From contig CAVCLB010000005.1 in assembly GCA_963602915.1 (NCBI GenBank), positions 2,775-66,774 of the forward strand: a stretch of DNA of 64,000 nt. The letters are read 5' to 3'. A model generated the notes under the pieces. It saw only the letters and a program-made list of their open reading frames with translations. It was not told the origin of the DNA and searched no databases. Positions 1 to 64,000 of the stretch are shown here, one piece after another (position 1 is the first letter of the stretch; each line of letters begins with the position of its first letter). The position numbers were made by a program, and so were the translations under genes. This DNA comes from Dysosmobacter segnis (GTDB taxonomy: Bacteria; Bacteroidota; Bacteroidia; Bacteroidales; Bacteroidaceae).

Positions 1-1367
<1,367 letters not shown>

Positions 1368-1452
1368 TTCGTTCTGCTTAAAATTTTCATTTCTTTGCCA
1401 ATTGACGATTAAAAACATACCAACTTGTTTTTTCATCGTCATTAATGCGGCA

Positions 1453-1460
1453 CAAAGTTA
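1453..1460 (-). promoter_or_regulatory. Bacteroidetes-type -7 promoter box TAACTTTG upstream of the ABC-F gene
   Basis: The plus strand reads caaagtta, which is TAACTTTG on the minus strand, about 85 nt upstream of ATG 1367. Confidence 0.4.
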
Positions 1461-1677
1461 CAAAAATAATCGCACTTAGCCACAAAAGTGGCACGCGCCT
1501 TGCTGTGTCATGGCGCAGCAAACGGCACAAAAGCCTCGGCAGAACGCTGTCGGCACGACCGAGAAGCGCATCTGCCCGCGGCAAGCCGGCCGTTTGCCGG
1601 AACCACACGGCATGCCGAAAAGCCTTGCGGCAATGTAAATAAGTTTACGATTAGTTCACCAAGTCGAATTTTTAGCT

Positions 1678-1685
1678 TAACTTTG
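1678..1685 (+). promoter_or_regulatory. -7 promoter box TAACTTTG upstream of purL
   Basis: It matches TAnnTTTG exactly and lies 37 nt upstream of ATG 1722. Confidence 0.5.
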
Positions 1686-1721
1686 CAAGCGGAAACAAAA
1701 TTAAAACATATACTATAAAGT

Positions 1722-4700
1722 ATGATTCTATTTTTCAAGACTCCAAGCAAGAGCGTGATAGCCACACAGGTTGACCATCAGCTCAGCCAAGACGAGACAA
1801 GCGAACTGTGTTGGCTCTTCGGCGGCGCAGTGCCCGTAGAGGGCGAAACAATAGAGGGCTACTTCGTAGGCCCGCGCCGCGAGATGATAACACCATGGAG
1901 CACGAATGCCGTAGAGATAACCCAGAACATGAGTCTCCACGGCATTTCGCGTATTGAGGAGTATTTCCCTGTAGGCTCGGCAGATGCCGACCACGACCCC
2001 ATGCTGCAGCGCATGTACAACGGACTCGGCCAGGACGTGTTCACTGTAAACCACGAACCGGAACCGATAAAGCACGTGGAGAACATCGAGGAGTATAACG
2101 AGCAGGAAGGTCTCGCCCTCTCGCCCGAGGAAATAGAATACCTTCACAAGATAGAAGGGCAGCTTGGCCGCCCGCTTACCGACTCCGAGATATTCGGTTT
2201 CGCACAGATTAACTCCGAACATTGCCGCCACAAGATTTTCGGAGGTACATTTATAATAGACGGCAAGGAAATGGAATCGTCGCTCTTCGCGATGATTAAG
2301 CAGACAACAAAGGAAAATCCCAACAAGATACTCTCTGCCTACAAAGACAACGTAGCGTTTGCCCAAGGTCCGGTTGTGGAGCAGTTTGCCCCGAAAGACC
2401 AGTCAACAAGCGATTATTTCCAAGTGAAAGACATAGAGAGCGTAATCTCTCTCAAGGCCGAAACGCACAATTTTCCCACCACGGTGGAGCCGTTCAACGG
2501 CGCAGCCACCGGCACCGGAGGCGAGATACGCGACCGTATGGGCGGCGGTGTAGGCTCCTGGCCTATAGCAGGAACTGCTGTCTACATGACGGCCTACCCC
2601 AGACTTAAAGACGACGACGGCGCAACACGCGGATGGGAGGACATCATGCCGGTGCGTAAATGGCTCTACCAAACTCCCGAGCAGATACTCATCAAGGCTT
2701 CAAACGGCGCGAGCGACTTCGGAAACAAGTTCGGTCAGCCGCTCATCACCGGTTCGGTGCTCACCTTCGAACATCAGGAAGGCAGCGAGAAATATGCCTA
2801 CGACAAGGTGATTATGCTCGCCGGCGGCGTGGGCTACGGCACAAAACGCGACTGTCTGAAGAAAGAACCGCAGAAAGGCAACAAGGTAGTGGTGGTTGGC
2901 GGAGACAACTACCGCATCGGACTGGGCGGTGGTTCGGTTTCATCGGTAGACACTGGACGCTACAGCAACGGCATAGAACTGAACGCAGTGCAGCGTGCCA
3001 ACCCCGAAATGCAGAAGCGTGCCTACAATTTGGTGCGCGCTCTGTGCGAGGAAGACACCAACCCTGTTGTCAGCATACACGACCACGGTTCGGCAGGACA
3101 CCTCAATTGCCTTTCAGAACTCGTGGAAGAGTGCGGCGGAGAGATTGACATGACGAAGCTTCCAATAGGCGACAAGACCCTGTCGTCGAAGGAAATAATA
3201 GCCAACGAGAGCCAGGAACGAATGGGACTGCTCATCGACGAGAAGCACATAGAGCATGTACGGCGCATTGCCGAACGCGAACGCGCACCGCTGTATGTAG
3301 TGGGCGAAACCACAGGCGACGCACATTTCTCGTTCAAGCAGGGCGACGGCGTAAAACCGTTCGACCTCGACGTGGCACAGATGTTTGGACATTCGCCCAA
3401 GACAATAATGCGCGACGAGACCATGGAACGCCACTATCGCGACACAGAATACCAACATGAGGAGAAATCGGAGAACGGCAAGGACGATGTTCTCGACAAA
3501 TATGTTTCGCAGGTACTGCAACTTGAAGCCGTGGCATGCAAAGACTGGCTCACAAACAAGGTTGACCGCTCGGTGACTGGCAAGATAGCCCGCCAGCAAT
3601 GTCAAGGAGAAATCCAGCTGCCATTGAGCGACTGCGGCGTTGTTGCACTCGACTACCGTGGCAAGAAAGGTATCGCCACAGCTTTGGGACATGCTCCCCA
3701 GGCCGGACTGGCATCGCCTGAGGCCGGATCGGTGCTCTCTGTTGCCGAAGCACTCACCAATATTGTATGGGCACCGCTTGCCGATGGAATGGCAAGTCTG
3801 TCGCTTTCGGCCAACTGGATGTGGCCCTGCCGCTCGCAAAAAGGCGAGGATGCACGTCTCTACAGTGCCGTGAAAACCCTCAGCGAGTTCTGTCTCGCGC
3901 TGAAAATAAACGTTCCCACCGGCAAGGACTCGCTCTCGCTGAGCCAGCAGTATCCCAACGGCGAAAAGATAATATCGCCGGGAACCGTCATCGTTAGTGC
4001 TGGAGGCGAAGTGAGCGACGTGCGCAAAGTGGTGTCACCGGTGCTTGTCAACGACAAGAACTCATCGATTTACCACATCGATTTCTCGTTCGACGAACAG
4101 CGTCTTGGCGGTAGTGCCTTCGCACAGAGCCTCGGTTTCGTGGGCGACGATGTGCCCACCGTGAAAAACCCTGAATATTTTGCCGACTGTTTCAACGCCA
4201 TACAGGACATGATACAGAAGGGATGGATAATGTCAGGACACGACATCTCGGCCGGCGGACTTATAACAACGCTGCTTGAAATGTGCTTCGCCAACCGCGA
4301 AGGCGGCATACATGTAAATCTGCACGACCTTGCCGGCGACGACATAGTGAAGATGCTTCTAGCTGAAAATCCCGGTGTTGTCATTCAGGTGAGCGACAAA
4401 TACAAGGAAGAATTCAAGGAATACATGGAAGCAAACGGCATCGGCTACGCCAAGATTGGCTACCCGACACCCAAAGAACGCAGCATCGTGGTGAAGAAAG
4501 ACGACTACATGCACACGTTTGACATCGATGTCCTGCGCGACACTTGGTATAAGACTTCCTACCTGCTCGACCGTGATCAGAGCTTCAACGGGTGCGCACG
4601 CCGCCGCTACGACAACTACAAGGCACAGCCGCTTGAGATGCATTTCCATGAAGGATTTGACGGAACGCTCGCAAGCTACGGCATTTCGGCCGACCGCCGC

Positions 4701-5465
4701 ACCGCATCGGGCGTGAAGGCAGCCATAATTCGCGAGAAAGGAACCAACGGCGAACGCGAAATGGCATACTCGCTCTACCTCGCCGGGTTTGACGTGAAGG
4801 ACGTAATGATGACCGATCTCATCTCGGGACGCGAGACTTTGGACGACGTTAACATGATTGTGTTCTGCGGAGGCTTCTCAAACAGCGACGTACTTGGTTC
4901 TGCCAAGGGCTGGGCAGGCGCATTCCTGTTCAATCCCAAGGCTAAGGAAGCCCTCGACAAGTTCTATGCTCGCGAGGACACACTGTCGCTCGGCATCTGC
5001 AACGGATGCCAGCTCATGGTGGAACTCAACCTCATCAACCCCAACCACGAGCACCGCACGCGCATGCTTCACAACGACTCGCACAAGTTTGAGAGCTCAT
5101 TCCTGGGCGTGACAATACCCAAGAACAACAGCGTGATGTTCTCGTCGCTCAGCGGCGACAAGCTCGGCATCTGGGTAGCACACGGAGAAGGCAAGTTCTC
5201 TCTGCCCGAAGGCGAGGACAAATACAACGTCGTTGCACGCTACAACTACGCCGAATATCCCGGCAATCCCAACGGTTCCGACTTCGCCGTGGCCGGTATC
5301 TGCTCCGACGACGGCCGTCATCTTGCAATGATGCCACACCTTGAGCGCGCCATATTCCCGTGGCAGAACGCGTGGTATCCTGCCGACCGCCGTCAAGACG
5401 ACGTTACACCATGGATAGAGGCATTCGTCAATGCACGCACGTGGATTGAGAATTTCGCGAAATAA
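1722..5465 (+). CDS. purL: phosphoribosylformylglycinamidine (FGAM) synthase, single-chain large form
   Basis: The ORF is 1247 aa. It has the motif FGFAQINSEHCRHKIF, AIR-synthase-like repeats, and a C-terminal glutamine amidotransferase region (GICNGCQ...MMPHLER). Confidence 0.97.
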   Translation: MILFFKTPSKSVIATQVDHQLSQDETSELCWLFGGAVPVEGETIEGYFVGPRREMITPWSTNAVEITQNMSLHGISRIEEYFPVGSADADHDPMLQRMYNGLGQDVFTVNHEPEPIKHVENIEEYNEQEGLALSPEEIEYLHKIEGQLGRPLTDSEIFGFAQINSEHCRHKIFGGTFIIDGKEMESSLFAMIKQTTKENPNKILSAYKDNVAFAQGPVVEQFAPKDQSTSDYFQVKDIESVISLKAETHNFPTTVEPFNGAATGTGGEIRDRMGGGVGSWPIAGTAVYMTAYPRLKDDDGATRGWEDIMPVRKWLYQTPEQILIKASNGASDFGNKFGQPLITGSVLTFEHQEGSEKYAYDKVIMLAGGVGYGTKRDCLKKEPQKGNKVVVVGGDNYRIGLGGGSVSSVDTGRYSNGIELNAVQRANPEMQKRAYNLVRALCEEDTNPVVSIHDHGSAGHLNCLSELVEECGGEIDMTKLPIGDKTLSSKEIIANESQERMGLLIDEKHIEHVRRIAERERAPLYVVGETTGDAHFSFKQGDGVKPFDLDVAQMFGHSPKTIMRDETMERHYRDTEYQHEEKSENGKDDVLDKYVSQVLQLEAVACKDWLTNKVDRSVTGKIARQQCQGEIQLPLSDCGVVALDYRGKKGIATALGHAPQAGLASPEAGSVLSVAEALTNIVWAPLADGMASLSLSANWMWPCRSQKGEDARLYSAVKTLSEFCLALKINVPTGKDSLSLSQQYPNGEKIISPGTVIVSAGGEVSDVRKVVSPVLVNDKNSSIYHIDFSFDEQRLGGSAFAQSLGFVGDDVPTVKNPEYFADCFNAIQDMIQKGWIMSGHDISAGGLITTLLEMCFANREGGIHVNLHDLAGDDIVKMLLAENPGVVIQVSDKYKEEFKEYMEANGIGYAKIGYPTPKERSIVVKKDDYMHTFDIDVLRDTWYKTSYLLDRDQSFNGCARRRYDNYKAQPLEMHFHEGFDGTLASYGISADRRTASGVKAAIIREKGTNGEREMAYSLYLAGFDVKDVMMTDLISGRETLDDVNMIVFCGGFSNSDVLGSAKGWAGAFLFNPKAKEALDKFYAREDTLSLGICNGCQLMVELNLINPNHEHRTRMLHNDSHKFESSFLGVTIPKNNSVMFSSLSGDKLGIWVAHGEGKFSLPEGEDKYNVVARYNYAEYPGNPNGSDFAVAGICSDDGRHLAMMPHLERAIFPWQNAWYPADRRQDDVTPWIEAFVNARTWIENFAK

Positions 5466-5678
5466 AGACGGCATGCAGTCCCGGCCACGGCATTTGCCGC
5501 GCCGGGACATGCAGCCTTGCATGATTTATACGAGTATTGTGGTTTCGGGCAATGCCTTTTTCGGCGTGCCCGAAATCATTGTTTTTTCACAAACGCCCCC
5601 TACCGTCCGCAAGCAGGCAAGGCTTCTGCGTAGGTTTGTACGCTGCTGCCTGCAAGAAAGGAAAGCAAAAGAAAGACA

Positions 5679-6224
5679 ATGGCAAACATATACATAGACT
5701 CTTTCAAGACGTTCTTCAAGATTGGACTGTTCACCCTTGGCGGCGGCTACGCCATGATTCCAATCATCGAAGAAGAAGTGGTGAACCGCAACAAATGGAT
5801 TGACCGCGACGAGTTTCTCGACCTTATAGCCGTGGCGCAGAGCTGCCCCGGAGTGCTGGCAATAAACATCAGCGTGTTTGTTGGCTACAAGTTGCGCAAG
5901 CTGCGCGGCGCATTCTGCACGGCACTGGGCACTGCCCTACCCTCATTTCTCATAATCTTGGCTATAGCCATGTTTTTCCAGCGGTTTGAAGACAACGAGA
6001 TTGTAGCCGCGATGTTCCGTGGAATACGCCCAGCAGTGGTTGCCTTGATTGCAGCCCCCACTTTCTCGCTCGCCAAAAGCGCGCACATTTCGCTCGCAAA
6101 CTGCTGGATTCCGATTGTAAGCGCGTTTCTCATCAAGTTTCTCGGCGTAAATCCGATTTACATTCTCATCGCCGCCGGACTCGGCGGATATATCTACGGA
6201 CAATTCATAAAGCCAACAGAATGA
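5679..6224 (+). CDS. chromate transporter (CHR) family protein, short-chain half 1
   Basis: The ORF is 181 aa and polytopic, with FKIGLFTLGGGYAMIPIIEEEVV typical of the CHR family. Its stop overlaps the next start (ATGA at 6221-6224). Confidence 0.85.
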   Translation: MANIYIDSFKTFFKIGLFTLGGGYAMIPIIEEEVVNRNKWIDRDEFLDLIAVAQSCPGVLAINISVFVGYKLRKLRGAFCTALGTALPSFLIILAIAMFFQRFEDNEIVAAMFRGIRPAVVALIAAPTFSLAKSAHISLANCWIPIVSAFLIKFLGVNPIYILIAAGLGGYIYGQFIKPTE

Positions 6225-6796
6225 TATACCTGAGCCTTTTCATCACATTTTTCCAAATCGGACTGTTCGGTTTCGGAGGCGGCTACGGAATGCTTTCACT
6301 AATACAGAGCGAGACAGTAACCCACCACGCGTGGCTCACCTCGGCCGAGTTCACCAACATTGTGGCCATAAGCCAGATGACACCCGGGCCGATTGGCATA
6401 AACTCGGCCACATACTGCGGCTACACTGCGGTGCGGAATGCCGGCTACGGCGAACTTATGGGCGTGCTTGGAAGCAGCGTTGCCACTTTTGCATTGGTGT
6501 TGCCGTCGTTCATACTCATGGTGCTCATCTGCCGCGTATTGCTCAAATATATGAAGACACCGCTCGTGCAGAATGTGTTTTCGGGTCTGCGTCCGGCCGT
6601 GGTAGGTCTTATCGGAGCTGCGGCACTGTTGCTTATGAACGAAGAGAATTTCTCCGCTCCCAATGTCAACCCATGGCAATTCTGGATAAGCATAGCCCTG
6701 TTTGTCGCCACCTTTGTGGGAACAAAGATGCTGAGGATTAATCCCATAAAGATGATTTTATGGACTGCGTTCGCCGGATTGCTGCTGCTTTACTGA
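6221..6796 (+). CDS. chromate transporter (CHR) family protein, short-chain half 2
   Basis: The ORF is 191 aa with FQIGLFGFGGGYGMLSLIQSE. It is a paralogous half and is translationally coupled to the preceding gene. Confidence 0.85.
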   Translation: MIYLSLFITFFQIGLFGFGGGYGMLSLIQSETVTHHAWLTSAEFTNIVAISQMTPGPIGINSATYCGYTAVRNAGYGELMGVLGSSVATFALVLPSFILMVLICRVLLKYMKTPLVQNVFSGLRPAVVGLIGAAALLLMNEENFSAPNVNPWQFWISIALFVATFVGTKMLRINPIKMILWTAFAGLLLLY

Positions 6797-6824
6797 CAAA
6801 AGAGTCCCAACTGACATAGAACGA

Positions 6825-6876
6825 AAAAAGACCTGCATGGCAACCAAACTATGGTGCCGTGCAGGTCTTTTTTTTG
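6825..6876. terminator. bidirectional rho-independent terminator between the CHR pair (+) and the 715-aa gene (-)
   Basis: The sequence is A6-GACCTGCATGGCA...TGCCGTGCAGGTC-T8, so the stem is flanked by A and T runs on both sides. Confidence 0.8.
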
Positions 6877-6958
6877 TTTAGTGACGGTGACTGTGGCTTT
6901 CCGTTGCTATTCGGCCTTCATAACATTGAGCCAATGCCGACAGAAGAATATTTTTGCG

Positions 6959-9106
6959 CTACCATTCTATTTTCACGCGCACACCGTCGGGATTGTTTTC
7001 AAACTTCAGCAGCAGCGTGTTGAAGCCACCCTTTGTCCATTCCGACTCATATTTCGGTGCGCCTTCCACGCTTATTTTCTTGGGTTTGTGCGGCAACAGA
7101 ATGCGCATCACGTTGTCGGTGTTGGCCGGACTCTTTGCCGTGAACGAGAAACTCTTTGCGGTGCGCTTCTCGTCGTATTGCCTTGAAGCGGCGGCAAGCA
7201 CTTGGGGTTTCTGCTTGTCAGCCACGCGTGACACGTCGAAGAGCATGGCCTGCTCGCCGGGCAACACGATTTTGGCGGTCATTGTAGGCAAAGCGGGATT
7301 GAAAAGGTCGATGAGATGGCCTCTAACAGTGTACGGACTGTCGCCGGCGGGACTTTCGTCTACCACGGCGGCGAGGTCGTAGCAGCCGCGTTCAAGATAA
7401 AACGAGTTCTTTTCCTGCACGTCTCCCATGGCTTTCTTCACCGTGTTCACCAGCACTTCGTCGCCGCCCTTCACCATGGCATACTCCTTCGGGTCGTGAC
7501 GCAGCACCCACACAAGGCCATTGCCGCATGAATATTCACCTTCAAGAGCCTTGCGCGGCATGCCCATAAGTTCAAACAGATGTTCAGAAGGAGCATCGTA
7601 ACGACACGTATCGCTGTTCCACCATTCGCTCACACGCTGGAAAGCGTCGTCGTCGCGACCGCTATAAATGAGCGTTCCGCCGCCCTTCACCCAATCGGCA
7701 ATATGTTGGTGAGCCTCGGGCGAGAGCGGTTTCATGTTGCTGTAAGACATGAGCAACACCTTCACGTCCTTCCACGTGTCGGCATAGCCCACGTTTTCTA
7801 TGTGCGTTACATCCACGGGGATGCCACGTTTTAGCAGCGGCATGGCTTCGCCGAAGAAGTTGCTGAGTTGCGGGTCGTCGTAGCCTTCAACCGGCACGGG
7901 CGACCGTTGGAACATGAGTGAGTTGGCCATAAGCACGCTAGCACCGTGGGTTCCGCTCAAGCGGTTGGCCGAAAGCGGCATATCGCCGAGTGCGTTTATC
8001 ATCACCTGCATCTGCGTGGAGTAAGAGCGCGGTATGCGTGTCTTTTCATTGTTGCCTTCTCCCGTATCGTAAAGATGCTCGTAGATGCGGTCGGGCCAAG
8101 GCAACACCTCATAAGTGTTTATGCCGGGATAGAGCAATTGCGCCGTGAACGTGGCCTGATAGTTGCGCCGATAGTCGTCCCAGTCGCGTCCCCGGTCTTC
8201 TATAGGGTCGGTGAGAAAGAACATTTTGCGGCCAGTCGGAGCAGTCATCGACTGCATGCAGCCATATTCAAGAAACGCCGTTTCAAACACACGCTCTCGT
8301 GCCACGCTGTTGTAATAGTTGGGCACGCGCGACGTTCCCGTCCACACCTGCGCAATATATCCGTCGCAACTCTTCATAGAGGCAAGCGAAGCCTCGGGCG
8401 AAACGATTTGCCACATGGAGTAGTTCACCAGCGAATGCGTAGGCACATAGCACCGCACGTTCATGCCTTTGCTCTTACCGTAGTCTTTGGCATAGGTGAA
8501 TGCCTCGTCGAGCGCGCGGTAATACAGATGATATTTGAGTTTGTTGGAGAGATAAGTGTTCTCTGCCGACTCGTGTTGCGGTCTCCACGGAAAGCCGTAG
8601 TATTCTTTCCACTCGCGCTTGAAAGCCTCGCTATATCCGCCTTCAGCCCAAAATTCGGGTTCTTCGAGGAATATTGCGTCGATGCCCGCATCGATGACGG
8701 GTTTGATGTGACGCTCTTTGAAATAGTCAATATAGTGCATTGTGGGCACGATGTAGGGCATGTAGTGTCCGTGCCAAAGGGTGTCGCCCTGCATGGTTTT
8801 CTGTCCTTCGTCGAGATGCCACTTGCCGTCCCACTTGCCAGTGAAGTAGTCTTGGTATTCGCCCCATGCTATTCCGGTCATAAAGTGCGTGGTGTAGCCC
8901 TTCTTGCGCCATGAGTCAACGCGCTGGCGGAACGTCTCTTCCTTGCTGTCGTTGGCTCCGTAGCACATCACCACATCGGCCCTTATGTCAGTGACAGGCT
9001 TCCAGTGGCTAGAAGTCTGGAATATTGTTTTTTCTCGTGCGGTCTGCGCCGTGCCCGTGGCAAGTGCCATGGCGAGGACGGCGGCAGCCGATAGTCTTTG
9101 GTTCAT
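6959..9106 (-). CDS. secreted hypothetical protein, glycoside-hydrolase-like (TIM-barrel plus GH42-like 'trimerisation/GATase-like' middle domain); function unassigned
   Basis: The ORF is 715 aa with a signal peptide (MNQRLSAAAVLAMALATGTAQT). The segments IDAIFLEEPEFWAEGGY and DGYIAQVWTG resemble beta-strand-end acidic motifs of TIM-barrel hydrolases. KVLLMSYSNMKPL..WVKGGGTLIYSG resembles the middle domain of GH42 enzymes. I recognise no exact family. Confidence 0.8.
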   Translation of the reverse strand: MNQRLSAAAVLAMALATGTAQTAREKTIFQTSSHWKPVTDIRADVVMCYGANDSKEETFRQRVDSWRKKGYTTHFMTGIAWGEYQDYFTGKWDGKWHLDEGQKTMQGDTLWHGHYMPYIVPTMHYIDYFKERHIKPVIDAGIDAIFLEEPEFWAEGGYSEAFKREWKEYYGFPWRPQHESAENTYLSNKLKYHLYYRALDEAFTYAKDYGKSKGMNVRCYVPTHSLVNYSMWQIVSPEASLASMKSCDGYIAQVWTGTSRVPNYYNSVARERVFETAFLEYGCMQSMTAPTGRKMFFLTDPIEDRGRDWDDYRRNYQATFTAQLLYPGINTYEVLPWPDRIYEHLYDTGEGNNEKTRIPRSYSTQMQVMINALGDMPLSANRLSGTHGASVLMANSLMFQRSPVPVEGYDDPQLSNFFGEAMPLLKRGIPVDVTHIENVGYADTWKDVKVLLMSYSNMKPLSPEAHQHIADWVKGGGTLIYSGRDDDAFQRVSEWWNSDTCRYDAPSEHLFELMGMPRKALEGEYSCGNGLVWVLRHDPKEYAMVKGGDEVLVNTVKKAMGDVQEKNSFYLERGCYDLAAVVDESPAGDSPYTVRGHLIDLFNPALPTMTAKIVLPGEQAMLFDVSRVADKQKPQVLAAASRQYDEKRTAKSFSFTAKSPANTDNVMRILLPHKPKKISVEGAPKYESEWTKGGFNTLLLKFENNPDGVRVKIEW

Positions 9107-9176
9107 TGTTTCGGTTTTAATATGTTATGTCCGATTTTTCTCTTTCATTTATCGTTCTTCGTGCCTCGACGGCACG

Positions 9177-10226
9177 TCAGTATTCGGCCTCGTTGGCAAG
9201 ACGCCATGCCGTGAGAAACGAAGCGCGCGTTATATCGGTGAGTTTCTCGTAGTTCAATGTCGAAGGTTCGTCGGTGGGTTCGTTGTAGTTGGGCTGTGCA
9301 TCGGTGTGATACCATATTATAGGAATGTTTTTCTTGGCAAACGACCCCTGGTCGCTTCCGCCCGTAGGATTGTCCCATGCCCGGTAGCTCGGGTTGAGTT
9401 TAAAACCGTTTGCCGCGATGTCAGTCTTCAGCCAATCGCCGAACACGGGGTGTGAAGCCGTGTAGAAATACACCATGTAAGGCGGGTCTTCTGGCTTGTT
9501 GTTGCCGCCCACCATGTCGAAGTTGAGGTAACCCTTCACGTTTTCTATTCCGCTGAACGTCTCCACGAAATGCCGCGAACCGAGCAATCCGTATTCCTCA
9601 CCGTCCCAAAAGGCGAAGATTACATTGCGCTCGGGCGTTGCCTCGCACTCGGCAAAAGCCTTGGCTATCTGCAGCACGGCACTCACCCCCGACGCATTGT
9701 CGTCGGCCCCGTTGTAAATCTGGTCGCCGTCGAGCTCGGTGTCAACGCCCTCATGGTCGAGATGTGCGCCCACCACCACATATTCGTCACTCTTTCTTCC
9801 GGGAATTATGGCGAGCACATTGCCGAGCGAGAGCTTGCGGTGGGTCAAGGGCTTTATCTTTGCCACCGAGTCGGCCTCAACATAGTAGGGCTTGCGCTTG
9901 AAACGCGACAGCGAATAGGCTTCAAAAGCGTGCAGATAGCCGTCGCCCAACGGCTTGACACCGGCCAGCCGCAACTGCGAGATGATGTATTGCTGGGCCA
10001 CGCGCGAACCGCGTTGCCCGGCGCGGCGGCCTTCGAGCGCGTCGTCGGCAAGAAATCCCACATGCGCGCGGGCCGCCGTGATGCTTATCGTGTTTAGTCC
10101 CGCCCGGCATGCGGCAGTGGTCTTGGCGGCAGTTTTGACGTTGCTTTTCCTGGTGCCGGCATTTGCAACGGCCCCGGTAGATGCGGCGATTGCCGCCGCC
10201 AACAAAAATTGTGCAATCAATTTCAT
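9177..10226 (-). CDS. M28 family zinc aminopeptidase, secreted
   Basis: It has VVGAHLDHEG, NGADDNASGVSAVLQIAKAF and FAFWDGEEYGLLGSRHF (M28 metal ligands). I prefer the start at MKLIAQFLLAAAIAASTGAVANA (signal peptide, ATG 10226) over the track start at 10295. Confidence 0.88.
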   Translation of the reverse strand: MKLIAQFLLAAAIAASTGAVANAGTRKSNVKTAAKTTAACRAGLNTISITAARAHVGFLADDALEGRRAGQRGSRVAQQYIISQLRLAGVKPLGDGYLHAFEAYSLSRFKRKPYYVEADSVAKIKPLTHRKLSLGNVLAIIPGRKSDEYVVVGAHLDHEGVDTELDGDQIYNGADDNASGVSAVLQIAKAFAECEATPERNVIFAFWDGEEYGLLGSRHFVETFSGIENVKGYLNFDMVGGNNKPEDPPYMVYFYTASHPVFGDWLKTDIAANGFKLNPSYRAWDNPTGGSDQGSFAKKNIPIIWYHTDAQPNYNEPTDEPSTLNYEKLTDITRASFLTAWRLANEAEY

Positions 10227-10402
10227 AATCAGACAAAGTTTTTCAACAGTAAAGGTTGCCGGGCATGTGTGCCACAACGGCCAAAGCACTTGCATCCGCC
10301 CGATGTCAACGGCACGACATGCCCAATTGCAAATTTACCATTTTTATTTTAAAACGCCTTCCTTTTTCGTTTTTTACATTTGCTGATATAAAGCGAAAGT
10401 TG

Positions 10403-10410
10403 TAATTTTG
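10403..10410 (+). promoter_or_regulatory. -7 promoter box TAATTTTG upstream of gpmI
   Basis: It matches TAnnTTTG exactly, about 83 nt upstream of ATG 10493. Confidence 0.45.
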
Positions 10411-10492
10411 CATTGAAATACAGTGGGTGGGCACATGCCCGCGACACTATTACAGAAGAGCATAACATTACAATTCAAGAAACAATAAAACT

Positions 10493-12016
10493 ATGGCAAA
10501 GAAAGCTTTACTAATGATTCTCGACGGATGGGGAATCGGCCAGCATGGCAAGGGAGACGTTATCTACAACACACCGACACCTTATCTCGACTATCTCACG
10601 GCCGTAAGCGCACATTCCCAGCTGCTCACCTGCGGCGAGGACGTGGGTCTGCCCGAAGGACAGATGGGTAACTCCGAAGTGGGACACCTCAACATCGGTG
10701 CCGGACGCATCGTCTACCAAGACCTCGTGAAGATTAACCGCGCCTGCAAGGACGGCTCCATCATGCAGAACAAGGAAATAGTAAGCGCATACAGCTATGC
10801 CAAGGAAACCGGCAAGAAACTGCACATCATGGGCCTGACATCAACTGGCGGCGTACACTCTTCGCTCGACCACCTGTTCAAGTTCATCGAAATAGGCAAG
10901 GAATATGGTCTGGACAACGTCTTTGTGCACTGCTTCATGGATGGCCGCGACACCGACCCGAAATCGGGCAAAGGCTTCATAGAGCAGGTGCAGCAGTGCT
11001 GCGACAACAACGGGGCACACATCGCGAGCGTCGTAGGCCGCTTCTATGCAATGGACCGCGACAAGCGTTGGAACCGCGTGAAGGAGGCTTACGACCTACT
11101 CGTAGACGGAACCGGCAAGCAGGCAAGCGACATGGTGCAGGCAATGCAGGAAAGCTACGACGAGGGAGTGACCGACGAATTCATCAAACCGATAAACAAC
11201 TCCACCGTTGACGGAACTATAAAGGAAGGCGATGTAGTCATCTTCATCAACTACCGCAACGACCGTGCCAAGGAACTCACCGAAGTGCTCACCCAGACAG
11301 AGCACGCAGAGGACGGCATGCACATCATAAAAGACCTGCAATACTACTGCATGACTCCCTACGACGCATCGTTCAAGGGCGTGCACATACTCTTCCCCAA
11401 GGAGAACGTGCAGGACACTCTGGGCGAATATCTCAGCAAGAACGGCAAGCGTCAGCTGCACACTGCCGAGACAGAGAAATATGCCCACGTGACATTCTTC
11501 TTCAACGGAGGCCGCGAAACACCGTATGAAGGCGAAGACCGCATACTTGTTCCGTCGCCCAAGGTTGCCACCTACGACCTCAAACCCGAGATGAGCGCAT
11601 ACGAAGTGAAGGACAAACTCGTGGGAGCAATAAAGACACAGGAATACGACTTCATCGTTGTCAACTTCGCAAACGGCGACATGGTGGGCCACACCGGCAT
11701 CTACAACGCCATTGCAAAAGCCGTGCACGCCATTGACAACTGCGTGAAGGAGGTGGTTGAAACAGCAAAGGCCAACGACTACGAAACAATAATCATCGCC
11801 GACCACGGCAACGCCGACAACGCAATCAACCCCGACGGCACGCCCAACACGGCCCACTCGCTCAACCCCGTTCCGTTCATCTATGTCACCGACAACAATT
11901 CGGCAACAGTGAAAGACGGACGTCTGGCCGACGTGGCACCCTCAATTCTGCACATACTCGGACTTGAGCAGCCTGCCGACATGACCGGCGAAAACCTCAT
12001 TTCCGACAACAAATAA
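10493..12016 (+). CDS. gpmI: 2,3-bisphosphoglycerate-independent phosphoglycerate mutase
   Basis: The ORF is 507 aa with [34 protein letters not shown] and ADHGNAD. Confidence 0.97.
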
Positions 12017-12053
12017 CACGCCACGGCACATTGCCAAACGCATGAATTGATGC

Positions 12054-12107
12054 AAGGTGGACTCCACTTGCGCAGCCAATGCTGCGCGGGAGTCCACCTT
12101 TTATTTT
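12054..12107 (+). terminator. rho-independent terminator of gpmI
   Basis: The stem AAGGTGGACTCC / GGAGTCCACCTT encloses an inner GCGCAGC..GCTGCGC hairpin and is followed by TTATTTT. Confidence 0.8.
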
Positions 12108-12126
12108 GACCATTGCTTTGCATGAA

Positions 12127-12237
12127 TTTCAAACAAGCCTTACTTGCATTTCAAACAAGCCTTACTTGCATTTCAAACAAGCCTTGTTTGCGTTGTAAAG
12201 AAGCCTTGTTTGCAATGCAAATAAGGCTTCTTTTTTC
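12127..12237 (+). repeat. 22-bp tandem repeat element, copy A (4 direct units plus an inverted terminal unit forming a hairpin followed by T6)
   Basis: The units are TTTCAAACAAGCCTTACTTGCA x2, TTTCAAACAAGCCTTGTTTGCG and TTGTAAAGAAGCCTTGTTTGCA. An inverted unit ATGCAAATAAGGCTTC then follows, ending in TTTTTT. Confidence 0.9.
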
Positions 12238-12337
12238 ATGCATCATTATCCATTGTAAGCCAATACTTTACAAACCCAACATAGCAAGCACACCCGAATA
12301 GCATTGTAGGCGAAATGAAAATATCGCCAAAAATCAT

Positions 12338-12345
12338 TAACTTTG
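12338..12345 (+). promoter_or_regulatory. -7 promoter box TAACTTTG upstream of the acyltransferase gene
   Basis: It is an exact match. It lies downstream of the track's ORF start (12315), which supports the internal ATG 12447 as the real start. Confidence 0.45.
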
Positions 12346-12446
12346 CACGAAATCGGCAAACCCGCGCAAGCAGAAACGGTTTCCTTTCTGTCGGGCTTGC
12401 ACCGTATCACAGCATTTACCATAACCGAAAAACAACTATACACAAC

Positions 12447-13607
12447 ATGTCAACACCATTAAACCCAAGCTCGGCCTTCGCCGACTCCAAGCCCCACTAT
12501 GCCCTGCTCGACGGTCTGCGTGGCGTGGCGGCCCTGCTCGTGGTGTGGTATCATGTGTTCGAGGGATTCCAATTTGCCTCGGGCGCACCCACCATAACAG
12601 TCATCAACCACGGCTATCTGGCCGTAGATTTCTTCTTCATCCTGTCGGGTTTCGTGATAGGCTATGCCTACGACGACCGCATGGGACGGCAGCTCACGCT
12701 CGGAGCATTCTTCAAGCGGCGCATAGTGCGCCTGCATCCCATGGTGGTAATGGGTGCGGCGATAGGCGCGGTGGCCTTCTTTGCGCAAGGCGCGGTGCAA
12801 TGGGACGGTACACACATTGCCCTTTCGGCCGTGATGCTCGCCTTGCTTTGCGCCATGTTCTTCATTCCCGCCGTGCCGGGATGCCCCTATGAAGTGCGCG
12901 GCAACGGCGAGATGTTTCCGCTCAACGGCCCGGCATGGTCGCTGTTCTTCGAATATATAGGCAACATTCTATATGCCCTCGTCCTGCACCGTCTGCCTAC
13001 AAAGGTGCTGGCGGCAGTCACTGCGGTGCTCGGTGCAATGCTCGCATGGTTTACCATAACCGACCCTTCGGGCTACGGCATGTTCAGTGTGGGTTGGACT
13101 CTCGACACGGTGAATTTCTGGGGAGGATTGCTGCGCATGGCATTCCCGTTCACCATGGGCATGCTTCTGTCGCGCGTTTTCAGAAAAGTCAAAGTGCGCG
13201 GCGCATTCTGGCTGTGCTCGTTGGTGCTCGTGGCAGTGTTTCATGTGCCATATATAAATAAGGTGGCGGGAGTGAACATGAACGGAGTGTTCGAGGCTCT
13301 GTGCATAATCGCGCTCTTCCCCGTGCTCGTGTGGTTTGCAGCCTCGGGCTCCACCACCGACAAAGTGAGCACACGCGTGTGCAATCTGTTGGGCGACTTG
13401 TCGTTTCCGCTCTACATTGTGCACTATCCTTTCATGTATTTGTTCTACTCCTGGCTCATCGACAAGCGTGCATACACCCTTGCCGAGACGTGGCCCGTGG
13501 CCTTGCTCACCTGCGTGGCAAGCGTCGTTGCGGCATGGCTGTGCCTGCGCCTCTACGACATCCCGGTGCGACGGTGGCTCGCACGCAAGCTCGGAATAAG
13601 AAAATAA
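12447..13607 (+). CDS. acyltransferase family 3 (integral-membrane O-acyltransferase)
   Basis: It has LDGLRGVAALLVVWYHVFE near the N-terminus and about 10 predicted TM segments. The start is trimmed to MSTPLNPS (ATG 12447). Confidence 0.85.
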   Translation: MSTPLNPSSAFADSKPHYALLDGLRGVAALLVVWYHVFEGFQFASGAPTITVINHGYLAVDFFFILSGFVIGYAYDDRMGRQLTLGAFFKRRIVRLHPMVVMGAAIGAVAFFAQGAVQWDGTHIALSAVMLALLCAMFFIPAVPGCPYEVRGNGEMFPLNGPAWSLFFEYIGNILYALVLHRLPTKVLAAVTAVLGAMLAWFTITDPSGYGMFSVGWTLDTVNFWGGLLRMAFPFTMGMLLSRVFRKVKVRGAFWLCSLVLVAVFHVPYINKVAGVNMNGVFEALCIIALFPVLVWFAASGSTTDKVSTRVCNLLGDLSFPLYIVHYPFMYLFYSWLIDKRAYTLAETWPVALLTCVASVVAAWLCLRLYDIPVRRWLARKLGIRK

Positions 13608-13655
13608 GGGAAAAGAAAAAGGGCATCCAAAACAACATTACGGTTTTAGATGCCC
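13608..13655 (-). terminator. putative terminator of the histidine kinase gene
   Basis: On the minus strand the stem GGGCATC..GATGCCC is followed by TTTTTCTTTTCCC. The stem is short (7 bp) and the loop is 21 nt. Confidence 0.5.
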
Positions 13656-13677
13656 TCGTTCATTTGCAGCACACGGT

Positions 13678-15093
13678 TCAGTCGCGTGCCGCGAGAGTAA
13701 ATTCGAAACACAATCCGCCGTCGGGATTGTTGTGCACCGATATGCTTCCGCCGTGCAATATCACGGCATTCTTCACTATGGCAAGGCCCAGTCCGGTGCC
13801 GCCCATCTTGCGGCTGCGTCCCTTGTCAACCCTGTAGAAACGCTCGAAAAGCCGCGCGAGATGCTCGGTAGGAACTCCCACGCCGTTGTCGCAGAACCGG
13901 AATGCCCACAACGCGCCCTTTCTTTTGGCCTCGACGCTTACTGTCGTGCCCTCGCCGGCATAGGCTATGGCGTTGTCGGTGAGGTTGCGGAAGATGCTGT
14001 AGACAAGACTTCCGTTGCCTTTTATGCTTATTCCGTCGGGCAGTGCATTGCGCATGGTCATTTTCTTCGACTGCATCTGCAGCGCGGTTTCCTTCACTAT
14101 GTTTGCCACCGTGGCCGATATGTCAACGTCTTCTTGCTGCATCAGGTCGGGTGCGTCGTCCATGCGGTTGAGCGTGGATATGTCGTGCAGCAGCGAAGTG
14201 AGCCGCTGACTCTGCGCGAAACAACGCTGCAAGAACTGCTCTTTTGTGGAGTCGTTGATGTGGGGGTTCTCGAGTATCGTCTCGAGATAGCCCTGTATAC
14301 TCGCCACGGGAGTCTTCAGTTCGTGCGCAATGTTCTGTGTGAGCTGCCGCTTCAAGATGTCCTGCTCACGCCGTGTGCTCTGCAACCGCTTGTAAATCTT
14401 TATTATCCGCTCGGCAATCTCGCCCAGTTCGTCGTTGGGAAAATCCACAAGGTCTTCGGTATCAAGCGACTCGTTGTGGTCGGCACGGCTTGCAAACGAG
14501 CGCAGCTTGCTTATGTTGGCCCCCAAACGACTTGTGAAGCGATAGAGAATAAGCGTGAGAATGATGATTGCCGTGACTGCAAACCAGATGTAATGTTGGT
14601 CGGCACGGAGCGATTTAGAGAGCGTATTGTTATAGGGCAACGCACTGCGTATCACTAAATTGGGATGCTTAAAACTAGTGGCCGAATAGAAAAACTCGTT
14701 GTTGAAGGTGGCACTGTTGCGATCGACCGACTGTCCTGTGCCGTATTTCAAGGCGTGCGCCACTTCGGGACGGGTGGCGTGGTTGGTGAGATGCGAATAA
14801 TCTTTGAGCAGATTGTCGTAGATTACGCGGCCCTGCGGAGTGATTATCGTAACGCGCATGTCGGTCATGTGGTGCTGTGCCACATATTTGTCGAGCCCGT
14901 CTTCGGTGGTGTCGCCCGACACGGCAATATATTCGGCCATGCTCGAGTTGTAGTCCTGCAGCTTCAGGTTGAGTGTCTCAATCTTGAATTGCCTCTCGCG
15001 TGTCTGCTGAAACACGATGAAAGCCACCGCGAAAAGCAGGAACACCGAAAGCACACTGAGATATAGTTTGTTGCCTACGCCAATGTATCGCAT
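13678..15093 (-). CDS. sensor histidine kinase (two TM segments, HisKA plus HATPase_c), PhoR/RprX-like
   Basis: It has an H-box (AHELKTPVASIQGYLETI), an N-box (NLTDNAIAYAGEG) and a G-box (GTGLGLAIVKNAVILHGG). Confidence 0.92.
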   Translation of the reverse strand: MRYIGVGNKLYLSVLSVFLLFAVAFIVFQQTRERQFKIETLNLKLQDYNSSMAEYIAVSGDTTEDGLDKYVAQHHMTDMRVTIITPQGRVIYDNLLKDYSHLTNHATRPEVAHALKYGTGQSVDRNSATFNNEFFYSATSFKHPNLVIRSALPYNNTLSKSLRADQHYIWFAVTAIIILTLILYRFTSRLGANISKLRSFASRADHNESLDTEDLVDFPNDELGEIAERIIKIYKRLQSTRREQDILKRQLTQNIAHELKTPVASIQGYLETILENPHINDSTKEQFLQRCFAQSQRLTSLLHDISTLNRMDDAPDLMQQEDVDISATVANIVKETALQMQSKKMTMRNALPDGISIKGNGSLVYSIFRNLTDNAIAYAGEGTTVSVEAKRKGALWAFRFCDNGVGVPTEHLARLFERFYRVDKGRSRKMGGTGLGLAIVKNAVILHGGSISVHNNPDGGLCFEFTLAARD

Positions 15094-15161
15094 TTCCTTT
15101 TATGTCTTTATCGGTTTCAATGTAATATATCACCGCCGTGTGGTGCGGCGTGGTCTATGGT

Positions 15162-15860
15162 TCAGGCATCGAAATAATAGCCGAAGCCGAGGCGTGTCAC
15201 TATGCACTTTGCAAACCGCCCTATCTTCTTGCGGAGCCTTGTTATGTTCACGTCCACGGTGCGGTCGAGCACCAGCACGTCCTTGGGCCAGATGCGTTCT
15301 ATGAGTTCCTGGCGCGAGAACACGCGTCCGCGCTCGTCGAGAAGCAGGTGAAGCAGTTCGAATTCGGTTTTTGTGAACGGCACATCCTCGCCGTCAATGG
15401 TCACGGTTTTCTTGTCCATGTTCATCACAATACCCTGATAGCTGAGCACTTGCGGTTCGTCGCCGCCTTCGGCCGAAGCCGTGCGCCGCAGCACGGCACG
15501 TATGCGCACGAGCACCTCGCGTATGGAAAACGGTTTCGAAATGTAGTCGTCGGCACCGAGGTTGAAGCCTGTCACAGTGTCGTTCTCGGTGTCGCGGGCG
15601 GTGAGGAATATTATGGGAATGCTGGCGGTGGAGGGTTGTTCCTTCAGTTTGTGGGCAAGCGCGAAACCCGACATTCCACCCATCATCACGTCGAGAAGCA
15701 GCAGATTTTGCGCCCCAATGTCCATGGTGAGAGCCTCTTCGGCCGAGGTTGCGGTCGAAACTTGGTAGCCTTCGGTCTCGAGATTGAACTTCAGAATCTC
15801 GAGCAAGTCCTGCTCGTCGTCGACGACAAGGATTTTGTTGTTTGGTTTAATCTCGTTCAT
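15162..15860 (-). CDS. OmpR/PhoB-family response regulator, RprY-like
   Basis: It has KILVVDDEQDLLEIL and LLLLDVMMGGMSGF (receiver domain), plus a winged-helix C-terminus (VDVNITRLRKKIG...GFGYYF). The start is trimmed to MNEIKPNNK (ATG 15860). Confidence 0.92.
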   Translation of the reverse strand: MNEIKPNNKILVVDDEQDLLEILKFNLETEGYQVSTATSAEEALTMDIGAQNLLLLDVMMGGMSGFALAHKLKEQPSTASIPIIFLTARDTENDTVTGFNLGADDYISKPFSIREVLVRIRAVLRRTASAEGGDEPQVLSYQGIVMNMDKKTVTIDGEDVPFTKTEFELLHLLLDERGRVFSRQELIERIWPKDVLVLDRTVDVNITRLRKKIGRFAKCIVTRLGFGYYFDA

Positions 15861-15953
15861 ACGTTTTGTTTTTGGTTTCCGCCTACGCTGCCGTGGCTGC
15901 ACCGAAATGCAATATGCCCGTTAGCCCATGGCCGGAGTGCCGTTTTCATGGTG

Positions 15954-15961
15954 CAAAGTTA
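15954..15961 (-). promoter_or_regulatory. -7 promoter box TAACTTTG upstream of the response regulator / kinase operon
   Basis: The plus strand reads caaagtta, about 93 nt upstream of ATG 15860. Confidence 0.4.
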
Positions 15962-16150
15962 CGCATCCGGCTATTCATACATATTACGCCGGCGTTACAA
16001 TACGGTTACACTTTCAGCCTGAAACGGCACCGTGCGTGCCGAGTGCAAATCTACTAATTTTCTGCGTCACGGCCAAGTGCACGCGCGGCGATGTGCCGAT
16101 ACGGGCATTATTTTGACCGCACAGAAGCACGACAGAAAGAATTTAATTTG

Positions 16151-16158
16151 TAATTTTG
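16151..16158 (+). promoter_or_regulatory. -7 promoter box TAATTTTG upstream of the orphan hypothetical gene
   Basis: It is an exact match, 24 nt upstream of ATG 16182. Confidence 0.5.
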
Positions 16159-16181
16159 CAGCAAACAACAACGCAACCAAG

Positions 16182-16925
16182 ATGAATACAATAGGCCGCT
16201 ACAAACTGCTTGCTACGATGGTAAGGGCTTTTTTCGAGTCGTTCTCGTCGGCAATTGTCGACTGTCATGTGCCTGAACCGCACGGAAAATATAGTCCGCA
16301 GATGGTGAAAAAGCTCATGCTCGAACACTACGAACACATATCCGAGGCATTCCACGATGTCATTCTGACTCCGTTGGCAGTGATATCGCACAGCTACGAC
16401 GAGGTGATGGAGATAGTGCACAACACTAACATCGAGGGAATGACTATGTTTGAACTGGTGAGAGATGTGTGTGCCGACAGTCAACTGTATGATGCCATGG
16501 TGGCCGAATACCGCCGCAATTTCTCGTGTCTGCTTGCCGGACGGCACGAATCGGCAGCCAACTGGCAGCAAAGCTATACCCGCTGCGAAGGTGAAGAAGT
16601 TGAGATTGACATTGAAATAGGCATACGCCTTGTAGTGCGCATCACTATGGAAGCCTACGCCAAAGGGTTGCATCAGGCCGCAACGGGCAAGACCTCGATA
16701 CGCCAGGTGTCGCTTTTCCGTCTGCTGCTCGATGTCATGTCGGTTCTTCTGCACGATGAACCGGTGCAATTCGGGGCCGAAGAGCAAGACAATCTGGGGG
16801 CGATGTTTCTCAAAGTTTGCCGTTCGGAGGACAATTTCCACATAATGACCGAGGAGATGGACAACGCCTATACCGAACTTTTAAATCGCGAACAGCTCAC
16901 CGCGAGCGACGACACGGCCAACTGA
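16182..16925 (+). CDS. hypothetical cytoplasmic protein (247 aa), no recognisable domain
   Basis: The ORF has protein-like composition and its own promoter box. It has no signal peptide or TM segment. The start is trimmed to MNTIGRYKLL. The antisense ORF 16143-16841 is H/V-rich, which is typical of a shadow frame. Confidence 0.7.
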   Translation: MNTIGRYKLLATMVRAFFESFSSAIVDCHVPEPHGKYSPQMVKKLMLEHYEHISEAFHDVILTPLAVISHSYDEVMEIVHNTNIEGMTMFELVRDVCADSQLYDAMVAEYRRNFSCLLAGRHESAANWQQSYTRCEGEEVEIDIEIGIRLVVRITMEAYAKGLHQAATGKTSIRQVSLFRLLLDVMSVLLHDEPVQFGAEEQDNLGAMFLKVCRSEDNFHIMTEEMDNAYTELLNREQLTASDDTAN

Positions 16926-17011
16926 CACGGCCTTCTTGCCCGCCACTCAGCACTCCGCCAGGCTTTACTAACGATAAAAGAACAACTTGGCTGAGTGCTC
17001 CTGCATTTGTA

Positions 17012-18415
17012 TCAATAGGCATTTTTGTCGCCTTTCACGGCATTGGCCACTGTCTTGTACATTATATATATGTCGAGCCAGATGCTCCAATGCTCCATAT
17101 ACCAGATGTCGCCGCGCACGCGTCCTTCCATTTGCGAAAGCTTTTTCGTTTCTCCCCGGAATCCAGTCACTTGGCTCCAACCCGTTATTCCAGGCTTCAT
17201 GAAATGGCGCACCATGTAATCGTCGATTATTTTTGCATACTCATCGGTCTGGCTCACCATGTGCGGTCGCGGACCGACAACGCTCATCTGCCCCAGAAGC
17301 ACGTTTATGAACTGCGGCATTTCGTCGATATTTGTCTTGCGCATGATGTCGCCCCAACGCGTTTTGCGGGGGTCGTCTTTGGTGGCTTGAAGCGTGTCGG
17401 CCTCGTTGTTTACCTTCATGCTGCGGAATTTAAGGCAGTAGAAATCCCTTCCGTTCAGTCCCGTTCGCTTCTGACGAAAGAATATCGGCCCGGGCATGGT
17501 GGCCTTGGTGATGATTGCAACGACCAAGAATATAAAGGGAAACAGCGTGCAGAGGAACGTGAGCGACACCGCAATGTCGAACAGACGCTTCACCACTCGG
17601 TTCTCTACACGCAGCAACGGTTCGTTGTAGAAGCTGAGATAGGGCACATCGCCAAGCATGTTGAACTTCATGCGGTGGTGCATGTAGTTGCTCACATTGG
17701 GCAGACTGTAGAAATGTATGAGGTGGCCGAAGCAGAAATGCACTATCGTCATGATTATATCGCGGTGGGTTGACGACAGACTGCAGTAGAGTTCGTGAAT
17801 ATCGCGGTGCTCTTCCAAATATGGAACAACGTCGTAGGGCGTGCCAAGATACTTGCATTCCTCTGGAAACGAAGGGTTGGGGGCAAAGTCGAAATAGCCT
17901 TGCACCTTATAGCCCAAGGTGGGTGTTTCGGTCATTTCCCAATAAAGTGCTGCGTTGTTTTCGGCACTTCCCACGAGAATGACCTTGTCGGAGTGGCTGT
18001 CTTTTGAACGGTAAATCTTGACAAGTTGGCGCAATGTGATGCGGAACAGGCTCAGACCGACAAACATCGCAATCCAGTAAAGGCACATGGGAATAATGTG
18101 CATGCGATAGAAATTGCCGAAAGAGAACAGCAGCGAGCACGCCACAGCATACATGAAAACGTTCTGCATTGTGCGCATCACAATCTGGTGGAACGTGACC
18201 TTGCGCTTGTAGAGCACCACACCACTGTGTATTGTGCATGCGAAATATATCACGGAGCTTGCCACCATTGTCTGCAACACGAAGTTGTAGACGGGTATAT
18301 GGTCGAAAAACCGGCTGAACATGACAAACAGCAGGTTGCTTATTATTATGTCGCCGACGATTACCAGTCCTGTAAAGAAGAAATTATTGTGTTGCGTATC
18401 GTAATTCCCGTTCAT
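17012..18415 (-). CDS. undecaprenyl-phosphate hexose-1-phosphate transferase (WbaP/WcaJ-type polyprenyl glycosylphosphotransferase)
   Basis: The ORF is 467 aa with N-terminal TM segments and a C-terminal 'bacterial sugar transferase' domain: KRLFDIAVSLTFL..PIFFRQKRTGLNGRDFYCLKFRSM..DPRKTRWGDIMRKTNIDEMPQFINVLLGQMSVVGPRP. Confidence 0.9.
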   Translation of the reverse strand: MNGNYDTQHNNFFFTGLVIVGDIIISNLLFVMFSRFFDHIPVYNFVLQTMVASSVIYFACTIHSGVVLYKRKVTFHQIVMRTMQNVFMYAVACSLLFSFGNFYRMHIIPMCLYWIAMFVGLSLFRITLRQLVKIYRSKDSHSDKVILVGSAENNAALYWEMTETPTLGYKVQGYFDFAPNPSFPEECKYLGTPYDVVPYLEEHRDIHELYCSLSSTHRDIIMTIVHFCFGHLIHFYSLPNVSNYMHHRMKFNMLGDVPYLSFYNEPLLRVENRVVKRLFDIAVSLTFLCTLFPFIFLVVAIITKATMPGPIFFRQKRTGLNGRDFYCLKFRSMKVNNEADTLQATKDDPRKTRWGDIMRKTNIDEMPQFINVLLGQMSVVGPRPHMVSQTDEYAKIIDDYMVRHFMKPGITGWSQVTGFRGETKKLSQMEGRVRGDIWYMEHWSIWLDIYIMYKTVANAVKGDKNAY

Positions 18416-18481
18416 TGCATTTAAATGTTACACGTCGCGTATTTAATCACGGCAAAAGTCCCGACCGGCTTTTGTCCTTTG

Positions 18482-18489
18482 CAAAGTTA
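18482..18489 (-). promoter_or_regulatory. -7 promoter box TAACTTTG upstream of the WbaP-like gene
   Basis: The plus strand reads caaagtta, about 66 nt upstream of ATG 18415. Confidence 0.45.
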
Positions 18490-18618
18490 AGTATTTTCCC
18501 ACACAAAAGAATGCGTTTCCGCATTAAAAACAGATGTCACTTTGCCCCAATAGTCAAATATATTGTCTTTTCAGTTACGCCTGTTCATGCCGGAGCAGCA
18601 TTCACTCCAGGCATGCGT

Positions 18619-19650
18619 CTATACGCCGCCGTCGGCAGCAGTAGCGGTGTCGTCTGTGGCAAGAAATGCCTTTATGTCGCGTTCGATGTTTTGGAATTGC
18701 GGTGAAAAGAGGTAGCCCACGTTTTTCTTAAGCGCAAGTTCCACGTCGGCAAGGCTCGACGAGTAGCACGACAGTTCGTTGCGCCGCTGCACGCCATGTA
18801 TGCTCTGCCGTGTGATTTCGCTCTCACGGTTGCGCACGAGAGTGCTGCAGATGCGCTTGAGCATGGGCATAACAACGCGGTCGAAAAGGTGATGCCCCTG
18901 TATATACATGTAGGTTGTGTCGGCAGTTACGCCCAACCGCTTTATGTCGTCCTTCACTTCACGATAGCTTTCCCTTGCATCGGGGTGCAGCCTTTGCATT
19001 GCCTGCACCTTTTTGGCCACCTTGTGACGCAGCTTTTCGAGCGACTCCTGCGGTTTGTCGGGATTGAAATGACCTATTTCTATTACTTTGAGAAAGTCGG
19101 TTATGGTGAATTCGCCGTATGAAGGCGACCGATACGACCAGATGCTCCACACGAAAAGCGGAAAAATGGCATTGGAGTAGTCGCGCAGATAAGCCTCGAA
19201 ATCAAACATGTCGCTGTCGTTGAGCGTCACGGCCACGCACACGTCGTGGAGCGACGGAGCATAGCACTGCATGTTTTCAATGGAGTAAGCATAGGTGTGG
19301 AACACATAGGGATTGTCTAAAATGGCCTTCGACGACGGGCTGCGGCGCTGCACTAGATAGTCGTAGTCGGCATCTACGCATGCAATCATGTCTCGCCCAG
19401 TCTTGTTTCCGGCTATGAGGCTCATCACGGCGGCCTTTTTTCCGCGTTCGAGATGCGGCACACGCGACGGAAGCATGACTTCGAAACGGCGCGTAGCATC
19501 CTCGAAGCGTCCCAAGACTGAACGCCAGAAGAACACGTCGTCGTAACTTTCAACATAGACAACAATCCTGCGCCGTGCCGACCGGGAGCTGAGCCGGTTG
19601 GCGGCTTCTATATAACGCGACGTGATATTGTCGCCAAGCCGTTTGCCCAT
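18619..19650 (-). CDS. DUF4435/TOPRIM-like (OLD-family nuclease-like, AriB-like) protein
   Basis: The protein is 343 aa from MGKRLGDN (ATG 19650). It has IVVYVESYDDVFFW (Glu34, Asp37/38) and ACVDADYDYL (Asp93/95/97), the Glu...DxD acidic pattern of TOPRIM/DUF4435. The start lies 5 nt after the stop of the upstream ATPase gene. The 49-aa N-terminal extension in the track would overlap the ATPase gene, so I reject it. Confidence 0.6.
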   Translation of the reverse strand: MGKRLGDNITSRYIEAANRLSSRSARRRIVVYVESYDDVFFWRSVLGRFEDATRRFEVMLPSRVPHLERGKKAAVMSLIAGNKTGRDMIACVDADYDYLVQRRSPSSKAILDNPYVFHTYAYSIENMQCYAPSLHDVCVAVTLNDSDMFDFEAYLRDYSNAIFPLFVWSIWSYRSPSYGEFTITDFLKVIEIGHFNPDKPQESLEKLRHKVAKKVQAMQRLHPDARESYREVKDDIKRLGVTADTTYMYIQGHHLFDRVVMPMLKRICSTLVRNRESEITRQSIHGVQRRNELSCYSSSLADVELALKKNVGYLFSPQFQNIERDIKAFLATDDTATAADGGV

Positions 19651-19655
19651 AGTGC

Positions 19656-20483
19656 TCAGTTTTGGTCGGTAATGTCGCTCACCTCGGTCACGCGGTCGGC
19701 CCATCCGTTCATTATCACCGCCGGACTGTGCGTGGTGAGTATTATCTGCACATTTGGGTTGAGCTCGAGAATGAGGTCGATGAGGCGTTCCTGCCACTCC
19801 ACATGCAGGCTCACTTCGGGCTCATCCATGAACAGAACGTAGTTGCGGTTGTCTTCAACGAGCACCGTAAGCAGTATGGCCAGCATCTGTTTCTCACCGC
19901 TTGACAGCTGGTAGGGGGTGAGCATTTCGCCAATCTGCGCGAAACGTATCTCGTTTTCGGTGCGCACTATCTTCTTGCCGGTATCGCAGAACAGGTCGTC
20001 GATGATGTTCTGGAAACGCAGTTTCGGCTCGGCTATTTTCTGTGCGAGCGCGGCTGCGTCGGGCGCACCGCTTTGCAGGGCCGAGATTATGCGGTTGCCA
20101 ATGTTCACCTGATAGTCGAGATACTTGCGTTGGAGCGTGAACAGCTGGCAGTCGAGCTCGGTGGCAAGGTCGGAAAGCGTTGCGCTGAATTTGTTGAACG
20201 TGTCGATATTCACCAAAGGGCGGTCAACCGAGCGTATCACGTCGAACCTTATCCACTTGGCATCGGAGGGCGACACGTCGAGACGCACGCCCTTGAGCAT
20301 ATGGCTCGGAAACTCGCCTCCGGCCGAAAGTCCCCTTATCACCTTGTTGAGAATGGTGCTCTTGCCCACCCCGTTTATGCCACTCAGGATGTTCACCTTG
20401 CGGTCGAGGTTCCACACGATGTGCTTCTTTCCGCTCCACAGCGAGTCGATTTCTATCTGTTGTATGTAGTCGGCGTATTTCAT
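19656..20483 (-). CDS. compact ABC/SMC-type (AAA_21/AAA_15-like) ATPase, AriA-like, with no membrane partner
   Basis: The ORF is 275 aa. It has Walker A SGINGVGKST (34-43), ABC signature LSSGEKQ (193-199), Walker B VLFMDEPE (216-223) and an H-loop TTHSP (250-254). Confidence 0.8.
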   Translation of the reverse strand: MKYADYIQQIEIDSLWSGKKHIVWNLDRKVNILSGINGVGKSTILNKVIRGLSAGGEFPSHMLKGVRLDVSPSDAKWIRFDVIRSVDRPLVNIDTFNKFSATLSDLATELDCQLFTLQRKYLDYQVNIGNRIISALQSGAPDAAALAQKIAEPKLRFQNIIDDLFCDTGKKIVRTENEIRFAQIGEMLTPYQLSSGEKQMLAILLTVLVEDNRNYVLFMDEPEVSLHVEWQERLIDLILELNPNVQIILTTHSPAVIMNGWADRVTEVSDITDQN

Positions 20484-20530
20484 AGTCTTGTCGGTTTTCG
20501 GGCAGCGGCACCATGCCGCCCCTTCATGTG

Positions 20531-20538
20531 CAAATATA
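20531..20538 (-). promoter_or_regulatory. -7 promoter box TATATTTG upstream of the ATPase/DUF4435 operon
   Basis: The plus strand reads caaatata, about 47 nt upstream of ATG 20483. Confidence 0.45.
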
Positions 20539-20581
20539 TTAATTTATTGCGATAAGCCGTTGCGGCGCGGACTTATTTTTA

Positions 20582-20589
20582 TAACTTTG
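20582..20589 (+). promoter_or_regulatory. -7 promoter box TAACTTTG upstream of the DMT transporter gene
   Basis: It is an exact match, 30 nt upstream of ATG 20619, and is divergent from the ATPase operon promoter. Confidence 0.5.
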
Positions 20590-20618
20590 CATTCGATTAA
20601 ACTATTATTAAGGAAACA

Positions 20619-21536
20619 ATGAGTAAAAACCGACCTTTACTGGCACACCTTAGCATGCTTACGGCATGTGTGTGCTGGGGTCTCATGTCGCCCGTTGGCA
20701 AAGATGCCATGCTTCACGGCGTTGACAACATCGACATGGTAACGTTCCGGGTTATGGCCGGAGCCATACTGTTTTGGATTACATCGCTGTTCATGCCCCG
20801 CGAGCATGTACCGCTGAAGGATGTTGCGGCATTTGCCGGTGCTGGTTTGCTCGGATTGGTGTTCAACCAGTGCTGCTTCACCATAGGCTTGAGCATCACA
20901 TCGCCCGTAAACGCAAGCATCGTAACCACATCGTTGCCCATATTCGCCATGATTCTTTCAGCTTTGATTCTTAAAGAACCCGTCACGGGCAAGAAGGCTT
21001 TGGGCGTGGGTTTGGGCTGCGGCGGCGCGCTAATACTTATTCTCGGCAGCGCGGCGGCGCACGACACGCGGGTGGGCGACATTCGCGGCGACCTGCTGTG
21101 CATTGGTGCCCAGCTGTCGTTTGCCCTCTATCTCTCGCTCTACCGCAACTATCTGCGGCGCTACAACGCCGTGACGGTGAGCAAATGGATGTTTCTTTGG
21201 TCGGCCATAATGGTATTCCCGTTCAGCGCGAAGCATGTGTTCTCCACGCAATGGGCCGCAATAACGGCACAAACATGGGCTGAGACGGCTTTCGTGGTGA
21301 TATTCGGCACGTTCATTGCCTATCTGCTCATGATGAATGCACAGAAGACATTGCGCCCCACGGTGGTGAGCATATACAACTACATGCAGCCCGTTGTGGC
21401 AGTAGCGGTGAGCCTTATTGCCGGAATGAGCGTGTTTACATGGAAACAGGGTGTGGCCGTGGCACTCGTGTTTGGCGGAGTTTGGCTTGTGATAAAGTCG
21501 AAATCGCGCCGCGACATCGAAACGGCAAGCAACTGA
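20619..21536 (+). CDS. DMT superfamily (EamA-like) transporter
   Basis: The ORF is 305 aa with about 10 TM segments in two EamA-like halves. Confidence 0.85.
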   Translation: MSKNRPLLAHLSMLTACVCWGLMSPVGKDAMLHGVDNIDMVTFRVMAGAILFWITSLFMPREHVPLKDVAAFAGAGLLGLVFNQCCFTIGLSITSPVNASIVTTSLPIFAMILSALILKEPVTGKKALGVGLGCGGALILILGSAAAHDTRVGDIRGDLLCIGAQLSFALYLSLYRNYLRRYNAVTVSKWMFLWSAIMVFPFSAKHVFSTQWAAITAQTWAETAFVVIFGTFIAYLLMMNAQKTLRPTVVSIYNYMQPVVAVAVSLIAGMSVFTWKQGVAVALVFGGVWLVIKSKSRRDIETASN

Positions 21537-21681
21537 CGCAGGCCGCACTGCGGCACAAAATTATTGAGAGAAAACCAAAAGACGGGGCACGCAACATGCT
21601 GACCCGAAGCCGGCGCGACTGCCGGCAACGCGACGCTGCCGCATAAGGGCAGCCACTGAGAACAGTTATTATTATTTCGTT

Positions 21682-22551
21682 ATGGACTTGTATAAATATG
21701 ATAATCTGAAATTCCTGCCTTCAAAGCAAATGCCGCTGCACCGGCAGGACACTTGGGAAATAACCTACATAATCATGGGAAGGGGCACACGCACGATGGG
21801 CGACACCGAACAGCACTTCACCGAAGGCGACCTCGTGCTCATTCCGCCGCACATACCTCACCAGTGGAAGTTCGACCCCGACCGCACCGACAGCACGGGG
21901 CACGCGTCAACTCTTACGCTCACGTTCAATACCGAACTGATTGAACGATGGGCCGGGGCATTCCCCGAATACAACGAAAGGCTCGAAAACTTCAAGGCCA
22001 TAAGTCGGGTTATGTCGTTCGGCAAGGACGACGCGGCGGTTATAACCGACCTTATGAAGAAAATGCACGACAAAGACCAGCGCGAACTGCTGCCTTATGT
22101 CATGCGCCTGATACTTATCATGGAGAAAAGCATGAGCTCGGCCTACTCTGTGGGCAACGCCCCTGAAACCGACCGCACCGCCGAACGGCTCAACACTGTG
22201 CGCGCTTTCACCGCGAGCAACTACTCGCGCACGATTACGATAGACATGATTGCCGAGCATGTGGGCATGAACCGATCGTCGTTCTGCACGTTCTTTAGGA
22301 AGGCAACCGGGCAAACCTACATCACTTATCTCAACAAATTCCGCATTGAGAAAGCCTGCACGCTGCTGCGCAAAAAGACAAAAGACGTGAACGAGGTGTG
22401 CTACATGGTGGGCTTCAACGACGTGCCCTACTTCTGCCGGTGCTTCAGAAACAACCGGGGAATGTCGCCGCGCGAATATGCCGAAGGCATCATCACCAAG
22501 CGGCAGATACTCAAAAGCCGCGATGCGACAGAAGAAATGCACGAATGGTAA
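21682..22551 (+). CDS. AraC family transcriptional regulator (cupin-like N-domain plus HTH_18)
   Basis: It has GDLVLIPPHIPHQW (cupin) and a C-terminal region AEHVGMNRSSFCTFFRKATGQTYITYLNKFRIEKAC..VGFNDVPYFCRCFRNNRGMSPREY. Confidence 0.92.
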   Translation: MDLYKYDNLKFLPSKQMPLHRQDTWEITYIIMGRGTRTMGDTEQHFTEGDLVLIPPHIPHQWKFDPDRTDSTGHASTLTLTFNTELIERWAGAFPEYNERLENFKAISRVMSFGKDDAAVITDLMKKMHDKDQRELLPYVMRLILIMEKSMSSAYSVGNAPETDRTAERLNTVRAFTASNYSRTITIDMIAEHVGMNRSSFCTFFRKATGQTYITYLNKFRIEKACTLLRKKTKDVNEVCYMVGFNDVPYFCRCFRNNRGMSPREYAEGIITKRQILKSRDATEEMHEW

Positions 22552-22631
22552 ACCCACTGTGACACAACACGATACGACAAACAGAGAGAAAGAAACACCT
22601 CTCGGCATACGATACCAATTTCCGACAGTTT

Positions 22632-22740
22632 AAAAAGAAGCCTTATTTGCATTGCAAGTAAGGCTTCTTTGCTTCTCAAACAAGGCTTCTTTACAATGCA
22701 AACAAGGCTTCTTTGAAATGCAAGTAAGGCTTGTTTGAAA
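22632..22740 (-). repeat. 22-bp tandem repeat element, copy B (same architecture as 12127-12237, inverted)
   Basis: The reverse complement reads TTTCAAACAAGCCTTACTTGCA, TTTCAAAGAAGCCTTGTTTGCA, TTGTAAAGAAGCCTTGTTTGAG and AAGCAAAGAAGCCTTACTTGCA. The inverted unit ATGCAAATAAGGCTTC follows, ending in TTTTT. Confidence 0.9.
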
Positions 22741-22927
22741 ATCGGCAAAAACATGCTTGAAAAATGCCGGTAATGACACCATGCAAAAACCATCAGCCGC
22801 AAAGGTTTTACACACGCACTTGCCGCATGTGTGCGAAAATTTTATTACCTTTACACACACAAGAAATTCTGCCGAAACTACCGCACGACACATTATAATA
22901 TAAATATAACCAACAAAACAATTTACT

Positions 22928-24283
22928 ATGAAAATGAAACGTCTGTTATGTTCGTTGCTTTGTGCGGCGGCCTTCACCGGCGCGCAGGCACAGGCCCTGA
23001 AGGCATTCGACGAGACCCAGGAGCAGTATGACAAGCGCATGGAATGGTTTGGCAATGCCAAGCTCGGCATATTCGTGCACTGGGGCATCTACGCCGTCAA
23101 CGGCGTGTCGGAAAGCTGGTCGTTCTATAATAAGTATCTGCCCTACGAGCAATACATGAGCCAATGCGACGGATTCACCGCATCGAAATACGACCCCAAG
23201 GCATGGCTCGACCTTATAAAGGAAAGCGGCGCACGCTACACCGTGCTCACCACAAAGCACCACGACGGCGTGGCCTTATGGGACACGAAAGCGCCCGATG
23301 CCATAAGCACGGTGAAAAACACCGCTGCACGGCGCGACCTCGTGACCCCGTTTGTGAAAGAAGCACGCAAGCACGGACTAAAGGTGGGGCTTTACTACTC
23401 GCTCATCGACTGGTCGAATCCCAACTACCCCAACATGACCCGTCAGGACACACGCTACGACATAAAGGACGACTCGGCCCGGTGGAAACGTTTCCTCGCC
23501 TTCGACGATGCGCAACTAAAGGAACTCAACGCCTACAAACCCGACCTATACTGGTTTGACGGCGACTGGGAACAGACCGCCGAAACATGGAACGCGCGCG
23601 GCATGAGACGCATGCTGCACGATGCCAACAACAAGGTTATAGTAAATTCACGCATACAGGGCTACGGCGACTATGCCACACCCGAGCAGGGAGTGCCCGT
23701 GGTGCGCCCCGAAAGCAAGTATTGGGAGTTGTGCATGACAATAAACGACTCGTGGGGATACCAGCATGCCGACACCAACAACAAGTCGCCATTCATCCTA
23801 TTGCGCACCTTTGTCGACTGCCTGAGTATGGGCGGAAACCTTCTGCTCGACATCGGTCCGAAGGAAGACGGCACCATACCCGAGGAGCAGGTGGCAGTGC
23901 TCAAGGAGTTCGGGCGTTGGACACGCAAGCACCAGGAGGCCATTTACAACACACGCGCAGGCATTCCCACCGAGCATTTCCAGGGCTACACCACGCTCAA
24001 CAAGGCCGGCGACATACTCTATCTCTACCTTCCCTACAAGCCCAACGGCCCCGTTGAGGTGAAAGGATTGATGAACAAAGTGAACCGCGTGTGGGTTGTG
24101 GGCGACGGCGAGATAATACCATGGAAGGTGTACAACAAGAACTATTGGAGCGATGTGCCCGGAAATCTGTATATCGACGTGCCCGAAAAGGCTCTCGACC
24201 CGCAGATAACCGTTGTGGCAGTGTTACTCGACGGCCCAGTGAAGCTATACCGTGGAGTGGGCAAAGTGATAGAAAGCAACTGA
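22928..24283 (+). CDS. alpha-L-fucosidase, GH29, secreted
   Basis: It has a signal peptide ([21 protein letters not shown]), [18 protein letters not shown] and [14 protein letters not shown]. Confidence 0.92.
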
Positions 24284-24314
24284 AAGACAACAACCAAGAC
24301 ACCGAAAAGCAACA

Positions 24315-25559
24315 ATGAAAACAATAGCAATAGCAGCCGCAATGCTACTTTTTGCCGTGTCGGCAGCTACGGCAAAAAACCATAAGGAATATGCGGCGAA
24401 GGGCAACACCACTGTAAAAGTGTTCGACAAAACGAATGTACATTTCGATCCCAACAACCTTGGCAACTACAATACGCCCGACAAAGACGGCATAATACGG
24501 CTCGTGAACGGCCGCATCATACTCAAGAAAATCAACATTCCGCACTACGAGCGCAACGTGAAGGTCGACGTGAAAGTGCGCGTAGCATCTAACGGCGACC
24601 GTTGGGACAAGTCGGGCTCGTGCTTCGTTCTGCCCCGGCAATCGGCAATAAACCTCATGACAATAGCTCAGGGCAAGGCCAAATTCCCCGAAATCGACTC
24701 AACAAAACTCGAAAAACTCATAGGCGTGGTGGCCGGAAAAGACTACAAGCCCACGGTGGAACTGATGCGGTTTATGACTCCTTTCGGCGTGGGACATTAT
24801 AGTTCAAACACCGACTCGCTTTCGTCGCGCCGCCGCCCGGTCTACATTCCGAAATGGGCCGACCACGTTGAGTGGCAACAGGACGTGACCGACCTTTACA
24901 GTCAGCTCGAAGACGAGGCTTATGTGGGCGTGTTCATCGACACATGGACATCGGAAGGCTACACGGCAAGCGTGCAGCTCGATTTCAAGGAAAGCCCCAC
25001 GACGTGCGACAAGCTCATTCGCCGGCACGTTGAACCGCTTGTCAACACCGTCTACTACATAGGACAAAGCTACCCCGACATCTTCGCCCGCAAACCGCTG
25101 AGCACCACATTCACTTTGCCGAAGAATGCCCGCAACGTGCGTCTGAAATACATCGTCACCGGACACGGCGGACATGACGGCGGCGACGAGTTCGTGCCCA
25201 AGGAGAACATACTCTCGGTTGACGGCAAGGAAATATATCGTTTCACGCCATGGCGCGACGACTGCGCCTCGTTCCGACGCTTCAACCCTGCCACGGGAGT
25301 GTGGCTCGAAAAGCGCACCGCCGCCTACATAAGCGACAACGGATATGCCGAAAAAGAAGTGGAAGAGCCAGTTGCATCGTCTGATTTCTCTCGTTCAAAC
25401 TGGTGTCCGGGCAGCGATGTAGTGCCCGAAGAGGTTGCCCTAGGCGACATCTCTGCAGGAAGACACACCTTTACGGTGGACATTCCGAAGGCACAACCCA
25501 TAAATGGCGACGAAATGAACCATTGGCTTGTTTCGGCCTACCTCGTGTGGGACGAGTAA
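24315..25559 (+). CDS. PNGase F-like protein (peptide-N4-(N-acetyl-beta-glucosaminyl)asparagine amidase F family), secreted
   Basis: It has a signal peptide. Several segments align by eye with my recollection of Elizabethkingia PNGase F, shown as this protein ~ PNGase F. They are [11 protein letters not shown] ~ [19 protein letters not shown] ~ [22 protein letters not shown] ~ ISGWGH..CAEW, and [13 protein letters not shown] ~ GWCPGMAVPTRIDV. Confidence 0.65.
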
Positions 25560-25603
25560 GACAATTCTCCACACAATACGAAAGACACCAGCAAGCACTA
25601 CAA

Positions 25604-25653
25604 AAACAAAGCCGCGCCTGAGCACATTGTGCCAAGGCGCGGCTTTGTTTTTG
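25604..25653. terminator. bidirectional terminator between the PNGase F-like gene (+) and sprA (-)
   Basis: The 15-bp stem AAACAAAGCCGCGCC / GGCGCGGCTTTGTTT is flanked by A/T runs on both strands. Confidence 0.85.
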
Positions 25654-25655
25654 CA

Positions 25656-28600
25656 TTATCGTGTGAGCGAGAATTTCAGGCTCAACCCGAAGTCTTGCGT
25701 GGTTGTGGGATAGCTGCTGCTCGACAGAAGCGGAGTGTTGGTCTGACGGTCGTAATAGAAGCTCATCGTGAGCAAACGCGAGAGCGTATAGTCGGCCGAG
25801 AACGAGAGCTTGAATGCCGTGTTGCCACTGTTGGCCGAGCTGGTCATCGTGGCTATGTCGCGGCTGATTGAAGCCTGCTTGCGCAGACTGAGGTCGAGAC
25901 GCAGCTTCAAATCGGTGTTCACTCCACCACGGCGTGTGTTCTTTTGCGACGACTGGGTGTTCTTCTGCGACTGCTGACTGTCATTGCCCGAACCCTTCTT
26001 CTTGGTCTTCACAGCACGGTGGTTGCGCCCTCCGAACAGGTTGAAGTTGCTTATCGTGTAGCCAGCACCCAACACCCAGTCGTGGCTCGACGACTCGTTA
26101 ATCTGCACACTCGTCATGCTCAGATTGAGCACACGCGTTGATCGGTATTCAAGTTTCACCGTCATGTTGTTCTGCAAAGTAACGTCAACACCCAAAAGCG
26201 GCGAGAACGACTCGTTGAGACTAACCGTCGAGACATTGTACATGGAGTTGGGTATTGGGTTGCCCGACGTTGCATCGTTGATGAATCCAAGCCCGTTCAT
26301 ATATTCCATAAACGTGCTGTAAGAGCTGTAAGACCCTACTGCATATATGCTCTTGTAGGAATGGTTGATGTTTACGCTCTTGAATACGTCGCGGAACCAC
26401 GGCAGTTGCGACAAACCGCTGTAACGCACCGACCAGTTGGGCAGCAGATGTGCGAGCGAGGGGAACAGTGACAGCGAGCCCGACCCCATGCTTGTGTAGG
26501 CCGCAAGGAACGCGGGCACCATCACATCGCTGCTGTATTTGTTCACACCGCCGTTCTTGGCGTCGAACGTCTTGCCTGCAAACGTGGTGCCTTCGGGATA
26601 TACCGAACCGGCATACTGTGCCTCAACGCGCTCGCGATAGCTGTCGAGCGACTTGCAGAAATGCTCGAATGTGGGCGAATGGAAGCCGTTTGACGCGTTG
26701 CCCGCCCCCTCAAACGCGCTTCCGAGCGATAGTGTTGTCATCGTGAACGTACCACTCTGCGTGGTGGGATTGCCCTGATACATATACTGCACACTGCGTG
26801 CCGTGGTTTGGGTGCGGCTCGCGTTGAGGTCGATTTTCAGGTTGCGCACCGGCTCAAGCGTAGCGCGCAGCTGCAGGTCTTCGGTCTTGTTGGTGGTGGC
26901 AGGAGTAGCCACCGAGTCGCTCATGAGCAGCCATCCGTTGTCACGCGCCTTTTCTATGTAAGAGTCGCCAATCATGCCGAAGGCGAAATCAAGCCCTGGT
27001 GTGAGCACACCCGCGCCGCGCGACTGTCCGAAAGCCTTGCCTATCGTGGGCATAAATCCCGGCAACGACATTGAATACTGGTTGCGATAGCTGAAGTTCA
27101 AGTTGCGCACCATCATCAGGACACGCGCCGCCGACTGTGCCGCACGATACCATCCATTCTCCTCCACGGGCTCTTTTGCCGTCACGGTGATTTTAAGTTT
27201 GAGCGCAGAGTCCACCTTATTCAATATGCGTATGTTGTTGTCGTCAAGGCGGCGGTATTTCAGATTGAATTTCTTCCCGTCTTCGGTCTTTGCGGCAACG
27301 ATTATGCGTTTCGACCGTTTACCGTGGTTTATCTTCACAACGGTGTCGGGCATGAGCGTTATCTCCTTCTCAAAACTCTTCTTGTTCTTTGGCAGTTCCT
27401 TGCCAAGCTGCGCCTGCGACTTTCCGGCTGCGCCTTTCTTGTCGTCCTTTGTCGCCTGGTTTTTCTTCTGTTGTGCACTTGGCCTTGTGTTGCGCAGCTT
27501 TGGAGTGGACGACGATTTCTTGAATTTTTCGTTCACTTTCTTCAAGAACGGCACATGATTGTATAGTTTCTCCATGTTGAACGTGCCGTTGATGTTGAGC
27601 TGGCGGTTGTTGGATATAGTGTTGCCAAGCGAAGTACCGTCCTCAAGGTCGGTGCCGCGCAGCCAGTTGTAGGTGGCGTTGTAGCTGGCATCGGCCGTTA
27701 TCCAGTCGAACACGGGTATGAGGTTGAGCGGCAATTTGTATGACAGTGAGAACGTCTGGTTATAGTCAAGCGGTTCGCCGAAGTGCTTAATGCTTGTCCA
27801 CACAGAGTCTTTCCATGCCGTATAATTGTCGGGATAGAGGTCTTTGTTTACCGGAGTGTAGGGCTGTTCAATCTCGGCATGCGTGGCACTTTGGAAGTTC
27901 ATGTGCAGATTCTTGGTCAAGTCCCACCTGAGCGTGAACTCCCTGTTCCACAGGAACTGCGAGCTGAACGTGAGCGGAAGGTTGGTGTCTTCCATGCTTT
28001 CCATGTCGCGCTCCTGCAGTTCGTAGTAGTTGCGCGTTATGTCGGTATTGAACCCGATGTTCTGCGGCAGCCAGTTCAGACCAAAACGCTTCAATATGTC
28101 AAACCACTTGCTGCGTGACTTTATCTTCCGGAACGGTTCGAACGCCTTGTAGACGGGTGTCCACGAGTAGTTGAGCGAGCCTCTCCAGTTGTCTTCCTTT
28201 TCATAGACGGTGGTCTCACCGGTTGTATAGCTGTGGCTATGACTGTAAGAGAACGAGAAGTTGGCTGGGTCGTAAGGCATCGGGTGACGCTTGTTCTGTA
28301 TGCCGACACGCACGTTTGACAACGAGAAGTTGGTTTGTGTCACCTTCGTCACGGCTATGCTTTCTATTGAGTCGCGCTCATGTTTGCTTCCTGCGGCATC
28401 AAGAGCGTCGCTCAACTCCATGTCGGTGTCAAGCGGATTATACTTGGGCGAAGTCTTTTCCTTTGTTATCGAGTAGTAAAGCGGTGCGCTCACCTTGGCC
28501 TTGTCGGGGAAGAATTTACCCAGTTCTACGTTTGCCGTGAGACTGTAGTTCTGATAGTCGTCGGTGGAACGCTGCGACACGCCTTCCTCCAGACCGCCGA

Positions 28601-31600
28601 ATCCCGACGAGGTGTAGCGTCCCTGCATATTGATAGATCCCAAGTCGGAGAGCTGCATATTGAGGTTTCCCTGTGCAGCCCAGCCTCCCGAGTTATTGTA
28701 TTCCTTCAAGCGCAGCTCGTTTACCCACACTTCACCGCTCTTTACATCGCCCGAATTGTTGCGCACACCTATCACCATTGTCTTCACCTCGCCCAATGTC
28801 GGGTTGCCCATCACGGTGATTTTGTTCTGCGGTTTGTCGGAGTCGTAGGCAGAATAGGCACGGTTGTATGACGCAAGCCCCTCGGCCTTGGCCTTGTTGC
28901 GGGCCTTCTTGAGAGCCGTGAATACGGTAAGCGGCACATCGAGCATGTTGTCGGTGGGCCACACAGCTTCGCAGTCAGAGCGCGAATATTTATTGTAGTC
29001 GCTCTTGTTAGGGGTTATCTTCAGCGGTATTTCATACTCGTAGTAATTGCTCTTGTAGTCGCTTCCGAGACGGATGAACACCGCGAGCTGGTCGTCTTGC
29101 AGGTTGGTGGCGTTGGGTTCGAGTACATTTGCATGCACAAACATCTGCATACGCTTGTACTGGCGCAAATCCACCGTAGTGTTTTTGTAGACAGCTTTCG
29201 ACTCGCCCGTGCCGAGATTGGTGAGCGTCATGGCCAAAGCCTGCTCGTTGTTCTCCACGAGTTGCGGCTGGGTGGGGTCTTGTCCGCGCTGTATTCCGGG
29301 CGGAAGCACATAGTTGACGGGGGTCTTGTCGTTGTTTTCCTCGATGCTCACGGCACTCACCGAAATCTTTCCCGACTGCGAAGCCGAGTTGTCGAGGTTC
29401 TGTTCATACACCCGCCACTCGCCGCGCACGAGGTCGAGCGTGGCAAAACGCAACACTATGGGGTGGCTGAATCCCGTGAGGAACATGCGCATGAAGCGTA
29501 TGCTCGTGAAATCGCTTATAGAGCCCACCTTGCGTTCATACTCGTCGAGCGGTATGCGGAACTGATACCACGTGGCCTCCTCGGTCTTGTTGTTGCGCAG
29601 TTTGGGGCGTGTCACGCGTTTGTCAACGATGTAGTTGCGCCCCACTTCAAGGTCTTCGGGGCGTATGGATATGCGATACTGGAAATATTTCTCATACTCG
29701 TTGAGCGTGTAGTCCTGGTTGATGTCCTCCACATCGGGCGTGCTCTTGTATGAAGTGTCGTAGCCCTCGGTGCGCGAGTCGTTGTCGGGCGAGTTGCCCT
29801 GAGGGTTGTTTATGTATTTGTAGCGGCGCAGAATCGAGGCCTGCTCGCGGTCGTAGTCGGTTCCGCGGAAGTAATGATAGTCGTCGGCGGCAGGGTCGGC
29901 CCAGATGGAATCCCACACAGCCGGGCTCACTTTGCCCTGCACTGCCGTGAGAAAGTCTTGGTAAGACTCGAATTTCTGTTCCTCTTCGTCGTTCAAACCA
30001 TTCAGTCCCACATCCTGAAGCGCGCGCGAACCCTTCGACGTAGCAAATGCGTAAGTCACCGTGGCTTGGTTTGGAATCTTTCCCCACTGCGTGGTTGTGA
30101 AGCTCGACGAACCGTCTACCGGCATGCCGCTTTCATAGAATTTCTTTCCGTCGCGCAGCACATCCTCGCTCAGTTCGCCCAAGTTTATGTAGAAATCGCC
30201 TCCGTAATCGTTGGCAACGCCCTGCTCGCGAGTGTAGATGAACGGGTCGAGCATCCAGAATTCTATGTATTCCACGTTGGCCGTCTCGAAATCGTTGGTG
30301 TCGAGTTTGCGCATCATTCCTCCCCAGTGCTGCTGCGGGTTGTTTAGAGTTCCGTCGTAATTGAGGTCGGGATTGAAGTTGTAGGGGCCGCGTTCGTTGG
30401 GATAATAGGCCAGGTTGAGCACGCTCAATGTGGATGTCGCGCCGTTGTAGCTGCTCTGGTTGCGGTTGGGGAACAGCTGGTTTACATATATTTCGCGCAC
30501 ATAGTGGTTGGAGAGTTGGTCGAGGTCGCTCTTGATGTGTGTCGGTGTGAGCGACGACGACCGCCGGGTGAACAGCGGGTCGATGGTGTACCAGGCCAAG
30601 CGCGAGCGGTTGAATCCGCTTTGCAGCGTGGTTTTGTCGCTCGACTCGGAGAACATCGACGGCACGCTCGACAGCACCCACGACGTTGGTGTGCTCACGT
30701 CAATGGTGTTCTTGGTGTTCTCGAAGTCGTCGAGATAAGAGGCATTATCCTGAGTTCCGTGGCTTTGTCCGGCTATGAGCTGCGCGAATTCGCCCGAGAA
30801 CGAGATGCTCGAAGGTTGCGTAAGGTGCAGGAACGGCAGCTTGTCGAGCATATTGGTGAGCCATTGGCTCTCCTTTTTCCAGTTTACGTTGAGTCCCCAC
30901 AGTGTGTTGTTGAGCGGTTCCGACCCCATTGTCACCTTTGTGGTGAGAGCCTGTTCGGATAGATGCTGTATTGTTCCGCTGAGCTGGAAATTCTTCGAGA
31001 AGTCGTATTCCCAGTTCATTCCGAACATTGTCTTGCGCTCCTGCGCATAGTCGGTGTTGCTCTCGAGCGACACATTCACGCTTGTTCCGGCATCGATGAT
31101 GCTTTGGTTGAGTATGGTAACCTCGCCCCCGCTGTAGTCAACCGAGTAGTCGGAACCTTCGGTGAGGGTGACGCCTCCGGCCGTAACCACCACCGAACCC
31201 TGCGGAATGTTATATGCCCCGAGCGAGATAACGTTGGCCGATGTGCCTCGGAACTGGCCCATAAGCACATATTTATCCTTCTCGGCTATTTGCTTCGCCA
31301 CGGTTTTCGTGGAGTCGTAAAGCTCGGTGAAGGCATATTTCTCGGCCACGTCGGCGGCCACGCCATGGCCAGTGAGATAGTCGCGCATGTATTTTCCGAA
31401 CGGTTCGGCAACCGGGAAGAACACGCGTCCGTTGCTCACCGTGTAGCCTTCAACATAGTCGAAATAGCCGTTGGAGTGCGCCTTATTGTTGTTGTCGAGC
31501 CTGTCGGCACCCAGAAGTTTTATTATTGTCTGGTCTTTCACCTGCGCCTCGGGGATGTAGGTGAGGTAGACACCGGCCGTATCGCTTTGGAATTTCACGT

Positions 31601-33356
31601 CGAGGCGGAACTTTTCCTTCTCCACCGAAGATGCCAAATAATACACATTCTTCATCATCAGCCCCCAGTTGCCTTGGTGCGGGTTGTTGCTTGTGTTCTT
31701 AAGCGACTTCACAAAGAGTGCCTGCGACACGTCGGTTATGTCTGAAGCGAACTCTCCCACTTGGTAGGTCACGCCGCCATAGGTGTATTCGTAGGCCACG
31801 GCGAGCACCTGGTCGGTTTGCAATGTGGTTTTGAGCGACACATAACCGAGTGCCGTGTTGACAGTGTATTCCGACGAGTTGAGAAGGCGTGCCTTCTCGA
31901 GTTTCTCGTAGTCGGAGCCGCCCACAAACCCCGAGATGCCGTCGAGCACGGTCGTGGTTTCGTTTATGTCGCGCGCGGTGGCATACTGGTTCACCATTGC
32001 CGCATACTCCGAGTTGGCGGCATTGGCCGGCACTTGCTGACCGGTGACGCTCCAAATGGGGTTCGACACGCGTGTGTTTTCGCCCAAGTCGGTGAGTGCA
32101 ACGATGTTGCGGGTGTTTGATGTCGTTCCCGTTTTGTTTGTAACCCAAATCTCCACACGGCTTATCTTTATGCCAGTGGTGAGGTTGGGCAGGGTTTTCA
32201 TGGCCGCGTCATACTTGTCTTTGAAGTATTGCGAGAGAAAGAAATGGCGGTTTTCCTCGTAGTTTGCGGCATCGATTTCGAATGGGGTAAACTGTTTTCC
32301 GCCTTTCGACGACACGCTTTTCGTTGTGGATTTCTTCTGCGATGCCACCAACTGCAATTTAAGTTTGCCGAACTGCAGGTCGGTGCGCAGACCGAAGAGC
32401 GACGATGCGCCCTTAACGAGCGACGAGTTGGAGGGGAACGACACGTTGCCTGCCTCGATGAGTTTCACTATCTCGTCTTCTTTGCCGTCATATTTGAGCT
32501 TAAGGTTCTGCGAGTCGAAGTCGAAAGTGGCATCGGTGTTGTAGTTGAGGTTCATGTTCACCTTGTCGCCCACGCGTCCGTTTACGCTGAGGTTAATCTT
32601 CTCGTCGAAGTCCATGGTCGTTGTTTTGCGGTTGCGTATGGGCAGCGACGGGTTGTCAATGTTCTTCATCGTTGCGCCGAATTTTAGTTCGGCGGTTCCC
32701 TGCGTCTTTATGCGCACGCCCCCGGGGCCGAATATCTTTTCGGCGGGGCCGAGGTCGAAGTGCATGTCAGAGAAGTCGAACTTCTCCTTTCCCTTTGCCT
32801 GATAGATTTCATCGTTCTTGTCGCGGAAATACTTCTGCATGGCCTTGCGCTCGCTCCACTTTCTATACTCCTCGGGAGTCATCATTATCGGGGCGTTTAT
32901 GTAGGAGTCGCTTATTTTCGAGCCCACTATGTAGCGGTCGAGCGAGTCGTTGTACACCACGTCCTGTTTCAAGTTGTCGGGGCGGCGCAGGTCGGCTGCG
33001 CCCTGGTCGAGGTCGTCGAAAGTCACGGGCATGGTGCGCTGTATTTTCCAACGTGGATGCAGCAGCGAGTCGGGTATGGTGTCGTCGTCGGCCAGCAGCG
33101 GTTGCGCCTTTATGGCCAGAGTGTCACGCGGTGAGGCTGCCGGGGCGTTGCCGGGGCGTGCCGACGCACCGGCCGCGCCGCGTTGCCGTTGTGTGGCGCG
33201 TGTGCGGTTGTCCTGCGGGCGCGGCAAAGTGAGCGCATAACCTGCCATGGTAGCGACTATGAGCAACACTGCGGTGAGGCGCATGTGCCGCAACAGGGCT
33301 GCGGCCCGGCGCAGGATGAGGGTTGTTATGTTGTGTTTGTTGAGTGAATTCATCAA
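25656..33356 (-). CDS. sprA: type IX secretion system outer-membrane translocon SprA/Sov
   Basis: The ORF is 2566 aa. Its N-terminus matches SprA: ...PDSLLHPRWKIQRT..., GGVRIKTQGTAELKFGATMKNIDNPSLP, KINLSVNGRVGDKVNMNLNYNTDATFDFDSQNLKLKYDGKEDEIVKLIEAGNVSF and RVEIWVTNK. A giant beta-barrel-like C-terminal region ends in ...GLSLKFSLTR. Confidence 0.93.
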   Translation of the reverse strand: MMNSLNKHNITTLILRRAAALLRHMRLTAVLLIVATMAGYALTLPRPQDNRTRATQRQRGAAGASARPGNAPAASPRDTLAIKAQPLLADDDTIPDSLLHPRWKIQRTMPVTFDDLDQGAADLRRPDNLKQDVVYNDSLDRYIVGSKISDSYINAPIMMTPEEYRKWSERKAMQKYFRDKNDEIYQAKGKEKFDFSDMHFDLGPAEKIFGPGGVRIKTQGTAELKFGATMKNIDNPSLPIRNRKTTTMDFDEKINLSVNGRVGDKVNMNLNYNTDATFDFDSQNLKLKYDGKEDEIVKLIEAGNVSFPSNSSLVKGASSLFGLRTDLQFGKLKLQLVASQKKSTTKSVSSKGGKQFTPFEIDAANYEENRHFFLSQYFKDKYDAAMKTLPNLTTGIKISRVEIWVTNKTGTTSNTRNIVALTDLGENTRVSNPIWSVTGQQVPANAANSEYAAMVNQYATARDINETTTVLDGISGFVGGSDYEKLEKARLLNSSEYTVNTALGYVSLKTTLQTDQVLAVAYEYTYGGVTYQVGEFASDITDVSQALFVKSLKNTSNNPHQGNWGLMMKNVYYLASSVEKEKFRLDVKFQSDTAGVYLTYIPEAQVKDQTIIKLLGADRLDNNNKAHSNGYFDYVEGYTVSNGRVFFPVAEPFGKYMRDYLTGHGVAADVAEKYAFTELYDSTKTVAKQIAEKDKYVLMGQFRGTSANVISLGAYNIPQGSVVVTAGGVTLTEGSDYSVDYSGGEVTILNQSIIDAGTSVNVSLESNTDYAQERKTMFGMNWEYDFSKNFQLSGTIQHLSEQALTTKVTMGSEPLNNTLWGLNVNWKKESQWLTNMLDKLPFLHLTQPSSISFSGEFAQLIAGQSHGTQDNASYLDDFENTKNTIDVSTPTSWVLSSVPSMFSESSDKTTLQSGFNRSRLAWYTIDPLFTRRSSSLTPTHIKSDLDQLSNHYVREIYVNQLFPNRNQSSYNGATSTLSVLNLAYYPNERGPYNFNPDLNYDGTLNNPQQHWGGMMRKLDTNDFETANVEYIEFWMLDPFIYTREQGVANDYGGDFYINLGELSEDVLRDGKKFYESGMPVDGSSSFTTTQWGKIPNQATVTYAFATSKGSRALQDVGLNGLNDEEEQKFESYQDFLTAVQGKVSPAVWDSIWADPAADDYHYFRGTDYDREQASILRRYKYINNPQGNSPDNDSRTEGYDTSYKSTPDVEDINQDYTLNEYEKYFQYRISIRPEDLEVGRNYIVDKRVTRPKLRNNKTEEATWYQFRIPLDEYERKVGSISDFTSIRFMRMFLTGFSHPIVLRFATLDLVRGEWRVYEQNLDNSASQSGKISVSAVSIEENNDKTPVNYVLPPGIQRGQDPTQPQLVENNEQALAMTLTNLGTGESKAVYKNTTVDLRQYKRMQMFVHANVLEPNATNLQDDQLAVFIRLGSDYKSNYYEYEIPLKITPNKSDYNKYSRSDCEAVWPTDNMLDVPLTVFTALKKARNKAKAEGLASYNRAYSAYDSDKPQNKITVMGNPTLGEVKTMVIGVRNNSGDVKSGEVWVNELRLKEYNNSGGWAAQGNLNMQLSDLGSINMQGRYTSSGFGGLEEGVSQRSTDDYQNYSLTANVELGKFFPDKAKVSAPLYYSITKEKTSPKYNPLDTDMELSDALDAAGSKHERDSIESIAVTKVTQTNFSLSNVRVGIQNKRHPMPYDPANFSFSYSHSHSYTTGETTVYEKEDNWRGSLNYSWTPVYKAFEPFRKIKSRSKWFDILKRFGLNWLPQNIGFNTDITRNYYELQERDMESMEDTNLPLTFSSQFLWNREFTLRWDLTKNLHMNFQSATHAEIEQPYTPVNKDLYPDNYTAWKDSVWTSIKHFGEPLDYNQTFSLSYKLPLNLIPVFDWITADASYNATYNWLRGTDLEDGTSLGNTISNNRQLNINGTFNMEKLYNHVPFLKKVNEKFKKSSSTPKLRNTRPSAQQKKNQATKDDKKGAAGKSQAQLGKELPKNKKSFEKEITLMPDTVVKINHGKRSKRIIVAAKTEDGKKFNLKYRRLDDNNIRILNKVDSALKLKITVTAKEPVEENGWYRAAQSAARVLMMVRNLNFSYRNQYSMSLPGFMPTIGKAFGQSRGAGVLTPGLDFAFGMIGDSYIEKARDNGWLLMSDSVATPATTNKTEDLQLRATLEPVRNLKIDLNASRTQTTARSVQYMYQGNPTTQSGTFTMTTLSLGSAFEGAGNASNGFHSPTFEHFCKSLDSYRERVEAQYAGSVYPEGTTFAGKTFDAKNGGVNKYSSDVMVPAFLAAYTSMGSGSLSLFPSLAHLLPNWSVRYSGLSQLPWFRDVFKSVNINHSYKSIYAVGSYSSYSTFMEYMNGLGFINDATSGNPIPNSMYNVSTVSLNESFSPLLGVDVTLQNNMTVKLEYRSTRVLNLSMTSVQINESSSHDWVLGAGYTISNFNLFGGRNHRAVKTKKKGSGNDSQQSQKNTQSSQKNTRRGGVNTDLKLRLDLSLRKQASISRDIATMTSSANSGNTAFKLSFSADYTLSRLLTMSFYYDRQTNTPLLSSSSYPTTTQDFGLSLKFSLTR

Positions 33357-33445
33357 TGGTTTGTTGCTTCAGGGCGGCACACCGTGCCGAAGTCCCGTCG
33401 GTCGTTGGTTTTCTTTGTGTAAAAGAAGGGCTGTGCCCCGACATT

Positions 33446-34060
33446 CTATTTTATCTGTTTCAGGGCGAGTTTCACCACCTGCTCAACATGTAGTGTGGGT
33501 TGTTCCTGCAGAATAGCGGTAACCACCTTTGCCGATGGAGCCGGCGAGAAGCCGAGCATGGTGAGTGCCGACACGGCCTCGTCGCGCACGCTGGCATCCA
33601 CTCCGGCGTCGGCCGCAGTTCCGGCGGGCAGTTCTGTGGCCACGCCCGAGGTCACAATCTTGTCCTTCAAGTCGACAATGAGCCTTTGGGCAGTCTTCAA
33701 TCCGATGCCTTTCACGCTCTTCAGAAGCTTCTCGTTGCCGGTGGAAATGGCGTTGCAAAGCTCTGCCGGAGTGGCGGCCGAGAGTATCATGCGTGCCGAA
33801 TTGGCTCCCACTCCCGACACCGAGATGAGCAAACGGTAGAGCTCGCGCTCTTGCTTGGTAGCAAAACCGTAGAATGTGTAGGAGTCGTCGCGACCTCCTG
33901 TCACAAGCGACTCGTGCACATAGAGTTTGGCTTCTTTCTTGCCTTGAATGAAGGTGTAGGTGTTGAGCGATATGTTGAGTGCGTAGCCCACGCCGTAGGC
34001 TTCTATCACCGCGAGGGCGGGAGTGAGTTCGGCAAGCTCGCCTTTTATGTAGTCAATCAT
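33446..34060 (-). CDS. ruvA: Holliday junction branch-migration complex subunit RuvA
   Basis: The ORF is 204 aa with [35 protein letters not shown] and HhH motifs ([33 protein letters not shown]). Confidence 0.95.
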
Positions 34061-34212
34061 CTTTCAAGTTGTTATTCAGTGCCGTGCGGCGCATGGTTGT
34101 CGCATTGCCGCAAACGGTCAGCGCACGCACATATAATATATTATTAACGAGCGAAGCCTTGCTTTATTGTGTGGGGGCATCATTTTATGCCGCAAAAAAG
34201 GCTTCAATGCTG

Positions 34213-34290
34213 GCGTGCAGCATATGGTGCACGCATGCAAGGCATATGCAACACACGCGTGCAGCACATGATGCACGCGGCGGCGAAGCC
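34213..34290. repeat. GC-rich palindromic repeat family, locus C
   Basis: It contains GCGTGCA-GCATATGG-TGCACGC and CGCGTGCA-GCACATGA-TGCACGCG hairpin units followed by GCGGCGAAGCC. The sequence is related to 48298-48384 (inverted) and 62131-62216. Confidence 0.75.
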
Positions 34291-34377
34291 CCGACTGACT
34301 ACTACCGAAACGTAGGTAAAATGGCCGAATAGGCTTAAAAACACAAGCAAGAAAGGCGTTTAACCCACAATTTTCAG

Positions 34378-34385
34378 TAAATTTG
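34378..34385 (+). promoter_or_regulatory. -7 promoter box TAAATTTG upstream of ddh
   Basis: It is an exact match, about 100 nt upstream of ATG 34485. Confidence 0.4.
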
Positions 34386-34484
34386 CAGTCGCAACGGCAT
34401 TTGCGAAAACCGCCGCAAGCAATTGCAAGTGACGGTAAAGGAATAACCTGGAGACGACAACAACCAATAAAACGACAATAGAAA

Positions 34485-35384
34485 ATGAAGAAAATCAGAG
34501 CAGCCGTAGTGGGTTACGGCAACATCGGACGCTACACGGTGCAGGCACTCGAGGCCGCACCCGATTTCGAAATTGCTGGAATTGTGCGCCGCAACGGCGC
34601 GGCAGACAAGCCGGCAGAGCTTGCCGAATATGAAGTGGTGAAGGACATTACCGAGCTCGACAACGTGGATGTAGCAATACTGGCCACTCCCACACGTTCG
34701 TGCGAGGAGTATGCCAAGCGCATACTGCCCTTGGGCATCAACACAGTGGATAGTTTCGACATTCACACCTCGATACTCGACTACCGCGCCACGCTCATGC
34801 CCGTATGCAAGGAGCACAATGCTGTGGCAGTGATAGCAGCTGGATGGGACCCGGGCAGCGACTCGATAGTGCGCACTCTCATGCAGAGCCTCGCGCCGAA
34901 GGGACTGAGCTACACCAATTTCGGTCCGGGCATGTCGATGGGCCACAGCGTATGCGTGCGTTCGAAAGAGGGCGTGCGCAACGCGCTTTCGATGACAATA
35001 CCCAAGGGCGAAGGTCTGCACCGCCGCATGGTGTATGTTGAACTCGAGCCGGGGGCCAACCTTGAAGAGGTGACAAAGGCCATTAAAGCCGACCCGTATT
35101 TTGCCAATGACGAGACACATGTGTTTGAAGTGGAGTCGGTGGACGACGTGCGCGACATGGGACACGGCGTTAACCTCGTGCGCAAGGGCGTGAGCGGCAC
35201 AACGCAAAACCAGCGCATGGAGTTCAACATGAGCATAAACAACCCGGCACTCACTGGCCAGGTGCTCGTAAATGTGGCACGCGCCTCGATGCGCCAGCAG
35301 CCCGGATGCTACACAATGGTTGAAATTCCGGTTATCGATATGCTCGCTGGCAACCGCGAAGAACTCATCTCACATCTCGTGTAA
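34485..35384 (+). CDS. ddh: meso-diaminopimelate D-dehydrogenase
   Basis: The ORF is 299 aa with an N-terminal Rossmann fold (MKKIRAAVVGYGNIGRY), VIAAGWDPGSDS and NFGPGMSMGHS. Confidence 0.9.
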   Translation: MKKIRAAVVGYGNIGRYTVQALEAAPDFEIAGIVRRNGAADKPAELAEYEVVKDITELDNVDVAILATPTRSCEEYAKRILPLGINTVDSFDIHTSILDYRATLMPVCKEHNAVAVIAAGWDPGSDSIVRTLMQSLAPKGLSYTNFGPGMSMGHSVCVRSKEGVRNALSMTIPKGEGLHRRMVYVELEPGANLEEVTKAIKADPYFANDETHVFEVESVDDVRDMGHGVNLVRKGVSGTTQNQRMEFNMSINNPALTGQVLVNVARASMRQQPGCYTMVEIPVIDMLAGNREELISHLV

Positions 35385-35416
35385 CGGCCCACAAGCCACA
35401 CGAGTGCACCTACTCC

Positions 35417-35466
35417 ACCGGGCCGTCAACAGTCATTCAATGCTGCTGACGGCCCGGTTTTTATTG
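35417..35466 (+). terminator. rho-independent terminator of ddh
   Basis: The 12-bp stem ACCGGGCCGTCA / TGACGGCCCGGT is followed by TTTTTATTG. Confidence 0.85.
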
Positions 35467-35552
35467 TTCTCAAATCGCACCAAGTTGTTTTTTTATCGTC
35501 ACTTTAACCTATTCCAACCGGGAAATGTTTCACGAAAGTCGCAAATTATTCG

Positions 35553-35560
35553 TAATTTTG
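35553..35560 (+). promoter_or_regulatory. -7 promoter box TAATTTTG upstream of the sulfatase gene
   Basis: It is an exact match, 55 nt upstream of ATG 35615 and downstream of the track's ORF start (35525). Confidence 0.45.
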
Positions 35561-35614
35561 CAATTGCCAAAACCTACCTATAAAAACATTTTCAAACAAA
35601 ACAAACCTACAAAA

Positions 35615-37306
35615 ATGCAACAATCCACAAAACTCATACTGCCCATAGCAGCTCTCTCGTGCTGCGCAGCAACCGTGCAGGCGCAACAAAAAGCCGCGCA
35701 GGCACACCCTAACATTGTCTACATAATGTGCGATGACCACGCATTCCAGTGCATAAGCGCATACGGCGGCCCGATAGGAAGGCTCGCCCCTACCCCAAAC
35801 ATCGACCGTTTGGCACAACGCGGAATGCGGTTCGACCGGGCATTCGTTGAAAACTCACTGTCAACACCGTCACGCGCTTGCCTCATAACCGGCCTTTACA
35901 GCAATCAGAACGGGCAGCGACAGCTTGCCGAGGGCGTAGACACCACACGCACTTTCTTCACCGAACTGCTGCAACAGGCTGGCTATCAGACTGCCGTGGT
36001 GGGCAAATGGCACATGGGATGCAATCCGAAGGGATTCGACTACTATCATGTGTACAACGACCAGGGACAATACTGGAACCCGCAGTACCGCGGTTCGGAC
36101 ACGGGCAACAAATACATCGTAGAGGAAGGCTACTCCACCGACCTCACCACCGACCATGCCCTCGACTTCATAGAGCACCGCGACCCCAACAAACCGTTCT
36201 GCCTCATGCTGCACCATAAGGCTCCGCACCGAAACTGGCAGGCCAACTTGAAATACTTGGGAATGTATGACAACGTGGAATTTCCGCAGCCCGAAACGTT
36301 CTACGACGACTATGCCACACGCGGTTCGGCAGTGCGCACACAGAAGATGAGCGTAACAAAGGACATGCGTTGGGAGCAGGATTTCAAGGTGCCAGAGATG
36401 CTCGACACCACAAATGCCGACAGTTGGGACTCATATCTGAGTCTGATGGGCGAAATAAACCGCATGACCCCGGCACAGCGCAACGCATGGGGCAAGTATT
36501 ATTTCCCGCGAAACAGAAAGCTGCTCGAAGCCAACCTCACCGGCAAGGAGCTTGACAACTGGAAATACCAAAGCTACATACGCGACTACATGAGCGTCAT
36601 TGCCAGCGTTGACGAGAGCGTGGGACGCGTGCTCGACTACCTCGACCGCAACGGACTCACCGACAACACAATCATAGTCTACACCTCCGACCAGGGCTTC
36701 TACATGGGCGAACACGGGTGGTTTGACAAGCGTTTCATGTATGAGGAGTCGCTGCGCACGCCGCTCATCATCTCCTATCCCGGACACACAAAGCCTGGTT
36801 CGGTGTGCACAAAGCTCGTGCAGAACATCGACTACGCTCCCACATTCCTCGACCTCGCAGGCATCAAGAAACCAAGCGAGATGCCCGGACGCTCGCTCGT
36901 GCCCGTATTCGACAACGGCGACAACGTGAAGAACTGGCGCACAAGCATCTACTACCACTACTACGACTACCCCACCTACCACATGGTGCGCAAACACGAC
37001 GGAGTGCGCACCGACCGTTACAAGCTGATACACTTCTACGGCAAGGGCGGAACAGACGCCATTCAGGAAAACAAATACCAGCGTCAGCCGGGAACACGCG
37101 AATATCGCGGAGCAAAATATCTCGAGTCGCTCGGCTATTTCGAGCCCAAGGATTCGGAAATAAACTACACCGAGCTGTATGACTTGCAGTCAGACCCGCA
37201 CGAACTCAACAACATCTTCGGCAAACCGGGCTATGAGAAGATTACCAAACAGCTGCAACGCGAACTTGATAAATACCGCAAGAGCCTCAACATCGACGAA
37301 TACTAA
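35615..37306 (+). CDS. sulfatase (Ser-type formylglycine sulfatase, S1 family), secreted
   Basis: It has a signal peptide (MQQSTKLILPIAALSCCAATVQA), NIVYIMCDDH, the active-site box SLSTPSRACLITG (S-x-P-x-R) and a GKWH motif. The start is trimmed to ATG 35615. Confidence 0.9.
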   Translation: MQQSTKLILPIAALSCCAATVQAQQKAAQAHPNIVYIMCDDHAFQCISAYGGPIGRLAPTPNIDRLAQRGMRFDRAFVENSLSTPSRACLITGLYSNQNGQRQLAEGVDTTRTFFTELLQQAGYQTAVVGKWHMGCNPKGFDYYHVYNDQGQYWNPQYRGSDTGNKYIVEEGYSTDLTTDHALDFIEHRDPNKPFCLMLHHKAPHRNWQANLKYLGMYDNVEFPQPETFYDDYATRGSAVRTQKMSVTKDMRWEQDFKVPEMLDTTNADSWDSYLSLMGEINRMTPAQRNAWGKYYFPRNRKLLEANLTGKELDNWKYQSYIRDYMSVIASVDESVGRVLDYLDRNGLTDNTIIVYTSDQGFYMGEHGWFDKRFMYEESLRTPLIISYPGHTKPGSVCTKLVQNIDYAPTFLDLAGIKKPSEMPGRSLVPVFDNGDNVKNWRTSIYYHYYDYPTYHMVRKHDGVRTDRYKLIHFYGKGGTDAIQENKYQRQPGTREYRGAKYLESLGYFEPKDSEINYTELYDLQSDPHELNNIFGKPGYEKITKQLQRELDKYRKSLNIDEY

Positions 37307-37391
37307 AATGCGGTAAGCACTGCAATACCCTTCAACTGTCAGCAAAACAATGACATAAGTGGCCGATTTGCGTGCGAAACAATATTTACCC

Positions 37392-37434
37392 GACAGCGGT
37401 TGCAGACTTTTCTGCAGCCGCTGTCTTCGTTTGC
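37392..37434 (+). terminator. rho-independent terminator of the sulfatase gene
   Basis: The stem GACAGCGGTTGCAG / CTGCAGCCGCTGTC (one G.U pair) is followed by TTCGTTTG. Confidence 0.7.
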
Positions 37435-37518
37435 CGCAGAGCCTACATACCGCACCTAGGCCCGCCAAAGCAATGAAATAAAACGTGTATTTATCTTGTA
37501 TGTTACACCGATTTTGTG

Positions 37519-37526
37519 TAAGTTTG
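37519..37526 (+). promoter_or_regulatory. -7 promoter box TAAGTTTG upstream of murF-alr
   Basis: It is an exact match, 27 nt upstream of ATG 37553. Confidence 0.5.
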
Positions 37527-37552
37527 CACCCATATAAAACATTTTAGGCAAA

Positions 37553-40027
37553 ATGACTTATACTATAGAAAAGGTAACGACGCTCATCGGGGCGCACCGT
37601 TACGGCACAGCCGATGCCAACATCGGGTTTCTGCTCACCGACAGCCGCTCTTTGTGCTTCGCCGAAGAAACCCTGTTCTTTGCCCTGAAATCGGGGCGCA
37701 ACGACGGTCACCGCTATATATTCGACCTCTACCGGCGCGGAGTGCGCAACTTTGTAGTGGAGGATGTCCCGGCCGACTACGGCACAGCATACGCCGACGC
37801 CAACTTCCTGAAAGTGGCCGACACGCTTGTAGCACTGCAAAGACTGGCCGAACGCCACCGCGACGAGTTTGACATTCCCATCGTTGGAATAACCGGCAGC
37901 AACGGCAAGACAATAGTGAAGGAATGGCTCTACCAGCTACTCTCGCCCGAAATGACAGTCACACGTTCGCCGCGAAGCTACAACTCGCAGATAGGCGTGC
38001 CGCTGTCGGTGTGGCTTCTCAACGAGCAAAGCGAGGTGGGAGTGTTCGAAGCTGGCATTTCAGAGCCCGGAGAGATGCTCGCACTGCGCGACATCATACA
38101 GCCAACAACCGCAGTCCTGACGTTCGTGGGCGATGCTCACCAGAAAAATTTCAGTTCGCTCGAAGAGAAATGCCGCGAAAAAGTGATACTGTTTCACGAT
38201 GCCAAGACCATTGTCTACTGCAAAGACGACGACGTGGTGGAGCAAGTGGTGGCGTCATCCGACTATCGCGGCGAGAAGCTCTGCTGGTCGATGAAAGACA
38301 ACACAGTGCCGTTCTTCGTGGAAAGCGTGGAAAAAGACGGGCTCTGCTCAACCATACATTATATATACAACGGCGTGAAAGGATCATACAAAATACCTTT
38401 CATCGACGACGCATCGGTGCGCAACTCAGCCACAACAGCCGTGGTGGCATTGCATCTTGGCCTTAAGCGCGATATGCTCGCAAACCGCATGCACTCTCTC
38501 GAGCAGGTGGCTATGCGCCTAGAAGTGAAAGAAGGACAGCACGGATGCACTCTCATCAACGACTCCTACAACTCCGACATCAACTCACTCGACATCGCCC
38601 TCGACTTCATGAACCGCCGGCCCGACCACAAGGGACGCAAACGCACGCTCATTCTGAGCGACATCTACCAGACGGGCGAACCTCTCGAAACACTCTACAA
38701 CGAGGTGTCAAACCTCGCATTGCAGCGCGGCGTGCAGAAAATAATAGGCATCGGGCCGCAGATTATGGCACATGCCGACCTCATACGACTGCCTGAAAAG
38801 TTCTTCTTCCACGACGTCACGTCGTTCATACACAGTGAAGTGTTCAAGTCACTGCGCGATGAAGTGATTCTCATCAAGGGGGCGCGACGCTTCGGTTTCG
38901 ACAACATCACCGAACTGCTGGTGCAGAAAGTGCACGAGACAATACTCGAGGTGAACCTCTCCAACGTAGTGAAAAACCTCAACCACTACCGCTCTTTCAT
39001 GCGCCCGGAAACCAAACTCGTGTGCATGATAAAGGCCGACGCCTACGGGGCAGGCAGCGTGGAGATTGCCAAGACACTGCAAGACCACCGCGTTGACTAC
39101 CTCGCCGTGGCCGTAGCCGACGAGGGCGTGACGCTGAGAAAGAACGGAATAACGTCGAACATTATGATTATGAACCCCGAAATGACGGCGTTCAAGACCA
39201 TGTTCGACTACGAACTGGAACCGGAAATCTACTCGTTCAGACTTCTTGATGCTCTCGTGCGCGAGGCACAGAAGGAAGGCATCAACAATTTCCCTGTGCA
39301 CATAAAGCTCGACACAGGCATGCACCGGCTTGGCTTCGACCCCGAACACGACATCGACGAACTCATATCGCGCCTGCAACAACAGTCGGCAATAATCCCG
39401 CGCTCGGTGTTCTCGCATTTCGTGGGAAGCGATTCCGACAGTTTCGACGGCTTCTCCGAACATCAGTTCAAGCTCTTCGACAAAGCAAGCAGCAAGTTGT
39501 GCGCCGCATTTCCCCACAAGATTCTGCGCCACATCGACAATTCTGCAGGCATAGAACACTTCCCCGAAAGGCAGCTCGACATGTGCCGTCTCGGACTTGG
39601 ACTTTATGGTTACGACCCGCGCGACAACTCGATGATAAACAACGTGAGCACACTGATGACCACAATACTGCAAATGCGCGAAGTGAAAGCAGGCGAAACC
39701 GTGGGCTACAGCCGCAATGGCACGATAGAACACGACTCGGTTATCGCCGCAATACCTATCGGATATGCCGACGGACTCAACCGACATCTCGGCAACAGAC
39801 ATTGCTATTGTCTGGTGAACGGCAAGAAAGCCTACTATGTGGGCAACATCTGCATGGATGTGGCAATGATTGATGTCACCGGAATTGACTGCAAAGAGGG
39901 CGACAGGGTTGAGATTTTCGGTGAGCAACTGCCGGTTACTGTGTTGTCGGACACGCTCAACACCATACCCTACGAGGTGCTCACCGGTATCAGCAACCGC
40001 GTGAAACGCATCTACTACCAAGACTGA
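37553..40027 (+). CDS. bifunctional MurF-like UDP-MurNAc-tripeptide--D-Ala-D-Ala ligase / alanine racemase fusion
   Basis: The ORF is 824 aa. The N-terminal half has a Mur ligase P-loop (IVGITGSNGKTIVKEWL). The C-terminal half has the PLP-lysine box VCMIKADAYGAG and the racemase tail PYEVLTGISNRVKRIY. Confidence 0.9.
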   Translation: MTYTIEKVTTLIGAHRYGTADANIGFLLTDSRSLCFAEETLFFALKSGRNDGHRYIFDLYRRGVRNFVVEDVPADYGTAYADANFLKVADTLVALQRLAERHRDEFDIPIVGITGSNGKTIVKEWLYQLLSPEMTVTRSPRSYNSQIGVPLSVWLLNEQSEVGVFEAGISEPGEMLALRDIIQPTTAVLTFVGDAHQKNFSSLEEKCREKVILFHDAKTIVYCKDDDVVEQVVASSDYRGEKLCWSMKDNTVPFFVESVEKDGLCSTIHYIYNGVKGSYKIPFIDDASVRNSATTAVVALHLGLKRDMLANRMHSLEQVAMRLEVKEGQHGCTLINDSYNSDINSLDIALDFMNRRPDHKGRKRTLILSDIYQTGEPLETLYNEVSNLALQRGVQKIIGIGPQIMAHADLIRLPEKFFFHDVTSFIHSEVFKSLRDEVILIKGARRFGFDNITELLVQKVHETILEVNLSNVVKNLNHYRSFMRPETKLVCMIKADAYGAGSVEIAKTLQDHRVDYLAVAVADEGVTLRKNGITSNIMIMNPEMTAFKTMFDYELEPEIYSFRLLDALVREAQKEGINNFPVHIKLDTGMHRLGFDPEHDIDELISRLQQQSAIIPRSVFSHFVGSDSDSFDGFSEHQFKLFDKASSKLCAAFPHKILRHIDNSAGIEHFPERQLDMCRLGLGLYGYDPRDNSMINNVSTLMTTILQMREVKAGETVGYSRNGTIEHDSVIAAIPIGYADGLNRHLGNRHCYCLVNGKKAYYVGNICMDVAMIDVTGIDCKEGDRVEIFGEQLPVTVLSDTLNTIPYEVLTGISNRVKRIYYQD

Positions 40028-40053
40028 AAACCACGCAGACACATAAAAAACGA

Positions 40054-40098
40054 AAAGGACTCCAATAGGCTATCGGCCACATTGGAGTCCTTTTTGTT
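40054..40098. terminator. bidirectional terminator between murF-alr (+) and manA (-)
   Basis: The 13-bp stem AAAGGACTCCAAT / ATTGGAGTCCTTT has A/T runs on both sides. Confidence 0.85.
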
Positions 40099-40127
40099 GT
40101 TTATATATGTGCTATTACGGCACCGAT

Positions 40128-41090
40128 TTACACATAAGTTTCGAGGAATTTGAGCGTTCCGTCCACCTTAAGAGTTTCGGTTGTTGCTGGAACAAGCAAG
40201 CTCTCGCCTGCACGCAACGTTGTGGTATTGCCCTCGTTGTCAGTGAGTGTAGCCTCACCTTTAAGTCCGATGAGGATAACAAAGCTGTCGAGTTCGGAAT
40301 AATCGAGCGTCATTGGCTCGTCAAGGTCATACACGGCGGTGCTGAAATAAGGGCACTGCACAAGCGACACCCCACGGTTCTTTGCCGGAATGTAGTCTGT
40401 GCGGTAGTCGTTTTCAACCGTATAGTTGATGCTCTCGGCAGCTTCTTTGGTGTGGAGCTGGCGGTAGTTGCCGTCCTTATCCTTGCGTTTGAAGTCGTAT
40501 ATACGGTAGGTCACGTCACTTGTCTGCTGTATTTCGGCGAGGAAACACCCCGTGCCTATGGCATGTATGCGGCCTGCAGGAAGGAAGAAGCAGTCGCCTT
40601 CTTTCACGTTGTAGCGTGCAATGGCATCGCAGATAGTGTCGTTTTCCACCATTCCGGCATACTCTTCGGGAGTGATTTCCTTCTTGAGTCCGCACAAAAG
40701 GGTGGCATCCTTATCTGAATCCATGAGATACCACATCTCGGTTTTGCCACGTTCCTTGCCCTGACGGTGTGCTATCTCGTCAGTGGGATGCACCTGTATC
40801 GACAAGTCCTGGCGCGCATCTATAAACTTAATGAGCAGCGGAAACTCGTCGCCGAAACGCTTGTAGTTGTCCTCACCCACGAGTTTTCCTTTCAGTTCAG
40901 CCACCAGTTCGTTGAGTTTCTTGCCCTCATACTCACCGTCACTCACCACAGTTTCGTTGCCGGGAACGCCTGATATTTCCCAACTTTCGCCCACATTGTC
41001 CTGTTTCACGTCAAGTTTCTTGAACGGAATGATTTTGTCGCCGCCCCAAATGGTCGACTTCAATAGTGCGTTGAATTTTAATGGTTTCAT
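40128..41090 (-). CDS. manA: mannose-6-phosphate isomerase, class I (cupin type)
   Basis: The ORF is 320 aa with MKPLKFNALLKSTIWGGDKI, GESWEISGV, LSIQVHP and AGRIHAIGTG. Confidence 0.85.
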   Translation of the reverse strand: MKPLKFNALLKSTIWGGDKIIPFKKLDVKQDNVGESWEISGVPGNETVVSDGEYEGKKLNELVAELKGKLVGEDNYKRFGDEFPLLIKFIDARQDLSIQVHPTDEIAHRQGKERGKTEMWYLMDSDKDATLLCGLKKEITPEEYAGMVENDTICDAIARYNVKEGDCFFLPAGRIHAIGTGCFLAEIQQTSDVTYRIYDFKRKDKDGNYRQLHTKEAAESINYTVENDYRTDYIPAKNRGVSLVQCPYFSTAVYDLDEPMTLDYSELDSFVILIGLKGEATLTDNEGNTTTLRAGESLLVPATTETLKVDGTLKFLETYV

Positions 41091-41198
41091 AATCTATATT
41101 TTTGTTGGTAATGTTTCTTTACATTTTCTGCATGGGCCACCTGCATTTCCATGTGCCAAGGTTACCCGACAGCAGTGCACCGCAGACTTGCTGCGTTG

Positions 41199-42650
41199 TC
41201 AATTCTCCTCCCAAAACTGCGGAGTGAAGATTACAAGCACGCTGAAAATCTCTAGACGTCCGATGAGCATAAGCACCGAACACATCCATTTAGCGGCATC
41301 GGGAAGAACGCTCCACGACATCGTTGGACCTATTTCAAGCCCTAGTGTCGGCCCCACATTGCCCAAACTGCTCAACGTTATGGTTATGGCGTTGGTGTTG
41401 TCGATGCCCATTGCAATCATCGAGAACGAGCAAATGAGGCTCAACATAAGGTAAACAGTGAGGAAGGCAAGCAGAGTTACGCGTTTGGACGACGGCACAT
41501 TCACGCCGTCAACCTTCAAAGGCAGCACCGCATTGGGATGCAGTATCTGGCGGAACTCGTTCTTTACGGTCTTCAGCAGCATCACGCCGCGCACGCACTT
41601 AAAGCCTCCGCTCGTTGAACCCGAGCACGCCCCGAAGAACATGCACACCGCCAACACCACCCAAGTGACGTGCGGCCATTGTCCGGCATCGTCGCAAACG
41701 AGGCCGGTAGTGGTTATGAACGACACCACATGAAACACCCCGCAACGGAAAGCACGTTCCAATCCGTAGCCGTTGCGCGCCATAAGTTCCACCATAAGGA
41801 ATATCGTACCGATGGCAACAAGAAAGAAATAGAACTTGAACTCGGCGCTTCCGAATAGAGCGCGGAACCTCAGACGCGACACAGAAACGTAGAGCAGAGT
41901 GAAATTAACGCCAGATACAAACGCGAAGAACGTGAGTATATACTGTATCGAAGGGCTAAGTCCGATGCAGGAGTTTACCGTTGCGAAGCCACCAGTGGCT
42001 GCCGTGGTCATGCTATAGTTTACACTGTCGAACACATTCATGCCCGCAAGCCACAAAGCAGCTATGCAAAGTGCCGTAATCACGAGGTAAACCACCCACA
42101 ACCACTTGGCATTGGTGCTCAAACGAGGGTGCAGTTTTGTCTTTATCGGGCCGGTTGCTTCGGCCGCGAACACCTTTACCGAACCGCCTACAAGCGACGG
42201 CAACAGTGCAATGGTGAAGAACACGATGCCCAATCCGCCTATCCATTGCATGAGCGAACGCCAGAAAAGCAGTCCATGCGGCAGCGATTCCACATCGTCA
42301 ATGACGCTCGCCCCGGTAGTGGTGAAGCCCGACATCGTTTCGAAGAAGGCATCGGTGAACGACGTAAGGTAGCCGCTTACCACAAACGGCAGCGTGCCGA
42401 GCAGCGAGAACACCACCCATGAGAGCGTAACCACGAGGTAGGCGTCGCGGCGCGAGAGCGTGTTGTCGCAGCCACGCCCCATAAACCGCATGAGAAAACC
42501 GCACATCGCGGTGACGGCTACGGCGCATCCGAAGGCGAGAGTGTCGTCTTCACGGTAGGCAACTGCCATTACTAGGCACACCACCATGAGCGCAGTCTCG
42601 ATGAAGAGCAGCGAACCTATGATTTTATATATCAGTTTCAGGTTTATCAT
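41199..42650 (-). CDS. trkH: TrkH family potassium uptake protein
   Basis: The ORF is 483 aa and polytopic, with repeated M1-P-M2 units (TTTGAS, TAATGGFA, TTTGLV, SLGNVGPT selectivity-filter-like motifs). Its start overlaps the trkA stop by 4 nt. Confidence 0.9.
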   Translation of the reverse strand: MINLKLIYKIIGSLLFIETALMVVCLVMAVAYREDDTLAFGCAVAVTAMCGFLMRFMGRGCDNTLSRRDAYLVVTLSWVVFSLLGTLPFVVSGYLTSFTDAFFETMSGFTTTGASVIDDVESLPHGLLFWRSLMQWIGGLGIVFFTIALLPSLVGGSVKVFAAEATGPIKTKLHPRLSTNAKWLWVVYLVITALCIAALWLAGMNVFDSVNYSMTTAATGGFATVNSCIGLSPSIQYILTFFAFVSGVNFTLLYVSVSRLRFRALFGSAEFKFYFFLVAIGTIFLMVELMARNGYGLERAFRCGVFHVVSFITTTGLVCDDAGQWPHVTWVVLAVCMFFGACSGSTSGGFKCVRGVMLLKTVKNEFRQILHPNAVLPLKVDGVNVPSSKRVTLLAFLTVYLMLSLICSFSMIAMGIDNTNAITITLSSLGNVGPTLGLEIGPTMSWSVLPDAAKWMCSVLMLIGRLEIFSVLVIFTPQFWEEN

Positions 42651-43990
42651 AGAAACATCTTCTCAACCTTCTTCATATTCAGTCCGTGGCAGAACACCAT
42701 GACCGAGTCGCCCGCCTTTATCTGCGTATTACCCGAAACAAGCATTCCCTTGCCGTCGCGCACAAGTCCGCCGATGGTCATTCCCTGCGGAAGTCCGAGC
42801 TCCTTAACCTGCCGTCGCGTTACTTTCGAGCCTTCGGTGGGAATGAATTCGGCCACGTCGGCATTGGCAGTCATCAAAAACCGCACATTATGCACGTTTG
42901 CATCGAGCATCATCTGGTAGATATGGCTCGCGGCGATAGACTTCTTGTTGATTATCGTACCTATGTCTAGACTCTCAGCCATGCTCACATAGTCGATGTT
43001 CTCAACCATTGCCACAGTCTTTCTCACGCCCATGCGCTTGGCAGTAAGGCATGCCAGTATATTGGTTTCGGCATTGCCGGTGAGAGCGACAAACGCCTGA
43101 GTGTTCTTTATGCCCTCTTCCACGAGCAAGGCAGTGTCGCGTCCGTCGCCGTTTATCACGAGAGCGTCCTTGTCTTCGAGCAAAGTATTGAGGCGTTCAC
43201 AACGTTGTTCGTCGCTTTCTATAATCTTCACGCCCATATATCCGGGCATGGTTTTCACAGTGCGCACGGCAGTAGCACCACCGCCCATAATCATAACGTT
43301 CTTCACATCGACGTAGTGTTCCTTGCCAACTATCTTTCTTACATAGGGAATGAACTGCCGTGTGGTCATGAAATAAGCCATGTCGTAGAGCTTGAGCTGG
43401 TCGTTTCCGCCCGGGATTATGGTGTCGCTGCCGCGTTTTATGGCCACAATATGATAAGGATCATCAGGTCCGCAGAGTTGGCGCAACGGTTGGTTGAGTA
43501 TCTCGCACGTCTCCCTCAGCTTTATGGCAAGCATCACGAGCGCACCGTCGTGCACGTCCCACCGTTGCCTCACCCACGACATTTTCAATCCGTTGTTTAT
43601 GTCTTTGGCCGCGAGCATCTCCGGATAGATTATCGAACTTATGCCGAGGTTGGCGAAAAAGTCGCGCAATTCGGGTTCAATATATTCGGCATTGTCTATC
43701 TTCGACACCGTTTTCTTTGCGCCGAGAGCCTTTGCCAGCACGCAGGCGGTCATGTTTTGGTTTTCGTCGGGAGTAACGGCTATGAAGAGATCGGCATGTT
43801 CCACGCCTGCATTTTTAAGACTTTTCACGCTTGTGGGCGATGCCTCCATGGTGAGAAGATCGAAATCTGCGCCTATGCCGGCAAGCCTTTCGTCGTCGGT
43901 ATCGATTACGGTTATGTCCTCATGGTCGCGTGCAAGCAGCCGAGCGAGGTGTGTTCCAATGGCGTATGCGCCTGCGATGACTATCTTCAT
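42647..43990 (-). CDS. trkA: Trk system NAD-binding subunit TrkA (two RCK modules)
   Basis: It has [19 protein letters not shown] and a second Rossmann fold ([13 protein letters not shown]). The start is trimmed to ATG 43990 and overlaps the dxs stop (ATGA). Confidence 0.9.
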
Positions 43991-45918
43991 GGTTGTTTTT
44001 CTTGTAGGCCGCGAGCCACACATTCCTTTACAGTGTGTTTTATCGACTCGGTGTCGATGCCCGCTATGCGGTGCAATTCGTCCACTGTGCCGTGCTCAAT
44101 AAAGCGGTCGGGCAGCCCCATTCTCACTATTTCGGTGGCGCAGCGGTGGTCGCTCATCCACTCAAGCACGGCACTCCCCACTCCACCTGCACGCATTCCG
44201 TCTTCGATTGTTATAATGCAACCAAACCGCGAAGCCACATCCTGGAGCAAATCTGTGTCAAGTGGCTTTGCGAAACGCAGGTCGTAGTGGGCCACACTTG
44301 CCCCGAAGCCTTCGTCGCGGAGTTCAACAATGGCCTTCTGCACATCGTTTCCCACCGGCCCATAGCTCAGCACTGCGATGTCACGGCCGTCAGAAACCAT
44401 GCGTCCTTTGCCTATTTCCACTTCCTCCAAGGCGCAGTGCCAATCGGTGCGCACGCCCCTTCCACGCGGATAGCGTATCACGAACGTGCCCTTTCCGGGC
44501 ATTTGTGCCGTGTACATGAGTCTGCGCAGTTCGCATTCGTCCATAGGCGAAGCGAGTGTAATATTGGGCACGGGACGCAGCGAAGCGATGTCGAACACGC
44601 CATGATGCGTAGGTCCGTCTTCGCCCACGAGTCCGGCGCGGTCAAGGCAGAACACCACCGGCAGATTGAGAATGGCTGCATCGTGAATGATGTTGTCGTA
44701 GGCGCGCTGTGCGAATGCACTGTATATGTTGCAGAACGGCACGAGTCCGTCCTTTGCCATGCCGCATGCGAACGTTGCAGCATGCCCTTCGGCAATGCCA
44801 ACGTCAAACACCCGGTCGGGCATGGCCTTCATCATGATGTTCATAGAGCACCCCGTTGGCATGGCGGGAGTAACCCCCACGATGCGGTTGTTGGCCTGGG
44901 CGAGCTCGAGCAGAGTGTTGCCGAACACGTCCTGATATTTAGGCGGCATGCCGGTGGTGTCGCATTTCACGCGCTCACCAGTCTCCGGGTCGAACTTTCC
45001 GGGTGCATGCCAAATGGTAGCCTCATTCTCGGCAGGCTTGTAGCCCTTGCCCTTCACGGTGTGCAGATGCAGCAGTTTCGGGCCGCGCATGTCTTTGAGC
45101 TGACGCAATATGCGCACCATCTCGGTCACGTTGTTGCCGTCGAACGGACCGAAATAGCGTATGTTCATGCCCTCGAAGATGTTCTGCTGATGACTTATAA
45201 CCGATTTCAGTGCATTGTTAAGGCGTATGATGCCCTTGCGCCTGTCCTCGTTGAGATAGCCTTTAGAATGCAACCACTGCGAAGCCTTGAAGCGCAGGCG
45301 GTTGTAGGTGGCGTTGGTGTCGAGGTTGAGCAGATATTTCTCCATGCCACCCACGGCACGGTCGATGCTCATATCATTGTCGTTGAGGATGATGAGCAGG
45401 TCGTTGGGCGACGACGACGCGTTGTTGATGCCCTCGAATGCGAGCCCTCCGCTCATAGCCCCGTCGCCTATTACGGCCACCACATGGCGGTCGTCATGTC
45501 CCGTTTTGCGTGCGGCCACGGCCATGCCGAGTGCTGCCGAGATGGAGTTGGAGGCGTGTCCGCAGGTGAATGTGTCATATTCGCTTTCCTGAGGGCTCGG
45601 AAACGGGCGCACGCCATGCAGCTTGCGGTTGGTGCAGAAGTTGTCGCCGCGCCCCGTGAGTATCTTGTGCCCGTAGGCCTGATGCCCCACATCCCACACG
45701 ATGCGGTCGTAGGGGGTGTCGAAAACATAGTGCAGAGCCACCGTGAGCTCCACCACTCCGAGCGACGAGGCGAGGTGTCCGGGGTTCACCGACAGTTCTT
45801 CCACGATGTCGCGGCGCAGTTCGTCGCACACTTCGGGCAGTTGCTCCACGCCGAGCTTGCGCAGGTCGTCGGGATATTTAATGGTTGACAGAAGTCCTAA
45901 CTTATCTTTGTTCATCAC
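43987..45918 (-). CDS. dxs: 1-deoxy-D-xylulose-5-phosphate synthase
   Basis: The ORF is 643 aa with [36 protein letters not shown] and the TPP box [17 protein letters not shown]. Confidence 0.96.
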
Positions 45919-45995
45919 TGTATTATGCGAATATTGAAATGGGCCGGCATTTGCAAAGCACGCTTTGGCAGTCCGGCCGCATACAATATATTATG

Positions 45996-46003
45996 CAAAG
46001 ATA
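45996..46003 (-). promoter_or_regulatory. -7 promoter box TATCTTTG upstream of dxs-trkA-trkH
   Basis: The plus strand reads caaagata, about 77 nt upstream of ATG 45918. Confidence 0.4.
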
Positions 46004-46163
46004 GTGTAAAAGGGCGAATTTGCAAAACAAAATTCTCCAATTTTGCCTTTCTGTGGCAGCCTATGCCGCCACGCCGGCACATGTTTCCCGGCGTGCAATT
46101 GCACCGCATCGATTCTCGGGAAACCGGCATCGGCAACGGCAGTGCGGTTTCACCGCATTGCCG

Positions 46164-46571
46164 TCATTTGTTGTCGCTGTAATATTTCAGTCCGCCGCGC
46201 ATTGTCTTTATGAGTGCTTTCGACGAGTAGGTGGCACCGCTCACGGCATCTACCTGCATTTTCTGCGCCTCGTCCACGCTCTTGCCCACAAATTTCTGCA
46301 GCAGTTTTTCGGCGCGGTCAAACACGCTTGGTGTCTCCTGGTTGGGCAGAGCCTCAACGTTTGTTATCTTGCCGTTGGTGAGATATATCTTCAATGGGGT
46401 GGCACTGGCATAACCTCTCACTCCCTTCACCACATGGGTTGTGTTCACAATCACCGTGTTGCCTTTCTTTGTAATGGCCTTCTTGGCGGGCTTGCCGCTT
46501 GTGGTTACAACGGCGAGAAGCACTGCTGCCGCCACGGCAAGCGTTTTGAAAATAGGATTGTTCATCTTCAT
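46164..46571 (-). CDS. FMN-binding domain protein, small, exported or membrane-anchored
   Basis: The protein is 135 aa from MKMNNPIFKTLAVAAAVLLAVV. It has the FMN_bind motif VDAVSGATYSSKAL. The start is trimmed from the track's 46763, which would overlap nhaD. Confidence 0.8.
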   Translation of the reverse strand: MKMNNPIFKTLAVAAAVLLAVVTTSGKPAKKAITKKGNTVIVNTTHVVKGVRGYASATPLKIYLTNGKITNVEALPNQETPSVFDRAEKLLQKFVGKSVDEAQKMQVDAVSGATYSSKALIKTMRGGLKYYSDNK

Positions 46572-46592
46572 CTTGTTTAAAATTCGCGTCGG

Positions 46593-46600
46593 CAAAGTTA
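46593..46600 (-). promoter_or_regulatory. -7 promoter box TAACTTTG upstream of the FMN-binding protein gene
   Basis: The plus strand reads caaagtta, 21 nt upstream of ATG 46571. Confidence 0.5.
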
Positions 46601-46698
46601 CTAAAAAACGCGGTTGCCGGAAAACGCGGTTGCCTAAATAATGCAAAATCGCGTTTCCCGGCATTGCGAAAGCCGTATTATGCGCAGCCGTCAGACTG

Positions 46699-48072
46699 CT
46701 ATGCGGCAAAGACGAACGTGCGTATGAGCCAGTAGCACAGTATGCCTGCGATGTAGCCCACAAACGCCAGCCATGTGATGTGCTTCATATACCACCCGAA
46801 GGTGATTTTCTCCAAGCCCATCACCACCACGCCTGCCGCGCTACCAATGATGAGCATCGATCCGCCCACACCTGCACAGTAGGCAAGGAGCTGCCAGAAC
46901 ACGCCGTCAACAGCCATGTCGCCCACCGCCTCAACGGGATACATGCCCATGCATCCGGCCACGAGCGGCACGTTGTCAACTATACTCGACAGCACGCCGA
47001 TGATGCCCGTAACGATGTAGTGGTTGCCGTTGAAAGCCACATTGAGGCCCTTGCCCATTGCAGTGAGCACTCCCACCTCGGCCAAACACGATACGGCCAT
47101 GAGAATGCCAAGGAAGAAAAGTATGGTGCTCATGTCTACACGCGAGAGCAGTTTGGTTACGCGTTTCTGCGTTCCTTCGTCGTCATGCCCACGGTGCAAG
47201 TTGCGGTAGAACACTTCGGTTACTGTCCACAGCACGCCGAGAACGAGTAGTATGCCCACAAACGGCGGCAGACCGGTGAGGCTTTTGAACACGGGGACGA
47301 ATATCAAACCGCCCACACCGAGCCAGAACACTGCCTTGCGCTGTCCCGAAGTGAAGTCGCCCACACCAGCATTCTGTGCCGAGCGGCTTTCGGGATAGGT
47401 AAGTTCGCCTTTGAGTGAGTATTGCATGAAGAATGCCGGTATTGCCATTGACACCAGAGAGGGGATGAAAATCTCCGACATTACGCCCAAGGCCGTAATC
47501 AAACCCTTGTTCCACAGCATTATCGTGGTCACGTCGCCTATCGGCGAGAACGCTCCGCCCGAGTTGGCAGCAATGATTACGAGCGAGGCAAAGATGATGC
47601 GGTCGCGGCGGTCGGCCACCAGTTTGCGCAGTATCATCACCATTACAATGCTTGTAGTGAGGTTGTCGAGTATGGCCGAAAGGAAGAATGTCATAAAGGC
47701 GATGCGCCACAACAGGGCACGTTTCGACTTTGTTTTCATCACCTTGCGCACCCAGTTGAAGCCGCCGTTCTGATCGACTATCTCAACGATGGTCATGGCT
47801 CCCATGAGGAAGAACAGCGTGGTTGAGGTGTCGCCAAGGTGTTCCTGTATTATTGTCGTGACTTTTTCATGCACGCCCGAGCCGTCGCCCACGATGAAGT
47901 CGGGGTGCATGAGAGTAAGAAACTGCGTGGGGTCAACCATGTAGAGTGTCCAGCACGCCACGAGCATAAGGAGGGCAATGGCCGCCTTGTTCACTTTCGT
48001 CAGGCTTTCGGTGGCTATCAATGCATAGCCAAGCACGAAAACGACGACGATTGAAATTGTCAATGTTGTCAT
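46699..48072 (-). CDS. nhaD: NhaD/ArsB-superfamily Na+/H+ antiporter
   Basis: The ORF is 457 aa with about 12 TM segments. The N-terminus MTTLTISIVVVFVLGYALIATESLTKVNKAAIALL is typical of NhaD-type antiporters. Confidence 0.8.
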   Translation of the reverse strand: MTTLTISIVVVFVLGYALIATESLTKVNKAAIALLMLVACWTLYMVDPTQFLTLMHPDFIVGDGSGVHEKVTTIIQEHLGDTSTTLFFLMGAMTIVEIVDQNGGFNWVRKVMKTKSKRALLWRIAFMTFFLSAILDNLTTSIVMVMILRKLVADRRDRIIFASLVIIAANSGGAFSPIGDVTTIMLWNKGLITALGVMSEIFIPSLVSMAIPAFFMQYSLKGELTYPESRSAQNAGVGDFTSGQRKAVFWLGVGGLIFVPVFKSLTGLPPFVGILLVLGVLWTVTEVFYRNLHRGHDDEGTQKRVTKLLSRVDMSTILFFLGILMAVSCLAEVGVLTAMGKGLNVAFNGNHYIVTGIIGVLSSIVDNVPLVAGCMGMYPVEAVGDMAVDGVFWQLLAYCAGVGGSMLIIGSAAGVVVMGLEKITFGWYMKHITWLAFVGYIAGILCYWLIRTFVFAA

Positions 48073-48169
48073 TCCGGTTTTATGATTTAAATGTTACAAA
48101 CAGTAGTCGCGCTACAAGCACTGCACGGCCTGGTTGTGCAACCGTTGTGCCGACAGTGTTATGCGGGTG

Positions 48170-48177
48170 CAAAAATA
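48170..48177 (-). promoter_or_regulatory. -7 promoter box TATTTTTG upstream of nhaD
   Basis: The plus strand reads caaaaata, about 97 nt upstream of ATG 48072. A TTTG lies about 20 nt further upstream inside the palindrome at 48190-48208. Confidence 0.45.
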
Positions 48178-48297
48178 GCGAAAAAAAACTTACAAATATA
48201 ATTTGTAACCAAAAAGTAACAGCCAAAACATGCGTTACCGCTCATCCGGAGCAATACTGTTGCAGAACGACACACGGCTTTACTGTTCGTGCGGCAA

Positions 48298-48384
48298 GGC
48301 TTCGCGGCGGCGTGCTGCATATGGTGTACGCTCATGCTGCATGTGATGCACGCTCGTGCAGCGGCTGCGCCACGCCCATGCGGA
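48298..48384. repeat. GC-rich palindromic repeat family, locus D
   Basis: GGCTTCGCGGCGGCGTGCTGCATATGGTGTACGC is the near reverse complement of the locus C end (GCGTGCAGCACATGATGCACGCGGCGGCGAAGCC). It also contains TGCAT-GTG-ATGCA, TGCACG-CT-CGTGCA and GCAGC-G-GCTGC mini-palindromes. Confidence 0.7.
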
Positions 48385-48420
48385 GCACTGCCTGTGCCGC
48401 GAAACCAACATGCCGCCATG

Positions 48421-48468
48421 AAAACAAATACCCGCATCCGTCACAGATAACTATGTGTCGGATGCGGG
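48421..48468 (-). terminator. rho-independent terminator of aguB
   Basis: On the minus strand the stem CCCGCATCCG..CGGATGCGGG is followed by TATTTGTTTT. Confidence 0.8.
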
Positions 48469-48504
48469 TAATGTGTTGCTGTGGGCATTAGGTTTGCACT
48501 GATG

Positions 48505-49389
48505 TCAGTCGATGAAGCGGCGCGTGATGCCGTCGTAAGCCTCTATGCGGCGGTCGCGCAGGAACGGCCACCATCGGCGCACGTCTTCGCTGTGCGAGAG
48601 GTCAACCTCAACCACGGTGCATTCTTCGTCGCTTTCAGATGCACGGTAGAGCATTTCGCCCTGCGGCCCGACAACCATCGAACTGCCCCAGAACTGTATT
48701 CCGGGCGTAAGCTGACTGGGGTCGGGCTCGAAGCCGGTGCGGTTGACCGTGACTACCGGCAGACCGTTGGCCACGGCGTGGCCGCGCTGCACGGTGGTCC
48801 ATGCCTCGCGCTGACGCTGTTGCTCGTCGTGTGGGTCGCTTGCGGCATAGCCTATGGCCGTGGGATAGATGAGTATTTCGGCTCCTTGCAGTGCCATAAG
48901 GCGTGCTGCCTCGGGATACCACTGGTCCCAGCACACCATTACGCCGAGCCTTCCGAGACTTGTGTCGATGGGATGGAAGCCGAGGTCGCCGGGCGTGAAA
49001 TAGAACTTTTCATAATAGGCCGGGTCGTCGGGTATGTGCATCTTGCGATATTTGCCCGCTATCGTGCCGTCGCTCTCTATCACCACTGCCGTGTTGTGGT
49101 AAAGTCCGGGGGCGCGCCGCTCAAACAGCGAGGTTACTATCACCACGCCGCACTGCCGTGCCACCTCGCCGAAGAACCTTGTTGACTTGCCCGGTATGGG
49201 TTCGGCCAAATCGAAATTGTCAACATTCTCTTCCTGGCAGAAATACAGAGAGTTGTGCAGTTCCTGCAACACCACGAGCTGGGCTCCGCGTTGTGCGAGC
49301 TGGGCAATGCCTTCGGCAAGACGCTTCATGTTGTCGGCGGTGTCGGCAGTATTGTGCTGTTGCAGAAATCCTATCTTTATTTTCTTCAT
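48505..49389 (-). CDS. aguB: N-carbamoylputrescine amidase (carbon-nitrogen hydrolase family)
   Basis: The ORF is 294 aa with LVVLQELH (Glu), YRKMHIPD (Lys) and VMVCWDQWYPEAAR (Cys) as the catalytic triad context. Confidence 0.88.
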   Translation of the reverse strand: MKKIKIGFLQQHNTADTADNMKRLAEGIAQLAQRGAQLVVLQELHNSLYFCQEENVDNFDLAEPIPGKSTRFFGEVARQCGVVIVTSLFERRAPGLYHNTAVVIESDGTIAGKYRKMHIPDDPAYYEKFYFTPGDLGFHPIDTSLGRLGVMVCWDQWYPEAARLMALQGAEILIYPTAIGYAASDPHDEQQRQREAWTTVQRGHAVANGLPVVTVNRTGFEPDPSQLTPGIQFWGSSMVVGPQGEMLYRASESDEECTVVEVDLSHSEDVRRWWPFLRDRRIEAYDGITRRFID

Positions 49390-49414
49390 TGTTGTCGTGT
49401 TTTTGGGTTTGCTA

Positions 49415-50491
49415 TTATTCTTCTGCCGGCGCGAAAGCCTCCTTGGGATATTGCATCGTGAGGCAGTGTATCGAACCGTGCTGGCGTATTATCGTGCGGG
49501 CGTCGATGCCTATTATCTCACGCCCGGGGAATGCTTCGGCCACCGTGCGCAGTGCATAGGCATCGTTGTCGGGCTGTGCATAGGTGGGCACAATCACCGC
49601 ACCATTGATTACAAGGAAGTTGGCATAGGTGGCAGGAAGCCTTTCGTCGCCGTCGTATATGGGCTGCGGCATGGGCAGAGACATGAGTTTATATGGCTTT
49701 TCATCGGCATCGGTCACGCCGCGCAGCTGCTCTTCGAGGGCTACGAAGTCGTCGTGCTGCGGGTCGTCGGGGCTTCCACTGCCCACATAAAGCAATATTC
49801 TGCCGGGCGCGGTGCGCACTATCGTGTCGATGTGGCCGTCGGTGTCGTCGCCAATGAGCGTGCCGTGGTCGAGCCACACAATCTTGCGTGCCCCGAGACG
49901 GAGAAGGAGTTGGCGTTCGATGTCGTCCTTGGTGAGCGGCTGGTTGCGGTTGGGTGCGAGCAGACACTGGCTTGTGGTGAGAACGGTGCCGTTGCCGTCG
50001 CTCTCAATCGAACCGCCTTCGAGCACGAAATCGCCGCAGTCAACACGTTCTCCGGCAAACATTCCGGCGGCATGCAGGGTGCTGTTTATGCGGTTGTCTC
50101 GGTCGGCCGCGAATTTCTTTCCCCACCCGTTGAAACAGAAGTCGAGCAAGTGCACGGGCGCATCGGGGCTATTCTGGCTTACGGTGGTGATGAAAGCGTG
50201 GTCGCGCGCCCATGTGTCGTCGTTGTCGCAGGCGCATACCGTAACCCTCGCGAGGCTCTCCTGACTGAGGCGCGAGGCAAGAGTCTGCATCACATCGTGC
50301 GGATTGCGGGCGGCAACAAGCAGCCTTTCGTGGCGCGTTATGGCCTCGGCAATGTCGGCAAAGGTGCGGGTAATGTCGTCAAGATAGGGTTGCCAGTCGG
50401 TGTCGGCATGCGGCCATGTGAGCTGAACACAGCCCTGCTCATGCCATTCGGGCGGCAAAGCATAGTCGTAATGTGGTGTTGTCGTTGGCAT
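49415..50491 (-). CDS. aguA: agmatine deiminase
   Basis: The ORF is 358 aa with TWARDHAFIT, LEGGSIESDGNGTVLTTSQCLL and a C-terminal GSIHCLTMQ (catalytic Cys). Confidence 0.9.
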   Translation of the reverse strand: MPTTTPHYDYALPPEWHEQGCVQLTWPHADTDWQPYLDDITRTFADIAEAITRHERLLVAARNPHDVMQTLASRLSQESLARVTVCACDNDDTWARDHAFITTVSQNSPDAPVHLLDFCFNGWGKKFAADRDNRINSTLHAAGMFAGERVDCGDFVLEGGSIESDGNGTVLTTSQCLLAPNRNQPLTKDDIERQLLLRLGARKIVWLDHGTLIGDDTDGHIDTIVRTAPGRILLYVGSGSPDDPQHDDFVALEEQLRGVTDADEKPYKLMSLPMPQPIYDGDERLPATYANFLVINGAVIVPTYAQPDNDAYALRTVAEAFPGREIIGIDARTIIRQHGSIHCLTMQYPKEAFAPAEE

Positions 50492-50640
50492 TTTCTGTCG
50501 TGTGGTGTGTAGTTAACCTTATTGTTGTGCATTGCAAATGTAGCCAAAAAAAACGAATGCATGGCTCATGGCGGCACGTTTTTTGCCGTGCCCGTGCAAA
50601 AAACAAGCCCGCACGAAAGCCGCAAACCGATTTTTTGCAG

Positions 50641-64000: not shown

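Follow-up and report, generated by a model that had tools for sequence, protein, structure and literature searches.

A compact PARIS-like ATPase-nuclease pair kept at one chromosomal site in Prevotellaceae and Bacteroidaceae

PARIS has so far been characterised solely in its form with a 464-aa AriA, encoded by a P4 satellite of E. coli B185 (PDB 8UX9, 8V45-8V49) as a two-gene operon of an ABC ATPase, AriA, and a DUF4435/TOPRIM nuclease, AriB. There, a four-helix coiled-coil bundle of AriA (IS1/IS2) forms the hexamer coiled-coil interface, and with it the 6:3 complex, as well as the pocket that recognises the trigger, the phage protein Ocr; in the solved complex, D401 and E404 of AriA form salt bridges with AriB (PMC11464382). 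This bundle is a feature of the characterised B185 system and lies outside the PARIS detection rule, a MacSyFinder rule that calls an ATPase (AAA_15 of at least 32 bits or AAA_21 of at least 27 bits) adjacent to a DUF4435 protein of at least 27 bits (Rousset et al., 2022; PMC9122126). The AAA_15/AAA_21 ABC ATPase head, and the logic by which an ATPase controls a nuclease, are held in common with Septu/retron PtuA, GajA and class 1 OLD. A DefenseFinder-called PARIS has already been reported from B. fragilis NCTC 9343 (PMC13139388), and our literature search found neither a publication characterising the compact clade described below nor an experiment on any compact PARIS.

Here we analyse a pair of the same two-gene operon type in which the ATPase is far shorter. 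By its genomic behaviour the pair is a fixed chromosomal locus, unlike E. coli PARIS, which occupies a satellite/prophage hotspot.

Gene layout and surroundings

Direct reading of the window (the whole stretch of 64,000 nucleotides that was analysed) gives a minus-strand gene pair, ATPase first and nuclease second, at the coordinates listed here. The layout is the one that an earlier note on this DNA had described, with two minus-strand ORFs 5 nt apart behind a box of their own and between a DMT transporter and a WbaP gene.

20619-21536, plus strand: EamA/DMT transporter (Pfam EamA 4.2e-42), divergent from the pair
20531-20538, minus strand: TATATTTG box, 47 nt upstream of the ATPase ATG, candidate -7 element for the two-gene operon
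19656-20483, minus strand: ORF-A, ariA-like compact ABC/SMC-type ATPase (275 aa), ATG at 20483 and TGA at 19658-19656; Pfam, PADLOC, PDB and Foldseek matches
19655-19651, minus strand: spacer of 5 nt between ORF-A and ORF-B
18619-19650, minus strand: ORF-B, ariB-like DUF4435/TOPRIM nuclease (343 aa), ATG at 19650 and stop at 18621-18619; Pfam, PADLOC and fold matches
17012-18415, minus strand: WbaP-like Bac_transf gene, neighbour of the pair

An alternative ORF-B frame with a GTG start, 18619-19797, also appears in the ORF listing. All 41 ORF-B homologues compared start with M-x-[KR]-R-L, M1 and L5 being invariant, and we therefore take the ATG at 19650 as the true start. The surroundings of the pair in the window are core chromosome (PurL, iPGM, SprA, Dxs, TrkAH), and a search of this gene context for an integrase, a tRNA or further defence genes near the pair found none. 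The EamA/DMT transporter was chosen as a syntenic anchor for the comparisons below, a choice that implies no functional tie to the pair.

Family membership and architecture

The published PARIS rule calls this pair: the ATPase matches AAA_21 at 77.1 bits (3.3e-21) and AAA_15 at 59.6 bits (5.3e-16), the nuclease matches DUF4435 at 172.6 bits (E=1.6e-50, residues 27-272), and a gap of 5 nt separates the two co-oriented genes. The curated PADLOC profiles agree for both partners, with AriA model PDLC04164 at 4.9e-56 (residues 2-273 on model positions 2-252 of 253) and AriB models PDLC02983 at 1.5e-58 and PDLC04165 at 1.1e-34. Among solved structures, the top relatives of the pair are E. coli AriA and AriB. 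A PDB sequence search with the ATPase ranks AriA first (8ux9/8v45, 1.2e-12), and a Foldseek search with its AlphaFold2 model, which is of moderate confidence overall (pLDDT 72), places AriA 8v47_H on top (E=5e-11) and PtuA structures second, with a TMq of 0.52-0.62 against the AriA chains. For the nuclease (AlphaFold2 pLDDT 83), the only credible matches in a PDB fold search are AriB 8ux9_A (E 4.5e-3, prob 1.00) and 8v46_D; the match to 8ux9_A is globally weak (TMq 0.38), and PDB sequence searches with the nuclease or its profile did not reach AriB, from which it has diverged beyond such detection. The Pfam and defence-model searches that the earlier note had proposed thus bear out its family call of a PARIS-like ATPase with a TOPRIM partner, as do the structural relatives and the invariant catalytic residues set out below, and we regard membership of the PARIS family as very probable.

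The ATPase shares its motifs with E. coli AriA, and every ATPase and TOPRIM motif that had been quoted for the pair is present at the residue numbers implied. Judged on its sequence, the motif set is complete for a catalytically competent enzyme: the H-loop reads TTHSP (residues 250-254), and K41, S194-Q199, D220/E221 and H252 are invariant or near-invariant across sets of 37 and 83 ATPase homologues.

20355-20381, minus strand: Walker A GINGVGKST, residues 35-43 with K41; mean identity 0.94 in 83 orthologues
19986-20159, minus strand: predicted helical hairpin, helices 109-137 and 143-166; AlphaFold2, pLDDT 83-93 here
19815-19907, minus strand: ABC signature LSSGEKQ (193-199) to Walker B VLFMDEPE (216-223); identity 1.00 in 83 orthologues
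19788-19808, minus strand: LHVEWQE, residues 226-232; aligned by phmmer to AriA LHIDWQE (8ux9_B)

What separates the two ATPases is the region between Walker A and the signature, which spans 153 residues here (about 150 had been estimated) against ~328 in E. coli AriA; the claim that the protein is far smaller than AriA holds, at 275 versus 464 aa. When the AriA four-helix bundle was sought in the ATPase model, a single two-helix hairpin between the ATPase lobes was seen in its place, and in the model this hairpin appears to be the sole remnant of the AriA coiled-coil/insertion region. Its first helix is highly conserved (0.85, versus 0.59 for the second, in 83 orthologues), and the hairpin tip and second helix form the most variable stretch of the ATPase. 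The hairpin is mostly gone from a natural 229-aa ATPase orthologue (locus L126).

The segment after Walker B that contacts AriB in E. coli AriA, LH[IV][DE]WQE, is kept in sequence. By phmmer sequence alignment, DEPEVSLHVEWQER of the ATPase, with E229 and E232, aligns with the DEPEISLHIDWQED of AriA that holds D401 and E404; W230 and Q231 are invariant, and at position 229 the ATPase has E where the majority consensus of 37 sequences has D. On the nuclease side, the AriB helix bearing R28/R31 probably corresponds, as far as sequence can tell, to the helix that follows E34 and opens with W42-R43, invariant in 81 orthologues.

The nuclease carries VYVESYDD (E34, D37, D38) and CVDADYD (D93, D95, D97), the acidic residues that had been read as a TOPRIM signature. 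The proposed conservation check upholds this reading, since E34, D38, D93, D95 and E125 are each 100% conserved in 81 orthologues. Their spacing of 4, 55, 2 and 30 is nearly identical to the 4, 58, 2 and 32 of AriB E26, D30, D88, E90 and E122, and a TOPRIM two-metal acidic constellation is present to the extent that motif spacing and the Pfam profile establish residue equivalence.

19537-19551, minus strand: TOPRIM Glu motif E34-S-Y-D-D38; 100% in 81 orthologues, spacing as AriB E26/D30
19360-19374, minus strand: TOPRIM DxD motif D93-A-D95-Y-D97; 100% in 81 orthologues, spacing as AriB D88/E90
19276-19278, minus strand: E125 (YSIEN), candidate equivalent of AriB E122 from motif spacing alone; 100% conserved

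Two statements about the rest of this protein did not hold. About 240 residues had been called unassignable and the effector had been credited with an extra C-terminal region; the DUF4435 profile and an AriB-type helical C-terminal part account for the residues, and the supposed extra domain is DUF4435/AriB proper, a helical C-terminal part being found in solved AriB as well (306 modelled residues). The last ~10-15 residues form a variable tail of low model confidence.

Nor is the compact format itself new. The suggestion that the pair might be a distinct subtype was overstated: PADLOC-DB v2 (2023) already holds a compact clade (AriA PDLC04164, 253 positions; AriB PDLC04165, 289 positions), both of whose models match the pair, and since the short AriA model matches the ATPase end to end, the "miniature" ATPase had in effect been catalogued. 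The same two models are the best for the pairs of Bacteroides finegoldii, the 229-aa variant at L126, Methylovulum and a Klebsiella ColE1 plasmid. The wider family comprises 293 clusters (50% identity) at E<=1e-30, mostly of 280-350 aa. With its 275 aa our ATPase is among the shortest of the clade, in which an additional insertion of ~60 aa is common. The distribution of the wider clade is scattered (Rikenellaceae, Spirosoma, Methylococcales, Thiotrichales, Patescibacteria). Other members of the clade sit on plasmid or prophage-like DNA, the Klebsiella pair on a 4.4 kb ColE1 plasmid and the Methylovulum pair in a prophage-like region, whereas the present pair occupies a syntenic chromosomal locus. 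What is unusual is how this pair evolves.

Inheritance and selection in Bacteroidales

The pair is found in at least 205 species-level Prevotellaceae genomes, the ATPase and the nuclease always together. In the 81 pairs from the window and the loci fetched, the DUF4435 gene lies downstream of the ATPase gene on the same strand, mostly at a distance of 2-50 nt. The DMT transporter adjoins the pair in 33 of the 82 loci studied, most of them from GTDB species genomes, and in 43 of 70 EamA-anchored metagenome loci, the others being rearranged contexts. The divergent order of DMT transporter, ATPase and DUF4435 gene recurs in Prevotella/Segatella, Leyella, Hallella and Hoylesella and also in Bacteroides and Phocaeicola, and between Prevotella and Bacteroides/Phocaeicola the identities of the three proteins fall in step (DMT 50-51%, ATPase 58-62%, DUF4435 44-48%). 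Furthermore, the pair co-diverges with its DMT neighbour (Mantel r=0.85, p=0.001), the ATPase evolving more slowly than the transporter (mean pairwise distance 0.19 vs 0.34). Values of dN/dS are 0.033 for the ATPase and 0.098 for the nuclease, against 0.011-0.25 for the neighbours, and the dS of the pair equals that of the flanking genes. At L126 a far more divergent pair (45%/50%) stands at the same site.

A defence system of the ordinary accessory kind is at hand for comparison: in S. copri-type contigs, SIR2-HerA stands beside EamA at only 3 of 7 loci that are collinear in all other respects, a patchiness that contrasts with the behaviour of the pair. Searches of phages and viral contigs turned up no close relative of the pair; a scan with distant family members recovered a single viral contig, which encodes an ATPase of 36% identity and lacks any ORF of at least 150 aa within ~2.4 kb downstream of that gene. 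The usual genomic marks of defence (patchiness, location in prophages, satellites or islands) are thus absent for the Prevotellaceae/Bacteroidaceae clade and present in distant members. In Prevotellaceae and Bacteroidaceae the pair behaves as an old chromosomal locus passed on vertically, under strong purifying selection and off mobile elements.

These observations cut into the immunity inference of the earlier note. Its PARIS side stands, but a universally conserved, single-copy core locus with housekeeping neighbours had been named there as an argument against immunity, and synteny, co-divergence with the flanks, low dN/dS, flank-like dS and core-chromosome context bring the pair substantially towards that category, weakening the inference accordingly.

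Present role and possible mechanism

We still favour, as the rather more probable reading, a compact PARIS module (OLD-family class 4) of an AriA-like ATPase and an AriB-like nuclease that is lineage-fixed, toxin-antitoxin-like in architecture and immune in function; that its current role is anti-phage defence is, taken separately, somewhat likely. By analogy with E. coli B185, ATP-sandwiched head-to-head ATPase dimers would keep the nuclease monomeric and inactive by way of the N-terminal helix of its TOPRIM domain. A signal that alters the head-head interface would free the nuclease, which might then dimerise and cleave RNA, most likely specific tRNAs, so that translation halts. The likeliest place for a sensor surface may be the variable tip of the hairpin together with its second helix.

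The E. coli mechanism is not simply transferable, since the part of AriA that binds the trigger and forms the hexamer is missing from the compact ATPase as modelled. With the bundle apparently reduced to one hairpin, neither the 6:3 propeller nor Ocr-type sensing can be assumed, and if the Ocr pocket and the hexamer coiled-coil interface are indeed absent, trigger sensing and stoichiometry must differ from those of E. coli. For the same reason, and because one variant does nearly without the hairpin, the compact clade offers a natural minimal system for nuclease caging and release, and for sensing without the known sensor.

Less likely, though deserving of attention, is that the pair is an exapted PARIS that now serves its Bacteroidales hosts, for instance in regulated RNA processing or turnover or by braking translation under stress, and in which the ATPase gates the TOPRIM RNase and defence is no longer the main role. 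Much of the evidence above speaks for such a shift: the three-gene order kept from Prevotella to Bacteroides and Phocaeicola, with identities falling in step; an ATPase that evolves more slowly than its transporter neighbour; dN/dS within the range of the neighbours and a matching dS; a core-chromosome setting free of integrase, tRNA and defence genes nearby; and the contrast with the accessory SIR2-HerA. There are precedents as well. The OLD-family ATPase-nuclease Cran1 is conserved in its lineage, is indispensable for progression through the cell cycle and seems not to be antiviral (PMC12796447), although it can be likened to the pair only at the level of the broad ATPase-TOPRIM superfamily, being a single fused archaeal polypeptide and a DNA nickase; and the nearest catalytic-site homologue of AriB is the rRNA-maturation RNase M5 (PMC12409363). 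Against exaptation, the pair adjoins the transporter in just 43 of the 70 anchored loci, a plasmid and a prophage-like region harbour close family members, the variability of the hairpin tip and second helix, like the divergent pair at L126, resembles sensor diversification or replacement, and a toxin-antitoxin-like architecture could itself explain long retention through addiction. It is possible, if doubtful, that a PARIS-type pair, captured before Prevotella and Bacteroides diverged, has served ever since at one site as an ATP-gated host RNase, taking part in tRNA/rRNA processing or braking translation under stress; if true, this would be the bacterial parallel to Cran1, an "immune" ATPase-nuclease with a housekeeping role.

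Addiction could also be the whole story, with the pair persisting as a selfish chromosomal toxin-antitoxin in which the nuclease toxin is set free once the ATPase antitoxin is lost, and would be of no present benefit to the host. The constant gene order and tight coupling in 81 pairs would suit this, as would an intact orphan ATPase without a DUF4435 partner in Rikenella, where the toxin could be lost but the antitoxin could not be lost first. We nevertheless find it improbable: a useless toxin would be expected to decay, yet its catalytic residues are 100% conserved over family-level divergence, and neither this nor a toxin dN/dS of 0.10 would follow from addiction on its own; moreover, the locus has no association with mobile elements.

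That the pair is no PARIS at all, and instead an ABC transporter subunit working with the neighbouring membrane protein or a Septu, Gabija or retron effector, we consider very improbable: a weak ABC_tran match (Pfam 2e-5), NCBIfam transporter models at 1e-5 to 1e-10 (far below cut-offs), the name 'ABC-type ... ATPase component' given to homologues in some sources and the PtuA models and structures that also match the C-terminal half of the ATPase might suggest it, but AriA is the sole end-to-end profile match, and the partner is DUF4435/AriB, neither an HNH PtuB nor a UvrD-type GajB. Each candidate of this kind was rejected on specific grounds: the transporter subunit on an ABC_tran score at the cut-off (25.6 bits, residues 189-222 only) and a neighbour that is encoded on the opposite strand and is an EamA/DMT secondary transporter rather than an ABC permease; Septu/retron PtuAB on its DUF4435/TOPRIM partner, the absence of HNH and reverse transcriptase domains and PtuA profile matches limited to the C-terminal ~90 residues of the ATPase; and Gabija/class 1 OLD on the stop codon and 5-nt spacer between the two ORFs, which place ATPase and TOPRIM on separate polypeptides unlike GajA or class 1 OLD, and on the absence of a helicase neighbour.

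Since the pair is held at the same site under purifying selection across Prevotella/Segatella, Bacteroides and Phocaeicola, which are dominant gut genera, the favoured PARIS reading would make the locus a rare long-lived 'core' immune module, the alternative being a domesticated one; the two are separable with existing Bacteroides genetics. The distinction carries weight in practice: in a great many genomes of gut Bacteroidales, defence-annotation pipelines will report the pair as PARIS, and 'defence system' counts for these bacteria thereby include a locus whose behaviour is unlike that of accessory defence genes.

A last observation concerns expression of the pair. The -7 promoter element of Bacteroidota is TAnnTTTG, and a sigma-70 scan is unsuited to the host phylum. 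The TATATTTG box, which we take to agree with this element, is a candidate promoter only; the window contains 6 copies of the octamer where shuffles predict 1.0, and none of the shuffles reached 6.

The gene pair and its assignment to the PARIS family

The two genes considered here encode an AriA-like ATPase and an AriB-like DUF4435/TOPRIM nuclease. The PARIS family to which they belong is already known, and annotation tools already call the pair.

19656-20483, minus strand: ATPase gene, read from the sequence, ATG at 20483 to TGA at 19658-19656, 275 aa
18619-19650, minus strand: nuclease gene, ATG at 19650 to 18619, 343 aa, beginning five bases after the ATPase frame
20531-20538, minus strand: TATATTTG box, 47 nt upstream of the ATPase ATG, a putative promoter element

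An earlier note on this DNA had described two minus-strand frames of these lengths, 5 nt apart, as we find them, and all motifs that it quoted occur at the residue numbers implied: GINGVGKST (K41), LSSGEKQ, VLFMDEPE and TTHSP in the ATPase, and VYVESYDD (E34, D38) and CVDADYD (D93, D95) in the nuclease. ORF calling also offers a longer, GTG-started nuclease; the ATG at 19650, the start chosen in that note, is taken as correct because 41/41 nuclease homologues begin at a common M-x-[KR]-R-L methionine. The TATATTTG octamer, which we take to be a candidate Bacteroidota -7 promoter element, occurs six times in the window where 1.0 is expected, a six-fold enrichment; scanning for sigma-70 promoters and terminators is not informative about promoters in this phylum. 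TATATTTG recurs at 18555-18562 on the minus strand, 57 nt past the end of the DUF4435 gene and 140 nt short of the WbaP-like ATG, and a small hairpin with a run of T comes after it (18510-18525, minus strand); together these probably represent either the promoter and leader of the WbaP-like gene or the terminator of the pair.

Comparison with Pfam and PADLOC, both proposed in the earlier note, bears out its family assignment. The ATPase matches AAA_21 at 77 bits and AAA_15 at 60 bits, and the nuclease matches DUF4435 at 173 bits over residues 27-272; the pair thus qualifies under the published PARIS detection rule of adjacent genes with AAA_15 of at least 32 or AAA_21 of at least 27 bits and DUF4435 of at least 27 bits (PMC9122126). 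Against PADLOC-DB, the ATPase aligns end to end with the 253-position AriA model PDLC04164 (4.9e-56), and the nuclease matches two AriB models (1.5e-58 and 1.1e-34). Because the Pfam DUF4435 and PADLOC AriB models cover the nuclease, the 240 residues that had seemed unassignable are none other than the DUF4435 domain; in length the protein exceeds the modelled AriB chain by only ~35 aa, and it ends in a variable tail of 10-15 residues. NCBIfam yielded no specific model for either protein. Readings of the pair as an ABC transporter, as Septu or as Gabija were dropped because they fail the corresponding membership tests. A PARIS has been reported in B. fragilis NCTC 9343 (PMC13139388); our literature search found no report for Prevotella.

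The best PDB sequence match of the ATPase is AriA (8ux9/8v45, 464 aa; 1.2e-12), in an alignment limited to the Walker A region and the C-terminal lobe. Its AlphaFold2 model (pLDDT 72, pTM 0.76) predicts an ABC head with a single helical hairpin (109-137/143-166), the most confident region of the model, and its top Foldseek matches are AriA chains (5e-11), with PtuA from Septu and retron systems next. For the nuclease (model pLDDT 83, pTM 0.82), the link to AriB is obtained by fold comparison only, with two credible PDB matches, 8ux9_A and 8v46_D, both of them AriB (for 8ux9_A, E of 4.5e-3, probability 1.00, TM 0.38); weak matches to phospholipase A2 and odorant-binding proteins were set aside as chance. 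Since neither a PDB sequence search (phmmer) nor a 41-sequence profile reaches AriB from the nuclease, the nuclease is very divergent from E. coli AriB.

Retained and missing parts, and a proposed mechanism

In AriA of E. coli B185, the coiled-coil region is a four-helix bundle that makes the hexamer CC interface and the positively charged Ocr-binding pocket, and the docking site for AriB is the AriA head-head interface (bioRxiv 10.1101/2024.01.02.573835); AriA D401/E404 form salt bridges with AriB R28/R31 (PMC11464382). The window ATPase retains the ABC head, its segment DEPEVSLHVEWQER aligning with DEPEISLHIDWQED of E. coli AriA, but is missing the four-helix bundle, and its Walker A and signature are 153 residues apart as against about 328 in AriA. 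In the nuclease, the TOPRIM acidic residues E34, D38, D93, D95 and E125 are 100% conserved across 81 orthologues, with a spacing almost identical to that of E26, D30, D88, E90 and E122 in E. coli AriB. W42-R43, in the helix after the catalytic E34, is likewise invariant.

By analogy with E. coli PARIS, the best-supported reading of the pair is head-dimer caging with subsequent nuclease release. The ATPase would form ATP-dependent head-to-head dimers by which the TOPRIM nuclease is held inactive and monomeric; in response to a signal, the ATPase heads would rearrange and free the nuclease, which would then dimerise and cut RNA, probably specific tRNAs, leading to translation arrest. The parts needed for these PARIS-type caging and release steps are conserved in the pair. 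With the responsible domain absent from the ATPase, neither hexamer formation nor Ocr-type sensing can be taken for granted. Conservation in the hairpin is strong for helix 1 (0.85), and the tip and helix 2 (0.59-0.68) are, together with the pre-hairpin loop, the most variable parts of the ATPase; of what remains, the variable tip is the most plausible candidate for a sensor surface. One orthologous locus, L126, encodes a 229-aa ATPase from which most of the hairpin is deleted, adjoining an intact DUF4435 gene. We suggest that this minimal AriA architecture deserves specialist attention.

Genomic setting, distribution and evolution in Bacteroidales

The window is core chromosome, carrying genes for PurL, iPGM, a two-component system, a WbaP-like transferase, AraC, fucosidase, PNGase F, SprA, Dxs and TrkAH. 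Neither a tRNA gene nor a protein-family match to a mobile-element function was found in the window, nor were other defence genes found in the vicinity of the pair. Further features of the window are as follows.

25656-33356, minus strand: 2566-aa ORF with a SprA_N domain (E 1.6e-260), presumably the type IX secretion translocon of Bacteroidota
37553-40027: 824-aa Mur-ligase/alanine-racemase fusion
16032-16925, plus strand: 297-aa ORF between the response regulator and the WbaP-like gene, no Pfam match; translation probably begins at the internal MNTIGRYKLL methionine
6959-9106, minus strand: 715-aa ORF, no Pfam match

The first two fit a core Bacteroidota chromosome.

Homologues number in the thousands, mostly from Prevotella, and ATPase identity holds at ~80-85% across many clusters. 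Among GTDB species representatives there are at least 205 relatives, a lower bound since the scan was seeded by exact 8-mers of the window ATPase alone; the best 80 of these belong to Prevotella/Segatella, Leyella, Hallella and Hoylesella. In all 81 pairs called (the window plus the loci fetched by then), the ATPase gene is followed by a same-strand DUF4435 gene, usually with a gap of 2-50 nt. The divergent EamA/DMT transporter gene (20619-21536, plus strand, in the window) adjoins the pair in 33/82 loci, mostly from GTDB species genomes, and in 43 of the 70 informative metagenome loci when anchoring is on EamA only. In the S. copri/P. merdae lineage, the pair instead adjoins AraC, CCA-adding enzyme and PurL genes, and EamA lies elsewhere. 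EamA-anchored occupancy was rejected as a core-versus-accessory test: the 24 'empty' loci hold EamA in other neighbourhoods and are not empty sites, and absence of the pair from genomes therefore cannot be inferred from them.

By correlation of pairwise distances, both the ATPase and the DUF4435 protein diverge in step with EamA (Mantel r=0.85, p=0.001); the ATPase evolves more slowly than the transporter (0.19 vs 0.34), and the DUF4435 protein at a similar pace to it (0.38). Compared with L008, the closest relative, the ATPase has a dN/dS of 0.033 and the nuclease one of 0.098; the neighbours span 0.011 to 0.25 (response regulator 0.011, fucosidase 0.035, EamA 0.05, histidine kinase 0.076, WbaP 0.082, AraC 0.25), with dS of 0.28-0.44 for all genes compared. 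The order DMT<-|->ATPase->DUF4435 extends to Bacteroides finegoldii (pair WP_007751218.1/WP_022275889.1; L173, NZ_OY725943.1, 'plasmid 41') and Phocaeicola massiliensis (L174, OY726067.1, 'plasmid: 93', this stretch unannotated), with identities of 50-51% for DMT, 58-62% for ATPase and 44-48% for DUF4435. These records were rejected as evidence of mobility: both are typed non-mobilizable and share the DMT-pair synteny, and L173 carries chromosomal-type genes (alpha-2-macroglobulin, MeaB, TonB-dependent receptor, MscS). They look like chromosomal contigs labelled as plasmids and are counted instead as evidence of vertical conservation.

With its deep synteny, co-divergence with EamA and core-chromosomal setting, the pair departs in distribution and evolution from the immunity module that the earlier note had pictured. 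The main rival to a defence role, possible but in our view unlikely, is exaptation, in which the pair now serves a host role. Deep synteny and purifying selection favour such a role, as do the Cran1 precedent and the contrast with accessory SIR2-HerA genes beside EamA (3/7 collinear S. copri-type loci); defence-like relatives in the family, the variability of the hairpin and the much more divergent pair that L126 carries at the same site weigh against it, as does adjacency of the pair at no more than 43 of the 70 EamA-anchored loci. A purely selfish toxin-antitoxin module is a weakened alternative, given that the toxin's active site is perfectly conserved. The Bacteroidales copy seems to be a branch of the compact clade that has become fixed in its lineage, and so unusually stable and vertically inherited a locus in major gut Bacteroidales deserves specialist attention.

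Several observations concern neighbours and individual loci. The AraC-family regulator beyond EamA (21682-22551, plus strand) is the fastest-evolving gene of the neighbourhood, at 83% aa identity to L008, with other genes near the pair 93-99% identical; it is a recurrent neighbour, directly adjacent in the S. copri/P. merdae lineage. The SIR2 and HerA genes (L096:7022-10034, also L098 and L102, S. copri-type metagenome contigs; PADLOC HerA 2.4e-177, SIR2 4.2e-58) lie ~1.1 kb downstream of the EamA orthologue in three of seven otherwise collinear loci, and L097, L100, L101 and L104 have other genes at that position; the site looks like a strain-variable defence hotspot, unlike the fixed PARIS-like pair. 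On metagenome contig OBLI01001245.1 (L126:1936-3852), the divergent EamA-adjacent pair comprises an ATPase 45% identical to that of the window, with catalytic motifs intact, and a 344-aa DUF4435 protein 50% identical; its EamA is 63% identical, as in other genera, and the pair reflects either fast evolution or in situ module replacement. Five loci titled Flexilinea, Lachnospiraceae, Eggerthellaceae, Oscillospiraceae and Bulleidia (L015, L016, L036, L042 and L069) carry the pair with ATPase identity of 78-82%, the last three also with a Prevotella-type EamA neighbour; they are probably mislabelled or contaminated 'cleanbin' MAGs and not cross-phylum transfers.

A functional tie to the CCA-adding-enzyme gene, which comes after the pair in some lineages and would suit a tRNA nuclease, was dropped because adjacency, among 87 loci, comes down to a single lineage represented six times (L002-L007) plus five other loci (L019, L021, L022, L028, L032). 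A purL-type (FGAR amidotransferase) gene lies near the pair in two unrelated lineages: in Spirosoma litoris (L089:5382-10036) it is adjacent and divergent, and in that of S. copri/P. merdae (L002:10001-17313) it is two genes downstream. In the window PurL is 13 kb away, and the proximity elsewhere is probably coincidence.

The wider compact clade

The compact format is common, already catalogued and sometimes mobile, as indicated by cluster numbers, a short PADLOC model, and plasmid and phage-like contexts. An exhaustive representative search gave 293 clusters at E<=1e-30, mostly of 280-350 aa, and a profile of distant members places compact AriA-like ATPases in Rikenellaceae, Spirosoma, Methylococcales, Thiotrichales and Patescibacteria. 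A Methylovulum pair has phage-like genes around it, those for a sheath protein and an S24 repressor among them, and in Klebsiella a 325-aa ATPase and a 325-aa DUF4435 protein are encoded on a 4.4 kb ColE1-type plasmid. For all of these, the best match is the same short PADLOC AriA model as for the window ATPase. The wider clade behaves like a defence system.

No close relative was found by an IMG/VR scan with the ATPase, by tblastn of the DUF4435 protein against 50,697 phage records or by Foldseek against the BFVD viral-structure library, and PHROGs returned no DUF4435. A scan seeded by distant family members recovered one viral contig, L092, with a short ATPase 36% identical; no ORF of at least 150 aa was found within ~2.4 kb downstream of it. 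Two Rikenella loci (L090:8001-8855 and L091:907-1761) carry an intact compact AriA-like ATPase (284 aa) with no DUF4435 gene found nearby, flanked downstream by a convergent MacB/FtsX permease and upstream by 1.4 kb that is free of called genes and holds short ORFs of up to 142 aa. This orphan ATPase is kept over many Rikenellaceae clusters at 73-99% identity.
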